A DNA stretch of 64,000 nt, from positions 204,368-268,367 of the forward strand of contig JBFMHN010000002.1 in the NCBI GenBank assembly GCA_040752895.1, written 5' to 3'. The position numbers and the translations under genes are program-made. The notes beneath the pieces are model-generated. The model had not been told where the DNA came from. It saw only the letters and a list, made by a program, of their open reading frames with translations, and did no database searches. The first letter of the stretch is position 1, and every line of letters begins with the position of its first letter. The stretch comes from Pseudomonadota bacterium. GTDB lineage: Bacteria; Pseudomonadota; Alphaproteobacteria; GCA-2746255. Of this stretch, positions 1 through 64,000 are shown piece after piece.

Positions 1-788
1 CCTACGGCACGCGAATGGTGGGGGGCGTTACCCCGAACAAAGGGGGGACGCAGCACCTCGATCTTCCGGTCTTCGATACCGTTGGCGAAGCCGTCGCGGC
101 GACCGAAGCGAACGCCTCGGTCATTTACGTGCCCCCGCCCTTCGCCGCCGACGCCATCCTCGAAGCGATCGACGCCGGCATAGCGATTGTCGTCTGCATC
201 ACGGAAGGAATCCCGGTCCTCGACATGGTGCGCGTGAAGCGCGTGCTGCGGGAGACAAAAACACGCCTGATCGGCCCCAACTGCCCCGGTGTCATCACCC
301 CCGGCGAGTGCAAGATCGGCATCATGCCCGGCCACATCCACAAGCGGGGCAGGGTCGGCATCGTCTCGCGTTCGGGCACGCTGACCTACGAGGCCGTCGC
401 CCAAACGACGGCGGCGGGCCTTGGGCAAACGACCTGCGTCGGGATCGGCGGCGACCCGGTCAACGGCACGAACTTCATCGACTGCCTTGAGCTTTTCCTG
501 GACGACCCGGAAACCGAGGGCATCGTCCTGATCGGTGAGATCGGCGGCACCGCGGAAGAGGAAGCGGCAGCCTTCTTCAAGGCGGACAAACGGAAAAAGC
601 CGGTCGTCGGCTTCATCGCAGGGGTCACAGCACCGCCCGGGCGGCGCATGGGGCACGCCGGCGCCATCATATCCGGTGGCAAAGGCACCGCTCACGACAA
701 GATCGAGGCCTTCCGGAGCGCCGGCATCGCGGTCGCCGAATCCCCCGCCGAAATCGGCCGAACGATGCTGAAGACGTTGAAGAAATAG
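1..788 (+). CDS. sucD: succinate--CoA ligase (ADP-forming) subunit alpha, 5' end outside window
   Basis: The frame is open to the window edge. The translation (GGVTPNKGG...[20 protein letters not shown]...[11 protein letters not shown]...SRSGTLTYE...[14 protein letters not shown]) is typical SucD. sucA-sucB-lpdA follow. About 30-35 N-terminal residues are missing. Confidence 0.95.
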
Positions 789-878
789 CGCGCGGCATTC
801 TATATTTAGCGAAACGTTAACCAAACCCACCGCATCCTAACTTCCAACAAGAAGCCGGGAGGAAGGCGCTTTCCGATT

Positions 879-3713
879 ATGGCTCAAGGCCCTATCGAAC
901 CAACGTTTCTTTCCGGCGCCAACGCCGCCTTCGTCGAGGAACTTTTCCGCCGCTACCTGGAAAGCCCGGGGGCGGTTGATCCGAGTTGGCGGTCATTTTT
1001 CGACGAGTTGAAGGACGGCACCGGGCCAGGCGACCTTGCCGGCGCCAGCTGGGCGCCAAGGCGCGCCTTCGCACCGGCGCTTGCGGAAAGGCCGGCGCGG
1101 CTGGAGGCGCCTTCCGGCGACGTCCGCGCCGCCACCCTCGACAGCATCCGCGCGCTCATGATGATTCGGGCCTTCCGGGTGCGCGGCCACCTGGTCGCCA
1201 ACCTCGACCCCTTGGGCCTCCAGGAGGAAAAATACCACCCCGAGCTCGACCCCAAATCCTACGGTTTCACCGAGCAAGACTACGACCGCCCGATTTTCAT
1301 CGACAACGTGCTCGGCATGGAAACGGCAACCGCGCGCGAAATCCTCGACACCCTGCATCAGACCTATTGCGGCAACATCGGCGTCGAATTCATGCATATG
1401 CAGGATCCCGAGCAGAAGGCCTGGATCCAGATTCGCGTGGAGAGCGAGCGCAACCAGCCGAGCTTTACCCCGCGCGGCAAGCACGCCATCCTCGAACGCC
1501 TGACGGAAGCGGAGATTTTCGAGAACTTCCTGCACGTCAAATACCCGGGCACCAAGCGTTTCGGGCTGGACGGCGGCGAAAGCCTGATCCCGGCGCTCGA
1601 GCAGGTCTTGAAACGCGGCGGCCAGCTTGGCGTGAAGGATGTCGTGATCGGCATGCCCCATCGCGGCCGGCTGAACGTGCTGGCCCATGTGCTGAACAAG
1701 CCGTTCACGGCGATCTTTTCCGAATTTCAGGGGAACTCCGCCCATTCGGACGACTTCCAGGGTTCGGGCGACGTGAAGTACCACCTCGGCGCTTCGGCCG
1801 ATCGGCTGTTCGACGAAGAAACCATCCACCTCTCGCTGACCGCGAACCCTTCCCACCTAGAGGCGATCAACCCGGTCGTCCTCGGCAAGACCCGCGCCAA
1901 GCAGTTCCAGCGCAAGGACAAGGAGCGCAGCCAGGTGCTGGCCATCCTCATGCACGGGGACGCCGCCTTCGCCGGCCAGGGGCTGGTTCCGGAAAGCCTC
2001 GAGCTTGGCGACCTCCAGGGCTATCGCTGCGGCGGCGCCATTCATTTCATCGTCAACAACCAGATCGGCTTCACGACAAGCCCGAAATTCGCACGCGGCA
2101 CCCCCTACCCGTCCGACATCGCGAAGGGAATCCAGGCGCCGATTTTCCACGTGAACGGGGATAACCCCGAAGCGGTCGTCCACGTCGCCAAGATCGCCAC
2201 CGAGTTCCGCCAGCAATTCCACAAGGACGTCATCGTTGACATGTTCTGCTACCGCCGCTTCGGTCACAACGAAGCGGACGAGCCCGCCTTCACCCAGCCC
2301 TTGATGTACAAGGCGATCGCCAACCATCCCACGACCCGCACGCTTTACACCAGGAAACTGGCGGAGGCAGGCGAGGTGACGGAAAAAGAGGCGAAAGCCG
2401 TTTACGACGCCTGCATGGAAAAGCTCGAAACCGACTTCAAGGCGGCGCAACATTACAAGTCGAACAAGGCGGACTGGCTGGAAGGTGCATGGACCGGCTT
2501 GGGCCTTGCCACCGAGGGCAAGCGGCGCGGCAAGACCGGGGTGGCGCTGGAAACGCTTCGCGAGGTGGCGCGCGCGCTCGTGAAAGTGCCGGAAGGGCTG
2601 AACGCCCACCCGAAGATTCTCCGCCAATTGAAGACCAAACGGAAGATGATCGAAAGCGGCGCGGGCATCGACTGGGGCACGGCCGAGGCGCTGGCCTTCG
2701 GCACGCTTCTCGTCGAGGGCTTCCCGGTCCGCCTGAGCGGTCAGGATTCCACGCGCGGCACCTTCTCCCACCGTCACGCCGCCCTCATCGATCAGGAAAC
2801 GGAAGCGAAACACGTCTTCCTCGAGCACGTCCGGGAAGGCCAGGCGACCTTCGAGGTAATCGACAGCCCGCTTTCGGAAGCCGCCGTGCTCGGCTTCGAA
2901 TACGGCTACACGATGACCGAGCCGAACGCGCTTGTTCTATGGGAAGCGCAGTTCGGCGACTTCGCGAACGGCGCCCAGGTCATCATCGACCAGTTCCTGG
3001 CCTCGGCCGAAAGCAAATGGATGCGGATGTCCGGCATCGTCCTGCTGCTGCCCCACGGCTACGAGGGGCAGGGGCCGGAGCATTCCTCCGCCCGGCTCGA
3101 GCGCTATCTGCAGCTTTGCGCCGAAGACAATATGCAGGTCGCAAACTGCACGACGCCGGCGAATTATTTCCATCTCCTGCGCCGCCAGATTCACCGGAAC
3201 TTCCGGAAGCCGCTCATCGTGATGGCGCCGAAGTCGCTGCTGCGCCACAAGAAGGTCGTATCGACGCTGGAGGAGATGGGCCCCGATTCGACCTTCCACC
3301 GCGTGCTGGCGGACCCGGAAAAGCTGGCCGCCGGCGCCAAGGTGAAGCGCGTCGTCCTGTGCGCGGGCAAGATTTATTATGACCTCGAACAGGAACGCGC
3401 GAAGCGCAATATCCGCGACGTGGCCCTTGTCCGCATCGAACAGCTTTATCCCTTCCCGGCCGACGCCTTAACGGACGAACTCGTGAAATACCCGAACGCC
3501 GAAATCGTCTGGTGTCAGGAGGAACCGAGAAACATGGGCGCCTGGACTTTCCTCGACCGACGGCTCGAAGAAGTTCTGACCGGGGCAAACCACAAGACGA
3601 AGCGCCCGGCCTATGTCGGGCGCCCGGAGGCCGCCTCGACGGCGACGGGGCTTTTGCGCCGGCACAACCAGCAACAAGCGGAAATCGTGGACGACGCGTT
3701 GACGGTGTCGTAA
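879..3713 (+). CDS. sucA: 2-oxoglutarate dehydrogenase E1 component
   Basis: 944-aa ORF with the conserved E1o N-terminus ([18 protein letters not shown]) and ThDP-enzyme core ([21 protein letters not shown]). It sits directly upstream of E2 and E3. Confidence 0.96.
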
Positions 3714-3738
3714 CGGTAGAGGAAATTTCGAGGACAAG

Positions 3739-4983
3739 ATGGCGCAAGAAATCGTAGTTCCGGCCTTGGGCGAGTCGGTGGTGGAAGCAACCGTCGCCAA
3801 GTGGTTCAAGGCCGTTGGCGACACGGTCACCGCGGACGAACCCCTGGTCGAACTGGAGACGGACAAGGTCACCCTCGAGGTGCCGGCGCCCGCCTCCGGG
3901 CATCTGAGCGAAATCGTCGCCGAGAGCGGCACCGACGTCGCGGTCGGCGCAGTGCTCGGCCGGATCGAAGCCGGAGCCGGCAAGAAGGCCGGGAAGCCGA
4001 AGACGGAAGCCAAGACGGAAGCCAAGACGGAAGCCAAGACGGAAAAAAAAGAACAAAAGACGGAAAAGCCGGCGGCGGCGACCGTGCTGACGCCCGCCGT
4101 CCGCAAGCTGGTCGCGGAAAACCGGCTGGATGCGTCCGCAATTCCAGCCTCCGGCAAGGACGGGCGGCTCACCAAGGAAGATGTCCTCGCCCATCTCGAA
4201 AAGGCCAAGGCCGCACCTCCGCAAGCCAAGGCAGACACGCAAACCAAGGCGCCTGGCTCCGCGCCGACCGGCGAGGCCAAGCCCGGCGCCGAGGAACGCG
4301 TCCGCATGTCGCGCCTGCGCAAACGGATCGCCGAGCGGCTGAAGGAAGCCCAGAACACGGCGGCGATGCTTACCACCTTCAACGAGGTGGACATGACCGC
4401 CCTGAAGGCGGTCCGCGATGAATACCGCGACGGCTTCGAAAAGAAATACGGCGTCCGCCTCGGTTACATGTCCTTCTTCATCAAGGCCGCGATCGTCGCG
4501 CTCAAGGAAATTCCGGAAGTGAACGCCCAGATCGACGGCGACGAGATCGTTTATAAGAACCATTACGACATTGGCGTCGCCGTCGGCTCGCCGCAAGGGC
4601 TCGTCGTGCCGGTCCTGCGCAACGCCGACCGTTTGGGTTTTGCCGAAATCGAACAAGGGATCGGCGATTTCGGCGCCAAGGCCCGTGACGGCAAGCTCAC
4701 GATGGAAGATCTGACCGGCGGCACCTTCACGATCTCGAACGGCGGCGTCTTCGGCTCACTGCTTTCGACGCCGATCCTCAACCCGCCGCAATCGGCCATC
4801 CTCGGCATGCATAAGATCCAGGACCGCCCGATGGCCATCGACGGCAAGGTCGAGATCCGGCCGATGATGTACCTGGCGCTAACCTACGATCACCGTCTGG
4901 TCGATGGGCGCGAAGCGGTGACGTTCCTCGTCCGCGTCAAGACATGCATCGAGGACCCGAGCCGCCTTTTTCTCGACATCTAA
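3739..4983 (+). CDS. sucB: dihydrolipoyllysine-residue succinyltransferase (E2o)
   Basis: N-terminal lipoyl domain ([14 protein letters not shown]), a Lys/Ala/Glu/Thr-rich linker, an E3-binding segment and the catalytic domain ending in DHRLVDG. Confidence 0.96.
4000..4044 (+). repeat. 12-bp in-frame tandem repeat (aagacggaagcc x3.75) in the sucB linker
   Basis: Read directly: units at 4000-4011, 4012-4023 and 4024-4035, partial unit 4036-4044. Encodes (KTEA)n in the flexible inter-domain linker. Confidence 0.9.
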
Positions 4984-5013
4984 GCGATCAAAAAAAGCGC
5001 CAAGAGGAAGCAC

Positions 5014-6426
5014 ATGAGCGACAAGCAATTCGACGTGGTGGTGATCGGCGGCGGCCCCGGCGGCTACGTTGCCGCCATCCGCGCCGCCCAGCTTGGGCTC
5101 AAGACCGCCTGCGTCGACGCGCGCGGGCCCCTGGGCGGCACCTGCCTCAACGTCGGCTGCATCCCCTCGAAGGCGCTGCTGCATTCGAGCCACTATTTCG
5201 AAATGGCGGCCCATGACTTCGCCGGCCACGGTATCCGGACGGGCAAGCTCGGACTCGACCTTCCCGCCATGATGGCGCGCAAGGAAAAGGTCGTGAAGGA
5301 CCTGACGGGCGGGATCGCCTACCTCTTCAAAAAAAACAAGGTGACCCACTTTCATGGCGTCGGCCGGATCGCGGCGAAGGATACCGTCGTCGTCACGCTT
5401 GCCGGCAAGAAAGGGGAAACGACGCTCAAGGCGTCGAACGTCGTGATCGCGACCGGTTCCGTGTCAGCACCCCTGCCGGGCGTCGAAATCGACGAGAAGC
5501 GGATCGTCTCCTCGACCGGCGCGCTGGCGCTGCCGAAGGTCCCGAAGCGGCTCGCCGTTATCGGGGCGGGGGTCATCGGGCTTGAGCTTGGTTCCGTCTG
5601 GCGGCGGCTTGGCGCGGAGGTAATCGTCCTTGAATACCTCGACCGCATCCTGATGCCGATGGACTTGGGGCTTGCGAAGGAAGCGCAGAAAATCCTTAAG
5701 AAACAAGGGATTGACTTCAAGCTGGGCGTCAAGGTAACGGACGCGAAGGTGGCGAAGGACAAGGTCGAACTCGCTTTCGCGCCGGCCAAGGGAGGGCGCC
5801 CGGAAACGCTTGCCGCCGACGTCGTCCTCGTCGCGATCGGGCGCAAACCCTATACGGAAGGGCTTGGCCTGGAAGAGGCGCAGGTTGCCCGCGACAAGCA
5901 GGGCCGGGTCGAGATCGACGATCATTTCCGGACGAACGTGAAAGGCGTTTACGCCTTGGGCGACGTCGTGCGGGGCCCCATGCTCGCCCACAAGGCCGAG
6001 GACGAGGGAATCGCCGTCGCCGAGATCATCGCCGGCCAGGCCGGCCACGTGAACTACGACGCGATTCCAGCCGTCGTCTATACCTGGCCCGAGATCGCCG
6101 CCGTCGGCAAAACGGAAGAGGAGCTGAAGGCGGCCGGCGTCCCTTACAACACCGGCCAGTTCCCTTTCCAGGCGAACAGCCGGGGGCGGGCCAACGCCGA
6201 CACCGACGGCTTCGTGAAGATACTCGCCGACAAGAAGACCGACCGCGTGCAGGGCGTCCACATCGTGGGGCCGGTCGCCGGCGAGCTGATCGCCGAAGCG
6301 GCCTTGGCGATCGAGTTCGGCGCCTCGGCGGAAGACATCGCGCGCACCTGCCACGCCCATCCCGGCTTCGGCGAAGCCGTAAAGGAAGCCGCCCTAGCCG
6401 TGGCGGGCCGTCCCATCCACTTTTAA
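5014..6426 (+). CDS. lpdA: dihydrolipoyl dehydrogenase (E3)
   Basis: FAD-binding GGGPGGY, redox-active disulfide GGTCLNVGCIPSK and the C-terminal HAHPxxxE dimerisation motif. Last gene of the suc cluster. Confidence 0.96.
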   Translation: MSDKQFDVVVIGGGPGGYVAAIRAAQLGLKTACVDARGPLGGTCLNVGCIPSKALLHSSHYFEMAAHDFAGHGIRTGKLGLDLPAMMARKEKVVKDLTGGIAYLFKKNKVTHFHGVGRIAAKDTVVVTLAGKKGETTLKASNVVIATGSVSAPLPGVEIDEKRIVSSTGALALPKVPKRLAVIGAGVIGLELGSVWRRLGAEVIVLEYLDRILMPMDLGLAKEAQKILKKQGIDFKLGVKVTDAKVAKDKVELAFAPAKGGRPETLAADVVLVAIGRKPYTEGLGLEEAQVARDKQGRVEIDDHFRTNVKGVYALGDVVRGPMLAHKAEDEGIAVAEIIAGQAGHVNYDAIPAVVYTWPEIAAVGKTEEELKAAGVPYNTGQFPFQANSRGRANADTDGFVKILADKKTDRVQGVHIVGPVAGELIAEAALAIEFGASAEDIARTCHAHPGFGEAVKEAALAVAGRPIHF

Positions 6427-6432
6427 GCCGCC

Positions 6433-6702
6433 GTGGCGGGTCGCCTCAACGATACGGTTGGCCGCTGGCTGCGCCGGATTTTAGGCGTTCTCTTCCTCAT
6501 TGCCGGCGTGGTCGGGCTTTTCCTTCCCGTGCTGCAGGGTGTTCTGTTCCTTCTGATCGGGACGCTTTTGCTGGCGGGCGATTCGATCTGGGTGCGGCGA
6601 AAAATCGCCAGCCTCAGGAAACGCCACCCGAAAACCTATGCGATGTTTCGCAAATGGCAGCGGAAGACGCGCAAAAAAAGCGGGAAGAAGCGGCGTTCCT
6701 AG
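6433..6702 (+). CDS. small two-TM membrane protein with basic tail (PGPGW/YbaN-like, uncertain)
   Basis: 89-aa GTG-start ORF with two hydrophobic helices (ILGVLFLIAGVVGLFLPVL, GVLFLLIGTLLLAG) and a Lys/Arg-rich C-terminus. No clear RBS. Its 3' end overlaps the convergent xerC by 4 nt. Confidence 0.55.
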   Translation: MAGRLNDTVGRWLRRILGVLFLIAGVVGLFLPVLQGVLFLLIGTLLLAGDSIWVRRKIASLRKRHPKTYAMFRKWQRKTRKKSGKKRRS

Positions 6703-7649
6703 CCCCTGGCTTTCTTCCTGGCCCGCGGGTGCGCCTTCTCGTAAACGACGCGGAGGGCGTTTTCGTCCACTTCGGTATAGCGCTGCGTCGTCGTCAGCGA
6801 GGCGTGGCCAAGAAGTTCCTGGATGGCGCGCAAATCCCCGCCGCCAGCAAGCAGATGGGTGGCGAAGCTGTGGCGCAGTGCATGGGGGGTTGCGGTTTCG
6901 GGAAGGTTGAGACCGGCGCGCAGGCGGCGCATCTCCTTCTGCACGATGGCGGCCTGCAGGCGTCCGCCCCGGCTGCCCACGAACAGCGGGCCGGCACCCC
7001 GCAACGGGAACGGGCAGGCCGCGAGATAATCCGCCACCGCCTGGCGGACGACGTCGAGCACCGGCACGATCCGTTCTTTCCCCCCCTTGCCGGTGACGCG
7101 AAGCGCTTCGCCTTCCGGCGCCTGATCGCGGTTCAGCGCAAGCGCTTCGCCGATCCGCAGACCGCAGCCGTAAAGAAGCGTGAGGACGGCGACGTTCCGC
7201 TTGGCGACCCACGGCATGGCCGAGCCTGCGGCGGAGGATAAGGTTGCCTTCGCCTCGGCTATGGAAAGCGGCCGCGGCACCGAGCGCGGGAGCCTGGGGC
7301 TGCGCAGGTTGGCGATAGCCGGGTTGTGGACAAGCCCGCGCTGATCGAGAAAGCGGAAGAAGCCGCGGACGACGGAAAGGGCGCGCGCGATCGAAACCTT
7401 TGCCTTGCCGGTCCCGGCTTCCCGGGCAAGCCAGGCGCGGAAATCGGCTGTCTTGAGGGCACGAAGCGCCGCCAGCCCCGGCCTTTGCCCGAAATGATGC
7501 GCCAGGAATTCGAGGAAGGCGGCAAGGTCGCGCCCATAGGCCTTGACCGTATGCGGCGAATAGCGCCGCTCGGCGGCAAGCCAGCCCCGCCAGGCGCGGA
7601 TGCCGACCTCGAGTTCGGGGTCGGCCGCGGGCGGGGACGGCGTTCCCAT
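6699..7649 (-). CDS. xerC: site-specific tyrosine recombinase, XerC/XerD family
   Basis: N-terminal SAM-like domain (RYSPHTVKAYGRDLAAFLEFL) and catalytic domain with ...HALRHSFATHLL...LLGHASLTTTQRYT. I prefer the ATG at 7649 (GAGGG 4 nt upstream, 7 nt after the tal stop) over the track start at 7694. The XerC versus XerD assignment is not certain. Confidence 0.85.
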   Translation of the reverse strand: MGTPSPPAADPELEVGIRAWRGWLAAERRYSPHTVKAYGRDLAAFLEFLAHHFGQRPGLAALRALKTADFRAWLAREAGTGKAKVSIARALSVVRGFFRFLDQRGLVHNPAIANLRSPRLPRSVPRPLSIAEAKATLSSAAGSAMPWVAKRNVAVLTLLYGCGLRIGEALALNRDQAPEGEALRVTGKGGKERIVPVLDVVRQAVADYLAACPFPLRGAGPLFVGSRGGRLQAAIVQKEMRRLRAGLNLPETATPHALRHSFATHLLAGGGDLRAIQELLGHASLTTTQRYTEVDENALRVVYEKAHPRARKKARG

Positions 7650-7656
7650 CACGCCC

Positions 7657-8313
7657 TCAAAGGATGGACTGGCCGGTTTTCTGCCAGTCGGCAAGGAAAG
7701 TGGCGAGGCCCTGGTCGGTCAACGGGTGCCGAAAAAGCTGCCGCAGCACGCCGGGCGGCACCGTCACGACATGCGCCCCAAGCTTCGCCGCCTGGATCAC
7801 ATGCTGGGGGTGGCGGACGGAGGCGACGAGCACTTCCGTCGTGAAGGTGCTGTAGTTGCGATAGATCTGGCAGATGTCGGCGATCAACCCCATGCCGTCC
7901 TCGCCGATGTCGTCGAGGCGACCGACGAAGGGGGAAACGAAACTGGCGCCGGCCTTGGCGGCTAGGATCGCCTGGGCGGGCGAAAAGCAAAGCGTCACGT
8001 TCACCATCGCGCCCGCCTCGCGCAAAGCCCGGCAGGCGCGCAGCCCGTCCGGCGTCAGCGGCACCTTGACGGCGATGTTCTTGGCGAGCTTGGCAAGCTT
8101 CTGCCCTTCCTGGATCATCGTCGGGTAGTCGGTCGCCGTTACCTCGGCGCTTACCGGGCCGGGCACCACTTTGCAAATTTCCTTCACGACCTCGAAAAAG
8201 TCGCCGCCGGACTTGGCGACGAGGGAGGGGTTCGTCGTCACGCCGTCGAGCAGGCCGGAGGCCGCAAGGTCGCGGATTTCTTTTATGTCGGCGGTATCAA
8301 CGAAAAATTTCAT
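7657..8313 (-). CDS. tal: transaldolase (short type 3B, fructose-6-phosphate aldolase family)
   Basis: 218 aa, [31 protein letters not shown], with the Schiff-base lysine context IAVKVPLT. Confidence 0.93.
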
Positions 8314-8378
8314 CGCACCCTTGGCAGGCTTGAAAGGTTGGCTGGTTCCCCAAGCGGGGCTTGATTAGAGTGTAGTCC

Positions 8379-10610
8379 ATGCCTTTCGTCGGTGCCAGCG
8401 CCCGAACGGTCGAGACGGAAATCCGCGTTCCGGTTCTGCTGCCTTACCGTCTGCCGCACGTCTACGACTACGCCGCAAGCCCCGACCTTGGCCTGCGCCC
8501 CGGCGACTACGTGCGGGTGCCCCTGGGCAGGCGCGAGGCGATCGGCGTCGTTTGGGATGGGAATGCGGCGGGTGGCGCGAGCGGCGCGGACCGCACGGGA
8601 AAGCGGCCTATCCGACTGAAGCCCGTCGCCGAACGGCTGGAGACGCCGGCCATGCCGGCCGAGCTTCGGGCCTTCGTCGAATGGGTGGCCGGCTACACGA
8701 TGAGCGCGCCAGGCCTTGTCCTTCGCATGACGATGAGCGCACCGGAGGCGTTGCGGCCGGTAATGCCCGCGATGGGCCTGCGGCGGGCCGCGGACAAGCC
8801 CCACGGCCGCCTCACGGCGAAGCGCCAGCGCGTGCTCGACTGCCTGGAGAAATCCGGCAACCTCCCGCTTGCCCGCAAGGCGCTGGCGAAGCAGGCGGGG
8901 GTCGGCGAAGCCGTTCTCCGCGGCCTTCTCGAGACCGGCCTCCTCGAGGCAACGCCAATGGCGGAAGCGGCCGCATCCGCGCCGTTCGGCAAGGCAAAGG
9001 CGGTAACGCTTTCCAGTGCCCAGCAGGCCGCCGCCGAGGCGCTGGAGGCGGACCTCGACCGCAACGCCTTCGCGGTCAGCCTGCTTGACGGCGTCACCGG
9101 GTCCGGCAAGACGGAGGTCTATTTCGAGGCCCTTGACCACGCCGTGCGTCAGGGAAAGCAGGTGCTCGTGCTGCTTCCGGAAATCGCCTTAAGCGCCCAG
9201 TGGCTGGAACGCTTCGAGGAACGCTTCGGGCAACGGCCCGCCGTCTGGCATTCGGGCCTCGGCCGCGCCACCCGCCGACACACCTTCCGCCAGGTGGCGG
9301 AAGGGAAAGCAAGCGTCGTCGTCGGCGCGCGATCGGCCCTTTTTCTTCCCTTCCCGAAGCTTGGCTTCCTCGTCGTAGACGAGGAGCACGATCCTTCTTA
9401 CAAACAAGAAGACGGCGTCATCTACCAGGCGCGCGACATGGCGATCGTGCGCGCCAAGCTCGGGAAGCTTCCGATCGTGCTGGCTTCGGCGACGCCATCG
9501 ATCGAGACGCTCCGCAACGCGACGGGCGGACGCTACCGGCGCCTCCACCTCCCGGACCGCCACGCCGGCGCCGATCTTCCCAGCGTTCGGCTGATCGATC
9601 TCCGCCGGGACCCGCCGCCGCGCGGGCATTGGCTGTCGCCCATCTTGCAAAACGCCATCCGGGAGACGCTGGAAAAGGGCGAGCAGGCCATGCTGTTCCT
9701 GAACCGGCGCGGCTATGCGCCGCTGACGCTTTGCCGGCGCTGCGGTTACCGTTTCCAATGCCCGGCCTGTACGGCGTGGCTGATCGCGCACAAGCAGGCG
9801 GGCCGTCTTCTCTGCCACCACTGCGGCTATTCGGAACCGATGCCCGCCACCTGCCCGGCCTGCGGGGTGGAAGATACCCTGGTTGCGTGCGGGCCCGGCG
9901 TCGAACGCCTCAAGGAGGAAGCGGCGGCCCTTTTCCCCCAGGCGCGGACGGCCGTCATGACGAGCGACACGGCGGCCAACCCCGCCGCGGCGGCTGCCAT
10001 CGTCCGCCGCATGCAGGAAGGCGAGATCGACCTGCTCATCGGGACGCAGATCATGGCGAAGGGCCATCATTTTCCGGCCCTCACCCTGGTCGGCGTCGTG
10101 GACGCGGATTTGGGCCTGGCCGGCGGCGACTTGCGGGCCGGCGAGCACTGCTACCAGATGCTGCACCAACTGGCCGGTCGCGCCGGCCGCGAGGCCCGCC
10201 CGGGCGCCGCCTACCTCCAGACCCACCTGCCAGAGATGCCGGTCATGCAGGCGCTGGCCAGAGGCGAGCGCGACGCCTTCCTCGAGGCCGAGGCCCGCGG
10301 CCGCGAGGCGGAAGGCATGCCCCCCTTTGGCCGCCTGGCCGCCCTTATCCTTTCCGGAACCGAGGCGGCGGCGGTCGAACGCTATGCCCGCCTCTTAAGC
10401 CGGGTGGCGCCGGCTGGCGGGGGCGTTCATGTGCTGGGGCCGGCGCCGGCGCCGCTCGCCATGCTGCGGGGGCGCCACCGCTTTCGCCTGCTGGTCAAGG
10501 CCGCTTCGGGCGTTCCCATCCAGCGCATCCTGCACCGCTGGCTCGATCCCAGCCCGCCGCCGGCGGGGGTTAAACTGCAGATCGACATCGACCCCTACAG
10601 CTTCCTCTGA
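8379..10610 (+). CDS. priA: primosomal protein N' (replication restart helicase)
   Basis: 743 aa with Walker A GVTGSGKTEVY, DEEHD box (VVDEEHDPSYKQ) and Cys-rich zinc-binding insert (CRRCGYRFQCPACTAWL...CHHCGY...CPACG). Confidence 0.95.
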   Translation: MPFVGASARTVETEIRVPVLLPYRLPHVYDYAASPDLGLRPGDYVRVPLGRREAIGVVWDGNAAGGASGADRTGKRPIRLKPVAERLETPAMPAELRAFVEWVAGYTMSAPGLVLRMTMSAPEALRPVMPAMGLRRAADKPHGRLTAKRQRVLDCLEKSGNLPLARKALAKQAGVGEAVLRGLLETGLLEATPMAEAAASAPFGKAKAVTLSSAQQAAAEALEADLDRNAFAVSLLDGVTGSGKTEVYFEALDHAVRQGKQVLVLLPEIALSAQWLERFEERFGQRPAVWHSGLGRATRRHTFRQVAEGKASVVVGARSALFLPFPKLGFLVVDEEHDPSYKQEDGVIYQARDMAIVRAKLGKLPIVLASATPSIETLRNATGGRYRRLHLPDRHAGADLPSVRLIDLRRDPPPRGHWLSPILQNAIRETLEKGEQAMLFLNRRGYAPLTLCRRCGYRFQCPACTAWLIAHKQAGRLLCHHCGYSEPMPATCPACGVEDTLVACGPGVERLKEEAAALFPQARTAVMTSDTAANPAAAAAIVRRMQEGEIDLLIGTQIMAKGHHFPALTLVGVVDADLGLAGGDLRAGEHCYQMLHQLAGRAGREARPGAAYLQTHLPEMPVMQALARGERDAFLEAEARGREAEGMPPFGRLAALILSGTEAAAVERYARLLSRVAPAGGGVHVLGPAPAPLAMLRGRHRFRLLVKAASGVPIQRILHRWLDPSPPPAGVKLQIDIDPYSFL

Positions 10611-10817
10611 GCGCCCGTCGAAACCGTGCGAATGGCGCACAAAACTAGGACCTTCGTCGGGTTGCAACGCACCGACCCCTATGGTAGGTATCCGCTGGTT
10701 TTTTTCAGGGAGGGGGCCGCGCTTCCGGTGCGGCCGACCGTAGGCCGATCCCCTTTAAAACCAAGGTCGGCAAAAAGGTCTATTCACCCGCGTTAAACGC
10801 TTTAAAGGAACTGCCAG

Positions 10818-11378
10818 GTGTCATCCGAAGCCGCCGGTGTTTCCGGTCTCGCCAATCGCTACGCCACCGCGCTCTTCGAGCTCGCCCATGAGCAGAAGTC
10901 GCTCGACGCCGTCGCCGCCGACTTGCGCGCGGTGGAGAAGATGATCGAGGAAAGCGGCGACTTCCATCGGATGGTCCGCAGCCCCGTCCTTTCCCGCGAG
11001 GAACAGGCGCGCGCCATCGGCGCGGTCGCCAAGGCGGCCGGCCTTTCCAGCCTGGCCGGAAAGTTCCTGGGCACCCTCGCCAAGAACCGCCGCCTCTTTG
11101 CACTGCCCGCCATGATCGGCGCCTTCCGCCGGCTCCTTGCCGATCACCGCGGCGAGGCGTCCGCCACGGTGACGGCGGCAAAGCCCCTGAACGAAGATCA
11201 ACTGTCCGCCATCCGGCAGGCCTTGAAACAGGCCGTCGGCAAGAACGTCTCCATCCACGCGCGGGTGGACCCGGGCCTGCTTGGCGGACTCATCGTGCAG
11301 CTTGGGTCCCGAATGGTGGACAACTCGCTGCGCTCGCAATTGGAACGCCTGAAAATCGTCATGAAGGGAAGCACGTAA
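10818..11378 (+). CDS. atpH: F1 ATP synthase subunit delta (OSCP)
   Basis: 186-aa GTG-start ORF (RYATALFELA...) immediately upstream of atpA. Stop and start abut at 11378/11379. Confidence 0.9.
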   Translation: MSSEAAGVSGLANRYATALFELAHEQKSLDAVAADLRAVEKMIEESGDFHRMVRSPVLSREEQARAIGAVAKAAGLSSLAGKFLGTLAKNRRLFALPAMIGAFRRLLADHRGEASATVTAAKPLNEDQLSAIRQALKQAVGKNVSIHARVDPGLLGGLIVQLGSRMVDNSLRSQLERLKIVMKGST

Positions 11379-12905
11379 ATGGAAATCGGGGCCGCGGAAA
11401 TCTCTGCCATCCTCAAGAAGGAAATCGCCGACTTCGGGACTGAAACCACGGTCAGTGAAGTCGGTCAGGTACTGTCTGTCGGTGACGGGATAGCCCGCGT
11501 CTATGGTCTCGACCGGGTCCAGGCCGGCGAAATGGTCGAATTCCCCGGCGGCATCCGCGGCATGGCGTTGAACCTGGAGGCGGACAACGTCGGCGTCGTC
11601 ATCTTCGGCGACGACCGCGGCATCCGCGAAGGCGACACCGTGAAACGCACCGGACAAATCGTCGAGGTGCCGGTCGGCAAGGGCCTGTTGGGCCGCGTCG
11701 TCGACCCCTTGGGCAACCCGCTCGACGGCAAGGGTCCAATTGAGGGAGAGCGCCGCCGCGTGGACGTGAAGGCGCCCGGCATCATCCCGCGCCGTTCCGT
11801 GCACGAGCCGATGCAGACGGGGCTGAAGGCGATCGACGCCTTGATTCCGATCGGCCGCGGCCAGCGCGAACTGATCATCGGCGACCGCCAGACAGGCAAA
11901 ACCGCCATCGCCATCGACGCGATCCTGAACCAGAAGGAAGCGCACGCGGGCAACGACGAGAAAAAGAAACTTTACTGCGTCTACGTCGCCATCGGCCAGA
12001 AGCGCTCGACGGTGGCCCAGATCGCCAAGACGCTGGCCGACAACGGCGCGCTTGACTACTCGATCATCGTCGCCGCCACCGCCTCGGAACCGGCGCCGCT
12101 TCAGTTCCTTGCTCCCTACGCGGGCTGCGCGATGGGCGAATATTTCCGCGACAACGGCACGCACGCCCTTATCATCTACGACGACCTTTCGAAGCAGGCC
12201 GTCGCCTATCGGCAAATGTCGCTTCTTCTGCGTCGGCCGCCGGGACGCGAAGCCTATCCGGGGGACGTTTTCTACCTTCACTCCCGCCTGCTCGAGCGGG
12301 CGGCGAAGATGAACGACGACAACGGCGGGGGCTCGCTGACGGCGCTGCCCATCATTGAAACCCAGGCCGGCGACGTTTCCGCCTATATCCCGACCAACGT
12401 GATCTCGATCACGGACGGCCAAATCTTCCTGGAGACGAACCTTTTCTACCGGGGCATCCGACCGGCCGTGAACGTCGGCCTTTCCGTGAGCCGCGTCGGC
12501 TCCGCCGCCCAGACCAAGGCGATGAAGCAGGTCGCCGGCACGATCAAGCTCGAACTTGCCCAGTACCGCGAAATGGAAGCCTTCGCGCAGTTCGGCTCGG
12601 ACCTGGACGCGGCGACCCAAAGGCTCTTGAACCGCGGCCGGCGCCTGACCGAGCTTTTGAAGCAGGGCCAGTACTCCCCGCTCGCCGCCGAAGAGCAGGT
12701 CGTCGTCATCTTCGCGGGCGTGCGGGGTTATCTCGACGGGATCAACGCCGCCGAGGTGACGCGCTTTGAAGAGTCGCTGCTTTCCGAGATCCGCGCGAAA
12801 GGGCAAGACATCCTGAAAGCGATCCGGGAAGAGAAGGTGATCTCCGATAAGACGGGGGCCGAACTTAAGGCCTTCCTCGACAGCTTCAGCAAGACGTTCG
12901 CCTAG
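11379..12905 (+). CDS. atpA: F1 ATP synthase subunit alpha
   Basis: P-loop GDRQTGKT and a highly conserved alpha-subunit sequence throughout. Confidence 0.98.
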
Positions 12906-12929
12906 AACCAACCGATCGGATCGCACGGA

Positions 12930-15274
<2,345 letters not shown>

Positions 15275-15285
15275 GGAAACACGGC

Positions 15286-15699
15286 ATGGCTGAAACAGTC
15301 ACTTTCGAACTGGTCTCCCCGGAAAAGCTTCTGCTTTCCCGCGACGCGGCCTTCGTCGTCGTGCCGGGCGCGGAAGGGGATTTCGCTGTGCTTCCGGGGC
15401 ATGCGCTCTTTCTTTCGAGCCTGCGGCCCGGTGTTCTCGAAGTCCACGACGAAACGGATAAAGCGACCGCCCTTTTCGTTGCCGGCGGCTTTGCCGAGGC
15501 AACGCCCAAGCGTTGCACGGTTCTGGCCAGGGAGGCGATTCCCATGGAGGAGATGGACCGCGCCGAGATCGAAAAACGGCGGGGGGAAGCAAAGGAAGAC
15601 CTGGGCGCCCACCCCGACGACCGCGAAGCCGCGACCCTTCTCGCCACGGCGGAAGCCATGCTCGTCGCCCTCGACACCTGGGGAAAAACCCGCGCTTAA
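15286..15699 (+). CDS. atpC: F1 ATP synthase subunit epsilon
   Basis: 137 aa, FELVSPEKLL...VPGAEGDFAVLPGHA. Last gene of the atpHAGDC operon. Confidence 0.94.
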   Translation: MAETVTFELVSPEKLLLSRDAAFVVVPGAEGDFAVLPGHALFLSSLRPGVLEVHDETDKATALFVAGGFAEATPKRCTVLAREAIPMEEMDRAEIEKRRGEAKEDLGAHPDDREAATLLATAEAMLVALDTWGKTRA

Positions 15700-15780
15700 G
15701 CAAGGCGTTGCCTACTTTCCGCCGCCTTGGCATACCCCTCCCGGAAATCTATACTTTTCGAAAGAACAGGAAGGACGGCC

Positions 15781-16590
15781 ATGTCCGGGCACTGGACGCT
15801 TGACGATATTCCCTGGGAACGGTTCGACCCCACGAAGGTGGACCCCGACCTGCTTCGCGTCGCCAAGACCGCCAGTATGGTCGAACGCAACGCGGAGGAT
15901 TATGCGAACTATCTCTGCAACGTCTTTGACGACGATCCGGCGTTTCGGGAAGCCGCGCGCCACTGGGCGAAAGAGGAAGAGCAGCACGGCGAGGCGCTTC
16001 GTCGCTGGGCGGAAATGGCGGACCGGGACTTTGATTTTCAGAAGAGCTTCCGCCGTTTCACGGAAGGTTTCCGCATTCCGGTCGAGGCGGTCCGCTCCGT
16101 CCGCGGCTCGCGCACCGGCGAGCTGATCGCGCGCTGCGTCGTCGAGGTGGGGACCAGTTCTTACTACTCCGCCCTTGCGGACGCCTCGGACGAACCCGTC
16201 TTAAAGAAAATCTGCCAGAACATCGCGAGCGACGAGTTCCGCCATTACAAGCTTTTCTATACGCACATGAAGCGCTACCGCGCACAAGAACCCTTGAGCG
16301 CCTTCCATCGCCTTCGCATCGCCTTGGGACGCATGGTCGAGGCCGAGGACGACGAACTCGCCTTCGCCTACTTTTGCGCGAACGACGAGCCCGGCCCCTA
16401 TCAGCGCAAAAAAAGCAGCGCCGACTATATCGGCCGCGCATTCCGTTACTATCGGCCGCACCATATCGAACGCGCCATCGCGATGACGATGAAGGCGGCG
16501 ACGCTTCGCGTAAGCGACGGCGTGGTGCGGGGAATCGCCAAGATCGCCCACTGGGTCCTCCGGTGGCGGGTGAAGATGGTCTCCACCTGA
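15781..16590 (+). CDS. ferritin-like diiron-carboxylate family protein (function unknown)
   Basis: Two E-x-x-H motifs in helical context (WAKEEEQHGEAL and IASDEFRHYKLF). ATG at 15781 preceded by gaaggacgg. The upstream part of the track ORF (from 15727) is probably not coding. Confidence 0.7.
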   Translation: MSGHWTLDDIPWERFDPTKVDPDLLRVAKTASMVERNAEDYANYLCNVFDDDPAFREAARHWAKEEEQHGEALRRWAEMADRDFDFQKSFRRFTEGFRIPVEAVRSVRGSRTGELIARCVVEVGTSSYYSALADASDEPVLKKICQNIASDEFRHYKLFYTHMKRYRAQEPLSAFHRLRIALGRMVEAEDDELAFAYFCANDEPGPYQRKKSSADYIGRAFRYYRPHHIERAIAMTMKAATLRVSDGVVRGIAKIAHWVLRWRVKMVST

Positions 16591-16603
16591 AGCCTTCCGT
16601 CTT

Positions 16604-17101
16604 TTACTTTTTTTCCACAAAATTGCGGACGACCGGCGCGAAGGCCCGCACGAGTTCCTCATACAGGCGGCGCTTGAAGGGAACGATGACGTCGGGCAAT
16701 TCCTCAAGCGTTACCCATCGCCAGTCGTGAAACTCGGGCTCTTCGGTGCCGATCCGAATGTCCGAATCGCAACCCAGGAACCTGAAGACGAACCACTTTT
16801 GCTGCTGACCGCGGTATTTCCCGTTCCAGATCTTGTCCACAAGCGCGTCCGGTAAATCGTAGAAATACCACTCTTCGCTTTCGGCGACGATCTCCGCCCG
16901 GTCGGTGCCAACCTCTTCCAAAAGCTCGCGGAAGGCGGCTTCCGCCGGTGTTTCGCCCGCCTCAATACCGCCCTGAGGCATCTGCCAGGCTTCGCTCCGC
17001 ATGTCGATGCGGCTGCCGACGAAGACCTTGCCTGCCCGGTTGAAAAGCAGAATGCCGACGCCCGGCCGATAGGGAAGAGCCGCGGCTTTCTCTTGCGTCA
17101 T
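16604..17101 (-). CDS. rppH: RNA pyrophosphohydrolase (Nudix)
   Basis: Nudix box GGIEAGETPAEAAFRELLEEVG with the typical RppH N-terminus (YRPGVGILLFN). ATGA overlap with the upstream gene. Confidence 0.92.
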   Translation of the reverse strand: MTQEKAAALPYRPGVGILLFNRAGKVFVGSRIDMRSEAWQMPQGGIEAGETPAEAAFRELLEEVGTDRAEIVAESEEWYFYDLPDALVDKIWNGKYRGQQQKWFVFRFLGCDSDIRIGTEEPEFHDWRWVTLEELPDVIVPFKRRLYEELVRAFAPVVRNFVEKK

Positions 17102-18288
17102 CTCACCATCTTCTCGGCCGCGACCGCGCTTACCGGCACCAGCACGAAACCTTTCCTCTCCAGGGTCGGAATCCAGGCGGCCAGCCGCTCTAACGTCACC
17201 GGATAGGGAAAACCGATGCCGATCGCATGGCCCTGCACACGCGCCATGGTTTCAAGTGCGGCAAGTTCCTTGTCGATCGCCACGCGGGAGGCCTGGTTGT
17301 CGAGGAAGCGGTTGTTCTCCACCCACGGCAGACCAAGCTCCGCCGCCACCTCCGACACCAGGCTCCGTGAGGACGAGCGGCTGTCAAGAAAAAGAAGGCC
17401 GCGGCCTTTCAAGGCCTGCAACACCGGCTTAAGCGCCGCCTCCGAGGTTGTGAAACGCGACCCCATGTAGTTCGTGACACCGACATAGCCAGTCCCGCGG
17501 GAGAGCGTCCACTCCAGGCGATCGAGGTTGCGAGCCGGGCTTAAACTGGTGAGCAGGGTTTGGGGCCCGGGATCGTTGGCCGGGTAGTTGAGCGGCTCCA
17601 TCGGCAGGTTGAGGAGAACTTCGTGACCGGCGGCGCGCGCGAGTTCGACCCAGCGCGCAAGATTCTCCGCGTAGGGCGCGAAGGCAAGCGTAACGCCGCC
17701 GGGAAGCTGCTGGATGGCGGTTTCCGTCGCTGCGCCGCTCAGGCCGAGCCAGTTTATGGCGATCGCGATGCGCGGCCTCGTGTCCTTATGGTCGAACGGC
17801 CGGGCGTAAACCCGCCATGGCTCGCGGCCGTCCTTGCCGATCGCCGGCAGCGGGCCCTTCTGGCTTTCCTCGACGAGGCCGGGGTCCGGCGCCGGCTTCA
17901 GTACCATCGGCACCGGCGCGGGCAGGGCGGCCATTGTCTCTGTTTCCACCGGCGGGTGCGCACGTACAGGCGCAACTGGCGGCGCTTTTGTTTCTGGCGG
18001 CGCTTTTGTTTCTGGCGGCGCTGGCGGGCTTTCGACCGGCAGTTCCGGCGTTACGGCGGCGACGGCGGGCGGGCTTTCCGTTTCGGCCTCCGGCGCCGGC
18101 GGGAGCGGCGGCAGGGCAACCGTGACGCCGGCCGAGTACCCTCTGCGTTCCTCCAGCCGCACGTCGCCCATGACGAGAAGCCAGCCCGCGGCAACGCCGA
18201 CCCCAAGGATCAACGTACACCAAGCCCCCACCAGAAGCTTGCCGCCTGAAGGCTTCCCGGACCGATAGCGTGCTAGTGTCGCTGCCAT
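17098..18288 (-). CDS. divergent polysaccharide deacetylase family protein (YibQ-like), membrane-anchored
   Basis: N-terminal TM, a Pro/Ala-rich spacer, then the YibQ-type domain (RIAIAINWLGLS...GHEVLLNLPMEP...NYMGSRFT...LFLDSRSS...GHAIGIGFPYPVT). Confidence 0.85.
   Translation of the reverse strand: MAATLARYRSGKPSGGKLLVGAWCTLILGVGVAAGWLLVMGDVRLEERRGYSAGVTVALPPLPPAPEAETESPPAVAAVTPELPVESPPAPPETKAPPETKAPPVAPVRAHPPVETETMAALPAPVPMVLKPAPDPGLVEESQKGPLPAIGKDGREPWRVYARPFDHKDTRPRIAIAINWLGLSGAATETAIQQLPGGVTLAFAPYAENLARWVELARAAGHEVLLNLPMEPLNYPANDPGPQTLLTSLSPARNLDRLEWTLSRGTGYVGVTNYMGSRFTTSEAALKPVLQALKGRGLLFLDSRSSSRSLVSEVAAELGLPWVENNRFLDNQASRVAIDKELAALETMARVQGHAIGIGFPYPVTLERLAAWIPTLERKGFVLVPVSAVAAEKMVR
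17977..18022 (-). repeat. 18-bp in-frame tandem repeat (x2.5) in the Pro-rich spacer of the YibQ-like gene
   Basis: Plus-strand units tggcggcgcttttgtttc at 17977-17994 and 17995-18012, partial third to 18022. Encodes ...PPETKAPPETKAPP... on the minus strand. Confidence 0.9.
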
Positions 18289-18308
18289 GGGTTGGCGAAA
18301 CGATGCGT

Positions 18309-19601
18309 TTAGGATGGCGGCTGGCGAAGCCGCTCGGAATAAAGCGAAACGCCGCGGATGAGATCAAGCGCGCGCAGCAGTTGGTAGTCCTTCATTTCCG
18401 CGTCCTCCTTGCCCGTCTTTTCAGGGGCGGCAAGCCCGGGCTCTTCCGCTTCTTGCAAAAGCGCGCCCTCCAAATCTTTCTCGCGCAGCGGATTAAGGGC
18501 GGTCAGTTTTTCTATCCGCGCCTGTTCAACGAGGATATCCGGCTCGATCCCCGTCGCCTGAATGGAGCGTCCGGAGGGCGTGTAGTACCGCGCCGTCGTC
18601 AACCGTATCGCCCCATGCTTGCCCAGCGGGATAATGGTTTGCACGGACCCTTTCCCGAAAGAGCGCGTGCCGAGCACGATGGCGCGGTGATGATCCTGAA
18701 GCGCACCGGCGACGATTTCCGAGGCCGAGGCGGAGCCGCCATTGATCAGAACGACGATCGGCAGGCCGCCCACCAGATCCCCCGAGCGCGCGTTGAAGCG
18801 CTGGGCGTTTTCGGGCTGGCGGCCGCGCGTTGAAACGATCTCGCCCTTCTCAAGGAAGGCATCGGAAACGGCGATGGCCTGATCCAGAAGCCCGCCCGGA
18901 TTGTTCCGAAGGTCCAGTACGACGCCCTGCAGGTTCTTGCCCTTCTTTTTCTGGAATTCCTTGATTGCATCCGCAAGGGCGGACTCGGTTTGCTCGTTGA
19001 AGGAGGTGACGCGGACGTAGCCGATATCCCCTTCAAGGTGGGAGCGGACGGACTGAATCTTGATTCGGTCGCGCGTGACTGTTACCTCGATAGGGCCGCC
19101 TCCATCGCGGCGGATGGTAAGTTTGATTTTTGTCCCCACATCGCCGCGCATCTTCTCAACCGCCTGCGGCAGGGTCAGGCCAAGGACCGGCTTGTCATCC
19201 AGATGCGTGATGTAATCGCCGGCCTGAACCCCGGCGCGAAAAGCGGGCGTGTCGTCGATCGGCGAGACGACCTTCACCAGGCCGTTCTCCATCGTAACTT
19301 CGATGCCAAGGCCGCCGAATTCGCCGCGCGTGCGAATCTGCATGTCTTCGAAATCTTTCGGATTCAAATAGCCCGAATGCGGATCGAGCGAAACCAGCAT
19401 GCCGTTGATCGCCGATTCGATCAGTTTCGAATCCTCGATCTCGTCCACGTAGTTCGCGCGCGCGCGCTCGAAGACCTCCCCAAGCAAATTCAACTGCTGG
19501 TAGGTGTCGGTTAAGTCCTTTTCTTCTTTTTCCTTCGCGTCAACCGCTGCGGAAAACAAAAACGCCACTGTCAAGGTGACAGTCAGAACAAAAATACGCA
19601 T
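18309..19601 (-). CDS. ctpA: carboxy-terminal processing peptidase (S41)
   Basis: Signal peptide, PDZ region (GGLGIEV...GDYITHLDDKPV) and S41 catalytic region (GGSASASEIVAGALQDH...GTRSFGKGSVQ). Its start overlaps the stop of the upstream gene (TAATG). Confidence 0.93.
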   Translation of the reverse strand: MRIFVLTVTLTVAFLFSAAVDAKEKEEKDLTDTYQQLNLLGEVFERARANYVDEIEDSKLIESAINGMLVSLDPHSGYLNPKDFEDMQIRTRGEFGGLGIEVTMENGLVKVVSPIDDTPAFRAGVQAGDYITHLDDKPVLGLTLPQAVEKMRGDVGTKIKLTIRRDGGGPIEVTVTRDRIKIQSVRSHLEGDIGYVRVTSFNEQTESALADAIKEFQKKKGKNLQGVVLDLRNNPGGLLDQAIAVSDAFLEKGEIVSTRGRQPENAQRFNARSGDLVGGLPIVVLINGGSASASEIVAGALQDHHRAIVLGTRSFGKGSVQTIIPLGKHGAIRLTTARYYTPSGRSIQATGIEPDILVEQARIEKLTALNPLREKDLEGALLQEAEEPGLAAPEKTGKEDAEMKDYQLLRALDLIRGVSLYSERLRQPPS

Positions 19602-20713
19602 TATCCGCTAACCTTGCCTTTGCCTGCCGCCAGCCATGGCAGCGGGTTGATGGAATGGCCTTCGTGACGCAGTTCGATATAGAGGCTGGGCTTCCCCCCG
19701 TCAGGGTTTCCCATGGCCCCCACCGGCTCGCCGGCGAGCACCCATTGGCCAACGGCGGCGTCAATTCGGAATAATCCAGCCAATAGAGTATGATAACCCT
19801 CGCTGTGGCGGATGATCAAGAGCGGGCCATAGCCGCGAAAAGGGCCGGCGAAAACGACCTGGCCGTCGAAGGGGGCGATGACCTGGGCATGGGGCCGGGT
19901 CTCGACCGTAATTCCCTTGCTGGGCATGCCGAATTCCGTCGGTTCGTCGTAGAGGCGGGCGATCCGGCCGCGCGCCGGAAGCGGCAGCGTGCCGGCCGCC
20001 TGGCGAAAGGAAGGGACGCCGCTCTTGGGAAAGGGCGCCAGCGCCAGGCTTCGCGGCGCGCGTTCGAGACGCGCCAGAAGCTCGCGCAGGTCCTTCGCCT
20101 GGCCGGCGAGTGCGGCGAGGCGCGCCTGTTCCGCCTTGCTCTCCGTGCGCGTTTTTGCTTCCAGGGATTGCTTCTGCGTGAGCAGTTGGCCCAGGCGGTC
20201 GCGTTCCTTTTCAAGCGCGTTTTTTCCTTCGGCGAGGTCTCCTTGGCGGCGAACAATCTCCGCTTTCAGGCTCGCAAACACCGTCAATTCGCGGCGAAGC
20301 TCCGCCGCTTTCGATTCGATTCTCGGCACGGTAAAGCGGATCAGATTGATGCTGCGAACGGTGTCGATGGGCCGCAGCGGAAGCACGAGCAGCGTTTCCT
20401 TCGGTACGATCGCCAAACGCTCGAGGGCGGCGGTAACCTCGCCGAACCGCCGTTGCTGCTGCCACAACGCCTGGCGTTTCTCGACGAGTTGCCCCTCGAG
20501 GGTCTTGAGCCGCCCTTCGTGAGCAGAAACCGACTCCTCGCGTTCCTGGGCGCGGCGCGCCGTCGCGATCATTTCCTTGCGAATATTCCGAACGTTCTTC
20601 GCCAGCTCGGCCGCTTTCTTCTCAAGCGTTTGCTGGCGGCTGCGGCCCGCCTCCATCGCCCGTTCGACGTCGCGCAATTCCTGCCCGGGGTCCCCGGCGT
20701 GCGCTTCCGGCAA
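19601..20713 (-). CDS. EnvC-like murein hydrolase activator (coiled coil + M23/LytM domain); true start probably upstream of 20713
   Basis: Long coiled-coil region and a C-terminal LytM-type domain (GITVETRP...APFDGQVVFAGPFRGYGPLLIIRHSEGYHTLLAG...LYIELRHEGHSINPLPWL). A signal-peptide-like segment (VRLFAAGLVLSAGFA) is encoded in frame just upstream of the track's TTG start. Confidence 0.85.
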   Translation of the reverse strand: MPEAHAGDPGQELRDVERAMEAGRSRQQTLEKKAAELAKNVRNIRKEMIATARRAQEREESVSAHEGRLKTLEGQLVEKRQALWQQQRRFGEVTAALERLAIVPKETLLVLPLRPIDTVRSINLIRFTVPRIESKAAELRRELTVFASLKAEIVRRQGDLAEGKNALEKERDRLGQLLTQKQSLEAKTRTESKAEQARLAALAGQAKDLRELLARLERAPRSLALAPFPKSGVPSFRQAAGTLPLPARGRIARLYDEPTEFGMPSKGITVETRPHAQVIAPFDGQVVFAGPFRGYGPLLIIRHSEGYHTLLAGLFRIDAAVGQWVLAGEPVGAMGNPDGGKPSLYIELRHEGHSINPLPWLAAGKGKVSG

Positions 20714-20759
20714 CGCGAAACCCGCCGACAGGACAAGGCCCGCGGCGAACAGCCTTACC

Positions 20760-22364
20760 TTACGCCGTCGCCCGTCTTTCGGGTTTCGCGCGCGCGGCGG
20801 CAGGATCGGGAATGAGAAGCGAATGGCCCGTCATCTCCTTAGGCTTGGGAAGGCTTAAGAGTTCGAACAAAGTGGGGGCGACGTCCGCCAGCACGCCGTC
20901 GGTCAAACGGGCCGCCGGTCCGTTGATCAGCACGACCGGCACGCGATCGAGGGTATGCGCCGTGTGCGGCTCGCCGGTCTTGGCGTCCTGCATGCGCTCT
21001 ACGTTCCCGTGGTCGGCCGTGATTAGCAGCGCGCCGCCCGCCTCCCGGACGGCGGCGGCAAGCCTGCCCAGGCAGGCGTCCACCGCCTCGACCGCCCGAA
21101 TCGCCGCCTCGAGCTTGCCGCTATGGCCGACCATGTCGGTGTTCGCGTAGTTCACGACGATAAGATCGAAACGCCCCGCACCGACCGCCTCCACCAGGCG
21201 ATCGGTCACCTCGAAGGCCGACATTTCCGGCTTCAGGTCGTAGGTCGCAACCTTGGGCGAGGGCACCAGAATTCTTTCTTCACCCGCGTAAGGCCGTTCG
21301 CGACCGCCGTTCAGGAAGAAGGTCACGTGGGCGTATTTTTCCGTCTCCGCGATGCGGAGCTGGGTTTTTCCGGCCTTCGCCACGGCCTCGCCCAGCGTCC
21401 CCTCGGGCCTGGCGCAAGGAAAAAGAACGGTATGAAAGGCGTTCAATTCCTTGGCGTATTCCGTCAGGCCGGTCGCCGCGCAAAAGCGGATGGGCTTCGT
21501 CCGCAAAAACGCCTTGAAATCGGGGTCGAGCAGGGCGGCCAGAATCTGGCGGACACGGTCGGCGCGGAAGTTCCCCATCAGGACGCCGTCGCCGTCCCGC
21601 ATGCCCGCGTAATCGCCGAGAGCGACCGGTTCGACGAATTCGTCCGTCACGTTCTTCGCATAGCTGGCGTTGATCGCCGCCATTGGATCTTCGGCGCGCG
21701 GCCCCTTGCCTTCGACGAGGGCACGGTAAGCCTTCTCGATCCGTTCCCAGCGGTTGTCGCGGTCCATCGCGTAGTAGCGCCCCATGACGCTTGCCGCCCG
21801 CAAGCCCGCCACGTCTTTCGTCGCCGCAAGAAAGGCCTCGACATAGCCCAGGGCGCTTTTCGGCGGCGTGTCGCGCCCATCGAGAAAGGCGTGCAACGCC
21901 ACCGGCACGCCGGCGGCGTCCACGATCTTGGCCAGCGCCACGAGATGCGCCTGGTGGGAATGAACCCCACCCGGAGAGAGCAGTCCCATCAGGTGACAGG
22001 TGCCGCCGCTCGCCCGCAGTTTTGCGATGAAATCGCGGAGCGCCTCGTTTTCGGCAAGCCTTCCGCTTGCTACCGCCGCGTCGATGCGGGGCAGATCCTG
22101 GAGGACGATGCGGCCGGCGCCCAGATTCATGTGGCCGACTTCAGAATTTCCCATCTGGCCCGGCGGCAGGCCGACTTCGCCTTCCGAGGCCTGCAAAAGG
22201 GCGTGCGGAAAAGACGCCATGAAGCGGTCCCAGTTCGGCGTTTCGGCAAGCGCGATCGCGTTCATTTCGCGCCCCTCGCGGTGGCCCCAGCCGTCCAGGA
22301 TGCAAAGGACGACGGGACGGGGCGGATTTGCCTGCGTTCTTTCCTGCGTTCTTTCCTGCGTCAT
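20760..22364 (-). CDS. gpmI: 2,3-bisphosphoglycerate-independent phosphoglycerate mutase
   Basis: Starts at MTQERTQERTQANPPRPVVLCILDGWGH (ATG at 22364). Conserved iPGM motifs follow (MGNSEVGHMNLGAGR, ADHGN). The rest of the 755-aa track ORF is read-through across rlmH. Confidence 0.95.
   Translation of the reverse strand: MTQERTQERTQANPPRPVVLCILDGWGHREGREMNAIALAETPNWDRFMASFPHALLQASEGEVGLPPGQMGNSEVGHMNLGAGRIVLQDLPRIDAAVASGRLAENEALRDFIAKLRASGGTCHLMGLLSPGGVHSHQAHLVALAKIVDAAGVPVALHAFLDGRDTPPKSALGYVEAFLAATKDVAGLRAASVMGRYYAMDRDNRWERIEKAYRALVEGKGPRAEDPMAAINASYAKNVTDEFVEPVALGDYAGMRDGDGVLMGNFRADRVRQILAALLDPDFKAFLRTKPIRFCAATGLTEYAKELNAFHTVLFPCARPEGTLGEAVAKAGKTQLRIAETEKYAHVTFFLNGGRERPYAGEERILVPSPKVATYDLKPEMSAFEVTDRLVEAVGAGRFDLIVVNYANTDMVGHSGKLEAAIRAVEAVDACLGRLAAAVREAGGALLITADHGNVERMQDAKTGEPHTAHTLDRVPVVLINGPAARLTDGVLADVAPTLFELLSLPKPKEMTGHSLLIPDPAAARAKPERRATA
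22331..22361 (-). repeat. 12-bp in-frame tandem repeat at the extreme 5' end of gpmI
   Basis: Plus-strand cctgcgttcttt x2 plus a partial unit. Encodes M-TQER-TQER-TQ before the conserved core. Confidence 0.9.
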
Positions 22365-22423
22365 GGGGGGATATATAAGGGAAATCCGGGGCGAACGGTA
22401 GCCCGGGCCGGGAAACGCCGGCC

Positions 22424-22891
22424 CTACCTGCCGCCGCGGTGATAGGGGTGCCCGTTCAGAATCTGCTGGGCCCGGTAAAGCTGTTCGATGAGAAGCCCGC
22501 GAACCAGAAGATGCGGCCAGGTCGCCGAACCCAGGGAAAGCACGCTGTCCGCCCGACCAAGGGCCTTTTCGCCAAGCCCCTCGGCGCCGCCGATGAGAAA
22601 GCAAAGCGGCCCGCCGCCTTCCCGAAAGCGCCGGAGAGTTTCGGCGAACGTCTCGCTCGCAAGCATTTTTCCCCCCTGGTCGAGGGCGACGACGCCGGCC
22701 CCTTCCGGGACGAGGGAAAGGAGTTTGGCTGTTTCTTCCTGCTTTTGCCTGGCGGGCGGGCGGGCGGGACGCACCTCTACTTCCTGCAAGCGCAGCGGCC
22801 AGCGAAGCCTTTTCGCGTACGCCTCGAAAAGTGCACGCTCCGGCCCCGCGCGGGCCCGCCCGACGGCCAGGATGTGAAGGGCGAAGGCCAT
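22424..22891 (-). CDS. rlmH: 23S rRNA (pseudouridine1915-N3)-methyltransferase
   Basis: 155 aa from ATG 22891 (MAFALHILAVGRA...). SPOUT C-terminus (CFLIGGAEGL...LSLGSATWPHLLVRGLLIEQLYRA). Confidence 0.92.
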   Translation of the reverse strand: MAFALHILAVGRARAGPERALFEAYAKRLRWPLRLQEVEVRPARPPARQKQEETAKLLSLVPEGAGVVALDQGGKMLASETFAETLRRFREGGGPLCFLIGGAEGLGEKALGRADSVLSLGSATWPHLLVRGLLIEQLYRAQQILNGHPYHRGGR

Positions 22892-22899
22892 CCTTCCGG

Positions 22900-23289
22900 T
22901 CAGACGCCCGACCGCGCCGCTTCGGAGGCGGCGTGGTCGTCGGGCAACGGCAGGCCCCACATTTTTTCCAGGTTATAAAAAGCGCGGATTTCCGGCCGAA
23001 AAAGGTGGACGACCGCGGCGCCGGCATCGACCAGGACCCAGTCGCCCTGCCCCATGCCCTCGACCGGCGCGTTCCCGAATCCGCTTGCCTTCAGCTTTTC
23101 GACGATATGCTGCGCCATCGCAACGACCTGCCGGGTCGATCGGCCGCTTGCGATGAACAGGCGGTCGGCGATGTCGGATTGCCCTTTGAGATCGATAACG
23201 ACGATATCTTGCGCCTGATCATCCTCGAGAGAAGCGCGGATGAGCGTTTCGAGTCGTTTGGCGGAAAGCTGTTTCTTTTTGCCGCTCAG
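22900..23289 (-). CDS. rsfS: ribosome silencing factor RsfS (start codon uncertain, probably CTG)
   Basis: Conserved RsfS core (LEDDQAQDIVVIDLKGQSDIADRLFIASGRSTRQV...GDWVLVDAGAAVVHLFRPEIRAFYNLEKMW). There is no in-frame ATG/GTG/TTG between the nadD stop and the core. A CTG at 23289 lies 9 nt after GGAGGG. Confidence 0.8.
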   Translation of the reverse strand: MSGKKKQLSAKRLETLIRASLEDDQAQDIVVIDLKGQSDIADRLFIASGRSTRQVVAMAQHIVEKLKASGFGNAPVEGMGQGDWVLVDAGAAVVHLFRPEIRAFYNLEKMWGLPLPDDHAASEAARSGV

Positions 23290-23309
23290 CGTGTGTGGCC
23301 CTCCATGAC

Positions 23310-23975
23310 TTAAAAGCCTCCCCCCACATACCGGCGGGCGGCCGCACGGATTCCACGGGCAGGGTGGCGTTTGCGAATCCGCGTCGCGGAAACCGGGTTG
23401 AGCGCCGTTTTCAGGAACACCCACGCCGGTGGCCGCATGTCGGCAAGCATGCTTGCCTGGCGCTCCGGCAGACAGGATCGCCCGAACCGTCGCGCCGCCC
23501 CTCCGGTTGACGCAGAAAAAGAATAGGAAGGACGGTCGAAAACCGCAATGGGAACCGTGTCGAAGATAGCCGTCCAGTCCCGCCAGCGGGAGATCTGCGC
23601 CAGGTTGTCCGCCCCCATCAGCCAGACGAAACGGCATCTCGGAAGGGCGCGGAGAATGGCGCGCAGGCTGTCGATCGTGTAACGGGTTTCGAACCCCGCC
23701 TCGAGGTCGGTAACGCGTATCCGCGGGTGCCTAGCCACTTCCCTCGCGCGGCGGAGGCGTTCCTGCAGGGGCCGCGTTTCCTTGGCGGGTTTCAGCGGAT
23801 TCTGAGGGGAGACCAGCCACCAGACCTCGTCGAGGCCGAGGATGCGAAGGGCGAGCAGGCTTATGTGGCGGTGCCCGTCATGGGCCGGGTTGAACGAGCC
23901 GCCGAGCAGCCCGATGCGAAGATTTGGGCGCCCTGCCCCGGACGGCAGATGGGCGCCTCCAGCGCGCGTCCTCAG
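23310..23975 (-). CDS. nadD: nicotinate-nucleotide adenylyltransferase (5' boundary uncertain, non-canonical start)
   Basis: The track ORF (from GTG 23738) holds only the C-terminal part. In the same frame upstream I read [43 protein letters not shown], the catalytic N-terminus. No ATG/GTG/TTG precedes it in frame. Candidate starts are CTG at 23975 (CTGA overlap with the proA stop) or CTG at 23948. Confidence 0.85.
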
Positions 23976-25258
23976 GGGCGCACCTGCCCGTCGCCAAGCA
24001 CGACGTATTTGTAGGTCGTGAGCTGCTCGACGCCGACCGGGCCGCGGGCGTGCAGGCGGCCCGTCGCAATCCCGATCTCCGCCCCCATGCCGAACTCGCC
24101 GCCGTCGGCGAACTGGGTCGAGGCGTTCCGCATGACGATGGCGCTGTCCACGCGATCGAGGAAGGTGGCGGCGGCCTTTTCGTCTTCGGTCACGATCGAG
24201 TCCGTGTGATGGGAACCGTAGCGGTTGACGTGCCGGATGGCTTCCTCGACGCCGTCGACGACCCGAACGGAAAGAATGGCGTCCAGGTATTCCGTCGTCC
24301 AGTCCGCTTCCGTCGCCACCTTCGCCCGCGGGTAGATTGCCCGCGTTCTGTCGTCGCCGCGCAGCTCGCAGCCCGCCTTCGCCAGATCGTCGAGGATGGG
24401 GGGAAGAAACGTTTCGGCGACGCTTGCGTCAACCAGCAGCGTTTCCATCGCCCCGCAGATGCCGGGACGGCGCATTTTCGCGTTCAGCACGATCTTGCGC
24501 GCCTTTTCAAGGTCAGCGGCGGCGCCCACATAGACGTGGCAGATGCCTTCGAGGTGGCGAAGAACGGGGATCCGGCTTTCGCGGAGCACGCGTTCGATCA
24601 AGGGCTTACCGCCGCGCGGCACGATGATGTCGATGAAATCCTCCATCTTCAGCATCTCGCCGACGGCGGCGCGGTCGGAGGTCGGCACTATCTGAATGGC
24701 GGCAGACGGCAGATCGACAAGCCTGAGGCCGCGCCGGAGCCGTTCGAGAACGGCCGCCGCCGAATGGAAACATTCGGTGCCGGGCCTTAAGATGACCGGA
24801 TCGCCCGCCTTCAGGCACAAGCCTGCGGCGTCCGCCATCACGTTCGGGCGCGCCTCGAAGATGACGCCGATCACGCCAAGCGGCACGCGCACGCGGCGAA
24901 TGCGAAGCCCGTTCGGGCGGGTCCACTCGGCCATCACCTCGCCGATGGGGTCGGCGAGGCCGGCGACGGCTTCCAGCCCCTTCGCCATTCCTTCGATTCG
25001 CGCCGGGTCGAGGCGCAGGCGATCGAGGAAGGCCGGCGTCGCCTCACCCTTTGTTTCCGTCTCGGCGACGTCTTGTGCGTTGGCCTTCAGGATCGCCGCC
25101 GCGTCGGCGCGGATGGCGGCGGCGGCGGCGAGAAGGGCGGCGTTCTTGGCTTTTGTGGAGGCCCGGGCGAGAGGCTCGGCGGCGGCGCGCGCATCCTCGC
25201 CAAGCCTGCGCATGCGCAGCGAGAGGTCGTCCCCGGTTCTGGATTTTGCCACGCTCAA
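23972..25258 (-). CDS. proA: glutamate-5-semialdehyde dehydrogenase (gamma-glutamyl phosphate reductase)
   Basis: 428 aa with aldehyde-dehydrogenase-type core ([23 protein letters not shown]). Confidence 0.95.
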
Positions 25259-25277
25259 GGCGCCGCTTCCTCCCGCC

Positions 25278-27514
<2,237 letters not shown>

Positions 27515-27536
27515 TTACAACGCCCGCGGAGAAAGA

Positions 27537-27794
27537 TCAGCCAAGCGGATCCACGGAAACGTAGGTGCGGCCGCCAAGGCTGGTGTGGAACTTCACGCGA
27601 CCTTCGCGGATGGCGAAAATGGTGTGGTCCTTGCCCATGCCGACGTTCTCGCCCGGATGAACCTTCGTGCCGCGCTGGCGGATGAGAATGTTGCCGGGCA
27701 CGACAGCCTGGCCGCCATACCGCTTCACGCCAAGACGGCGGCCCGCCGAGTCGCGGCCGTTGCGAGAACTGCCCCCTGCTTTCTTGTGTGCCAT
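27537..27794 (-). CDS. rpmA: 50S ribosomal protein L27
   Basis: [29 protein letters not shown]... Confidence 0.98.
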
Positions 27795-27806
27795 TGTCCC
27801 GTGTCC

Positions 27807-28439
27807 TTACTTTTTCTTCGACGGCTTTGCCGTTGTTTTTCTCGCCGTGGGTTTCTTCATCGCCGGCCGCTTCACCATCGCTTTTTTCGGGGCGTCCTTC
27901 TTCGAAGCCCCTTTCTTCGCGGGCGGCGGCTTCGGTGCCGCTTTTTTCTTCGGCGCCTCCTTTTTGGCGCTCGTCTTCTGCGCGGCCGCCTTCGCGGGCG
28001 CAGGTGTTTGTTTCGAAGCCGCTTTCGGCTTGGCCTCCGCGCGGGGCGCCTTTTTCTTCATGGCCGGCTTTTCCTTCACGACGACACGTTCCGCCGGCAA
28101 CGGTTTCGGCGCTTGCCGCTCCGCGCCCGGCGGGCAGACCGCGTCGATGCGAAGCACGGTTCCGGCCTGGCGGTGGCCCCGGGTGCGGCGATAATTCTGA
28201 CGGCGCTTTTTCTTGAAAATGAGGACCTTGTCGGATTTCGTCTGGTCGAGGATTGTCGCCGTCACCGCCGCCCCTTCGATCATCGGCGTACCGACGACCG
28301 TTTCCGTACCGCCGCCGATCAGAAGAACCTCGCCGAGCTCGATCTGGGTGCCGCGCTCGCCTTGCAGTTTCTCGACGACGATCACATCGTCCGCCGTAAC
28401 CCGATATTGTTTACCGCCTGCGCGCACGATCGCATACAT
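27807..28439 (-). CDS. rplU: 50S ribosomal protein L21 with a long Lys/Ala/Pro-rich C-terminal extension
   Basis: Starts [14 protein letters not shown] (ATG 28439). The canonical L21 fold is about 100 aa. A further ~105 aa of low-complexity basic tail follows ([16 protein letters not shown]...[22 protein letters not shown]...AKPSKKK). The track ORF start at 28610 is upstream read-through. Confidence 0.93.
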
Positions 28440-28639
28440 GGGAAATTCGCTTTTTCGTCCAGAAGGAGAGCCGGCAGTGGCCGGAGGCCGCGGAAATATA
28501 GCGCGAACCCTCGAATTGTCAACGGCTTCCCGCCCTTTCCCTCGAAAAGCCAAGGCCCCGCAACGGCTTGCGGTAGGGGCGGGGCACCCCCGCGCCAGCC
28601 TTGCGGGCAACGGCCTCTGCGGCTAGGCTCCCCCGCCCA

Positions 28640-28729
28640 GGAGGGGTGCCAGAGCGGTCGAATGGGGCGGTCTCGAAAACCGTTGTGCCTTCACGGGTAC
28701 CGTGGGTTCGAATCCCACCCCCTCCGCCA
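28640..28729 (+). tRNA. tRNA-Ser (anticodon CGA), CCA encoded
   Basis: GGAGGGG acceptor stem pairs with CCCCTCC. Anticodon loop CU-CGA-AA. Long variable arm (GTGCCTTCACGGGTAC), T-arm GTGGGTTCGAATCCCAC, terminal GCCA. The architecture closely matches my recollection of the 90-nt E. coli tRNA-Ser(CGA). Confidence 0.93.
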
Positions 28730-28781
28730 CCACCCCGAGAGATGCTGAAATCCAACACTCTCTGGGCCGGACGCAAATGTC

Positions 28782-29405
28782 TTAGGGAGTCGGTGTCGGC
28801 GCCGGGCGGCGGGTGAGTTCTGCTTCGAGTTCGGCGATCCGCGAGGTTAGCGATGCGGTCATTGCGCGTACCTCGTCGAGCGTAAACCGTTCGGTGATGT
28901 GCTGCGGACAGTTCCAATCGAACGCTTCGACCTTAATCAAGAAGCCGCGTTCGACATGGGCGCGGTAACCCGGCATTTCGAGGCCTGACAGAATCGCCCG
29001 ATCATCCAGGCCAACGATCTTGGCGCGGCCGAACACCTTCAGACGCGTTTTGTTCGGGTAATCCATGAAGAACAGCGACACTCGGTCGTCGGTCACGATA
29101 TTGCCGACGCTGACATATTGCCGGTTACCGCGAAAATCCGCGAAACCGATCGTGCCTTCGTCCAGAACCCGCACAAAACCGGTCGGCCCGCCGCGATGCT
29201 GGATATAGGGCCAGCCCGTCTCGCTCACGGTCGCCATGTAGAGCGAATTGCGCGCCGCAAGAAAGCCGGCCTCCACCTCCGTCAGCCTGTAGTTCGTCAC
29301 TTCCGGCGCACTCTCCATGCGGGCATAGGACTTTCGGCTTCCCATTTCCTCCTGGACTTCCTTCACCATCGGTGTGAAGGCAATGTCCGCGAAACGATGC
29401 GACAT
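28782..29405 (-). CDS. pyridoxamine 5'-phosphate oxidase family (FMN-binding split-barrel) protein
   Basis: Starts MSHRFADIAFTPMVKEVQEEMGSR (ATG 29405, RBS gcaggagga). Core ...LYMATVSETGWPYIQHRGGPTGFVRVLD...FADFRGNRQYVSVGNI... Confidence 0.8.
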   Translation of the reverse strand: MSHRFADIAFTPMVKEVQEEMGSRKSYARMESAPEVTNYRLTEVEAGFLAARNSLYMATVSETGWPYIQHRGGPTGFVRVLDEGTIGFADFRGNRQYVSVGNIVTDDRVSLFFMDYPNKTRLKVFGRAKIVGLDDRAILSGLEMPGYRAHVERGFLIKVEAFDWNCPQHITERFTLDEVRAMTASLTSRIAELEAELTRRPAPTPTP

Positions 29406-29433
29406 AGTTTCCTCCTGCGAAGATCCGCGCACG

Positions 29434-29919
29434 TCACAGTCCCAGATTCGACAAACCCGGGTGATCCACGGGCCTAGGCCCTTGCGGCCATGAGAATTTC
29501 CGGCCGCCCTCGCAAATCGGTTGATCATTGATGCTGGCGAAACGCAGCCGCATGAGTCCGCGCTCGTCGAACTCCCAGTTCTCGTTGCCGTGGGACCGGA
29601 ACCAATTGCCCGCGTCGTCGCGCCATTCATAGGCAAAGCGCACTGCGATTCGATTCTCGGCAAAGGCCCAGAGTTCCTTGACGAGACGATAGTCAAGCTC
29701 GCGGGCCCATTTGCGCTGCAGGAACGCGACGATGTCAGCCCGTCCGGTTGGAAATTCTGAGCGGTTGCGCCAGCGACTGCCTTCCGTATAGGCGAGCGAG
29801 ACCCTAACCGGGTCGCGCGCGTTCCAGGCGTCCTCCGCCATCCGCACCTTCTGGATCGCGGTCTCCCGCGTGAAAGGGGGCAAGGGCGGCCGCGCGGCCA
29901 ATGTTGTCACGTTGATCAT
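29434..29919 (-). CDS. DUF1348 / NTF2-like family protein
   Basis: 161 aa ([24 protein letters not shown]...[48 protein letters not shown]), the sequence pattern I associate with DUF1348. Confidence 0.75.
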
Positions 29920-29987
29920 ATTATTTCTCCTTGCACGCGCCGTTGACGGCGCGGCTGAAGCCGCGCCGTCCGGCCACGGATTTAGGG

Positions 29988-30534
29988 TTAGGCGGCCTTG
30001 TTCAGGTCGATCTTCGGAAAGTCGATCTCGACCTGCGTCGCCTTCCCGAGCAGGTTGGTAAAGATGTTCATTGCCACATGGGTGATGATCTCGATGATGT
30101 CCGCGTCGGAGTGGCCGGCGGCGCGAACAGCGTCGAATTCGGCCTTGCTTACTTGGCCGGCATGCTCGACCAACGCGCGCGCGAAGGTCAGCGCCGCCTC
30201 TGCCTTCGCGTCTGCTGACCGGCCCTTGCGGTTGGCGATCATTTCCTGGTTGTCGAGTCCGACCTTGCGCCCAATGGCCGTATGGGCGGACACGCAGTAC
30301 TGGCAGGCATTCTGCTCGGCGACCGCCAGCGCGATTCTCTCTCGCGTCCTCGGGTCGAGAACGCCCGCGCCGGCAATGCCGTGGATGCCGAGGAATGCGC
30401 TTAGGGCAGCCGGCGAATTCGCCAGCACGCGGATGAAGTTCGGAACCATACCGAGGCTAGACTGGACAGCGTCCAGAAGCTGCTTGGCCTCACCAGTGGC
30501 GGTTTGGGGATCGATAACGTCAACACGAGCCATG
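29988..30534 (-). CDS. carboxymuconolactone decarboxylase / AhpD-like family protein
   Basis: Starts [20 protein letters not shown] (ATG 30534). AhpD-type CxxC-x2-H motif ([10 protein letters not shown]). Divergent from a LysR regulator. Confidence 0.82.
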
Positions 30535-30637
30535 AGATTGGTCCTTCCATAACTGATGGTGCGGTGCCCTGCGGCCCCGCTCCTCCGCAATTTGCCCCAA
30601 GATGATCATTGAAAGAATATCTGACGTATGGAACACT

Positions 30638-30658
30638 TTATTCCAATAAAAGGAATAA
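30638..30658. promoter_or_regulatory. perfect dyad TTATTCC-N7-GGAATAA in the CMD/LysR divergent intergenic region (candidate LTTR box)
   Basis: Read directly: 7-bp arms at 30638-30644 and 30652-30658. It ends 3 nt before the LysR ATG and overlaps its AGGA RBS. It fits the interrupted-dyad T-N11-A style of LysR-type sites. Confidence 0.35.
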
Positions 30659-30661
30659 TAA

Positions 30662-31576
30662 ATGGACCGACTGCACGAGATCGAGGTCTTCATCGCGGTA
30701 GCGGACGCCGGCAGCTTCGCCAAGGCCGGGGCGCGGCTGCGGCTGTCGCCCCCGGCCGTGACTCGCGCCATCTCGGCGCTCGAGGACCGGCTCGGCGCGC
30801 GCGTCTTCAACCGGACAACCCGGAGCTTGACGATCACCGACGTCGGTCACCGTTTTTTGGAAGGCGCGCGGCGCGTCCTCTCGGATCTCGACACGACCGA
30901 GAAAGATGCGGTCGGTGAGGCCGCAATGCCCCAAGGTCGTCTAACCATCACGGCCTCGGTGACCTTTGGCCGGTCCACGCTCCCGCCGGTTATTTGCGAC
31001 TTCCTCGGCCAGCACCCGCGTATCTCGGCGTCCGTTCTCCTGCTCGATCGCGTCGTAAACCTCGTCGAGGAAGGGATCGACATCGCCGTGCGCATCGGTC
31101 ACCTTCCGGACTCGAACCTGATCGCCAAGCGGATTGGCGAAGTCCATCGAGTCCTGGTTGCGAGTCCGGACTACCTCGATAAGCGCGGGGCGCCCACGTC
31201 ACCGGCGGACCTGCGGCTCCATTCCGTGCTTGCCTTCACGGGCCTCATGCCAAACCGCGAATGGCGTTTCCAGAAAGGGCGGAAACAGGGCAGCGTGAGC
31301 CTGCGTCCGACGCTCGAGATCAACGACGCGGTCGCCGCGATCCATGCCGCCGAGATGGGCCACGGCATCACGATAGCGCTGTCCTACATGGTGGGCGAGC
31401 AAGTCCGCGAAGGAAGGCTTGTGCCGGTCCTCGACACTTTCACGCTGCCGCCCCAACCGGTACACTTGGTCTATCCTCATGCCCGACTTATCGCGCCCAA
31501 GATCCGTGCTTTCATCGACTTTGCCGCTCCCCGGTTGAAGAACGCCCTCGACGAGTTGGCGTGGAGAAGCGCATGA
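30662..31576 (+). CDS. LysR-family transcriptional regulator
   Basis: N-terminal wHTH (MDRLHEIEVFIAVADAGSFAKAGARLRLSPPAVTRAISALEDRLG) plus a LysR substrate-binding domain. Confidence 0.93.
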   Translation: MDRLHEIEVFIAVADAGSFAKAGARLRLSPPAVTRAISALEDRLGARVFNRTTRSLTITDVGHRFLEGARRVLSDLDTTEKDAVGEAAMPQGRLTITASVTFGRSTLPPVICDFLGQHPRISASVLLLDRVVNLVEEGIDIAVRIGHLPDSNLIAKRIGEVHRVLVASPDYLDKRGAPTSPADLRLHSVLAFTGLMPNREWRFQKGRKQGSVSLRPTLEINDAVAAIHAAEMGHGITIALSYMVGEQVREGRLVPVLDTFTLPPQPVHLVYPHARLIAPKIRAFIDFAAPRLKNALDELAWRSA

Positions 31577-31728
31577 CCCGTCCCCACGGCCGCCCGGAAT
31601 TGTTGGAAGATGCGAGGCATTGAGACAGAGAAGGTTCGATCCCAGTTTCTTTCCCTCCGCCAAGCGCAGCGGCCCCCGTTTTCGGGGCCGTTTCGCGCTT
31701 GGGGGCGGCGGACGGGTCCCTGTCCGTC

Positions 31729-33028
31729 CTAACTTTTCTTCGGCTCGCGGATCTCGACCGGGATGGCGCCTTCGACCGATTTCAGGTGAAGGTCCCGCTG
31801 CGGAAAGGGAATTTCGATTCCCTGTTCCTTGAACTTGTCCCAGACGTTCAGCAGGACAGCGCTTTTCACGTTCCCGATGCCCTGCGACGGATCGTTTATC
31901 CAGAAGCGCAATTCCAGATCAACGGCGTTGTCCCCGAAACCGGTCAGCAAGCAAACCGGGGCCGGGTTACTCAGAACACGCTTGGTCTCGGCCGCCGCCT
32001 GCAGGCAAAGCGCCATCGCCTGATGAGGGTCGGAATGCTAGGAAATGCCGACGGGAACTCGCTGTCGCACGAGGTTGTTCGAGTACGACCAGTTTTCCAC
32101 ACGCTGGGTGATCAGCTCTTCGTTCGGGATCAGGTGTTCGGTCCCGTCGCGCGTAAGGATCGAGACGTAGCGTCCGCTTAAGGAATTTATCCAGCCGTAG
32201 GTATTGCCGATCGCGATCACATCGCCCGGCTTGACGGACTTATCCAACAGCAGGATCAGGCCGCTCACAAAATTCGAAACAACCTTTTGCAAGCCAAAAC
32301 CGAGACCGACACCGACCGCGCCGCCGAACACGGTGAGCGCGGTAAGGTCAATGCCAAGCGTGTTCAGGCCCGCCAGAATAGCGATCGCGAACAAGACGAT
32401 TTTTAAAAGCTTGCCGAACAGCACCTGCAAGGTGGGCGTCAGGCTTTCAACGCGGCGGAGACGGCGCACCAAAAGATTGGAAACGAACGCCGCCGCCCAC
32501 AGCAGAATGGCCAGCGTCATCAGCGCTTCGACGATCATCAGCAACGAGATGCGCAAGTCCTTGCCAATGCTCACCGCCGCCACGTCGAGCAGATCCATCG
32601 TCGGCTGCAGAAGGCCGAGAATGTCCAGGGCGACGATGCCCCAGACGATAAGGGCCAACACATTCGCGAGGGCCCTTTCGACGATCAGGAGGATGCCCAG
32701 CCGGATGACGACCCAGGCCACCAGAAGCTTGAGAACGATATCCAGCAGACCGTGGCTGACGCCCGCTTCGACGCCGGCAATCACCGCCACCCCCTGCAAG
32801 CCGAGCCACAGAAGCGGAAAAGTCAGGTGGCGAAGGGAGGTCGTAAAGCGCGCCGATCAAGTTTCCGTTTCTTCGCCCCCGCCGAAACGCCCGGCCGGCC
32901 AGAACATAGGCGAACAGAAATATGGCGAGGCTGACGCCCGCCTGAACGAGGATCGCGGGAACGAAGACGTGATGAAAAAGCCAGGCGCGAACGGCTTCGA
33001 CCAGCCGCACGGCAATATTCAAGTCCAT
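31729..33028 (-). pseudogene. MscS-family mechanosensitive channel gene, disrupted by a frameshift and an in-frame TAG
   Basis: Three collinear pieces. (1) N-terminal TM piece in one frame (from ATG 33028/33040). (2) Core TM plus pore piece in the +1 frame (open from 32856; contains the pore-helix segment TVFGGAVGVGLGFGLQKVVSNF). (3) C-terminal domain (32016-31729) separated from piece 2 by a single in-frame TAG at 32038-32040 ([21 protein letters not shown]). Confidence 0.65.
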
Positions 33029-33286
33029 TAAGCCTTCCACGGGAACCCTCGAGGCAGCGCGGACGGAATTTCCCTATCTTGGGTAGGATTTCACGGCTTG
33101 GCAACCAACCCTCGCGCGCGGGCTGGCGGGCGGGCAGTCGGGGCGGCAATTCCTCTCGTCGGATCCATGCCTTCGCCGCGCCGAACGTTCCAAACCTTCC
33201 TCAAGCGACCCCGCGGCAATTAACGCCGCGTTAGGGGGTAGCGAGTACGATGGGTTTGGTAATCCACAGGTAGTGGTTAACGCGCG

Positions 33287-34024
33287 ATGAACCAAGTAGG
33301 TAAGCGCGCGGTCCGTCTGGGCCGTGCACGCGGCGCTCGAACACTGGCAGCATTCCTTTACGGCGTGGCGCTCATGGCGGCGGTCGGCGCGCCGCTTCGA
33401 GCCGATGACAACGTCGCTACGGCGTATGGTTCCGATGTCAACCACACGCCCCTTTTTAACACGATCTCCTACCGCTCCGACGACGTCAGCACGTTCCGAA
33501 AATGGACCGACATGCTGGAACGCTACCGCCGAGAAACGGCGACCGAGCTCGTATGCGCCAACGGCACGGCGTGCGCTCGCACCGGCCAACCGACGCCGTG
33601 GCGTGCGATTATTGACGACCTTCGCACCTATAGCGGCAAGGCCCAGCTTGAAGCGACGCAGGCGATATTCAACCGCGTCTCCTATGAAGACGACGACCGG
33701 AATTTCGGGGTCAACGATTATTGGGCCAGTCCCGGCGAGTTTCTGGCGCGCGGCGGCGACTGCGAAGACTACGCCATCGCGAAATTTCTGGCCCTGATCG
33801 AACTCGGCTGGCCCAAGGATCAGGTGCGGCTGGTGACGCTGAACGACGTTGCGGAAAAGGTCGCACACGCCGTCGTCGTCGTCTATCTGCCGGACGGCCC
33901 CTGGGTGCTGGACAGCCGCCGTAAGCGTCTGGAACTGGCTAAAAATTTTACCGATTACCGCCCGCTTTTTTCCCTGACCGAGCGCGCCTGGTGGTACCAT
34001 GTCGCGCTTGGAAACGCGAGCTGA
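33287..34024 (+). CDS. transglutaminase-like cysteine peptidase (BTLCP / LapG-like, DUF920)
   Basis: Signal-peptide-like N-terminus and a catalytic-Cys context (GGDCEDYAIAKFLALIELGW), with downstream ...AHAVVVVYL...WVLDS. Confidence 0.8.
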   Translation: MNQVGKRAVRLGRARGARTLAAFLYGVALMAAVGAPLRADDNVATAYGSDVNHTPLFNTISYRSDDVSTFRKWTDMLERYRRETATELVCANGTACARTGQPTPWRAIIDDLRTYSGKAQLEATQAIFNRVSYEDDDRNFGVNDYWASPGEFLARGGDCEDYAIAKFLALIELGWPKDQVRLVTLNDVAEKVAHAVVVVYLPDGPWVLDSRRKRLELAKNFTDYRPLFSLTERAWWYHVALGNAS

Positions 34025-34082
34025 CGCCCACTAGCTTCGGTCCGGGCCCAGCGACGAAGGCGGAGCCGAAGCGGGAAATTCC

Positions 34083-35573
34083 ATGGTTGCACAACCGGAG
34101 CCAATCCCAACGCCGCCCGGCGCTTTGTCGCCCGGTGGCGAACGTCGCCGCCCGTCGGAACCGCTGCCGCCGGTCTTTCTCGCGTTACTCTCCGTCGTCG
34201 CGCTCGCCCCTTTGCCGTTTGGCAGCGTTCATCTTTGGAGCTGGCCTTTCATCGCCACCCTGATAGGGAGCCTGCTCGGCTTTTGGGCTTTGGACCGCCT
34301 TCGGACCGGCAGCCCCGCGCCGGTGCACCCGGGGCGTTTCACGGTTTCCTTGGTGGCGCTCGGCATTGCCGTGGCCTGGGCTGACGTTCAAACCATCGGG
34401 GCAACACCAAACCATTGGCACCACCCGGCGTGGGTAACCATGGGTCATCTTCTCGGCGTTTCCGGCGAGCGCGCCATTTCCATCGCGCCCCTCGACACCT
34501 GGTCCACCATCGCGCGGTGGCTCACCGTGGCGGCGACCTTCTGGCTGGCCCTTCAATATGGCCGCGCCGTGTCGCGCGTCCGGCTCGGTTTGACCGTGAT
34601 CGCCGTAATCGGCGCAGGGGTCGCCGCCTATGGGCTCATCATGACGCTCGGCGGCATCGAAATGGTTCTCTGGCGTGAGCGGACCTGGTCCATTTACCGT
34701 GGCTACGTGTCAGGAACCTTCATCAACCGCAACACCTTTGCTACCTATGCGGGGCTTGTTGTGCTTATCGCCAGCGCCTTCCTGCTGGAGGCTTATTTCA
34801 ACCACCGCCGCCGGGCCATGGGCCGCGGTCCAAGTCTGCTCAAGGCCGTGGAAACGTATGTTGCGGGAAACTGGCTTTGGCTTTGTATCTGGTTCCTTGC
34901 CATGACGGCGTTGCTGCTGAGCGGCTCGCGCGGCGGCTTTTTCTCGACCATAGCAGGCGGCATCGTCATGATTTTTGCCGCGGGTGTCGGCGCCAAACAG
35001 ACACGCGATCTTGCGCGCTTGGCCATGTTGCTGGCCGGGCTTCTGGTTCTCGCGGCCTTTGCCATGAGCGGCGAAACCCTGGTCGCCAGTTTTGGACCGC
35101 AGTTCGGCGAAAGCGCCGCGGGACGCGGCGTGATCTACGATCTGACCATTCGCGCCTTGACCGACCGTCCGTTGCTCGGAAGCGGCGCGGGCACGTTTCA
35201 GAATCTGTTCTATCTATATTGGGACCTCGCACTTGGCATGCGGGCGACCGAAACGCACAATTCCTATCTCGATTCCATCGTCACCCTGGGTCTGCCGGCC
35301 GGCGTCTTGCCGACGCTGGCCGTCGCCGCCGCTGCGTTCCCATGCATTTTGGGACTGCGACGGCGCCGCCGCGACACGATCTTTCCGGCCCTTGGCGTCG
35401 GTGCGACCGCGCTCGTGGGTGTCCACGCGCTGATGGATTTCAGTCTCGAAAACCTGGCCGTGGCGACCACATATTTTTTCATGCTGGGTCTCTGCGTCGC
35501 CCAGAGCTGGTCGAGCGCCGAAGATACCGCCAAGATTTCCGGTGGCGTCCAGCGACGCCGGCGCCTGGTCTAA
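34083..35573 (+). CDS. O-antigen ligase / Wzy-family polytopic membrane protein (ExoQ-like)
   Basis: 496 aa with more than 10 predicted TMs and the Wzy_C-type region (LLSGSRGGFFSTIAGG...TETHNSYLDSIVTLGLPAG). Confidence 0.8.
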   Translation: MVAQPEPIPTPPGALSPGGERRRPSEPLPPVFLALLSVVALAPLPFGSVHLWSWPFIATLIGSLLGFWALDRLRTGSPAPVHPGRFTVSLVALGIAVAWADVQTIGATPNHWHHPAWVTMGHLLGVSGERAISIAPLDTWSTIARWLTVAATFWLALQYGRAVSRVRLGLTVIAVIGAGVAAYGLIMTLGGIEMVLWRERTWSIYRGYVSGTFINRNTFATYAGLVVLIASAFLLEAYFNHRRRAMGRGPSLLKAVETYVAGNWLWLCIWFLAMTALLLSGSRGGFFSTIAGGIVMIFAAGVGAKQTRDLARLAMLLAGLLVLAAFAMSGETLVASFGPQFGESAAGRGVIYDLTIRALTDRPLLGSGAGTFQNLFYLYWDLALGMRATETHNSYLDSIVTLGLPAGVLPTLAVAAAAFPCILGLRRRRRDTIFPALGVGATALVGVHALMDFSLENLAVATTYFFMLGLCVAQSWSSAEDTAKISGGVQRRRRLV

Positions 35574-36241
35574 AGCCGCGACAACCGGTCGAAGGCTTCG
35601 CGCTGGCCTATCTCGCCGAGCGCCTCGCGGACGATGGCCCGTATGGTTTCCGATCGCGCCGCCGACACCAGTTCCTCGGGTTTTGTTTCCCAAGCAAGCT
35701 GAATCTGCGCCGCCACGAGATGGCGTTCCTCGGCGGAGAAAAAGCGCCAGGATTGAAACGCAACGATCAGCCGCGGCACTACCAGCTTGGAATCGTACCG
35801 TCCCATATAGATGGATTGCGCGACATATTGTGCCACCGCCGCGCTCGGCCCATTGTGGCGCTGCTCCGCATGGGCCAGCCAGGTCCAGATCCGGGGATTG
35901 ACCGGCGATACCTCAATTGCGGCCCGGAAGGCGTCGAAAGCGCCGGCATAAAGGCGGTCCCGTTCCTCCGCGTTTGGGGCGCGCGCGGCCAGGATCAGTC
36001 GGACAAGCCCCAGTTTCGCGAGGTAGTCGTCGGACCGGTACCATCCCGTCGCCCGGGCAAACGCGCTCTCGGCCGCTTTGAGCCGGTCATTATCCAGCGC
36101 CGAATTCAGCGCATAGTTGTCTATGATTCCGGTGTGCGGCGTTGCGATAAGCGCCGCTACCAGCCGGGGCAGCGCGATGGCCGCGACCGTAATCCCGATG
36201 GCCAGCGCCGCCCATGCCGTCCAGTGCCGGAAGTGGCGCAT
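35570..36241 (-). CDS. membrane-anchored helical-repeat (TPR-like) protein, function unknown
   Basis: Starts MRHFRHWTAWAALAIGITVAAIALPRLV (ATG 36241). One N-terminal TM, then a helical region with a TPR-like segment (AFDAFRAAIEVSPVNPRIWTWLAHAE). It sits directly downstream of the Wzc-like gene. Confidence 0.55.
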   Translation of the reverse strand: MRHFRHWTAWAALAIGITVAAIALPRLVAALIATPHTGIIDNYALNSALDNDRLKAAESAFARATGWYRSDDYLAKLGLVRLILAARAPNAEERDRLYAGAFDAFRAAIEVSPVNPRIWTWLAHAEQRHNGPSAAVAQYVAQSIYMGRYDSKLVVPRLIVAFQSWRFFSAEERHLVAAQIQLAWETKPEELVSAARSETIRAIVREALGEIGQREAFDRLSRL

Positions 36242-36255
36242 AGCCAGACCGCCGC

Positions 36256-38505
36256 TCAGGTCGTGTAGTATCGGCGATACCGGCCGTAGTAATAGCCCGA
36301 ATCGCTGAAGCCGTATTGCGCGTGGGCTTTCACGTCCACCATCGACAGGACGATGCCGGCAATGTGTACGCCCGTGCTTGCGAGCTGCGTGAGCCCCATG
36401 CGCACGACCTCGCGCCGGGTACTCGCCCACTGCGCGACGAACAACACCGTGTCGGCGTGCCGCGCCAGCATGCGCGAATCAGAGACCGCCAGAACCGGCG
36501 GCGAATCGATCAAAACCAAATCGAACTGCTTGCGCAGCCCTTGAATCAGGTTGCCGAATTTCTCCGATCCCAAAAGATCCGTGGGGTTCGGCACCGATCG
36601 CCCGGCCGTGATGACATAGGCGCCGTTCGCGTCGTCGCGCAACAGGACCGCTTTCAGATCCGCTTCGCCCAGAAGATATTCGACGAGACCGGGCTTCGAC
36701 GGCAGGCCGAATTTCTTATGCATCGCCGGGCGGCGCAGATCGCCATCCACCAAAAGCGTCTTCTGCCCAGCCTTGGCCGCAAGCCGGGCGAGCGCCGAGG
36801 CCAACGACGATTTGCCTTCGTCGGGCAGCGATGAACAGACCATCACTGCCCGCGTCTCCAGATCAACGTTGGAAATGACGAGGCTGGTGTGAATTTGCCG
36901 TATGGCTTCGCTAAACGCCGATAGCGGCTTGCTTAGCACCACCGATTCTGGCGCCTCATTCTCGATGTCCACGCTGGCAAGAGTCGGGATCAGACCCAGC
37001 CCGGGCACGCCCACTTCCTTTTCAATCTGATCAATACTGCGGAAACCTTGGTCGAGTTTTTCCAGAACGACCGCGAGAAGGCCGCCGATGCCGATAGAGG
37101 CAACGAAAACCAGTCCGATCAGAAGGCCCCGCTTCGGAAAGCTTGGAACCGACGGGGTATCCGCCGGCGAAATGATTCGCGCGTCCGCCTGTTGAATGTC
37201 TCCCTGCTGCGTCGTTTCCTTGAATCGGTTGAGGAAGATTTCCTGCACCGTCCGGTTCGCCTCGGCCTCGCGCTGCAACGCGCGCAGTTGCACTTCCTTG
37301 ATATTAAGTTCACTGGCCTGGCTTTCGAGGCCGCGCAGGCTTTGGGTCAGCGCGTCCTCCCGGGCGGTGGCGACTTCGACCTCGTTGGCGAGGTTCTGGG
37401 TGATTTTCTTCACTTCCGACGCAATTTTTGCCCGCAGGTCTCTCGCCTCGGCCTGCACGTTGACTATCTTCGGATGCGATGGACCGTATCGGGAAGTAAG
37501 CTCTGCCGCCTTCCGGTTGACCTCCGCTTCCTGTTCGCGAAGACGTTGAATGAGGGGTGAGGTCAGAACCTCCGCCGCCGATTCCGCGCCACCCGGCGAT
37601 TGAAGAAGCGATTCCACCTGGCGCAGGCGCGCATGGGCTTCCGCCCGCGCCGCGCGCGCGATAATGAGCTGGGAATTAACCTCGGTGATTTGCTGGCCGA
37701 CAAGCGATATCCCATTGCTCTGAGTCAGACCGTTTTCACGGCGGAAAGTCTCGACGGCCTGCTCGCTGGCTTTGACCGATTCCCGCAGGGTCGAAAGCCG
37801 GTCGCCGAGCCATCGCGTGGCCACCTGGGTTGCCTCAAACTTGGCCTCCAGCTGCTCGACGATATAGAGATCGGCGACGTCGTTGGCGACGCGTGCCGCA
37901 AGCGCCGGGTCGGTCGACGTGAAGCTGACCTGCAGCACCAGCGACCGGCCCACCGCCTCGACGTCGAGGCTATCTAGGAACGCATCAATAATGCGGCGTT
38001 CCAAGGCTTTCATCTCTTCTTCGGTGATTGGCTCGATGGGGGAAATGTAGTCTGCCCAGCTGTCGGGCAGATAGGTCCGGACAGAGAAAAGCGTCGCCAA
38101 GAAACCGGGTTTACGTAAATCGAGGTTGAACTCGGGTTCAAGATCGAGACGGCTTTTTTGGATGACGCGGCGGGCGAGCGAGCGCGAACGGATGACCTCA
38201 ATCTGGCCGTTGAGGGTTTCAAGGCCCTGGGGCAGGGCGGCCATAACCGTCTCGATACTGACGATCTTGTTCTCGCGCGGCTCGATCATGATGTGCGCGT
38301 GGGCGGTATAGCGCGGCGTGACCTGGTAGACGATCAGCCCCGCCAGCAGCGTCAGAAGGGCGATGGTCCCGCCAATGACATTCCGCCGCCGCCAAAGCTT
38401 CCGCAAAAGCTCCTGCAAATTTTCCGAGTTCGGCAGTGGAATGGCGCCCCGGCCCGTTTTCGGGACCCGGCCGCTGGCCATTGGCCCCGCGCTATCGTCA
38501 CCCAT
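36256..38505 (-). CDS. polysaccharide co-polymerase / tyrosine autokinase (Wzc/ExoP-like, PCP-2a)
   Basis: 749 aa: Wzz-type N-terminal domain with two TMs flanking a long coiled-coil periplasmic region, a cytoplasmic P-loop kinase domain (SSLPDEGKSS, LVLIDSPPVL) and a Tyr-rich tail (SGYYYGRYRRYYTT). Confidence 0.92.
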   Translation of the reverse strand: MGDDSAGPMASGRVPKTGRGAIPLPNSENLQELLRKLWRRRNVIGGTIALLTLLAGLIVYQVTPRYTAHAHIMIEPRENKIVSIETVMAALPQGLETLNGQIEVIRSRSLARRVIQKSRLDLEPEFNLDLRKPGFLATLFSVRTYLPDSWADYISPIEPITEEEMKALERRIIDAFLDSLDVEAVGRSLVLQVSFTSTDPALAARVANDVADLYIVEQLEAKFEATQVATRWLGDRLSTLRESVKASEQAVETFRRENGLTQSNGISLVGQQITEVNSQLIIARAARAEAHARLRQVESLLQSPGGAESAAEVLTSPLIQRLREQEAEVNRKAAELTSRYGPSHPKIVNVQAEARDLRAKIASEVKKITQNLANEVEVATAREDALTQSLRGLESQASELNIKEVQLRALQREAEANRTVQEIFLNRFKETTQQGDIQQADARIISPADTPSVPSFPKRGLLIGLVFVASIGIGGLLAVVLEKLDQGFRSIDQIEKEVGVPGLGLIPTLASVDIENEAPESVVLSKPLSAFSEAIRQIHTSLVISNVDLETRAVMVCSSLPDEGKSSLASALARLAAKAGQKTLLVDGDLRRPAMHKKFGLPSKPGLVEYLLGEADLKAVLLRDDANGAYVITAGRSVPNPTDLLGSEKFGNLIQGLRKQFDLVLIDSPPVLAVSDSRMLARHADTVLFVAQWASTRREVVRMGLTQLASTGVHIAGIVLSMVDVKAHAQYGFSDSGYYYGRYRRYYTT

Positions 38506-38552
38506 GAATGAAAATCCCCCAGAGTCCGGACCACGTCAAGGCCGGCGCGGCG

Positions 38553-39119
38553 TTAGAAAAAACGTTCCGGCACTTCGATGATATCGCCGGGCAGAACGGG
38601 CGTGTCGTGATCGGCCACGGTTCCCGACCCTTCCGGCGTATCGGCCCGGCGAAGCAGGGTATGGTTCTGCCGCGCGCGGTAAGTATATCCCCCCGCCATG
38701 ACAACAGCTTTCACCACCGTCATCCCCTCGACATAGGGATAACTGCCTGGCTTCTGGACTTCTCCAAAAATATAGAACGGTCGGTAGTTCAGAACTTCGA
38801 TGCTGACCCGCGGATTAACGAGGTAATCCGGGCTTAGTTCCTGCTCGATGGCGGATATCAATTCGGGCGCCGATCGTCCTGCCGCCCGGATTCCCCCGAT
38901 CAACGGCAGGGATACGACCCCGCTGCCGTCGACGACGAATTCCCCCGAAAGATCCTCTTCGCCGAAAACGATGATGCGGAGCTGATCGCCCGGACCCAAA
39001 AGATACTGGATCCCATCGGCCGCCGCCGCCCCCCGACCCATCACGGCAATGGCGAGCGCGGCCAACAACGCGGCTACGCCAAAAACGGTCTTCAGAATGT
39101 TAGCGGCGGTCATCCGCAC
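38553..39119 (-). CDS. polysaccharide export protein (Wza/ExoF-like, Poly_export + SLBB)
   Basis: Signal peptide, then YLLGPGDQLRIIVFGEEDLSGEFVVDGSGVVSLPLIGGIRAAGRS...L...YLVNPRVSIEV and an SLBB-like segment (FYIFGEVQKPGSYPY). Confidence 0.9.
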   Translation of the reverse strand: MRMTAANILKTVFGVAALLAALAIAVMGRGAAAADGIQYLLGPGDQLRIIVFGEEDLSGEFVVDGSGVVSLPLIGGIRAAGRSAPELISAIEQELSPDYLVNPRVSIEVLNYRPFYIFGEVQKPGSYPYVEGMTVVKAVVMAGGYTYRARQNHTLLRRADTPEGSGTVADHDTPVLPGDIIEVPERFF

Positions 39120-39151
39120 GGAAGGGATGCTCCGTGATTTCGGTTGATCAC

Positions 39152-40426
39152 CTACCGGTGAAGGACGAGGCGGACCATCACCACGTTCTTGGTATAGTCC
39201 TGCCCGACGATGTTCGAATTGCGATTCGTCAACTCGTAGCTCAGCCGCGCCGTCGCGAGCCGGTTCATCTGGTAGTCAAGGTTCATGCTGAAATTTACCA
39301 GGTCGTCGTCGCGCGAAATGCCCTCGTAATCCTGGTTGGTGTAGCTGAACCCAAGCCCACCTATGATGTTCCGCCGCAGCTCATGATTGACCGCAATCCC
39401 GGCCGTTGTCATGAAATAGCCGGATGCCGCGGCCTGGGTGGTTTCCTCGATCGTGCGCCGGACGGTTGCCGTAAAGGTCGTCAAGTTGCCGGCGTTCCAG
39501 TTCATCTCGCCGCCGAACGTCACGCCGTTGATCTTCTGCAGGGCCAGGTCGTCGAAGTCCTGTTCGCGGTAACCGACATAGACGTCGCCGAACAGTTTGC
39601 CGCCGAAATCCACTGCCGTACCGCCGACGATCTCGTACCCGTCCGAATCGCGATTGAACCCGTTGTCGTCGAGGGCGTTGTCGTAATCACGGTTGAAATA
39701 AGCGAAGCGCGTGAAGGCTTCGTACTCGGGAACGATCTCGTAACCGAGACGTACGCTCGATTCCAACTCGTCGCGATCGCGGTCGTCGTTGTTGATCGAC
39801 GCCCCGGCCGAGGTCAGCACGTCGTCAAAATTGATCCGTTTCCAGATTTCTTCGGCCTTGAAGGACAGCCGGTTGAACTTCTGGAACCAACCGCCACGGG
39901 CGCGGTTGGTATCGTATTCCGTTGGTTCGATGCCGTTCACGTTGTCGGGTGAGCCGCGCGCTTCATGCAACTTGCGGTAATCATAGCCCGCCGAGAAATA
40001 ACCCCGCGGGCTGTAGTCGAACCTTCCGTCGGCACCGGCGAAATAGTCCTCGTAGTTCTCGTCCGTATTATCGGCGTAGAACCCGAAATCACCGGATGCC
40101 CGCAGGTTGAGCGCGTGACGGCTCCACTGGGACGCGATCGTCGCCTCGGGCTGCACCTTGGTGATGAAATCGTCCACCTCGTTGCTGTCGGTGGCGAAAA
40201 TATTGTCGTCGTACTCTTCGACGACGCCCAAGTTCGGAAACATGCGGAACCCGCCCAGCGGCATGCCCGTCGGGTCCAGTTCAGGCCGCGGCCGTTCGAC
40301 CACCGTCAGGCCGCGAACGGTTTCGCGGGAGTATTGCTGCGCCGAAGCGGGCGATACGCCGTAGGCCAGCAGCGCCAGCATGGCGCTGCTGATCGAGACG
40401 AAACCGGGTTTGAAAAATTTGCGCAT
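39152..40426 (-). CDS. outer-membrane beta-barrel protein associated with polysaccharide export (BBP2-like, tentative)
   Basis: Signal peptide MRKFFKPGFVSISSAMLALLAYGVSPASA-QQ from the internal ATG at 40426. Alternating aromatic, Gly and Asp-rich beta-strand pattern throughout. Adjacent to the wza/wzc homologues. Confidence 0.7.
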   Translation of the reverse strand: MRKFFKPGFVSISSAMLALLAYGVSPASAQQYSRETVRGLTVVERPRPELDPTGMPLGGFRMFPNLGVVEEYDDNIFATDSNEVDDFITKVQPEATIASQWSRHALNLRASGDFGFYADNTDENYEDYFAGADGRFDYSPRGYFSAGYDYRKLHEARGSPDNVNGIEPTEYDTNRARGGWFQKFNRLSFKAEEIWKRINFDDVLTSAGASINNDDRDRDELESSVRLGYEIVPEYEAFTRFAYFNRDYDNALDDNGFNRDSDGYEIVGGTAVDFGGKLFGDVYVGYREQDFDDLALQKINGVTFGGEMNWNAGNLTTFTATVRRTIEETTQAAASGYFMTTAGIAVNHELRRNIIGGLGFSYTNQDYEGISRDDDLVNFSMNLDYQMNRLATARLSYELTNRNSNIVGQDYTKNVVMVRLVLHR

Positions 40427-40519
40427 GTTTCTGTTTTTTCCATTAACCATAATATGGTCGCGCTTGCGGCGTCGTGCGTCCTTATTTCCGGCCGCGCCGG
40501 CGCCCGCCCGCTTTGCTGC

Positions 40520-41032
40520 TTACTGCGACTGGCTAATGGTATTTTCGTTGGCTGCCAGGGTCGTGATGTCCTTCGAGGAAGTTTCTTTGTCGATTGGCGG
40601 ATTGGCCCCCTGGTTGCCGGCGGCCGGGCTGGTCTGGGCCAGCACTTGCGCCGCGCGCGCCTCGATCGCTACGCGCGCCTGCGGCGCCGCCTTCGTCACC
40701 GCCGCCGCGATGGTCGTCACCTGATCCGGCGCTTTTGCCGCCAGCGCGTCGAACACCGCCGTCGCCGCATCGGGCGCCCCCGCCGTCACGCTGGTCGCGA
40801 TGATCGAAACCAGATTGGGCGCGACGTCGAATGCAAACGCGGCCACATCCGCCGCGAGCGCCGGATTTTGCGCCACAAGCGCTTCCAGCTTCGCGCCGAT
40901 TTCGTCGGCCGGGCCGTTCATAATTTCTTCGACCGCCGCCTGGGTGGCCGGATCGAGTTCGGCATGTGCAGGTGTAAAGGAAAGCCCCATGACCGTCGCG
41001 GCGATCGCGATAGAACGCATAAAGAACTTCAT
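40520..41032 (-). CDS. secreted Ala-rich helical protein, no family recognised
   Basis: Starts MKFFMRSIAIAATVMGLSFTPAHA-ELD (clear Sec signal peptide, ATG 41032). The mature part is an Ala/Val/Asp-rich helical sequence with a polar tail. Confidence 0.6.
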   Translation of the reverse strand: MKFFMRSIAIAATVMGLSFTPAHAELDPATQAAVEEIMNGPADEIGAKLEALVAQNPALAADVAAFAFDVAPNLVSIIATSVTAGAPDAATAVFDALAAKAPDQVTTIAAAVTKAAPQARVAIEARAAQVLAQTSPAAGNQGANPPIDKETSSKDITTLAANENTISQSQ

Positions 41033-41090
41033 GTCATCTCCCCCATCCGATCGGCCGCGCTGGTCCGCGCCAAAGGCTCCTACTTCCAGT

Positions 41091-41126
41091 TGCCGCCAAT
41101 ATGGCTTGTGCCGCCAATACGGCTTG
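41091..41126. repeat. 18-bp tandem direct repeat (2 units, 1 mismatch) upstream of the secreted-protein gene
   Basis: tgccgccaatAtggcttg (41091-41108) and tgccgccaatAcggcttg (41109-41126). It lies 59-94 nt upstream of the minus-strand ATG at 41032. Unit 1 contains the small dyad GCCA-N3-TGGC. Confidence 0.85.
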
Positions 41127-41399
41127 AAAAAGTTACCAGAAACCGTCGTGGTGAACAACGGCGGAAGTTATTTCGACGCCATTCCATGGGGTTAAGCGTC
41201 ATTCCTAAGGGTTGGACGCGCCTTCCATAAGGTTAGGGGGGCTGGACTAATGGCTTGATTTTAAAGGATTTCCGTTGCGGACTTGTCATACCGGACGGTA
41301 AAAAAACGCCGCCCCAGATTCGTCCGTTGACGACGGCCTTAAATCTTTTTTTACGGCTCCGGGGCAGGATGGTGGCGCGTCCCGACGAAGGATTCGGCC

Positions 41400-41579
41400 A
41401 TGGCACTGATCGAGGTTTCCGATTCCGCCCCCCTTGCTGCCGGCGATCTTTTCGCAGATCGCCGTCATGCCTACGGCCAAGCCGGCAAGTGGTCGATCCG
41501 TCGGGTTTTTCTCGTTGTGATCGGATTCAACGCCCTGTTCTGGATCGCCTCGGTCCTCGCCGTCCAGGCCCTCCTCTAG
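41400..41579 (+). CDS. candidate 59-aa tail-anchored membrane peptide (below the ORF-track length cutoff)
   Basis: ATG 41400 with GAAGGA 7 nt upstream. Translation MALIEVSDSAPLAAGDLFADRRHAYGQAGKWSIRRVFLVVIGFNALFWIASVLAVQALL*. One clean C-terminal TM. The overlapping 164-aa track ORF (41255..41749) is Arg/Pro-rich and looks non-coding. Confidence 0.4.
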   Translation: MALIEVSDSAPLAAGDLFADRRHAYGQAGKWSIRRVFLVVIGFNALFWIASVLAVQALL

Positions 41580-41697
41580 CCCGCCCGGCGGCCCTTGCGT
41601 TCCCGGTGCACGCCCCGTTCGTCTCGCTCCCTAAATCTTCCTCGGCATCGCCCGCCGCGCCTTTCCTGAACGGATGGTCTATATCTTCTATTCCCTT

Positions 41698-41719
41698 GGC
41701 CGCCGCCTTGGCGGCGGCC
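41698..41719 (+). other. perfect 10-bp all-G/C inverted repeat (GGCCGCCGCC-tt-GGCGGCGGCC) in the leader of the priming transferase gene
   Basis: Read directly. The arms are exact reverse complements. It lies 37 nt upstream of the ATG at 41756. There is no downstream T-run, so it is not a canonical terminator. Confidence 0.7.
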
Positions 41720-41755
41720 CGTGACCGGCGGGATCTTCGTCCCGAATAGGTAGTC

Positions 41756-43183
41756 ATGGCCGATATCAAGACCCTGCGACCGATTTCCGAACCGCTCGTC
41801 GTCGGCGCCGTCCGCGCATTTGACGCGACTGCGGTCATGCTCGTCGGCGCCGCCGGCTACGGCCTTTATCTCGAAGGCGAAAGCTATGCGGTTCCGGAAT
41901 ACTACGCAGGCTTCATGGTCGCGCTGCTTCTGCTGCAGCAGAATTTCTTCGGTTTGTTCCGCGTCTACGCAACCCTTTTCGATCCGTCGCGTTTTGCCCT
42001 GCTGCGTCGCATCTTTCTTGCCTGGACCACGGCGCTCGTCACCATCGTTGCCGCCGCCTTCCTGGCGAAAGTGTCCGAAGAGTTTTCGCGCGCCTGGGTC
42101 GGCATTGTGTACGGCGGGGGCCTGTTTGCCATGCTGCTCGTCCGCACAGGGCTGGCGGTGGTCATTCGGCGCTGGCATCGCGACGGTCGGCTCCGTACCG
42201 TCCTTGCGCTCGTGGGCGGGGGAGAGAATGCCCGGCGTTTCATCAAACGGTTGAAGCAGCGAAACGACGACGCCTACACGGCCATCGGCGTGTTTGACGA
42301 CCGGGCGGCGCGCACGCCCGCGGACATCGACGGTTGCCCGTATTTGGGCACGGTCGACGATCTCATCGTTTATTGTCGCACCCATCGCGTGGATCAGGTC
42401 GTTCTGACCCTTCCTTGGTCCGCCGAAAACCGCATACTCGAAACGCTCGAGCGCGTGATGGCCTTGCCGGTTCGCGTGCGCCTGGGACCCGATCTTGTCG
42501 GCTTCCATTTTGGCCGCGCCAACGTCACCCATTTGGGCGACGTGCCGGTCCTGCACCTCGCGGAGCCCGCGCTTTCGGACTGGAGCCACTTCGTCAAGTC
42601 GGTCGAAGACAAGATTCTTGCCGCCGCCGTCGTGTTTTTCATTGCGCCGCTGATGATCTGTATCGCCCTTGCCATCAAACTGGACAGCCCCGGCCCCGTG
42701 TTCTTTCGTCAGCGGCGCTACGGGTTCAACAACCGCATCTTTATCGCTTACAAATTCCGCACCATGCATGTGCATATGAGCGACGAGAGCGCGCGGGCGC
42801 TGACGGCACCCGGTGACGTGCGGGTAACGCGCGTCGGCGCGTTTCTCCGCCGCACCAGCCTTGATGAGGTGCCCCAGTTCCTGAACGTGCTGAAGGGCGA
42901 CATGTCCGTCGTCGGGCCGCGGCCCCACGCACTTGGGGCAAAGGCGGGGGCAAAGCTTTATCACGACGTCTTCGCTAAATACGCCCATCGTCACCGGGTG
43001 AAGCCGGGCATCACCGGATGGGCGCAGATCAACGGCTGGCGCGGCGCCACCGATACCGTCGAGCAGCTCGAGAAACGCGTCGAAGCCGATCTCTATTACA
43101 TCGAGAACTGGTCGATTTGGCTGGATTTGCGCATCATTCTGGCAACGCCGATTGCGATTCTCCGGGGTGAAAACGCATACTGA
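41756..43183 (+). CDS. undecaprenyl-phosphate hexose-1-phosphate transferase (WcaJ/WbaP-type priming glycosyltransferase)
   Basis: 475 aa: N-terminal TM bundle, a central Rossmann-like segment and the C-terminal bacterial sugar-transferase domain (PVFFRQRRYGFNNRIFIAYKFRTM...DEVPQFLNVLKGDMSVVGPRPH...KPGITGWAQINGWRG). Confidence 0.92.
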   Translation: MADIKTLRPISEPLVVGAVRAFDATAVMLVGAAGYGLYLEGESYAVPEYYAGFMVALLLLQQNFFGLFRVYATLFDPSRFALLRRIFLAWTTALVTIVAAAFLAKVSEEFSRAWVGIVYGGGLFAMLLVRTGLAVVIRRWHRDGRLRTVLALVGGGENARRFIKRLKQRNDDAYTAIGVFDDRAARTPADIDGCPYLGTVDDLIVYCRTHRVDQVVLTLPWSAENRILETLERVMALPVRVRLGPDLVGFHFGRANVTHLGDVPVLHLAEPALSDWSHFVKSVEDKILAAAVVFFIAPLMICIALAIKLDSPGPVFFRQRRYGFNNRIFIAYKFRTMHVHMSDESARALTAPGDVRVTRVGAFLRRTSLDEVPQFLNVLKGDMSVVGPRPHALGAKAGAKLYHDVFAKYAHRHRVKPGITGWAQINGWRGATDTVEQLEKRVEADLYYIENWSIWLDLRIILATPIAILRGENAY

Positions 43184-43245
43184 GCGGCGCGCGCGGCGAC
43201 GTCCGCCAAGGGCCTCGCCGATCAACGGCGCGGAGAGCACGAGAA

Positions 43246-44574
43246 GTGAAAGCGATCTGGATTGACAGAAAACCGGAGGCGGGCACGGTTTACACGTTCC
43301 TGAACCGGTCGTGGTCGATCGTTTCGACGCTCGTTTTCATCGCCCTCGTGATCTACGCCCTCAGCCCAGAACTTCAGGGATATTATTATACGTTTTTAAG
43401 CCTGCTCGTCCTGCTGCAGCTTGCCGACATGGGCTTCGGCAGCGTCCTGACGCAGTTTTGCAGCCACGAATGGGCGCATCTCCGCTTCGATGAAAACGGT
43501 GCCGTTGTTGGATCGCCGGAAGCCAAGGCGCGCCTTGCTTCGCTCGTCGATATCGGTTTCCGCTGGTACGGCGTTGCCGTTATGGTTTTCTTCGTCGCGT
43601 TGGGCTTGGGCGGCGACCTGTTCTTCGCGACCCAGGCGGGGTCGGAAAATATCGACTGGCGGTTGCCGTGGTGGCTGCTGGCGGGTTTCGCCGCATTCTG
43701 TCTTCTGCTTGTTCCCGTCACCAGCCTGTTGGACGCAAGCCACCAGGTGGCGCTCAGCCAGCGCAATCAGCTTGCCGCCAACGTGGTCGCTTCGTTCGCC
43801 GGTTGGGCGACGCTCGGGTTGGGCGGCGGTCTCTATGCCGTGCCGGTGGTGTTCGCCGGCCGCGCCGTCCTCGGTCATGCCCTCAACACCCTGGCCGCCC
43901 GGCCCTTGCTCCGCCTTCGCCACGGCCGCGACCGGGCGTCCGCCATCGATTGGCGGCGCGAATTCTGGCCCCAGCAATGGCGCATCTTCGCAAGCTGGAC
44001 AGCGGGCTTCCTCGTGTTCCAGAGTTTCACGCCCATCGCCTTCAAGCTTTCGGGGCCGGTGGCGGCAGGCCAGATCGGCATCATGGTCCAGGCTTTTCAC
44101 GCAGTGAACCAGCTGGCCTCGGCGCGGCTTACCGTCGACCAGCCCAAAATGGGCGCGCTGGCCGCCAAAGGAGATCTCGGCGGTCTTCGGGCGCTGGTGC
44201 GGCTGGCCATCGGGCGCAATATTCTCGTCTCGGCGATCCTCGCGGCGGCGGCCGTGGCGCTGGTCTATGGCATCCAAGCCTTCGCGCCTGCCATCGGGTG
44301 GCGCTTCGGCAGCCTTCCCGCTTTTACTTTGTTCGTCTTGGCGGCCGTGCTCTATCAAGTTTCGAATGTCGAGACCGCCGCCGTGCGCTTTCAGAAGAAG
44401 GAGCCTTTCGTGACCGCCGTCTTCGTTTCCGCAATTCTGGTCGTCCTTGGCAATCTTCTCGTCGCCGCCTACGGTGACGCCGCGTGGATGGCGGTGGTTT
44501 TTACAGCCGTGTCGCTGTTCGTGCTGGTGCCCTGGGTGCACGCCATCTATCGCCGTCACATGGTGCCCGGATGA
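43246..44574 (+). CDS. polytopic membrane protein, Wzx-like oligosaccharide flippase (MOP superfamily, tentative)
   Basis: 442-aa GTG-start ORF with about 12 hydrophobic segments. Located between the priming transferase and the modification genes. No soluble domain. Confidence 0.6.
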   Translation: MKAIWIDRKPEAGTVYTFLNRSWSIVSTLVFIALVIYALSPELQGYYYTFLSLLVLLQLADMGFGSVLTQFCSHEWAHLRFDENGAVVGSPEAKARLASLVDIGFRWYGVAVMVFFVALGLGGDLFFATQAGSENIDWRLPWWLLAGFAAFCLLLVPVTSLLDASHQVALSQRNQLAANVVASFAGWATLGLGGGLYAVPVVFAGRAVLGHALNTLAARPLLRLRHGRDRASAIDWRREFWPQQWRIFASWTAGFLVFQSFTPIAFKLSGPVAAGQIGIMVQAFHAVNQLASARLTVDQPKMGALAAKGDLGGLRALVRLAIGRNILVSAILAAAAVALVYGIQAFAPAIGWRFGSLPAFTLFVLAAVLYQVSNVETAAVRFQKKEPFVTAVFVSAILVVLGNLLVAAYGDAAWMAVVFTAVSLFVLVPWVHAIYRRHMVPG

Positions 44575-45263
44575 AACGGCCGCTCGACAGCTGTCTCTTC
44601 GAATCACCCCGGAACGGCGCCGTGCTCGATGTCGGGTGTTTCGGCTTCGCGCGGGTGGCCCAGGCCGCGGGCCTCGGCCGTGGCGATCTCCGCCATGCCG
44701 GCGTCGATTTCACGGACCCCGGAAACGTGCCGGTCGGGGTCGATTTCCGCCGTGCAGATCTCAACCACGAACGCCTCCCGTTCGACGACGACAGTTTCGA
44801 CCTCGTGGTTGCATCCCATGTCCTCGAACATGTGCGCGATCCGATAGGCCTCGTCATCGACTGCCTCCGGGTCTGCCGCCCAGGCGGAAGGGTCTATATC
44901 GAGGCGCCGTCCGAGCGCGCGCTCTTTCTCCCTTCCATGCCGTTCAAGTTCGAGGCTTTCCATTCCCTTTCGTTCTTCGACGATCCGACCCATCTCTCGC
45001 GCCCATGGACGCCCCAGGCGCTTTTCCGTCTGGCGCGCCTCCTCGGCTGCGAGCCCGAGGTCACGAAACACCAGATTTCCTGGCTGATCCGGATTCTCTC
45101 GCCGGCGCTTATCCCGTTAACGCTGATTTTGCGCGACGCGCGGCGATTCGAATACTGGTCGTGGCTGACCGTGGGCTGGAGCTGCTACGCTGTCATCCGC
45201 AAGCCGGCATCCTTGCAAGGCGCCCCGGCCCTGCGTTACAGCATCCCTCCGCGCGGGCGCTAA
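44571..45263 (+). CDS. class I SAM-dependent methyltransferase (Methyltransf_11-like)
   Basis: ATG 44571 overlaps the flippase stop (ATGA). Motif I VLDVGCFG, then FDLVVASHVLEHV and RPGGRVYIE. Paralogue of 55073..55729 (shared FFDDPTH and ILSPALI segments). Confidence 0.82.
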   Translation: MKRPLDSCLFESPRNGAVLDVGCFGFARVAQAAGLGRGDLRHAGVDFTDPGNVPVGVDFRRADLNHERLPFDDDSFDLVVASHVLEHVRDPIGLVIDCLRVCRPGGRVYIEAPSERALFLPSMPFKFEAFHSLSFFDDPTHLSRPWTPQALFRLARLLGCEPEVTKHQISWLIRILSPALIPLTLILRDARRFEYWSWLTVGWSCYAVIRKPASLQGAPALRYSIPPRGR

Positions 45264-45348
45264 GTTATGCGGTCAACGCGCGCCGGCGGTGTTGCGACAT
45301 GACGACCGGTAAGACCATGAGGAAGGCCCGACAGAACCCATGGCTCAG

Positions 45349-45417
45349 AAAATCCTGGCGACCGGCGGCGCCGATATAGCCGGCGCCGCCCTGGTCCCGA
45401 AGCTCCTCGAAGAAGGC
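45349..45417 (+). pseudogene. 69-bp remnant copy of the 5' end of the epimerase gene at 49081
   Basis: Manual alignment of 45349-45417 against 49090-49158 gives 60/69 identical, including a perfect 28-nt run. Seven of the nine mismatches are explained by inversion of the segment between two palindromic GGCGCC sites (ggctatatc versus gatatagcc). The remnant encodes ATGGADIAGAALVPKLLEEG versus VTGGAGYIGAVLVPKLLEEG, so the GxGxxG motif is destroyed. Confidence 0.8.
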
Positions 45418-45591
45418 GCGCGCCTTCGCGGCCTCGCCCCGTCCGCGTTTGCGGTGCCGGTCATCGGTTCGTTTAACTTGCTGAAAAACCGGTTTGCTTG
45501 GAATCGGATTTTGTCCGGGGCGGGTATTGCGACGGTCTGTTTTCATTTATTGAAAAAAGGATCGCATAAAATATTCCATAAAAATATTTTA

Positions 45592-45807
45592 TTGCGCCTT
45601 CTGATTTTTCTTCTGTTCTTTGATGTCAATAATGCGGCTTACGCTTATTTAGATCCCGGAACAGGCAGCATAATTCTTCAACTCCTTTTTGGAGGTGTTG
45701 CCGGCGCCCTTGTGATTGCCAAATTGTATTGGCATCGCATCAAAAGCTTTTTTGGCCGGAAGGGAAACTCCAAGGGGTCTGAGGGGGGAAGGTGGGGCAG
45801 GCGATGA
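45592..45807 (+). CDS. candidate small membrane protein with YLDPGTGS motif (start uncertain)
   Basis: 3' part of track ORF 45340..45807: (L)RLLIFLLFFDVNNAAYAYLDPGTGSIILQLLFGGVAGALVIAKLYWHRIKSFFGRK.... Its TGA overlaps the ATG at 45804 of the next gene (ATGA). Only TTG/CTG starts are available (TTG 45592 chosen). The region is AT-rich. Confidence 0.4.
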   Translation: MRLLIFLLFFDVNNAAYAYLDPGTGSIILQLLFGGVAGALVIAKLYWHRIKSFFGRKGNSKGSEGGRWGRR

Positions 45808-47222
45808 CTCGGGTCCGCCTTGAACCCGGTTCCTTCCGGGATCCGAGCGGCCGGATTTATTATGTCGACGATCGGGTCTTTCGGACGATCAAAACCTATG
45901 CCGCTGAGGATTTCGAGTTTGTTCGCGGCACGGGCCTGCTCGACCGTCTTGCGGATGCGGGCCAAGTTATCCGGGCAACGCCTGTGTCTTCGGATGTCTT
46001 GAAGGACTACGGCAAGGACGCCGAGTACGTTGTCGAGCATCCGCGTTTGCCATTTATCTCCTATCCATACGAATGGCCATTTCCCGCCCTTAAGGCCGCA
46101 GCGCTACTCCAGTTGGACATTCAAATTGAGGCGCTTGCGTCTGGAATTACGCTGTCCGACGCGAGCGCTTACAATATTCAGTTTCTGGGAACGCAACCGC
46201 TTTTCATCGATATCCTGTCCTTCCGCAGGTACCGCGAGGGTGAAGTCTGGGGTGGTCATCGTCAGTTCTGCGAGCAATTCCTCAACCCGCTATTGCTCCG
46301 CGCGAAGCTCGGTGTTCCCCATAATGCCTGGTATCGGGGCTCGGTTGAGGGAATTGGGACGACCGAGCTACGGAGACTCCTCCGCTGGACGTCCAAATTA
46401 TCGCCCAATGTCCTGGTCCACGTGGTCCTGCAATCCGCCTTGCAGAGATCGTCGCTTTCGAACAGGGAAAGCAAAGGAACGCTTGCAACAGCCAAGCTGC
46501 CGCTAGCCTCCTACCGGCGGATGCTCTCGAAGCTGAGGTTATGGATTGAGACCCTTGAGCCCGCCGATACCGGAAAGACGGTTTGGCAGGATTACACGCG
46601 CACCCACAGTTACAGCGATGACGAGGTCGTTGAGAAAAAGTCATTCATCGGAAAATTTGTGGCGGCAACGAAACCTGCGATTCTCTGGGATATGGGCTGC
46701 AACACCGGCGACTATGCCGATACAGCCTTAAGAAATGGTGCCGGTTACTGTGTGGGGTTTGATTGCGATCAGGGGGCTTTGGAACTCGCCTTCTCCCGCT
46801 CCGCAACTCAAAATCTGAGGTTTCTGCCTTTGCTCCTTGATGGTGCCAACCCCTCGCCCAGCCAGGGCTGGAGCGAACGCGAACGCCTGGGTCTGGCTGG
46901 CCGTGCCGGGGCGGACGGAATTGTCGCCCTGGCATTTGTTCACCACATCGCGATTGGCCGCAACGTCCCGCTCGACGAGGTCGTTTCCTGGCTTACAAAG
47001 CTGGCGCCCCAAGGGGTAATCGAATTCGTACCCAAGCAGGATCCCATGGTTCAGGAATTGCTTGCATTCAGAGAGGACATCTTCCCGGATTATACCGAAG
47101 AGAATTTCCTGGGCGCGCTAGCCAAGCGTTCCGAGATTGTCGAAATGAAGACCGTGACCCGGAGCAATCGGAAGTTAATCTGGTACCGCAATCGCATGAC
47201 GGCAAAAGATGATGCCAGATAA
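45804..47222 (+). CDS. two-domain class I SAM-dependent methyltransferase (N-terminal GSFRDPSG-type domain)
   Basis: ATG 45804 preceded by gaggggggaagg. N-terminal ~270-aa domain (LEPGSFRDPSGRIYYVDDRVFR...YPYEWPF...SDASAYNIQF). C-terminal Rossmann MT (ILWDMGCNTGDYA...VGFDCD...IVALAFVHHI). Confidence 0.8.
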   Translation: MTRVRLEPGSFRDPSGRIYYVDDRVFRTIKTYAAEDFEFVRGTGLLDRLADAGQVIRATPVSSDVLKDYGKDAEYVVEHPRLPFISYPYEWPFPALKAAALLQLDIQIEALASGITLSDASAYNIQFLGTQPLFIDILSFRRYREGEVWGGHRQFCEQFLNPLLLRAKLGVPHNAWYRGSVEGIGTTELRRLLRWTSKLSPNVLVHVVLQSALQRSSLSNRESKGTLATAKLPLASYRRMLSKLRLWIETLEPADTGKTVWQDYTRTHSYSDDEVVEKKSFIGKFVAATKPAILWDMGCNTGDYADTALRNGAGYCVGFDCDQGALELAFSRSATQNLRFLPLLLDGANPSPSQGWSERERLGLAGRAGADGIVALAFVHHIAIGRNVPLDEVVSWLTKLAPQGVIEFVPKQDPMVQELLAFREDIFPDYTEENFLGALAKRSEIVEMKTVTRSNRKLIWYRNRMTAKDDAR

Positions 47223-49019
47223 TCTTGGCGATATTTCTGCGAAGACGGCCCGAAGGGCGTTCCTCCTCGACGCCCTGTCTTTCTTTCTTCTTTTGCTGTT
47301 CCCCTATCTTAATTTTATCGCCCGCAATGATTTTGTCTTCGAGAGCAGCAATCTGATCGTTGGCGTGGGCTTTGCTTTTTTGGCGGGGGGACTCGCACTT
47401 TTTTTGAAACTAGCGCCATTTCCCGGTCTTCGGCTTCTGATGCTGACGGGACTCATTCTGGTTTTCGCGGATTTCCAGTTTATTGGCGGCTTTCTCGTCG
47501 TTGCCGTTACCGGATCAGCCTTTCTCATTATGCTGTGTCTGCCCAGTGCCCACCGGAGCCTGGTGGTGACTGCCGTATTCGGCACGATGGTGGTCGCGAC
47601 GCTTGTATCACTGCCGTTTGCCGACGCAGGTCCGGTCACAACATCCGCCTCGACATCTTCTCCAGCGGAAAATGCGGCAAAATCGGATTTGCCTGTCTAC
47701 GTTCATATAATTCTGGATGGGCAGTTGGGTGTTGAGGGCTTTCAAGACGACGCGCCTGCACAGAAGGCCATCAAAACGGAAATCCAGGAGCTCTTCTCGG
47801 GGAATGGTTTTCGGGTATTCAGCCGGGCCTACAGTTTATATGACCGTACCCAACAGTCGCTTTCCTCTGCCTTCAACTCCGAAAAAATGGAAAGCTCGAA
47901 GGCTTGTTTTCAGAGAACGAATATCTGACATCCTATCGACTGAACCGGAACCTCTATTTCGACAAGCTCGGCGCCAGGGGCTATCGAATTAATGTTTATC
48001 AATCCATGTTCTTGGATTTTTGCGGTTCGTCAAAAAGAAATACCGGTACCTGCGTATCCTATGATCAGGGCAAGATTTCAAGCGTGAATCTGAAAGGCTT
48101 CAGTGATTCGGAAAAGCTGGAATTCGTACTATCCGTTTATTCCGACTTATTGTTTCTGAAAAAAAAACTGAAGGCATTGTATAAACCGGTTCGAAAGCAT
48201 CTCGGCAGAATCGGTTTCGATCTTCCCGCGTGGGGAGTCCACCACCTCTATCGTATCTGGCCGTTGACTGTTCTGCCCGCATTCGAACGCCTGATCGCCG
48301 ATGTAGCATCGGCGCCGCGGGGGGACATGTTTTTCGCCCATTTCCTCCTGCCGCACGAACCCTTTGCGGTCGATTCATCCTGTGGCATCCGCCGACCGGT
48401 CCTGCAATGGCCGACGAGAGTTAGCAGCCAATGGGATGGGGATCCGGTTTTGTTCAATACGCCAGGTTCGCGCCTAGCTGGATATGAGGCCTATATCCCG
48501 CAAGTCCGGTGCGCTTTGTCCAAGATAGAGAAGCTCCTGAATGTTATGAAAGAGCGGAAAGCTCTTAAGGATGCCATCGTTATCGTTCACGGTGATCACG
48601 GCTCGCGGCTAATGCTTGTCGACCCAACAAGTGAAAACAAGAACCGGTTGTCCAAACAGGATTATTTTGATGCCTTTTCGACCCTTTACGCAATCAAATC
48701 GCCGGGGATAGATTCCGGGATCGACCGGCGGATGATGTCACTGGATGACCTGCTGGGTGGCGCGCTAGAAGGGACCGGTCCGGAAAGCGCTTTCGCTGCG
48801 AATTCGCCTCATTTTATCTATCTGAGGATGGAGAACTTCGATCCCTACGGTCATTGGCTTTGTCGGGTCATCCCTATCTCGTGGATGCGGCGAAGCGATG
48901 ATTTCCTTCCCGAGACTCTGAGGCGATGGAAGGAGGGTGCATGCCGAGGTCGATCGGCTTCCATATATGCGAAGGTCGAGAAAGTTGATATGCCCGAAAT
49001 TCCAGGCGGCAATAGATAA
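47209..49019 (+). pseudogene. polytopic membrane protein with alkaline-phosphatase-superfamily (sulfatase / LtaS / EptA-like) ectodomain, split by a -1 frameshift
   Basis: ORF 47209..47928 holds about 5 TMs plus the start of the AP-type domain (VYVHIILDGQLG...DRTQQSLSS). ORF 47904..49019 continues in another frame (FAHFLLPHEPF...IVIVHGDHGSR). The frames co-open only in 47844-47928, which contains an A6 run (47882-47887). One extra A would give a single 603-aa ORF. Confidence 0.65.
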
Positions 49020-49080
49020 AGGGCTAAAGGCGGGTCAAGGGGCCTAAGGTGGCGCCTAACAAAGTAGTTTAGGGTAACGC

Positions 49081-50019
49081 ATGAAATCAAAAATCCTGGT
49101 GACCGGCGGCGCCGGCTATATCGGCGCCGTCCTGGTCCCGAAGCTCCTCGAAGAAGGCCACAACGTCGCGGTTCTCGACAGCTTTGCGCGCGGCGAGGCC
49201 CATCTCGCCGCCTGCTGCCAGTATGACGGGTTCGAGCCGGTGCGCGGCGACGCCCGCGACGAAAGGGTCGTCAAGGGTCTTGCCGCCAAGGCCGACATCG
49301 TCATCCCGCTGGCGGCGCTGGTCGGCGCGCCGCTCTGCGCGCGCGATCCGATCGGCGCCGAAACCATCAACCGCGACGCCGTGCTCATGCTGTTGAAACA
49401 CATTGGCCGGGACCAGCGCCTCGTGTTTCCGAACAGCAACAGCGGTTACGGCATCGGCCAGGGCGACAATTTCTGCACCGAGGATAGCCCGTTGAATCCG
49501 ATCTCGCTCTATGGCCAGACCAAGGTCGAGGCGGAAAAGGCAATCCTCGATTCAGGAAAGGGGATTTCGCTGCGCCTCGCCACGGTGTTCGGCCTATCGC
49601 CGCGCATGCGCCTCGACCTTCTCGTCAACGACTTTACTTATCGCGCAGTCAACGACCGCTTCGTCGTCGTTTTCGAGGGCCATTTCAAGCGCAACTATAT
49701 CCACGTGCGCGACGTCGTTGCGGCTTTCGTCCATGCGATCGGAAATTTCGAGGCCATGCGGGGCATGGCTTTCAACGTCGGCTTGTCCGACGCCAATTTC
49801 TCGAAACTGGAACTCTGCGCCCTGATCCAGCGCTACGTGCCCGACTTCGTTTTTCTCGAAGCCCCCATCGGCGAAGACCCGGACAAGCGCAACTACATCG
49901 TCTCCAACGCGCGCATCGAAGGGACCGGATTCAAGCCCGCCTGGTCGCTCGACCGCGGGGTACGCGAACTCCTCCGCGGCTACCGCATGCTTAACAACGC
50001 GCGCTTCTCGAATGTCTGA
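49081..50019 (+). CDS. NAD-dependent epimerase/dehydratase (extended SDR)
   Basis: GxGxxG (VTGGAGYIGAVL) and catalytic YxxxK (YGQTKVEAEK). First gene of a tightly packed five-gene sugar-nucleotide operon. Confidence 0.88.
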   Translation: MKSKILVTGGAGYIGAVLVPKLLEEGHNVAVLDSFARGEAHLAACCQYDGFEPVRGDARDERVVKGLAAKADIVIPLAALVGAPLCARDPIGAETINRDAVLMLLKHIGRDQRLVFPNSNSGYGIGQGDNFCTEDSPLNPISLYGQTKVEAEKAILDSGKGISLRLATVFGLSPRMRLDLLVNDFTYRAVNDRFVVVFEGHFKRNYIHVRDVVAAFVHAIGNFEAMRGMAFNVGLSDANFSKLELCALIQRYVPDFVFLEAPIGEDPDKRNYIVSNARIEGTGFKPAWSLDRGVRELLRGYRMLNNARFSNV

Positions 50020-50818
50020 CCGGACGGGGCTTTCGTCGGGAATGCCGCCGGCGATCGTTCTGGTGGGCGGGCGCGGCGCGCGGCTTGGGCCCGCAACGGC
50101 TGATATGCCGAAACCCATGCTCTGCGTGGCGGGGAAGCCGTTCTTGCACTGGGTCACGGCTTGGCTTTTGGGGCAGGGCGTCACGGAAATCGTTTTCGCC
50201 ACCGGCCATTCCGGGGAAAAGGTCGCGGACTGGGTGGCGACCCTCGACCTGCCTGGCGGCGTGTCGGTTCTCTGCCGGCAGGAGGAAGCGCCGCTCGGCA
50301 CTGGCGGCGCACTGCTGTTTGCGCTGCAGGCGGTCCACCCTGACTATCGCCGCGTTCTCGTCCTGAACGGGGATTCTTTGCTGCTCTGCGATCTTTCCGC
50401 GCTCGTCGCGCGCTATGACGAGGGTGGGGCCGATGCGGTGCTGGCGGCGCTTGCGGTGGACGACGCCCTGCGTTACGGCGCGCTCGATATCGATCTTTCG
50501 GGGCGCATCACCGCCTTCGGCGAGAAACGGCCGGGGGGCGGCTGGATCAACGGCGGGGTTTACCTTTTTTCGCGCGCTCTCCTCGGGCGGTTTCCGGCGA
50601 ATGCCGCCATGAGCATCGAATACGATCTTATCCCGCAGGCGCTTGGCGCGGGCTCTGCCTTCTTTGCCTTCAAGGTGACGGCGCCCTTCATCGATATCGG
50701 CACGCCGGAAACCCTGGCCGCCGCCAGCGCCTTTATCGAACGGCACGGCGGTCTGATCCACAGCAACGCCGGCGGCATGTCGGCACCGAAGCCGGAAAGG
50801 AAACGGCAAACGCCATGA
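50012..50818 (+). CDS. sugar-1-phosphate nucleotidyltransferase (HddC-like heptose-1-P guanylyltransferase, tentative)
   Basis: AIVLVGGRGARLGPATADMPKPMLCVAGKPFLHW...IVFATGH. The start could instead be the ATG at 50042. Its stop overlaps the next ATG (ATGA). Confidence 0.8.
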   Translation: MSDRTGLSSGMPPAIVLVGGRGARLGPATADMPKPMLCVAGKPFLHWVTAWLLGQGVTEIVFATGHSGEKVADWVATLDLPGGVSVLCRQEEAPLGTGGALLFALQAVHPDYRRVLVLNGDSLLLCDLSALVARYDEGGADAVLAALAVDDALRYGALDIDLSGRITAFGEKRPGGGWINGGVYLFSRALLGRFPANAAMSIEYDLIPQALGAGSAFFAFKVTAPFIDIGTPETLAAASAFIERHGGLIHSNAGGMSAPKPERKRQTP

Positions 50819-51714
50819 AGGCGCTGGTGACAGGGGGGACCGGTTTTCTGGGGCGGCATCTCGTCCCCGATCTCGCGCGCCGCGGGTTCGACACCACCGT
50901 CGTCCATTCGAAAAACTGCGACCTGACGCGTCAGGAAAACCTCGCCCATATTCCCGACATCGCTTTCGACCGCATCTACCATCTGGCGGCCTGGACAAAG
51001 GCTGGCGATTTTGCCCTCCGTCACGCGGGCGAACAGTGGATCATCAACCAGCAAATCAACACCAACGCGCTTTGGTACTGGCGCGAACGCCAGCCCAGGG
51101 CGCTTTTCATCACCATGGGGACGAGCTGCGCCTACCCGCCCGAATTGCCGCTTTCCGAAGAAAACTACATGACGGGCGAGCCGGACCGGGATCTCTATAC
51201 CTACGCCATGACCAAACGCATGCTTCTTCAGGGGCTTCGCGCCTTCGACAAGCAGTTCGGCATGCGGTACCGGTATTTCATTCCCTCGACCCTGTTCGGG
51301 CCCGATTTCGACCACGCGGATTCGCACTTCATCTTCGATCTCATCAAGAAGATCGTCGCGGGCAAACGGAAGGGCGATCCGGTGGTGCTCTGGGGCGACG
51401 GGTCGCAGGTGCGCGAACTCATCTTCATCGATGACGCGATCCGCCTCATCCATATGGGGACGGACGCCATCGGCAACGACATCCTCAACCTTGGCAGCGG
51501 ACAGGCGCTCACCATCCGCGAATACGCCGAGATGATCTGCGCCATCGTCGGCTACGACCCCGCCAAGGTTCAGTACGACACCACGCGCTATACGGGGGTC
51601 GGCAAAAAAGTGTTTGACACCGCAAAGATTCGGGGCACGCTCGACTTTCAATTTACGCCGATCCGTGACGGTATCGCCAAGACTGTCGATTACTACTTGC
51701 GCTCGAGCGCCTAG
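50815..51714 (+). CDS. NAD(P)-dependent epimerase/reductase (GDP-fucose-synthase-like SDR)
   Basis: VTGGTGFLGRHL and YxxxK (YTYAMTKRMLL). About 300 aa, typical of 3,5-epimerase/4-reductases. Confidence 0.8.
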   Translation: MKALVTGGTGFLGRHLVPDLARRGFDTTVVHSKNCDLTRQENLAHIPDIAFDRIYHLAAWTKAGDFALRHAGEQWIINQQINTNALWYWRERQPRALFITMGTSCAYPPELPLSEENYMTGEPDRDLYTYAMTKRMLLQGLRAFDKQFGMRYRYFIPSTLFGPDFDHADSHFIFDLIKKIVAGKRKGDPVVLWGDGSQVRELIFIDDAIRLIHMGTDAIGNDILNLGSGQALTIREYAEMICAIVGYDPAKVQYDTTRYTGVGKKVFDTAKIRGTLDFQFTPIRDGIAKTVDYYLRSSA

Positions 51715-51737
51715 CCGTCCTTTACCGGAAACCCGCT

Positions 51738-52982
51738 ATGAATTGCCGCGTCTGCCATGGGTCGAACGTCGTTCCGGTTCTCGATCTTGGCGACCAGCCC
51801 CATTGCAATACGCTGATCCCGCCCTCGCGCGACGGCGAACCGGAACCCGTCTATCCTCTCCGCCTTTGCTTCTGCCGCGATTGCTCCACGGCGCAGATCG
51901 ACCACACGGTGCCGAAGGAAATCATGTTTTCCGATTATCCCTACGTGTCGGGGACGACCCGGACCCTTCGCGCCCATTTCGAGGACAGCGCCAACCGGCT
52001 GGTCAAGACTCTGGGGCTCGCGCCGGGCAGCCTCGTCGTCGATATCGGCAGCAACGACGGCACCTGGCTCAAATATTTCAAGGCCGCGGGCATGCGCCCG
52101 CTCGGGGTCGAGCCCGCCGGCAATCTCGTCGAACTTGCGCGGCGGGACGGCATCGACACGCTGCACCGTTTTTTCAACGCCGAGACGGCGCGCGGCATCC
52201 TGCGCGATGCCGGCGCGCCCGCGCTGGTCACCGCTGCGGGGGTGTTCTTCCACCTTGAAGAACTGCATAGCGCCACCGAGGGCGTCGCCCTTATGTGCGA
52301 GGCCGGTGCCGTGTTCTGCGTGCAGGCAATCTATCTCGGCGAGATGATCGCCAAGAACCATTTCGACAACATCTATCACGAGCACCTGACCTATTGGTCG
52401 CTGACCTCGATTTCCCGGCTTTTCGACAGGCACGGGCTTGAGACCTTCGAGGCGTCCTTAGTGCCGATCCACGGCGGCACCATGGAGCTTCTCGTCGCCA
52501 AAAAAGGCGCGCGCCCGATCGGACCGTCGGTCGCGGCCATGCGCGCCGACGAGGCGCGCCGCGGTTTCGCCTCGATCGAAACCTACGAGGCTTTCGCGCG
52601 CCGGGTCTCCGTCATCCGCGACCAGTTGCTGAATATTCTTCGCCGGTTCCGGGACGAAGGGAAAACCGTGCATGCCTTGGGCGCGCCGGCCAAGGGGTCG
52701 ACGCTGCTGAATTCGTTCGGCATTACGACCGATCTCGTCTCCCTCGCCACGGAACGCAACCCGCTCAAGTTCGGCAAACTCATGCCCGGCAGCCATATCC
52801 CGATCGCCGACGAAGACGCGACGCCGCCGCCCGACGCCTATCTCGTGCTGCCATGGAATTTTCTCGACGAATTTCTCGTCAAGAAACGTGCGTACATCCT
52901 GGGCGGCGGCGCCTTCATTGTGCCGTTGCCCGAGCCGCACGTGATCGACAAATCCAATTACGCGCAATACGCGCGCGGATGA
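51738..52982 (+). CDS. NDP-sugar C-methyltransferase family protein (Zn-ribbon + class I MT + C-terminal domain)
   Basis: N-terminal Cys4 ribbon (CRVCHGSN...CFCRDCSTAQ), then YPYVSGTTRTLRAHFE and VVDIGSNDGTWL. This is the architecture of TylCIII-type sugar C-methyltransferases. Confidence 0.75.
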   Translation: MNCRVCHGSNVVPVLDLGDQPHCNTLIPPSRDGEPEPVYPLRLCFCRDCSTAQIDHTVPKEIMFSDYPYVSGTTRTLRAHFEDSANRLVKTLGLAPGSLVVDIGSNDGTWLKYFKAAGMRPLGVEPAGNLVELARRDGIDTLHRFFNAETARGILRDAGAPALVTAAGVFFHLEELHSATEGVALMCEAGAVFCVQAIYLGEMIAKNHFDNIYHEHLTYWSLTSISRLFDRHGLETFEASLVPIHGGTMELLVAKKGARPIGPSVAAMRADEARRGFASIETYEAFARRVSVIRDQLLNILRRFRDEGKTVHALGAPAKGSTLLNSFGITTDLVSLATERNPLKFGKLMPGSHIPIADEDATPPPDAYLVLPWNFLDEFLVKKRAYILGGGAFIVPLPEPHVIDKSNYAQYARG

Positions 52983-53001
52983 CCGGGCGGTACAAGACGC
53001 C

Positions 53002-54021
53002 ATGATCTTCACCTCCAGAACCCCCCTGCGCGTCAGCCTGTTCGGCGGCGGCACCGATTATCCCGAATATTTCCGCGACAACCCGGGCGCCGCCCTCGGC
53101 TTCACCATCGACAAATATATTTATATTTCCGCCCTGCCGCTGACGGCCATGGTGGATTACCGTTTCCGTCTGGGCTATTCGCGCATCGAAACGGTCGACC
53201 ATGTCCGCGACATCCGCCACCCCGTGGTGCGCACGGTTCTGGCCGACGAAGCCGCCGTTGAACCCACCGATTACGGCGTCCAGGCCGATCTGCCTGCCAG
53301 CGCCGGCCTCGGCAGTTCGTCGGCCTTCACCGTGGGGTTTCAGAATCTTGTCTGGCACATGGCCGGGCGGTGCTGCACGAAGATGGAGCTGGCGCGCCGC
53401 GCGATCCATGTCGAGCGCGAGATGTTGAAGGAACGCGTCGGCGTTCAGGACCAGCTGCACGCATCTTTCGGCGGGCTGAATCGCTTCGATTTCAGAGGCG
53501 ACGACATCGCGGTGAGGCCCATCGATCTGGCGCCCGATTCTCTCGATGCGTTGGGCCGGTGGTTCGTCCTCGTCTATACCGGTATCAAGCGCCATGCTTC
53601 CGAAGTTCTCGACGAGCAGATCAAGAATACGTCCGAGAAAAAGCGCGACGGCGAGCTTGCCGCCATGCGCGACATCGTCGATGCGGCGGAGGCGGTCATC
53701 CGCGGCGCCCGCGATCCCCATGACATCGCGCCCGCCCTGGCCCCGCTCTTGGCGGAATCCTGGCGCCTCAAGCGGTTGCTTTCGTCCAAGGTCTCGGGCT
53801 CCGAAATCGACGATCTCTACCACGCCTGCCTTGCGAAGGGCGGGCTGGCGGGCAAGCTTTGCGGCGCGGGCGGGGGCGGATTCCTTCTGATAATCGTGCC
53901 GCCGGAACGCAAGCCCGCCTTTATCGAGGCGATGGGCCGCCGGCGCTGCGTCGATATCGCCATCGACCGGGCGGGTTCGACAATCCTGCAGGCGGTCGCC
54001 CAAGGCGTTGGGAGTGAGTAG
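53002..54021 (+). CDS. GHMP-family sugar kinase (HddA-like D-glycero-D-manno-heptose 7-phosphate kinase, tentative)
   Basis: RTPLRVSLFGGGTDYPEYF...IDKYIYI...PASAGLGSSSAFTVG...GKLCGAGGGGFLL. Confidence 0.8.
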   Translation: MIFTSRTPLRVSLFGGGTDYPEYFRDNPGAALGFTIDKYIYISALPLTAMVDYRFRLGYSRIETVDHVRDIRHPVVRTVLADEAAVEPTDYGVQADLPASAGLGSSSAFTVGFQNLVWHMAGRCCTKMELARRAIHVEREMLKERVGVQDQLHASFGGLNRFDFRGDDIAVRPIDLAPDSLDALGRWFVLVYTGIKRHASEVLDEQIKNTSEKKRDGELAAMRDIVDAAEAVIRGARDPHDIAPALAPLLAESWRLKRLLSSKVSGSEIDDLYHACLAKGGLAGKLCGAGGGGFLLIIVPPERKPAFIEAMGRRRCVDIAIDRAGSTILQAVAQGVGSE

Positions 54022-54033
54022 CGTGGCCTGCTT

Positions 54034-54067
54034 CGCACGCAGAGAGATCGTGCGTCGCGTTTCGCGA
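54034..54067 (+). terminator. two tandem short hairpins followed by a T-rich tract after the kinase gene (weak terminator candidate)
   Basis: cgcacg-N9-cgtgcg (54034-54054) and tcgcg-ttt-cgcga (54055-54067), followed by atttgtgt...cgtttttt. It marks the switch into the AT-rich FkbM gene. Confidence 0.3.
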
Positions 54068-54113
54068 ATTTGTGTACAGCTACGTTTTTTGAGAATTCCT
54101 CTGGGCAGGATCG

Positions 54114-54992
54114 GTGCTTGCTGAAAAATCGAGGATGGGTATGTTCAGGAAAATATTTAAGAAATATAAAGAAAAGGGGCCGATTGGCGTTTACGATTCA
54201 GTGCGTTTTCGCATAGATAGGAAAATATTTAAGCCCTACAAAAAATATATAAATATCAAAGAAAATATATTTGTTCTGAACATAGAAGATTTCGAGGCGC
54301 ATACTTGGTTCGGGAAATATCGGTATAACTGGATCGTCTGGCCGGAGCAGGAGTTCGATTGGATCGCAGACAACCTATCGGTCAAAGATGTGGTGCTGGA
54401 TATTGGCGCCCACCAGGGAATATGGAGCATGCTTTTCGCTAAATGCGCTCGCGAAGGAGAAGTGCATGCCTTCGAAACGTCAAGATTTAACTCCAACGTA
54501 GCGCGTAAGAACCTGCGTGATAATCACATCACGAACGTCGTTTTCAATAATATGTGCATTGGAAACGAAATCGGATTCGCCACCGTTAGCGATGACTCGG
54601 GTGGCGTTGCCAGCCTCCTGTCATCGGGTGCCGCACCCGCACAACGAATTACGGTGCCGATGATAACCGGTGACGAATACGCCAGAACGCACAACATCGC
54701 GCCGTCATTCGTTAAGATTGACGTTGAGGGTTTTGAAGTGGAAGCGCTGTCAGGCCTTCAGCAAGTCCTCTCTCGGCGCCCAAAACTTCTACTCGAACTG
54801 CACAATTTTAAATTTTCCGACAAGGAATCATATGTCAAAGCTTGCCTGTCCCTAGTCGATCTGACCCGCTACCGCGTAATGGCACAGACCGACCCGGGGA
54901 CCGAAATGCGAACCCTCGCGGGCCTCGGCGACCGAGAGATCGCGCTTATCGCGAGCGGCCAGAACCCCCATCTGTATTGCCGCCCGATCTAA
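54114..54992 (+). CDS. FkbM-family methyltransferase (visibly AT-rich gene)
   Basis: VLDIGAHQGIWSMLFA...GEVHAFE...FVKIDVEGFEVEAL. The likely start is the ATG at 54141 (GAGGA 5 nt upstream). Composition is clearly lower in G+C than the flanks. Confidence 0.85.
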   Translation: MLAEKSRMGMFRKIFKKYKEKGPIGVYDSVRFRIDRKIFKPYKKYINIKENIFVLNIEDFEAHTWFGKYRYNWIVWPEQEFDWIADNLSVKDVVLDIGAHQGIWSMLFAKCAREGEVHAFETSRFNSNVARKNLRDNHITNVVFNNMCIGNEIGFATVSDDSGGVASLLSSGAAPAQRITVPMITGDEYARTHNIAPSFVKIDVEGFEVEALSGLQQVLSRRPKLLLELHNFKFSDKESYVKACLSLVDLTRYRVMAQTDPGTEMRTLAGLGDREIALIASGQNPHLYCRPI

Positions 54993-55072
54993 GGTCATTT
55001 TCGCTGGCCCTAACCGCCGGGGTCGGAACGCTGCTGCGACAATTTGGTGTGGAGCTGGGCATTCGTCGCGGC

Positions 55073-55729
55073 TTATCCTCGGTACGCGCGCCGCCGAGCG
55101 CGCACCACGCAGCAGAACCCGGTCAAATCCCACCAGTCATAGAGAACAAGACGCCGGTTGCGTAGCGAGTGAATGACAATCAGCGCCGGCGACAGCAGGA
55201 TTCGCAGCCACATGCGCCGGTATCCCGCATGGTCGATGTCGAACCCTTGGGCGCGGGCGATCCCCGCAATTTCTTCCGGCGCGAAGGTGCGCACATGGGT
55301 CGGATCGTCGAAGAAATTCAACCCGAAACCGCGAAGCGGAAAGTACCGCGACTTTTCGCTCGGCCATTCCAGATAGAGATACCCGCCCGGCTTCACCTTG
55401 TCGCAAAGCCTCGCCACGAGGTGTCTTCCATCTTCGAGATGTTCCTGCGTGTGCGATGAGACGACATAGTCATAGGCCCTGTCGGGCGAGCCGGCGAGGT
55501 CGGACCGATTGAGATCGGTCCGGTGATAGACATCGAAGCCCGACGCGCGCGCATCGCCGATGTCGGCGATGTTGTAGCCCTCGAACCGGCAATCGGCGAA
55601 CAGCGCCTTGGCGATTCGCGCATCGTCCTTGCCCGCGCCGGCGTCAAGAATGCGGACGGCTTTCCCGAAAAAATCGTCCGGCAGCCACGCATAGCGCGGG
55701 TTGAGCCGGTGGCGGAGCCAAGCGGTCAT
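55073..55729 (-). CDS. class I SAM-dependent methyltransferase (paralogue of 44571..45263)
   Basis: ATG 55729 (MTAWLRHRLNPRYAW) overlaps the upstream stop (ATGA). Motifs ILDAGAGKD, YVVSSHTQEHL, KPGGYLYLE, FFDDPTH, ILLSPALI. Confidence 0.82.
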   Translation of the reverse strand: MTAWLRHRLNPRYAWLPDDFFGKAVRILDAGAGKDDARIAKALFADCRFEGYNIADIGDARASGFDVYHRTDLNRSDLAGSPDRAYDYVVSSHTQEHLEDGRHLVARLCDKVKPGGYLYLEWPSEKSRYFPLRGFGLNFFDDPTHVRTFAPEEIAGIARAQGFDIDHAGYRRMWLRILLSPALIVIHSLRNRRLVLYDWWDLTGFCCVVRARRRAYRG

Positions 55730-56940
55730 GGCGCTTCGTTCCGCAAACGCCGAATGGCGTCCCAAAATGCCCGGCCGCGGCTCGCCCAATCGAATTGCCC
55801 GGCACAGGCGGCGAACGCCCGGTTCTGCAGCGCGTTGAGCCGGGCCATGTCGTCGAGCGCCGCGAGGCAAACGGTCACGAGACCGGCCATGGTTTTTGCG
55901 GTCAGGATGCTTTCGCCGGGCCGCAGCGGCAGCCCCGCGACGCTGCCTTCCAGTGCCGCGACCGGCAGCCGGTTGAAGATATACGACAGCACCTTGTGTT
56001 TGAACCCGCCACCGGTCTGTTCCGGCACGATGCCAAGGCGCGCTTCGACGAGATAAGGCGGCAGCGTGTCGTAACGCCCGGTAACGCGAACCGTCGGGTA
56101 ACGCGTGCGCAACGTTTCGCCATAGCCATCGGGCATGTTGCCCAGAATTTCGATCTCCGCACCCGCTTCGTGAAAGCGCGCCGCCCCCGCTTCCAGAAAC
56201 GCTTCCAGGTTCATCCGTTTTGCGAACCAGCCGAAACTGCCGACCACGATCGCCCGTTTCGGCGCCTCGCCGCCGATGGTGCGATGGCCCAGCACCGGCC
56301 CATCGTAACCCGGGGTCAAGGGCAGATAGGTTTTCTCCGGATGGGTCCGGCGGAACAGCGCTTCGTCTTCGCGCGTATTCACGGTCACGAGGGCGCTGGC
56401 ATCGACCATTTTCCGTTCCAGTTCTGCGGCTTTCTTCGCCTCAAGCTTGAGGGCGAATTTCTTCAAGACCGATCCTTTGAAATGCCTGGCCACCTGCCCG
56501 CGCACGCTGGTTTCGTGGTTGTGCGAAAGGTAGATGAAATCCGGCGGCCTGTTCGTCCGTTCCGCGGTCCGGCAGAGGGGCGCCAGCGGCCACCCCGATC
56601 CGATGTGATCGAAAACCACCGCGTCAACGCCCGCCCCGACCGCGGCGCGCGCCGCCGCCAGATAGGCCCGCGACCGGAACCGGTGCGCGATGCTGGGAAG
56701 ATATCCGAAAATGCTTTGCCAGGCGGGTCGGTCGGGCAGCGGAAAAATACGCCAGTCGACGCCGTTCACTGTGGCGCTGTCCCGGGCATCGCCGCCATTC
56801 TCGAAACAAAGTCCCGTGACATGGGCCCCGGCACCGGCCAGCCCCTCCGCCAGTTTCGAGGAATAGATCGCGTCACCGCCGTAAAACGGCGGGTAGGGCA
56901 GGAACCGCGTCAGCCAGAGAACCTTCATGTCGAACGCCAT
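55726..56940 (-). CDS. glycosyltransferase (GT-B, family 4-like)
   Basis: 404 aa with an N-terminal GT4-type domain (VLWLTRFLPYPPFYGGD) and a C-terminal nucleotide-sugar-binding region (GIVPEQTGGGFKHKVLSYIFNRLPV). Confidence 0.8.
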   Translation of the reverse strand: MAFDMKVLWLTRFLPYPPFYGGDAIYSSKLAEGLAGAGAHVTGLCFENGGDARDSATVNGVDWRIFPLPDRPAWQSIFGYLPSIAHRFRSRAYLAAARAAVGAGVDAVVFDHIGSGWPLAPLCRTAERTNRPPDFIYLSHNHETSVRGQVARHFKGSVLKKFALKLEAKKAAELERKMVDASALVTVNTREDEALFRRTHPEKTYLPLTPGYDGPVLGHRTIGGEAPKRAIVVGSFGWFAKRMNLEAFLEAGAARFHEAGAEIEILGNMPDGYGETLRTRYPTVRVTGRYDTLPPYLVEARLGIVPEQTGGGFKHKVLSYIFNRLPVAALEGSVAGLPLRPGESILTAKTMAGLVTVCLAALDDMARLNALQNRAFAACAGQFDWASRGRAFWDAIRRLRNEAP

Positions 56941-58247
56941 CCCCCGCCCATGCGGTCGGAACCCGCGGCAACATCGGCTTCCTCGCGCGAGCTGTTCTCG
57001 GCCTCGTTTTCCGCGGCGTCGTGAACGCGCGCCTCAGCCCGTCGCGCCGCCAGAACGCCGGTCACCGCCGCGACCAGAAGAATGGGCGGCACCAGGGACG
57101 TGCCGAACAGCCCGAGCAGCAGCACGCCCATCAATATGGGCAGCCAGTATCCCGGCACCCAGAGAACGCGTAAAATCCACCCCGCGACCAGCAGACCGAA
57201 CGCGCCCAGTTCCGCGACGAGGTTCAGCAGCAAAACGTCGGACTTATAGAACGCCGTCTTATAGAGATCGAGGTAACGATCGAACTCGGCGCCATAGACA
57301 CCGAAATCGCGGAAATTTCCATAGCCCGTGCCGAGCGGGAAGGTGGCGCGGATGACATCCAAAGCTACGCCCGCCGAGGCCAATCGCATGTTGGTCGAGG
57401 GATCCATGCCTTGCCAGACGACGATAAGCCTGTCCCACTGGAGATAGGTCAGGCCGGCAAGCGCAAGCAGTACCCCGAAAACACCGACAGCCCACACCTC
57501 GATGGAACGCCGCTCGAACAGATGGGCCGCGCAAAAGACCAAGGCCAGCAGATATCCGGTGCCGGTATTGGTGAAGATCGCGGCGACGAGAAACGCCAGC
57601 AGCGCCATGGACCGCTGGCTCGGCAGGAGATAGTGGATGGCAAGATAGGTGCAGCCGATGGCGAACGCCGCCCAAGCCGGCTCCCGGCTGAGCCCCGCAG
57701 CGCGGAACCCGTAATACTCGCCGATCTCGGTCGGTCTCACCAGGTCCAGCGGATTGAGGTTCACGGAAAAAACAAACCAGGCCAGCGCTGCGACGATGAT
57801 GCACGCGCATTGCACGTAATGGATGACCAGAACCGATCCCATCAGCCGCCCGACGAGACGGTCGGTCGTTTCAAACAACTGCCGCGTCAGAAACAGGAAC
57901 ACGAGAAAAATCGCGAGCTGGCCATATCCCAGGATATAGGCGCGTCCGATAAACGCCTCCTGCACGAAGAGCCAAACCACCAGCAATGTGGAAAACGTGA
58001 CAATACCCCGAAACGCCGATCCGGGATCGCGGTTGGGGAGCAAGGCGAAGGCGAAGAGCAGCAAGAACCCGAAAAACGGCAGTATCAAAAGATGCGGGCT
58101 CGGAAGATTGACGGCGGCTTTCAGAAAATAACCCAACCCGTCGCCGAGAGCGATGAACAGGATCAAAAGCGTGAACGACACCGAGAAGATCGGTTCAGGC
58201 AACCCGTCGGTGCCGTTATGGGCGTCGTCGCTTGGAACGTTCGTCAT
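56925..58247 (-). CDS. Wzy-like O-antigen / EPS polymerase family membrane protein
   Basis: Starts MTNVPSDDAHNG (ATG 58247). More than 10 TMs with a large loop (...MDPSTNMRLASAGVALDVIRATFPLGTGYGNF...). No soluble domain. Flanked by a GT and a methyltransferase. Confidence 0.7.
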   Translation of the reverse strand: MTNVPSDDAHNGTDGLPEPIFSVSFTLLILFIALGDGLGYFLKAAVNLPSPHLLILPFFGFLLLFAFALLPNRDPGSAFRGIVTFSTLLVVWLFVQEAFIGRAYILGYGQLAIFLVFLFLTRQLFETTDRLVGRLMGSVLVIHYVQCACIIVAALAWFVFSVNLNPLDLVRPTEIGEYYGFRAAGLSREPAWAAFAIGCTYLAIHYLLPSQRSMALLAFLVAAIFTNTGTGYLLALVFCAAHLFERRSIEVWAVGVFGVLLALAGLTYLQWDRLIVVWQGMDPSTNMRLASAGVALDVIRATFPLGTGYGNFRDFGVYGAEFDRYLDLYKTAFYKSDVLLLNLVAELGAFGLLVAGWILRVLWVPGYWLPILMGVLLLGLFGTSLVPPILLVAAVTGVLAARRAEARVHDAAENEAENSSREEADVAAGSDRMGGGWRST

Positions 58248-58290
58248 GACTCGCTCCGCGTGAACCGGAAAGAAAGGATGCGCCGCAACC

Positions 58291-59169
58291 TCATGCCGGA
58301 ACGGCCGTCCAATGCCGCCGGAGCATAGCGATAAATGTCGGCGCCGCGAGGGGGGAAGCCGGATCGTCCGCGTCATTCCCGGGCACCGCGAAATAGGCGT
58401 TGGTCTCGGCGTTCAGCGCATGGGCGACGGTGAAGCCTGCTTCGCTTGCCGCAAAGATCGCATACCCCGCCGCGGCGAAGTAAGACCAGATCGGTCGCCA
58501 GTCGCGTCTGCTTCGCGTCAGATGACGCTGTTCGCATTCGAAGTAAATGAGCGGCCGCCATTTCTCGATCGTCGCGGCCGCACCGGAAAGAACGTCCATC
58601 TCGCCGCCCTCGACGTCGATCTTGAAGAACAGGGGCCGTCGGAGCGACACGTCGCCGCGCGCTATCGCCGCGTCCAGAGTGCACACCGTCGTTTCCTGGA
58701 CAACGGCGTTCCGGTTGCTCTCGCTCCCCGCCTCTTTCCGGTTCGAGACCCAGCCCAACGCCGTCACCGGATTGTTTCGGCCGTCGGTCGGTACGTTGAG
58801 ATAGGCCGTCTCCGTCCGCGCCCCGAGTGCGCAATTGAACAGCCGGACCACAGGTCGGCGTTCGAGATTGGCCTCCAAAAGCCGGAACGCCGCCGGGTTA
58901 GGCTCGAAGGCGTAAATCCGCGCGTCTTTTTTCGCGCGGGTCGCGAAAAACCAGCTGTAGCGGCCGATATTGGCGCCGGCGTCCACGACGCTCGAAGCCG
59001 TTCGGACAACGAAATCGAGGGCTTCTATCACCGGCTTCGGCTCCGGAACGCCGAAAAGTCCCGCCGCTCTCAGGGTGCGGTGATACAGCACGTGCAGCCC
59101 GACCTCCGCCCCCGGACCGAAGGCCGTCGCGACGGCTCCTCGGATGCGTGCGCGAAGAAATCCAAGCAT
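58291..59169 (-). CDS. FkbM-family methyltransferase
   Basis: Starts MLGFLRARIRG (ATG 59169). Motifs VVDAGANIGRYSWFFA...RIYAFEPNP...FFKIDVEGGEMDVL. Confidence 0.85.
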   Translation of the reverse strand: MLGFLRARIRGAVATAFGPGAEVGLHVLYHRTLRAAGLFGVPEPKPVIEALDFVVRTASSVVDAGANIGRYSWFFATRAKKDARIYAFEPNPAAFRLLEANLERRPVVRLFNCALGARTETAYLNVPTDGRNNPVTALGWVSNRKEAGSESNRNAVVQETTVCTLDAAIARGDVSLRRPLFFKIDVEGGEMDVLSGAAATIEKWRPLIYFECEQRHLTRSRRDWRPIWSYFAAAGYAIFAASEAGFTVAHALNAETNAYFAVPGNDADDPASPLAAPTFIAMLRRHWTAVPA

Positions 59170-59441
59170 GGTTTCGGCCCGTTTCCATTCGAATTGCCAC
59201 CTTAGACCGGCGCGTTCCTGTGTATACCCGCCTTTTCTTTCCTGTATATACTTGTCTTTAAGGCGAAGCCGGTAGACTGAAGGCGGGCCGGGGCGCGCAG
59301 AAAAATCCGTTTTACATTCAATCCCTTGCCCAATGGGCGGACCGGCATGGCATGCCGGCGGCGGGAGATGACCGGGTTTCCCTGCAAGCCATTCGAGCCG
59401 GAATGGGCGCCTAAGGCAAAACAAGGACGACAGAGGTTGAA

Positions 59442-60593
59442 ATGGCCGACCACTTTCGGATTGGTCGCGGACAAATCGCTATTGTAGACACCGTTACAGG
59501 CCGACGGCACGGCGGACATCAGGCCGACTACTTGAACGTGCTCGAGGATGCGCTCGGGGATAGCCTCGTAGAAACCTATGCCCCATTCCGAAATATAGAT
59601 GCGAAGGATGAAATTCCGGCGAAACTGGTTCGTCTTTACGCGATTATTCGCGGGATAAGAAAACTGATCGGCCACCGGGAAAAACGGATCTTAATTTATC
59701 ACACGCCCGAATTTCTCGATTTTGTGGCGTTTTATGCCGCTGCAGGCTTTAGCCGTATCCACTCGAAGGGGAAGGTCGCCGGCTTGTTTGTTTTTCGTCG
59801 CGATGCGGCGGGAATCATCGGCCGGTCCGGGTGGAAGGCGGCCGTTCTCGTGTGGATCGCCCGCCGCCTTGCGAAAAGCGGCCTCCTGTTCCCGGTCTCC
59901 GATTCGTCAGCGGCCCTCAAGATGTGGGAAAGAACGCTTGGGATATCGGGGCAATTGGTGGCGATTCCGGTCCGCCCGCGACCAGCAGAAAGCGCTGCAA
60001 AAAAACCGGAAGACCCGATAACCTTTGGGCTTATCGGGCAATTTCGTCCCGAAAAAGGAACGCCACATTACGGCGGCATCGTCGGCGCGGCGCTTTCGAC
60101 TTCGCCGGACGCAAAAATCATCCTGCAGCTACCCGACAACGCCCCGGATGCAACACCGCCCGAAGCCGAAATCCTGAGGGCTTCGTTGGCCGGTCAGGGC
60201 AGGGCGCGGCTAGTGGCGGGATACTTGCCGGACAACGAGTACACGCGGCTTCTGGCGGAAATCGATGTCCTGGTCCTGCCGTACGATGTGCGGAGTTATG
60301 GACTGGGGACCAGCGGGGTGATGTTCGAAATTCTCTCGATGAACGGGGTTGTGCTGACGACCCGATTCGAATGGGCCGTAAGCGAATTTGCGGACCATCC
60401 GAATGTCTTCTGGATGGAAACGCTTGAAGACGTCGAGATCAAACGCGGGCTCCGCGCGGCAGCCGAGAAAGTCCGCGAATTGCGCGCGCGGGATTCCGGC
60501 GATTCGCGCCCGGGGACGATCGCGTTCCAGGCATCTTGGCTTGAAGCGATTCAACGCGCGGCGGACCGTAAAAATACGCGGGCTCTAACTTGA
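59442..60593 (+). CDS. putative GT-B-fold glycosyltransferase (weak family signal)
   Basis: 383 aa. The C-terminal half resembles the GT1/GT4 donor-binding domain (ITFGLIGQFRPEKG...VLVLPY...GTSGVMFEILSMNGVVLTT). The N-terminal half is not recognised. Confidence 0.5.
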   Translation: MADHFRIGRGQIAIVDTVTGRRHGGHQADYLNVLEDALGDSLVETYAPFRNIDAKDEIPAKLVRLYAIIRGIRKLIGHREKRILIYHTPEFLDFVAFYAAAGFSRIHSKGKVAGLFVFRRDAAGIIGRSGWKAAVLVWIARRLAKSGLLFPVSDSSAALKMWERTLGISGQLVAIPVRPRPAESAAKKPEDPITFGLIGQFRPEKGTPHYGGIVGAALSTSPDAKIILQLPDNAPDATPPEAEILRASLAGQGRARLVAGYLPDNEYTRLLAEIDVLVLPYDVRSYGLGTSGVMFEILSMNGVVLTTRFEWAVSEFADHPNVFWMETLEDVEIKRGLRAAAEKVRELRARDSGDSRPGTIAFQASWLEAIQRAADRKNTRALT

Positions 60594-61730
60594 CAGCAGA
60601 AACCTGACAGCGCCGAGGACCTCCTCCACCGAAGTTTTTTCCATGCACCCCGGAGTCTGAGCGCAACCAGAGCTATAGTTACATGGCGTGCAATCCGTCG
60701 GGTGATATAGAACCATTGCCCGTTCGGTCACCGGCCCCCAGCGCTTGGGGTCCGTGGGGCCAAAAATCGCAACCACCGGCGTTCCGATTGCCGCCGCCAA
60801 ATGCATTGGCCCGCCGTCCACCGTAACGATCAGATCGGAATTTTGTATCACGACCGCGAGATCGGAACAGCTGGTTTGACCCGTAAGATCCTCAATCTCG
60901 ACGTTACATTCTTGCCTAAGGGCAATGGATTTTTCTTTGTCCCCCGGGGCGCCGGTTATAACAACACGCGCCGATAACGACGCGACTAGGCGCTCTATGA
61001 GGGCGCCCCAACGGTCAATCGGCCATTCCTTTTCGGGATATGCGCCAAAGGGGTGAACGAGAATTTTCGGCCCCTTCAAGGAAGCGCGCCACGTTCGAGC
61101 TAAGCCTTCCGTAGAAACTGCGGCCCTGTCCGAAAGCACAATGGCTGGGTCGTGTACGGGGCGAGGAATACCAAGCTGCACGAGCAAACACGCGAACTCG
61201 GAGTGAATATGTGAATCGCGCGGTTCGGGAACGCTATTCCGTGCCAGCCTCCGGGCCACCCGGTATGCCCCATAATCCACGAAGTAGTCAGGGCGCAACA
61301 AAACCGAGGCGACCAATAGAAAAAGGCTGGTATGCAGAGAGATAACGACGTCGAACTTCTTCCGGCGAAGCGCTTTAAACTGAGCGATCGAATGCCAAAA
61401 AGAACTTTTGCGCCCGGTACGCTTCGCCCAAGCGCTGCCAAAATATTCGAATGTCTCGTCCGCGGAATCAGAAATCCGAACGATCTCGGCATTCCACGGC
61501 CCGACTAAAATGGAAATCTCTGCGCTGGGGAATGTTTCACGGAGAGTCCGCAGTAAACCGAGCGATAGAATTACGTCGCCCATGTGGCCCATGTTGACCA
61601 ATAGAATCTTCTTCACCGAATGCGGGCGCTCGACCGCTTCGTGATTTCTCCGATACAGTACGGAAACAAAATACGCCACGAAGTGGCGTGGGTAAGAACG
61701 ATATGGGCTGGGGAAATACTTCGTGAGCAT
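60585..61730 (-). CDS. glycosyltransferase family 9 (heptosyltransferase-like)
   Basis: KKILLVNMGHMGDVILSLGLLRTL...KEWP...LIVTVDGGPMHLAAAIGTPVVAIFGPTDP. An alternative GTG start at 61616 (VKKILLV) fits the usual GT9 N-terminus better. G+C is visibly lower. Confidence 0.85.
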   Translation of the reverse strand: MLTKYFPSPYRSYPRHFVAYFVSVLYRRNHEAVERPHSVKKILLVNMGHMGDVILSLGLLRTLRETFPSAEISILVGPWNAEIVRISDSADETFEYFGSAWAKRTGRKSSFWHSIAQFKALRRKKFDVVISLHTSLFLLVASVLLRPDYFVDYGAYRVARRLARNSVPEPRDSHIHSEFACLLVQLGIPRPVHDPAIVLSDRAAVSTEGLARTWRASLKGPKILVHPFGAYPEKEWPIDRWGALIERLVASLSARVVITGAPGDKEKSIALRQECNVEIEDLTGQTSCSDLAVVIQNSDLIVTVDGGPMHLAAAIGTPVVAIFGPTDPKRWGPVTERAMVLYHPTDCTPCNYSSGCAQTPGCMEKTSVEEVLGAVRFLLSS

Positions 61731-61797
61731 GGCAGGTTATTCCAGCGGCCTTTGAAGAATGTAAGCAAACCGAAGCCGATTTAGCGAATAATATTCC

Positions 61798-63003
61798 ATG
61801 GCGCTCAAAAGCATTCTTCTCCACGATTACGGCGCCTATGCGTTTACGCTCGAACTCGCCCGTGCGCTTGCTCGCCGGGGCCATCGCGTCGCCTACGCCT
61901 ATAGCGGCGACCTTAGAGCGCCGAGCGGCCCCCTCGCGCCCCGGCCCGACGATCCTGCCGCCTTCTCCCTGCACCGGCTCGCCACCGGTGCGCCGCTTGC
62001 CAAATACGCCTATCTCCGCCGCCGCCGGCAAGAGCGGCGCTATGCCGCGCGTCTCGTAGCGCTTTTGGATGAAATCCGGCCCGACATCGTTCTTTCCGCC
62101 AATACGCCCTTGGAGGCGCTGCATGGCGTCCAAGGCGCGGCGGCGCGCATCAATGCGCGCTTCATCCATTGGCTGCAAGACATTCACTGGATCGCGATCC
62201 GGGGAGCGCTTCGAACCAGGCTGCCGCTTTTGGGCCGCGCGGTCGCGGTCTATTACCGCCGGGTCGAGCGCGGGATCCTCGGCGAAAGCGACCTCGTCAT
62301 CGCGATTGCCGACGAATTTCTGGCGGAATGCGAGGCGGCTGGCGTACGGCACGTCGTGGTGCATCCCAACTGGGCGCCGCTTGCGCCGGTGCCGCGTTTC
62401 GAGGGCGCCAATCCCTGGGCCGCGCGGCACGGCCTCATCGGCAAGACCTGCCTTCTCTATGCCGGCACCCTCGGCCTCAAGCACGACGCATCGCTCTTCC
62501 TCGACCTCGCCGACCGGTTCCGGGGTCGCGACGACGTGCGTGTTGTCGTTGTCTCCGAAGGGTCCGGGGCGGTGTTCCTGCGGGCCGAACAGGAAAAAGC
62601 GCCGCGCGCCAATCTCGTGCTGCTGCCCTTCCAGGGCGCCGCCGAGGTGCCCGCCATGCTTGACAGCGCCACCGTGCTTCTTGCCGTGCTCGAACCCGAT
62701 GCCGGGCTTTATTCGGTCCCGTCGAAAATCCTGACCTATGCGGCTTCCGGAAAACCCGTGGTCGCCGCCATGCCGCTCGCCAATCCCGCCGCCCGGCTGA
62801 TTGTCGATCACGGCTTGGGGATTGTGGTGGACGCCGGCGACCGCGGCGGGTTCTGCCGCGCCGCCGAAACGCTTGTCGCCGACGAAGCGCGGCGCGCGAA
62901 CTGTTCCAGGGCGGGGCGAGCCTATGCCGAAGAAAATTTCGATATCGCGGGCATATCGCTTCGATTCGAAGAGATATTCTCTCGTGTCGGGAACCCCGCT
63001 TAA
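61798..63003 (+). CDS. glycosyltransferase family 4 (WcaI/WbuB-like)
   Basis: 401 aa: ILLHDYGAYAFTLELARALARRGHRV...LLYAGTLGLKHD...SVPSKILTYAASGKPVV. Confidence 0.82.
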   Translation: MALKSILLHDYGAYAFTLELARALARRGHRVAYAYSGDLRAPSGPLAPRPDDPAAFSLHRLATGAPLAKYAYLRRRRQERRYAARLVALLDEIRPDIVLSANTPLEALHGVQGAAARINARFIHWLQDIHWIAIRGALRTRLPLLGRAVAVYYRRVERGILGESDLVIAIADEFLAECEAAGVRHVVVHPNWAPLAPVPRFEGANPWAARHGLIGKTCLLYAGTLGLKHDASLFLDLADRFRGRDDVRVVVVSEGSGAVFLRAEQEKAPRANLVLLPFQGAAEVPAMLDSATVLLAVLEPDAGLYSVPSKILTYAASGKPVVAAMPLANPAARLIVDHGLGIVVDAGDRGGFCRAAETLVADEARRANCSRAGRAYAEENFDIAGISLRFEEIFSRVGNPA

Positions 63004-63111
63004 GTTGTCCGTGCGTTTGAAGCGTTACTTGGAATTAGACGCGGCCTCCGTCCAGTGGACGCGACATCCGAGCAAACTTCTGTGCAACACAAGACCATCT
63101 TCGGACAGGAA

Positions 63112-64000
63112 CTATAGATGCGGGGCGGGTGTCGTGCGCTGCTCGCGCAGCAAAACGATGCTGATCCGCCGGTTGAGTGGCGACAACGGATCGCCGGCCA
63201 CCAGCGGTTCCTTGTCCGCCCGGCCGGTCATCGTCGCGATACGCGAAGGCGACAGGCCCGCCTCGACCATGGCGCGCCGGCTGGCGTTCGCCCGGTCGGT
63301 GGAAAGGTCCCAGTTGTCGTACCCGCCGGCGTTGACATAGGGCGTCGCGTCCGTGTGGCCGGTGATGGCGATCTTCTGCGGCATATTCCGAATTACCTCG
63401 GCGACCTTGTGCAGGAGCCGACGGGCCTTTTCGTCCATCTTGGAACTGCCGCGGGGAAACATTGCGTACTTCTCCCGATCGACGACCTGGATGCGCAGGC
63501 CTTCGGGCGTGCGCTCGATGAGAAGGTTCTGGGCGAGGTCCCGCAGGTCGTCCGCTTCCTGAATCGCCTGGCGGAGCTGGGTTTCGGCTTCCCGGAACTG
63601 GTTCTCCTCGATATCGGCAAGGACCTTTCTGGCCGTCTCCGTGTCCATGGACGGCTCGACCTCGAGCGGGGCCAAGGCCGCCTCGGCGGTTTCGCTTTCG
63701 CCCTCGGTCCCTTCCAGGCGCAGGCTCGGCTCGGGCACGGCCACGACGAGAGGCGCGCCCTGGTTGACGAGCGGGCCATCGACCGCCACCGTCTTGCCCC
63801 CGAAGAAGTTCTCCCCGCCGCTTACGTTGCGCATATGCGCGGGCACCACCGAAAAATAATCCGCGATGCCGCGCTTCTGGTCTTCCGTCGTCGCATTCAG
63901 CAGCCACAGAAGAAGAAAGAAAGCCATCATGGCGGTGACGAAATCGGCATAGGCCACCTTCCAGGCGCCACCGTGATGGCCGCCGTGATGGCCTTTCTTG
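63112..64000 (-). CDS. motB: flagellar motor stator protein MotB (OmpA-like), 5' end outside window
   Basis: The frame is open to the window edge (…KKGHHGGHHGGAWKVAYADFVTAMMAFFLLLWLLN). C-terminal OmpA-type peptidoglycan-binding domain (ITGHTDATPY...NWDLSTDRANASRR). Confidence 0.9.
   Translation of the reverse strand, partial: KKGHHGGHHGGAWKVAYADFVTAMMAFFLLLWLLNATTEDQKRGIADYFSVVPAHMRNVSGGENFFGGKTVAVDGPLVNQGAPLVVAVPEPSLRLEGTEGESETAEAALAPLEVEPSMDTETARKVLADIEENQFREAETQLRQAIQEADDLRDLAQNLLIERTPEGLRIQVVDREKYAMFPRGSSKMDEKARRLLHKVAEVIRNMPQKIAITGHTDATPYVNAGGYDNWDLSTDRANASRRAMVEAGLSPSRIATMTGRADKEPLVAGDPLSPLNRRISIVLLREQRTTPAPHL

What the first reader, a model, noticed from the sequence alone, without database searches (positions are those of the whole stretch)
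45335..49158. A ~3.7-kb lower-GC cassette bracketed by a duplicated epimerase 5' end that carries a palindrome-flanked micro-inversion
The first ~70 nt of the epimerase gene (49090-49158) also occur at 45349-45417, directly after the methyltransferase gene ending at 45263. By manual alignment 60/69 positions match, including a perfect 28-nt run. Seven of the nine mismatches vanish if the segment between two palindromic GGCGCC sites is inverted (ggctatatc in the intact gene, gatatagcc in the remnant). Weaker similarity seems to extend back to the ATG (45335-45348 versus 49076-49089). Everything between the copies (about 45418-49075) is visibly more A/T-rich than the flanks and carries three genes unrelated to the neighbouring operons. 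This looks like the scar of an insertion or cassette exchange into an ancestral methyltransferase-epimerase junction, with the old 5' end left as a dead remnant whose GxGxxG motif is destroyed. The track's 155-aa ORF 45340..45807 is therefore a chimera of remnant plus new sequence.
Basis: seen in the sequence. Interest (0 to 1): 0.7.

Follow-up and report, generated by a model that had tools for sequence, protein, structure and literature searches.

The report
Recombination scar with a flipped hairpin loop
A 78-base dead copy of the start of a sugar-epimerase gene marks where a foreign three-gene module was spliced into a bacterial surface-polysaccharide gene cluster, and a later replication slip flipped nine bases inside that dead copy. 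It is a clean example of two well-known processes, not a new kind of element.

Summary
45349-45417 and 49090-49158 match at 60/69 positions, and at 67/69 once the GGCGCC-flanked 21-mer is reverse-complemented. The 27-mer inside the repeat occurs only twice in the window.

The stretch between the copies is the lowest-GC 3.66 kb of the window (0.53 vs 0.62; GC3 0.49-0.65 vs 0.76-0.82).

Corrections:
- The cassette is not unrelated to its neighbours. In L085 and L086 the same module sits directly upstream of the same epimerase operon.
- The module is a small signal-peptide membrane protein, a kinase-like/SAM-methyltransferase fusion, and a 603-aa membrane sulfatase-like enzyme.
- The "239-aa" and "371-aa" ORFs are that last gene, split by an A6/A7 frameshift.

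The micro-inversion is recent. A sister strain about 99% identical still has the uninverted, apparently perfect repeat. One template switch across the quasi-palindrome encoding GxGxxG explains eight of the nine mismatches: the spacer inversion plus homogenisation of the right arm.

Both processes are known: gene remnants in polysaccharide loci, and inverted-repeat spacer inversion.

The parts
43246..44574 (+). Wzx-like O-unit flippase gene. Its stop overlaps the methyltransferase start (ATGA at 44571).
   Evidence: NCBIfam NF041503 E=3e-21. The Wzx-MT pair with the same overlap recurs in L091-L095.
44571..45263 (+). Class I SAM-dependent methyltransferase (230 aa), the resident 'type A' gene. 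GC 0.645, GC3 0.78.
   Evidence: Pfam Methyltransf_11/23. In L095 and L183 its homologues are directly followed by the epimerase orthologue.
45264..45339 (.). Intergenic region between the methyltransferase and the old epimerase start. GC 0.63, unrelated to 49020-49080.
45340..45417 (+). Dead 5' remnant of the epimerase gene: ATG plus 25 codons. Bases 45349-45417 are the 69-nt copy of 49090-49158.
   Evidence: tblastn of the epimerase matches residues 1-26 only.
45364..45390 (.). Quasi-palindrome in the remnant. Arms are 45364-45372 (GGCGGCGCC) and 45382-45390 (GGCGCCGCC), now perfect. The 9-nt spacer 45373-45381 (GATATAGCC) is inverted relative to GGCTATATC in the intact gene.
   Evidence: (I1). 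It folds as a DNA hairpin at -17.8 kcal/mol. The sister strain L096/L083 has the uninverted state.
45418..45549 (.). Start of the non-epimerase sequence after the illegitimate junction 45417|45418. The first ~45 nt (45418-45462) are 80% GC and of unknown origin. An AT-rich leader follows.
   Evidence: No similarity to epimerase, Wzx or any fetched locus. GC steps 0.78 > 0.53 > 0.45 > 0.28.
45550..45807 (+). Small membrane protein gene, probable TTG start, 85 aa. It has a signal-peptide-like N-terminus, A-x-A|YLDPGTGS, one TM helix and KLYWHR. It is the true C-terminal part of the 155-aa ORF.
   Evidence: E=2e-24 to the 83-97-aa proteins of L085/L086. A small-protein match lies next to c476 (nearly always just upstream) in 69 of the 80 metagenome loci. 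Median length is 83-86 aa.
45804..47222 (+). c476: two-domain enzyme, an N-terminal protein-kinase-like domain plus a C-terminal class I SAM methyltransferase domain.
   Evidence: More than 7900 homologues. AF2 pLDDT 83. MT fold. The N-domain's top 50 PDB matches include no non-kinase protein: they are kinase structures plus two pre-40S ribosome entries. Invariant D119-x4-N124 and D136.
47209..49019 (+). c604: one gene for a 603-aa membrane-anchored sulfatase-superfamily enzyme. In this window it is split into 239-aa and 371-aa ORFs by a 1-nt deletion in the poly-A run 47882-47887 (A6 here, A7 in L083, L084 and L088).
   Evidence: Weak Pfam Sulfatase hit, E=0.005.
49020..49089 (.). Cassette-side intergenic region plus the first 9 nt of the intact gene (ATGAAATCA). 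GC is still low (0.47 at 49040-49099) and jumps to 0.70 from 49100.
49081..50019 (+). Intact NAD-dependent NDP-sugar epimerase/dehydratase gene (312 aa). Bases 49090-49158 are the intact copy of the repeat. The quasi-palindrome 49105-49131 encodes GGAGYIG.
   Evidence: Pfam Epimerase E=5e-30. GC3 0.815..

Best explanation
Bases 45340-45417 are the truncated start (26 codons) of this lineage's own NDP-sugar epimerase gene. The fragment still lies just downstream of the methyltransferase gene that precedes that epimerase in 'type A' relatives.

It was cut off when a lower-GC three-gene module was recombined into the locus. The module consists of a small signal-peptide membrane protein, a kinase-like/SAM-methyltransferase fusion, and a membrane sulfatase-like enzyme. 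In 'type B' relatives this module lies directly upstream of the same epimerase operon.

The right end of the exchange was resolved in register at the very start of the epimerase gene, using epimerase homology. The left end was joined illegitimately 78 nt into the resident gene. As a result nt 10-78 of the gene now occur twice, 3741 nt apart. This is the pattern expected of homology-facilitated illegitimate recombination or a comparable copy-choice event. No mobile-element machinery is involved.

The duplicated 69 nt were originally identical. Later, in the window's lineage only, a replication template switch occurred across the quasi-palindrome GGCGGCGCC-N9-GGCGCCGTC, which encodes the GxGxxG motif. 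It copied the spacer and the left arm from the opposite strand. That inverted the 9-nt spacer and turned the right arm into a perfect complement (T>C at 45389). In the dead copy this cost nothing.

Shown: the duplication, its sharp ends, the foreign composition, the type A and type B relatives, and the uninverted sister-strain state.
Inferred: the recombination pathway, which partner was the recipient, and the template-switch mechanism.
For: Duplication and inversion:
- Established.
- The remnant is 67/69 identical to its own gene, against at most 55/69 for 81 orthologues.

Relatives:
- Type A loci have MT directly followed by the epimerase: L095 and L183-L185.
- Type B loci have Wzx - small - c476 - c604 - epimerase: L086, and L085.
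- L085 and L095 become alignable (79%) from 2 nt before the epimerase ATG. The gene start is therefore a natural allele boundary.
- Other relatives carry still other genes in that slot.

Composition:
- Cassette GC3 is 0.49-0.65 against 0.76-0.82 in the flanks.
- In L085 and L086 the same genes have the same GC as their flanks, so the dip is not intrinsic to these genes.
- GC jumps from 0.47 to 0.70 at about 49100.

No mobile element:
- No transposase or integrase domain on either strand, and no terminal inverted repeats.

Timing:
- In the sister strain from SRR22388031, contig L096 runs from MT through ATGGCTCAG into ...GGTGACCGGCGGCGCCGGCTAT. Contig L083 starts GTCCTGG...AAGGC|GCGCGCC. Both stop at 30-mers shared with the intact copy.
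- Divergence between the two strains is uniform: 98.95% in the left flank, 98.8% in the cassette, 99.2% in the epimerase. The hybrid locus therefore predates their split and the inversion is younger.

Template switch:
- L + revcomp(spacer) + revcomp(L) gives exactly GGCGGCGCC GATATAGCC GGCGCCGCC.
- Arm homogenisation together with spacer inversion is the published signature of this mechanism (PMC8604942).

Precedents:
- HFIR (PMC3240628) and its use to explain displaced gene fragments (PMC5361080).
- Gene remnants in O-antigen clusters as signs of recent events (PMC7685785).
Against: - No strain of the same species with an empty (pure type A) or pure type B locus was found. The type A and B relatives are only 63-74% identical in protein, so the ancestral state is inferred across a large distance.
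- The donor is unknown, so microhomology at 45417|45418 cannot be checked.
- The 45 nt after the junction (45418-45462) are 80% GC with no identifiable source. The junction may therefore be more complex than a single joint.
- The six bases between the ATG and the repeat differ completely (GCTCAG vs AAATCA), although the ATG is in register. A one-step model does not explain this by itself.
- Nine bases of the sister-strain remnant (45379-45387) are not covered by a remnant-specific contig.
Confidence: 0.8

Rival explanations
1. Same junction, opposite direction. The lineage originally had the type B arrangement (Wzx - small - c476 - c604 - epimerase). An incoming fragment from a closely related type A strain (Wzx - MT - first 78 nt of the epimerase) was integrated by homologous recombination on the left, in Wzx or PGT. 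On the right it joined illegitimately upstream of the small gene.
For: Structurally this is equivalent: one homologous and one illegitimate joint. Type B relatives have Wzx abutting the small gene. It needs no duplication of resident DNA, because the two 69-mers would be alleles from two close strains. It also accounts for the differing first three codons and upstream regions as an allele boundary, as seen between L085 and L095.
Against: The methyltransferase, remnant and epimerase operon have host-like GC3 (0.78-0.82), while the cassette does not (0.49-0.65). A long-resident cassette should have drifted towards host composition. No type B strain of this species was found. All five contigs carrying this methyltransferase at 97-100% identity show the hybrid wherever they reach far enough.
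Confidence: 0.15
2. A mobile element (insertion sequence, transposon, integron cassette or small island) inserted into the epimerase gene, and the 69-nt repeat is its target-site duplication.
For: A direct repeat flanks a compositionally foreign insert.
Against: There is no transposase, integrase or recombinase domain in any ORF of either strand between 45265 and 49090. There are no terminal inverted repeats at the insert ends. Sixty-nine nt is far longer than transposase-made duplications, which by general knowledge are usually 2-14 bp. The right end of the insert carries an in-register epimerase start (ATG at the same distance from the repeat), which points to homology rather than site-specific insertion. 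The small gene, c476 and c604 are ordinary conserved neighbours of each other and, in two lineages, of this operon.
Confidence: 0.02
3. The stub and its flipped spacer are functional. The remnant would supply the ribosome-binding site and start codon for an N-terminally extended small protein (the 155-aa ORF). The 9-nt spacer would flip back and forth as a heritable micro-switch that changes residues 12-14 (GYI <> DIA) or the stability of a 5' hairpin.
For: The reading frame from 45340 stays open into the small gene in both strains. Both orientations exist in nature among ~99%-identical strains. Spacer inversions by template switching are reported to be reversible (PMC8604942). The hairpin is stable at -17 to -18 kcal/mol.
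Against: An open frame across the 44 intervening codons is expected by chance 29% of the time. In 57 relatives the small protein has a median of 26 residues before the YLDPGTGS motif, against 102 here. An 85-aa version with a normal signal-peptide-like N-terminus can start at TTG 45550. The Shine-Dalgarno-like AGGAAGG lies 13 nt from the ATG, which is far. No recombinase is present. Only two states were seen, each fixed in its own lineage.
Confidence: 0.03

Closest known systems
Gene remnants at recombination junctions of polysaccharide (O-antigen/capsule) gene clusters
   Same: A truncated copy of a pathway gene is left beside a compositionally atypical block in a surface-polysaccharide locus. 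The locus here is Wzx/Wzy/Wzz-type, with a phosphoglycosyltransferase and an NDP-sugar operon. In E. coli, 9 anomalies among 178 O serogroups are gene remnants, taken as signs of a recent event (PMC7685785).
   Different: Here both parental arrangements can be seen in relatives (MT-epimerase, and module-epimerase). The stub is a 5' end that keeps its own start codon. The junction can be placed to the base (45417|45418).
Homology-facilitated illegitimate recombination (HFIR; de Vries & Wackernagel 2002, Prudhomme et al. 2002, as cited in PMC5361080; shown in E. coli conjugation in PMC3240628)
   Same: One end of the incoming DNA is anchored by homology (the epimerase gene). The other end is joined without homology. 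Foreign genes are trapped and a displaced fragment of the resident gene is retained, as proposed for orphan immunity genes in Vibrio T6SS clusters (PMC5361080).
   Different: The pathway is inferred from the product only. The illegitimate joint lies 69 nt inside the homologous anchor, so a short direct repeat results instead of the more usual deletion. A replicative copy-choice event, or integration of a circular intermediate, would give the same product.
Template-switch mutation at short inverted repeats (quasipalindrome correction and spacer inversion; Ripley model; PMC8604942, PMC7202029)
   Same: Imperfect 9-bp arms become perfect and the spacer between them is exactly reverse-complemented in one step, producing a cluster of eight apparent substitutions. 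The REG2 case in yeast shows the same combination (PMC8604942).
   Different: The event is seen in a bacterial pseudogene fragment, with the unaltered paralogous copy 3.7 kb away and an unaltered sister strain as controls. The 9-nt spacer is longer than the 3-5 nt spacers listed for yeast genes. The palindrome is created by the GGC/GCC codons of the GxGxxG motif.
WbdD of E. coli O9a (bifunctional kinase and methyltransferase that caps the O-polysaccharide; PMC3482155)
   Same: The cassette protein c476 combines a protein-kinase-like domain and a class I SAM-methyltransferase domain, and sits in a polysaccharide locus.
   Different: The domain order is reversed (kinase-like first), and no coiled coil was identified here. 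A profile search of the PDB at E<=10 found no sequence similarity to WbdD, and WbdD was not among the top 50 fold matches. The locus has Wzx/Wzy-type rather than ABC-transporter features. This is a resemblance in domain content only.

Membership tests
Recombination scar (truncated gene remnant beside an acquired block) | The fragment is a genuine copy of a neighbouring gene, closer to it than to any orthologue | tested here: met
   67/69 to its own gene against at most 55/69 for 81 orthologues. Alignment score is about 26 sd above shuffles.
Recombination scar (truncated gene remnant beside an acquired block) | Relatives exist with the uninterrupted junction (MT directly followed by the epimerase) | tested here: met
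   L095 with a 39-nt gap. L183-L185 with a 4-nt gap.
Recombination scar (truncated gene remnant beside an acquired block) | The intervening block is compositionally foreign to both flanks | tested here: met
   GC 0.531 against 0.624 +/- 0.029. GC3 0.49-0.65 against 0.76-0.82. There is no such dip in L085 or L086.
Recombination scar (truncated gene remnant beside an acquired block) | An empty-site or donor-type strain within the same species | tested here: not met
   Every contig carrying the 97-100% identical methyltransferase shows the hybrid where it extends far enough. No closer type A or B locus turned up in the 80 best GTDB loci, the 80 metagenome loci, or the protein searches.
Homology-facilitated illegitimate recombination | One end in register with a homologous gene, the other end without homology | tested here: met
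   The right end has the ATG in register with a GC switch at about 49090. The left end shows no homology beyond 45417.
Homology-facilitated illegitimate recombination | Short microhomology at the illegitimate joint, and dependence on RecA or DNA uptake | not testable with these tools
   The donor sequence is unknown, and the organism is known only from metagenome assemblies.
Transposable element or integron cassette with target-site duplication | A transposase or integrase gene, terminal inverted repeats or attC, and a short fixed-length duplication | tested here: not met
   No such domains on either strand. No terminal inverted repeats. The repeat is 69 nt.
Template-switch spacer inversion at a quasi-palindrome | Short inverted repeats flank a spacer that is exactly reverse-complemented relative to the ancestral state | tested here: met
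   Arms 45364-45372 and 45382-45390; spacer GATATAGCC against GGCTATATC. The ancestral state is given by the intact copy and by sister strain L096.
Template-switch spacer inversion at a quasi-palindrome | Arm homogenisation accompanies the inversion, with one arm copied from the other | tested here: met
   The right arm is GGCGCCGTC in the intact copy, and the sister strain has T at the informative position. It is GGCGCCGCC in the window remnant, which is the reverse complement of the left arm.
Recombinase-driven invertible DNA switch (fim/hin type) | A site-specific recombinase nearby and an invertible segment long enough for synapsis (hundreds of bp) | tested here: not met
   There is no recombinase domain in the ORFs scanned between 43246 and 54992. 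The inverted segment is 9 nt.

The most novel reading that the evidence does not exclude
The epimerase stub is not inert. It would give the acquired module a resident ribosome-binding site and start codon, producing an N-terminally extended small membrane protein. Its GC-rich hairpin with a flippable 9-nt loop would act as a recombinase-free, replication-driven micro-switch, whose two states are the ones seen in the two sister strains.
Probability: 0.03. Interest if true: 0.55.

Novelty: new member of a known kind. Interest (0 to 1): 0.3.

Why it matters
This is a well-documented natural example of how surface-polysaccharide loci are rebuilt. The slot in front of a conserved sugar-nucleotide operon holds different decoration genes in different lineages. 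Here two alternatives have been stacked by one imprecise recombination, and the junction can be read to the base.

It also captures a template-switch mutation in bacteria with both controls present: an unaltered paralogous copy and an unaltered sister strain. Eight "substitutions" in 27 nt turn out to be a single event. That matters for anyone dating pseudogenes or inferring selection from clustered changes.

For annotation:
- The 155-aa ORF should be replaced by an ~85-aa gene plus a pseudogene fragment.
- The 239-aa and 371-aa ORFs should be merged into one frameshifted gene.

None of this changes current understanding of the mechanisms involved.

Tried and rejected
- **Extended homology beyond the 69-mer**, which would have suggested an older, longer pseudogene with a gene-conversion patch. 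Local alignment against shuffles gave p=0.47 downstream and p=0.89 upstream. tblastn of three epimerases matched residues 1-26 only. Rejected, apart from the in-register AACnCATG.
- **Is 45418-45591 the 3' end of a donor Wzx gene?** There is no similarity to four Wzx-like proteins or to any fetched locus.
- **Source of the GC-rich 45 nt after the junction.** No significant match anywhere in the window on either strand.
- **Mobile-element genes.** None in forward or reverse ORFs.
- **Promoter and terminator scans of 44900-49300.** Counts were no higher than in shuffles.
- **GTDB scan with the epimerase.** The 80 best loci are at most 69% identical and none carries the cassette or the methyltransferase. 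It was useful only as an outgroup set.
- **Selection on the chimeric ORF.** An open frame across the junk segment is expected 29% of the time.
- **Sequence-level link of c476 to WbdD or any solved kinase.** None at E<=10; only fold-level matches.
- **Organism identity.** Not established. The closest named relatives of individual genes are mostly Alphaproteobacteria.


Full report
**1. The observation**

- An ungapped comparison of 45349-45417 with 49090-49158 gives 60/69 identities.
- The 21-mer 45367-45387 is the exact reverse complement of 49108-49128. Restoring it gives 67/69.
- The repeat finder returned the two direct blocks with one spacing (3741 nt) and a 25-nt, 100% inverted match between the two places.
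- The local alignment score of the 69-mer is 56, against 10.6 +/- 1.7 for shuffles.
- The 27-mer within the repeat occurs only at these two places in 64 kb, with none expected.

Conservation of the Rossmann motif does not explain the match. The corrected remnant matches its own genome's gene at 67/69, but 81 orthologous 5' ends at no more than 55/69 (median 45).

The similarity has sharp ends.
- Local alignment finds nothing significant downstream of 45417 or upstream of 45349 (p=0.47 and 0.89).
- Protein-level searches match epimerase residues 1-26 only.
- The ATG is in the same register in both copies, with AACnCATG matching 7/8. The six bases between the ATG and the repeat differ completely.

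**2. Composition**

- The stretch between the copies has GC 0.531, the lowest of any 3.66-kb stretch in the window (mean 0.624, sd 0.029).
- Third-position GC is 0.49-0.65 in its genes, against 0.76-0.82 in the genes on both sides.
- On the right, GC jumps from 0.47 to 0.70 within 60 nt of the epimerase start.
- On the left, the first 45 nt after the junction are still 80% GC before the sequence turns AT-rich.

**3. What the genes are**

The window carries a Wzx/Wzy/Wzz-type polysaccharide locus.

Left of the remnant:
- a phosphoglycosyltransferase;
- a Wzx-like flippase;
- a class I methyltransferase whose start overlaps the flippase stop.

Right of the cassette is an operon:
- epimerase/dehydratase;
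- nucleotidyltransferase;
- GDP-fucose-synthase-like reductase;
- sugar C-methyltransferase;
- GHMP kinase.

This operon is plausibly a pathway for a C-methylated deoxy sugar. That reading is an inference from family names only.

The cassette is not the three ORFs that a six-frame list suggests.
- **Small protein.** The last ~85 codons of the 155-aa ORF encode a small protein with a signal-peptide-like N-terminus, A-x-A|YLDPGTGS and one TM helix. A match to it lies next to c476 (nearly always just upstream) in 69 of the 80 metagenome loci, and the protein is 83-86 aa long (median) in 57 relatives. The window ORF has 102 residues before the motif, against a median of 26. A TTG at 45550 would give a normal 85-aa product.
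- **c476.** This protein has more than 7900 homologues and no Pfam family. A confident model (pLDDT 83) shows a C-terminal class I SAM-methyltransferase fold. The N-terminal domain's top 50 solved matches include no non-kinase protein: they are kinase structures plus two pre-40S ribosome entries. It also has an invariant D-x4-N and a downstream D.
- **c604.** The 239-aa and 371-aa ORFs are one 603-aa gene for a membrane-anchored, weakly sulfatase-like enzyme. The window and L089 have A6 at 47882-47887. L088 differs from the window at only three other positions in 14.5 kb, and it, L083 and L084 all have A7 and an intact frame.

**4. Relatives**

- **Type A.** L095 has PGT - Wzx-like - methyltransferase - 39 nt - epimerase - the rest of the operon. 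L183-L185, from a different lineage, have the methyltransferase homologue 4 nt from the epimerase orthologue.
- **Type B.** L086 has PGT - Wzx-like - small - c476 - c604 - epimerase - operon. L085 shows the same order from the Wzx 3' end onward.
- **Allele boundary.** L085 and L095 are alignable at 79% from 2 nt before the epimerase ATG onward, and not before it. In that lineage the two arrangements behave as alternative alleles bounded by the gene start.
- **Other occupants.** Two further relatives have yet other genes in the slot: a reverse FkbM-type methyltransferase, and a 469-aa protein.

The window is a stack of type A and type B, with the stub between them. In L085 and L086 the cassette genes have the same GC as their flanks. 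The dip in the window is therefore not a property of these genes and indicates later arrival.

**5. How the scar probably arose**

Any model needs one in-register (homologous) exchange at the start of the epimerase gene and one illegitimate joint at 45417|45418.
- Homology-facilitated illegitimate recombination is the best-documented route to such products (PMC3240628; applied to displaced gene fragments in PMC5361080).
- A copy-choice event, or integration of a circularised fragment through the 69-nt homology, would give the same sequence.
- Composition favours the cassette as the newcomer into a type A locus. The mirror-image event, a type A fragment entering a type B locus of a close strain, cannot be excluded.
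- Nothing suggests a mobile element. There are no transposase or integrase domains on either strand and no terminal inverted repeats, and the repeat is far too long for a target-site duplication.
- Gene remnants of this kind are a recognised anomaly of O-antigen clusters (PMC7685785).

**6. The micro-inversion**

A sister strain about 1% diverged, from SRR22388031 and SRR22388024, provides the polarity.
- Contig L096 runs from the methyltransferase through the remnant-specific ATGGCTCAG into AAAATCCTGGTGACCGGCGGCGCCGGCTAT and stops.
- Contig L083 starts GTCCTGG...GAAGAAGGC and continues into the remnant-specific GCGCGCC.
- Both break at 30-mers shared with the intact copy, as expected if the repeat is perfect there.
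- The sister remnant therefore has the uninverted GGCTAT, and T at both positions where the window has C.
- Divergence between the strains is uniform across the left flank, cassette and epimerase (98.95, 98.8 and 99.2%). The hybrid locus is thus older than their split and the inversion is younger.
- The window state is fixed in four assemblies from different samples.

The intact sequence is the left arm GGCGGCGCC, the spacer GGCTATATC and the right arm GGCGCCGTC. Left arm + revcomp(spacer) + revcomp(left arm) equals the window remnant exactly. A single template switch therefore accounts for the seven spacer mismatches and for T>C at 45389. Only T>C at 45359 remains as an ordinary substitution.

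Arm homogenisation together with spacer inversion is the published signature of polymerase template switching at short inverted repeats (PMC8604942). Both versions fold into stable DNA hairpins, at -16.8 and -17.8 kcal/mol. The palindrome is built from the GGC/GCC codons of GGAGYIG and is conserved in orthologues. In a working gene the flip would destroy the NAD-binding motif. In the stub it is neutral.

**7. Function of the stub**

I found no evidence for one.
- The open frame from 45340 into the small gene is expected by chance 29% of the time.
- The small protein is much shorter in relatives.
- Promoter and terminator scans found no more sites than in shuffles.

A role in translation start or as a flippable hairpin is kept as the low-probability novel reading.

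**8. Limits**

- No same-species strain with a pure type A or type B locus was found, and the donor is unknown.
- The 45-nt GC-rich segment after the junction is unexplained.
- Nine bases of the sister remnant are inferred rather than seen.
- The organism is not identified.

**9. Verdict**

The phenomenon combines two known processes, which is why the interest score is moderate to low.

Noticed in passing
window 47882-47887 (within 47209-49019): The poly-A run is A6 in the window, L081/L087 and L089, but A7 in L088 (which differs at only 3 other positions in 14.5 kb), L083 and L084. A6 splits a 603-aa membrane sulfatase-like gene into the 239-aa and 371-aa ORFs. This could be slippage-based on/off variation of a polysaccharide-modifying enzyme, a fixed mutation, or a homopolymer sequencing error.
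   Followed up: partly
window 45550-47222; loci L085-L176: The small signal-peptide protein (A-x-A|YLDPGTGS, TM, KLYWxR) and the ~465-aa kinase-like + SAM-methyltransferase protein form a very widespread conserved pair. c476 has more than 7900 homologues, and a small-protein match lies next to it in 69 of the 80 metagenome loci. Neither has a Pfam or NCBIfam family. Some sources label c476 homologues 'ribosomal protein L11 methylase PrmA', which looks like a misannotation.
   Followed up: partly
window 45777-45790: The G-run at about 45783 has one more G in the window than in the sister strain (L083/L084). This changes the C-terminal tail of the small protein and its overlap with the c476 start.
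   Followed up: no
window 45418-45462: A 45-nt stretch of 80% GC lies directly after the illegitimate junction, before the AT-rich leader. No source was found in the window or in any fetched locus. It may be filler DNA from the joining event.
   Followed up: partly
window 54114-54992: An FkbM-type methyltransferase gene just downstream of the sugar operon is also low in GC (0.49; GC3 0.57). It is probably a second recently acquired decoration gene in the same locus. A related gene occupies the slot upstream of the epimerase in L177/L178.
   Followed up: no
L085, L086, L095, L177-L181, L183 (region upstream of the epimerase orthologue): The position directly in front of the epimerase start codon is a hypervariable slot across relatives. 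It holds a methyltransferase, the small-c476-c604 module, a reverse FkbM methyltransferase, or a 469-aa protein. In L085 against L095, homology resumes 2 nt before the ATG.
   Followed up: partly
window 49105-49131; L177 and L179 epimerase starts: The quasi-palindrome GGCGGCGCC-N9-GGCGCCG is inherent to high-GC coding of the GGAGYIG motif, and its core is conserved in orthologues. SDR genes of high-GC genomes may therefore carry a built-in template-switch hotspot that is visible only in pseudogenes.
   Followed up: no
window 28640-28729: A tRNA-Ser (CGA) gene is the only RNA gene detected in the window. It was not examined as a possible island boundary.
   Followed up: no

What the first reader, a model, noticed from the sequence alone, without database searches (positions are those of the whole stretch)
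49081..54021. Tightly coupled five-gene NDP-heptose-like cassette that includes a sugar C-methyltransferase
The gene order is extended SDR, HddC-like nucleotidyltransferase, Fcl-like epimerase/reductase, Zn-ribbon C-methyltransferase, then HddA-like GHMP kinase. Junctions are overlapping or very short (8-nt overlap, ATGA, 23 nt, 19 nt). HddA and HddC are the signature enzymes of the GDP-D-glycero-alpha-D-manno-heptose route used for capsules and S-layer glycans. TylCIII-type C-methyltransferases act on NDP-4-keto sugars to make branched-chain sugars. Combining the two suggests a C-methylated (branched) and possibly deoxygenated heptose, or a related GDP-sugar. I am not aware of such a sugar being described. 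The isomerase (GmhA) and phosphatase (GmhB) of the canonical route are absent from the window.
Basis: partly seen in the sequence, partly recalled or inferred. Interest (0 to 1): 0.65.

Follow-up and report, generated by a model that had tools for sequence, protein, structure and literature searches.

The report
Predicted C-methyl-branched heptose sugar operon
Five tightly packed genes in a surface-polysaccharide locus most likely activate a seven-carbon sugar as GDP-heptose, oxidise it at C4, add a methyl branch to a ring carbon and reduce it again, giving a branched heptose that I could not find described anywhere.

Summary
Five intact, co-directional ORFs sit at 49081-54021 with the stated junctions (8-nt overlap, ATGA, 23 nt, 19 nt).

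- The first "extended SDR" is 55% identical, without gaps, to PDB 6vo6. I take 6vo6 to be C. jejuni Cj1427, the non-dehydrating GDP-heptose C4-dehydrogenase. This supplies the 4-keto group that the methyltransferase needs.
- The methyltransferase is a full TylC3/TcaB9-type enzyme (E 5e-91 to a solved 3-C-methyltransferase). Its Zn-Cys4 site and active-site residues are conserved.
- The kinase and nucleotidyltransferase match HddA/WcbL and HddC structures best, but score far below the curated equivalog cut-offs.
- gmhA, gmhB and the ADP-heptose genes lie elsewhere in the genome.
- In six metagenomic loci, gmhA sits inside the orthologous cassette.

No dehydratase is present, so "deoxygenated" is not supported.

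The methyltransferase looks like an exchangeable module. The closest syntenic relative carries other SDR-like genes in its place.

Against the heptose reading, one complete-looking genome (G193) has the cassette but no gmhA.

I found no C-methyl heptose in the searchable literature. The nearest known sugar is 3-C-methyl-D-mannose of H. pylori.

Verdict: a new variant of a known kind, confidence about 0.7, interest moderate to high.

The parts
49081..50019 (+). SDR1: Cj1427-type NDP-heptose C4-dehydrogenase (non-dehydrating), 312 aa
   Evidence: PDB 6vo6/6vo8, E 8.5e-115, aligned 1-311 to 1-311 without gaps, 172/311 identical. Cj1427's function is taken from PMC10680097, PMC7949155 and PMC9978623.
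50012..50818 (+). HddC-like sugar-1-phosphate (guanylyl)transferase, 268 aa, single domain
   Evidence: Pfam NTP_transferase 94.6 bits. Best PDB matches are Yersinia HddC 5xhw/6jq8, E 1e-33. NCBIfam: HddC 110 bits against a cut-off of 300, and man1P_GTase_Rv 147 against 440.
50815..51714 (+). SDR2: Fcl-like SDR, inferred NDP-4-keto-(C-methyl)heptose 4-ketoreductase, 299 aa
   Evidence: GDP-L-fucose synthase structures, E 9e-29. NCBIfam Fcl 131 bits against a cut-off of 500. It keeps S104/C105 and Y129xxxK133 but lacks the HD dipeptide that carries the epimerase His. Orthologues at 47-72% accompany the methyltransferase in L003, L005, L030, L055 and L060.
51738..52982 (+). TylC3/TcaB9-type SAM-dependent NDP-4-keto-sugar C-methyltransferase, 414 aa
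   Evidence: Pfam Methyltransf_13, _23 and _14 all above their cut-offs. PDB 4rv9 E 5e-91; 5t64 and TcaB9 E 1e-72 to 3e-74. Zn Cys C3/C6/C46/C49 and Y67, H172, Y213, E215, H216 align with TcaB9 residues.
53002..54021 (+). HddA/WcbL-like GHMP anomeric sugar-phosphate kinase, 339 aa, of a distinct subfamily
   Evidence: PDB 3k85, 4n3o and 4usk, E 4e-32 to 1e-29. WcbL residues R13, D22, SSS and Q162-D163 correspond to R10, D19, S105-107 and Q149-D150. NCBIfam HddA 126 bits against a cut-off of 600. Orthologues lie next to gmhA in six loci.
54034..54090 (+). Two short hairpins and a T-run after the kinase stop: a possible operon terminator
   Evidence: Read from the sequence. The scan lists the hairpin at 54055-54067, but terminator-like sites are not enriched in the region (19 found, 14.1 +/- 3.8 expected). 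Weak evidence.
59442..60593 (+). orf383: candidate dedicated glycosyltransferase (associated gene, outside the cassette)
   Evidence: Only a faint Glyco_trans_1_4 match (E 0.025). Homologues at 34-41% lie beside the cassette in L005, L039, L050 and L055.
55726..59424 (-). GT4 glycosyltransferase (55726-56940), polytopic Wzy-like protein (56925-58376) and FkbM methyltransferase (58291-59424): conserved partners of the cassette
   Evidence: Pfam. Homologues occur together with the kinase and SDR1 in L050, L055 and L069.
41756..44574 (+). Bac_transf priming transferase (41756-43183) and a conserved 442-aa protein (43246-44574) that directly precede SDR1 in relatives
   Evidence: Pfam. L003 and L069 have BacT and orf442 just upstream of SDR1.
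60585..61730 (-). GT9 (heptosyltransferase-family) glycosyltransferase in the same locus
   Evidence: Pfam Glyco_transf_9 121 bits. A 36% homologue lies at the edge of the syntenic L069. The donor sugar is unknown.

Best explanation
The five genes form one translationally coupled operon that makes a GDP-activated, C-methyl-branched heptose for the exopolysaccharide repeat unit encoded around it.

Inferred route:
1. [quoted passage not shown]
2. The cassette's HddA-like kinase phosphorylates O1, giving the 1,7-bisphosphate.
3. The housekeeping GmhB-like phosphatase (C3:20225) removes the 7-phosphate.
4. [quoted passage not shown] It probably re-oxidises tightly bound NADH with 2-oxoglutarate.
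6. The TylC3/TcaB9-type methyltransferase deprotonates a carbon next to the ketone and methylates it from SAM. C3 is most likely, by homology to solved 3-C-methyltransferases. C5 is not excluded.
7. SDR2 reduces C4 with NAD(P)H, probably without the 3,5-epimerisation of true Fcl, because the epimerase His is missing.

The product would be a GDP-3-C-methyl-heptose of unknown configuration that keeps its 6-OH. Neighbouring transferases would then install it (orf383, GT4 or GT9 are candidates), and the FkbM enzymes may O-methylate it.

Shown here: gene anatomy, family relations, conserved catalytic residues, conserved synteny, and gmhA/gmhB linkage in relatives. Inferred: every substrate and product, the nucleotide (GDP), the regiochemistry and the stereochemistry.
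For: - SDR1 matches PDB 6vo6/6vo8 at E 8.5e-115, gap-free, 55.3% identical. [quoted passage not shown]
- The methyltransferase matches 4rv9 at E 5e-91, with all three Pfam domains and the TcaB9 Zn and active-site residues conserved.
- The kinase is nearest to HddA/WcbL structures and keeps WcbL's key residues. The transferase is nearest to Yersinia HddC.
- The own genome has gmhA (186 bits) directly upstream of hldE (372 bits, above cut-off), hldD (370 bits) and a GmhB-like gene (164 bits to NF006506).
- The whole cassette is conserved in order in L003.
- A gmhA 65-68% identical to the own gmhA sits inside orthologous cassettes in L044, L046, L047, L050, L055 and L067. In L047, L055 and L067 the order is gmhA, methyltransferase, kinase.
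- GmhB-like phosphatases lie beside the cassette in L039, L055 and L006.
- The Chloroflexi locus L006 joins NTase, kinase, two GmhA-like genes, a transaldolase-family gene and GmhB to the methyltransferase and SDR1.
- All eight loci of 12 kb or more with an orthologous kinase also carry SDR1, and five of the eight carry the methyltransferase.
Against: - G193 (100% complete by markers, 260 contigs) has the cassette and a GmhB-like gene but no GmhA-like hit (E <= 1e-10) and no HldE. Either its gmhA is unassembled (the contig starts in an IS66 fragment) or that organism feeds the kinase another sugar phosphate.
- The kinase, transferase and SDR2 score far below the NCBIfam equivalog cut-offs: 126/600, 110/300 and 131/500.
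- Genomes G002, G003 and G004 hold a second, more canonical HddA (224-290 bits) next to gmhA, besides the methyltransferase-linked kinase (120-160 bits). So this kinase is a separate subfamily whose substrate has not been shown.
- All solved relatives of the methyltransferase act on dTDP-sugars, not GDP-sugars.
- That 6vo6 is Cj1427 rests on my own knowledge and on the deposited molecule name. The structure paper is not held.
- There is no biochemical or glycan data for this organism.
Confidence: 0.7

Rival explanations
1. The substrate is a hexose and the product is GDP-3-C-methyl-mannose or an epimer, the sugar known from H. pylori D1/D3/D6 O-antigen. The kinase and a phosphatase would convert mannose-6-P (or free mannose) to mannose-1-P, the transferase would make GDP-mannose, and SDR1 would oxidise its C4 without dehydration. 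Methylation and reduction would then follow as in the main explanation.
For: G193 carries the cassette but has no gmhA and no hldE. The transferase's best NCBIfam hit is a mannose-1-P guanylyltransferase model (147 bits). WcbL binds mannose in its sugar pocket (PMC4691232). 3-C-methyl-D-mannose is a real bacterial sugar (PMC12961483 and PMC9912281), and I know of no described biosynthesis for it.
Against: gmhA is embedded in six orthologous cassettes, directly beside the kinase and/or the methyltransferase. GmhB-type phosphatases accompany the cassette. A kinase-plus-phosphatase route is the hallmark of heptose activation and is unnecessary for mannose, which uses a mutase (established pathway knowledge). 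SDR1's only characterised close relative acts on GDP-heptose.
Confidence: 0.12
2. The operon holds two unrelated pathways. Kinase, transferase and SDR1 make an unbranched GDP-heptose epimer, as in C. jejuni. The methyltransferase and SDR2 act on a different NDP-4-keto-6-deoxyhexose made elsewhere in the genome, giving an evalose- or virenose-like 6-deoxy-3-C-methyl-hexose.
For: All characterised relatives of the methyltransferase use NDP-4-keto-6-deoxy sugars. The methyltransferase with SDR2 behaves as a separable module, absent from the syntenic L069 and from same-genus G117. Methyltransferase-SDR2 pairs occur at 41-49% identity in L030 and L060.
Against: The cassette and window contain no 4,6-dehydratase, and SDR1 is the only 4-keto generator in the operon. 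The five genes are translationally coupled. Close methyltransferase orthologues (56% identity or more) always lie beside the kinase, SDR1 or gmhA in the 11 loci found. Without SDR2 the heptose branch would have no C4 reductase to finish the sugar.
Confidence: 0.06
3. The pathway is as in the main explanation, but the kinase's natural substrate is another higher-carbon sugar phosphate, not D-glycero-D-manno-heptose-7-P. The branched product would then belong to a different sugar series.
For: The kinase is a distinct subfamily that coexists with a more canonical HddA in G002, G003 and G004. L006 pairs a related kinase with a divergent GmhA-like protein (81 bits) and a transaldolase/FSA-family enzyme. 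G193 lacks gmhA.
Against: The gmhA genes embedded in the cassettes are ordinary: 65-68% identical to the own gmhA, which sits beside hldE. SDR1 is 55% identical to an enzyme specific for the manno-heptose nucleotide.
Confidence: 0.06

Closest known systems
Campylobacter jejuni capsular GDP-heptose modification pathway (GmhA, HddA/Cj1425, GmhB, HddC/Cj1423, Cj1427 C4-dehydrogenase, Cj1430 epimerase, Cj1428 reductase)
   Same: The logic is the same: activate heptose as the GDP-alpha-sugar through a GHMP kinase and a small nucleotidyltransferase, oxidise C4 without dehydration using a Cj1427-type SDR (55% identical here), tailor next to the ketone, then reduce C4 with an Fcl-like SDR.
   Different: The tailoring step here is a SAM-dependent C-methyltransferase, not a cupin C3/C5 epimerase or a PLP C3-dehydratase. 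No C-methyl products are listed among the C. jejuni heptoses ('methyl' occurs 0 times in PMC10680097). The kinase and transferase are only about 30% relatives. SDR2 is not a Cj1428 orthologue (7m13 E 6e-9, N-terminal half only). gmhA and gmhB are borrowed from the LPS ADP-heptose route.
TylC3 / TcaB9 / MtmC / KijD1 NDP-4-keto-sugar 3-C-methyltransferases of antibiotic deoxysugar pathways
   Same: Same three-domain architecture, Zn-Cys4 ribbon and active-site Tyr/His/Tyr-x-Glu-His residues. E 5e-91 to 1e-72.
   Different: Those enzymes act on dTDP-4-keto-2,6-dideoxy or 3-amino sugars in secondary metabolism. Here the inferred substrate is a GDP-4-keto-heptose that keeps its 2-, 3-, 6- and 7-hydroxyls, and the setting is a polysaccharide locus.
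3-C-methyl-D-mannose of Helicobacter pylori D1/D3/D6 O-antigen, and the proposed GDP-virenose route of Coxiella burnetii
   Same: Both are GDP-series 3-C-methyl-branched sugars in Gram-negative surface glycans. Man3CMe also keeps its 6-OH, so it would need a non-dehydrating C4 oxidation like the one proposed here.
   Different: Those are hexoses or 6-deoxyhexoses. Here the linkage to gmhA, gmhB and HddA-like genes points to a heptose. I found no described enzymes for Man3CMe.
GDP-6-deoxy-D-manno-heptose pathways (Yersinia DmhA/DmhB, Burkholderia WcbK/WcbJ with WcbL/WcbM/WcbN)
   Same: A GDP-heptose activation module (WcbL and HddC are the nearest solved relatives of the kinase and transferase) followed by SDR tailoring.
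   Different: Those begin with a 4,6-dehydratase and give 6-deoxy-heptose. This cassette has no dehydratase and has a C-methyltransferase.

Membership tests
Cj1427-type GDP-heptose C4-dehydrogenase | Full-length, close sequence similarity to Cj1427 (PDB 6vo6/6vo8) | tested here: met
   E 8.5e-115, residues 1-311 aligned to 1-311 without gaps, 55.3% identity. The next best PDB hit is only E 4e-21.
Cj1427-type GDP-heptose C4-dehydrogenase | [quoted passage not shown] | not testable with these tools
   This is a biochemical property described in PMC10680097. It needs an enzyme assay.
[quoted passage not shown] | Score above the NCBIfam equivalog cut-off (NF049969, 600 bits) | tested here: not met
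   126 bits and 121.6 bits in the genome search. It is a related but distinct subfamily.
[quoted passage not shown] | GHMP fold with WcbL catalytic and ligand residues R13, D22, S118-120, Q162, D163 | tested here: met
   R10, D19, S105-107, Q149 and D150 align with them.
[quoted passage not shown] | Genomic linkage to gmhA and gmhB | tested here: met
   Orthologues (55-63% identical) lie beside gmhA in L044, L046, L047, L050, L055 and L067, and near GmhB-like genes in L039 and L055. Exception: G193 has no gmhA.
HddC (heptose-1-phosphate guanylyltransferase) | Score above the NCBIfam equivalog cut-off (NF049965, 300 bits); short single-domain architecture | tested here: inconclusive
   110 bits, below the cut-off. 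However, it is single-domain at 268 aa, and its best solved relatives are Yersinia HddC 5xhw/6jq8, E 1e-33, ahead of mannose-1-P guanylyltransferases at E 2e-25.
GmhA/GmhB supply of heptose phosphate | gmhA and gmhB present in the genome | tested here: met
   A gmhA-like gene at C2:456584-457030 (186 bits, cut-off 209) lies directly upstream of hldE (372 bits, above cut-off). A GmhB-like gene at C3:20225-20698 scores 164 bits to NF006506 (cut-off 178). Both are just under the curated cut-offs.
TylC3/TcaB9-type NDP-4-keto-sugar C-methyltransferase | Methyltransf_13 Zn ribbon, SAM-binding Rossmann domain and Methyltransf_14 C-terminal domain, all above the Pfam gathering scores | tested here: met
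   73.7/31.3, 46.6/27 and 158.8/23.5 bits.
TylC3/TcaB9-type NDP-4-keto-sugar C-methyltransferase | Four Zn-binding Cys and active-site Tyr, His, Tyr-x-Glu-His | tested here: met
   C3, C6, C46, C49 and Y67, H172, Y213, E215, H216 align with TcaB9 chain residues C15, C18, C56, C59, Y78, H183, Y224, E226, H227. The role of these residues is from my own knowledge of the TcaB9 papers.
TylC3/TcaB9-type NDP-4-keto-sugar C-methyltransferase | Regiochemistry (C3 or C5) and nucleotide specificity | not testable with these tools
   The nearest solved enzymes are dTDP-sugar 3-C-methyltransferases. GDP and C3 are inferences.
GDP-L-fucose synthase (Fcl/GMER, 3,5-epimerase/4-reductase) | Score above the equivalog cut-off (NF047922, 500 bits), plus the catalytic Cys and His pair for epimerisation | tested here: not met
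   131 bits. Ser/Cys and YxxxK are present, but the His-Asp dipeptide is deleted relative to human GFS. It probably works as a 4-ketoreductase and is not a member of Fcl.
GDP-6-deoxy-heptose pathway (DmhA/WcbK type) | A GDP-heptose 4,6-dehydratase in the cassette | tested here: not met
   Neither SDR is dehydratase-like: the GDP_Man_Dehyd matches are weak (59 and 49 bits) and SDR1 is Cj1427-like. No other SDR was found in the neighbouring ORFs scanned.

The most novel reading that the evidence does not exclude
The cassette makes a monosaccharide type not yet described: a C-methyl-branched heptose (GDP-3-C-methyl-D-glycero-heptose). It is also one allele of a widespread plug-in system. In that system a conserved core (gmhA, subfamily kinase, HddC-like transferase, Cj1427-like oxidase) presents a GDP-4-keto-heptose to interchangeable tailoring modules, which would diversify surface heptoses across Alphaproteobacteria, Actinomycetota and Chloroflexi. 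The modules seen are: a C-methyltransferase with its reductase here; other SDR pairs in the nearest relative L069; and a DegT aminotransferase in Hyphomonas adhaerens.
Probability: 0.55. Interest if true: 0.68.

Novelty: new variant of a known kind. Interest (0 to 1): 0.58.

Why it matters
Heptose tailoring has been worked out almost entirely in Campylobacter, Yersinia and Burkholderia. There the 4-keto intermediate is epimerised, dehydrated or reduced. C-methyl branching is known only for hexoses and deoxyhexoses, mostly in antibiotic sugars.

A GDP-heptose C-methyltransferase would add a new reaction to nucleotide-sugar biochemistry and a new monosaccharide to glycan databases. It would also be a useful enzyme for chemo-enzymatic synthesis.

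The module is compact: three enzymes acting on a substrate that can already be made enzymatically. The prediction is therefore directly testable.

The context data also show that Cj1427-type oxidases, now annotated only as generic 'NAD-dependent epimerase/dehydratase', form a very large family (more than 8000 clusters). They are tied to a particular kinase subfamily, which could improve annotation.

Tried and rejected
- I tried to read the two Cj1427 papers (PMC7509852, PMC7500870) for substrate-contact residues and the PDB identity. Neither is held. A full-text search for '6VO6' found nothing relevant. So the identification of 6vo6 as Cj1427 rests on the deposited molecule name and my own knowledge.
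- Four literature searches for a C-methyl or branched heptose, or a GDP-heptose C-methyltransferase, found nothing relevant.
- NCBIfam equivalog models do not certify the kinase, transferase or SDR2. I therefore relied on context.
- The phyletic test (cassette carriers should have gmhA) passed for G000-G004. It failed for G193, and G093 gave only a weak 93-bit hit. I kept this as evidence against.
- I considered 6-deoxygenation and rejected it, because no dehydratase is present.
- I considered the GT9 protein as proof of heptose and rejected it as such. It could use ADP-heptose, and it recurs only in L069.
- I did not build a kinase phylogeny or a structure model. Neither would settle substrate identity.
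- One family scan failed on wrong coordinates and was repeated.

Full report
OBSERVATION

All are on the + strand. All have the high third-position GC (0.78-0.81) of real genes in this ~63% GC genome.

The junctions read from the sequence are ATGTCTGA (8-nt overlap), ATGA (4-nt overlap), a 23-nt gap and a 19-nt gap. Two short hairpins and a T-run follow the last stop codon. This is weak evidence, because terminator-like sites are not enriched in the region.

SETTING

The cassette lies inside a Wzx/Wzy-type exopolysaccharide locus:
- a Wzz/BY-kinase (36256-38505, -)
- a beta-barrel porin (39152-40450, -)
- a Wzy_C protein (34083-35573)
- a Bac_transf priming transferase (41756-43183)
- two GT4 enzymes
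- a GT9 enzyme (60585-61730, -)
- two FkbM methyltransferases
- further methyltransferase-like genes

The window is G000:C2:204368-268367 of a 2.29-Mb, 28-contig genome that is 99.9% complete.

WHAT EACH PROTEIN IS

SDR1. It matches PDB 6vo6/6vo8 at E 8.5e-115 over residues 1-311 without a single gap. Identity is 172/311, or 55.3%. The next best solved structure scores only E 4e-21.

The deposited name ('Putative sugar-nucleotide epimerase/dehydratease') is the C. jejuni NCTC 11168 annotation string for Cj1427. From my own knowledge, 6VO6 and 6VO8 are the Cj1427 structures from the Holden and Raushel laboratories. I could not confirm this from a held paper.

[quoted passage not shown] It does not dehydrate, and it uses alpha-ketoglutarate to recycle tightly bound NADH (PMC10680097; PMC7949155; PMC9978623).

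The methyltransferase.
- It has all three Pfam domains of the sugar C-methyltransferases above their cut-offs.
- It matches the D-mycarose 3-C-methyltransferase structure 4rv9 at E 5e-91, and 5t64 and TcaB9 at about E 1e-72 to 3e-74.
- The four Zn cysteines (C3, C6, C46, C49) and Y67, H172, Y213, E215 and H216 align with TcaB9 residues. I recall those TcaB9 residues as the Zn ligands and active-site residues.

The kinase.
- It is nearest to the HddA/WcbL group of GHMP kinases: 3k85, 4n3o and 4usk, E 4e-32 to 1e-29.
- It keeps the residues whose mutation abolishes WcbL activity. R13, D22, S118-120, Q162 and D163 correspond to R10, D19, S105-107, Q149 and D150.

The nucleotidyltransferase. It is a short single-domain enzyme nearest to Yersinia HddC (E 1e-33).

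SDR2.
- It is Fcl-like (E 9e-29 to human GDP-fucose synthase).
- It keeps Ser/Cys and YxxxK.
- It lacks the His-Asp dipeptide that carries the epimerase His. I therefore read it as a plain 4-ketoreductase. This is an inference.

The kinase, transferase and SDR2 all score far below the NCBIfam equivalog cut-offs: 126/600, 110/300 and 131/500. They are relatives, not certified members.

HEPTOSE OR HEXOSE?

This was the main open question. The evidence falls into four groups.

1. Own genome. It has the following:
- a gmhA-like gene (186 bits) directly upstream of a bifunctional hldE (372 bits, above cut-off)
- hldD (370 bits, above cut-off)
- a GmhB-like phosphatase (164 bits to NF006506)

So heptose-7-P is made for the LPS core, and the cassette can draw on it. 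The cassette's kinase is the only HddA-like kinase in the genome.

2. Related loci from genomes.
- A Rhodospirillaceae MAG (L003) has the identical order BacT, orf442, SDR1, NTase, SDR2, methyltransferase, kinase at 53-73% identity.
- Two Actinomycetota MAGs (L004, L005) and two class relatives (G193 = L039, G093 = L040) also keep the methyltransferase with the kinase; L005, L039 and L040 also carry SDR1 (L004 is only 3.2 kb).
- A Chloroflexi locus (L006) joins the methyltransferase and SDR1 to an NTase, an HddA-like kinase, two GmhA-like genes, a transaldolase/FSA-family gene and a GmhB gene.

3. Metagenome scan with the kinase. It gave 26 loci. Mapping all my proteins onto them shows:
- A gmhA 65-68% identical to the genome's own gmhA lies inside the orthologous cassette in L044, L046, L047, L050, L055 and L067.
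- In L047, L055 and L067 the order is gmhA, methyltransferase, kinase.
- L055 also carries a GmhB-like HAD gene, orf383, GT4, the Wzy-like gene, FkbM and orf442. Most of the window's locus is therefore conserved there.
- Of 25 loci with a kinase at 54% identity or more, 14 show SDR1, 11 the methyltransferase and 6 gmhA. Many of these loci are only 1-5 kb long.
- Of the 8 loci that are 12 kb or longer, all have SDR1 and 5 have the methyltransferase.

4. Evidence against.
- G193, 100% complete by markers, has the cassette and a GmhB-like phosphatase beside it (120 bits). It has no GmhA-like hit at E <= 1e-10 and no HldE. Its contig begins in an IS66 fragment and the assembly has 260 contigs, so gmhA may simply be unassembled. 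I cannot show that.
- G002, G003 and G004 hold a second, more canonical HddA (224-290 bits) next to gmhA. The methyltransferase-linked kinase is therefore a separate subfamily.

On balance, the kinase + GmhB + NTase logic and the repeated embedding of gmhA make heptose much the more likely substrate. A mannose-based route to the known sugar 3-C-methyl-D-mannose remains the main rival.

MODULARITY

The SDR1 family is very large: more than 8000 clusters at E <= 1e-60, all with generic names.

- In Hyphomonas adhaerens MHS-3 (L068), an SDR1 orthologue (68%) and a related kinase (42%) sit with a DegT aminotransferase and an HddC-GmhB fusion. There is no methyltransferase.
- The closest relative found (L069: SDR1 77%, kinase 64%) is syntenic with the window across BacT, orf442, SDR1, NTase, kinase, FkbM, a methyltransferase, GT4, the Wzy-like gene, FkbM and GT9. 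In place of SDR2 and the C-methyltransferase it has a different Fcl-like SDR (28%) and a 258-aa SDR-like protein.
- Across the class, C-methyltransferases of this family are common (107 of 401 genomes at E <= 1e-40). Only two of those genomes have orthologues at 57% identity or more.
- Within the genus, none of the three genomes sampled has the methyltransferase, and only one of the five sampled has an SDR1 orthologue (G117, 67%).

So the methyltransferase, often together with SDR2-type reductases (L003, L005, L030, L055, L060), behaves as an exchangeable tailoring module on a conserved GDP-4-keto-heptose platform.

MECHANISM PROPOSED

Sedoheptulose-7-P is converted as follows:
1. GmhA makes heptose-7-P.
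2. The cassette kinase makes heptose-1,7-bisphosphate.
3. GmhB makes heptose-1-P.
4. The NTase makes GDP-heptose.
5. SDR1 makes GDP-4-keto-heptose.
6. The methyltransferase, with SAM, makes GDP-3-C-methyl-4-keto-heptose. C5 is not excluded, since both carbons flank the ketone.
7. SDR2, with NAD(P)H, makes GDP-3-C-methyl-heptose.

The cassette contains no dehydratase, aminotransferase or cupin epimerase. The product should therefore keep its 6-OH, and its configuration is set only by the methyltransferase and the reductase.

Every substrate and product is an inference.

The transfer step is open. orf383 co-occurs with the cassette in L005, L039, L050 and L055. GT4a co-occurs in L044, L046, L050, L055 and L069. 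The GT9 recurs only in L069.

NOVELTY

Full-text searches found no C-methyl or branched heptose and no GDP-heptose C-methyltransferase. In the review of C. jejuni heptose pathways, 'methyl' occurs 0 times. A 2023 review-C-methyl-branched monosaccharides 'quite uncommon' and cites only Man3CMe.

An earlier AI note from this scan (e1-5043591) reached the same prediction for a different genome. That is a lead, not independent evidence.

I classify the finding as a new variant of a known kind: known enzyme families and known pathway logic, in a new combination with a new predicted product.

LIMITS
- There is no biochemical, transcript or glycan evidence.
- The identification of 6vo6 as Cj1427 and the roles of the TcaB9 residues rest partly on my own knowledge.

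Noticed in passing
window 45349-45417 and 49090-49158: The first ~70 nt of SDR1 are duplicated 3741 nt upstream (two segments of 25 and 37 nt, 96-97% identical). The copies bracket a lower-GC 3.7-kb insert. L003 has SDR1 directly after orf442 with no such insert, so the insert looks like a later cassette integration at the 5' end of the operon.
   Followed up: partly
G000:C4:44246-45505 (L071:8247-9506): A second TylC3-type C-methyltransferase (39% identical) lies in a separate glycan locus with a UDP-GlcNAc 2-epimerase, a GT1, a GFO/IDH/MocA oxidoreductase, a DegT aminotransferase and a dehydratase-like SDR. The genome probably makes a second, different branched sugar.
   Followed up: partly
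L068 (Hyphomonas adhaerens MHS-3, ARYH01000001.1:1230575-1251507): A cultured Hyphomonas carries a Cj1427-like SDR (68%), a related GHMP kinase (42%), a DegT aminotransferase and an HddC-GmhB fusion in an EPS locus with no C-methyltransferase. This suggests a 4-amino-4-deoxy-heptose.
   Followed up: no
L069 12674-13450 and 11708-12655: In the nearest syntenic relative, the slot held here by SDR2 and the C-methyltransferase holds a different Fcl-like SDR and a 258-aa SDR-like protein with only a weak Epimerase match. This looks like an alternative tailoring module of unknown chemistry.
   Followed up: no
window 54114-54992: The AT-rich FkbM gene just after the operon has a 59% orthologue at the same position in L069 (14679-15524). 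It is therefore a conserved member of the locus in this lineage rather than a unique single-gene acquisition.
   Followed up: partly
L006 971-5231 and 11189-12235: The Chloroflexi locus has two GmhA-like genes (81 and 193 bits), two HddA-like kinases (162 and 224 bits), a transaldolase/FSA-family gene and one GmhB in a single cluster. This may mean two parallel heptose (or higher-sugar) activation routes.
   Followed up: no
G193 (L039 = C85:1-13372): This genome has the cassette and a GmhB-like phosphatase, but no gmhA and no hldE were detected. The contig starts with an IS66 fragment. This is unexplained: either an assembly gap or a different substrate.
   Followed up: partly
window 59442-60593: orf383 has no significant Pfam match (a faint GT1 match at E 0.025), yet homologues at 34-41% accompany the cassette in four unrelated loci. 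It is a candidate for a divergent glycosyltransferase specific for the modified heptose.
   Followed up: partly
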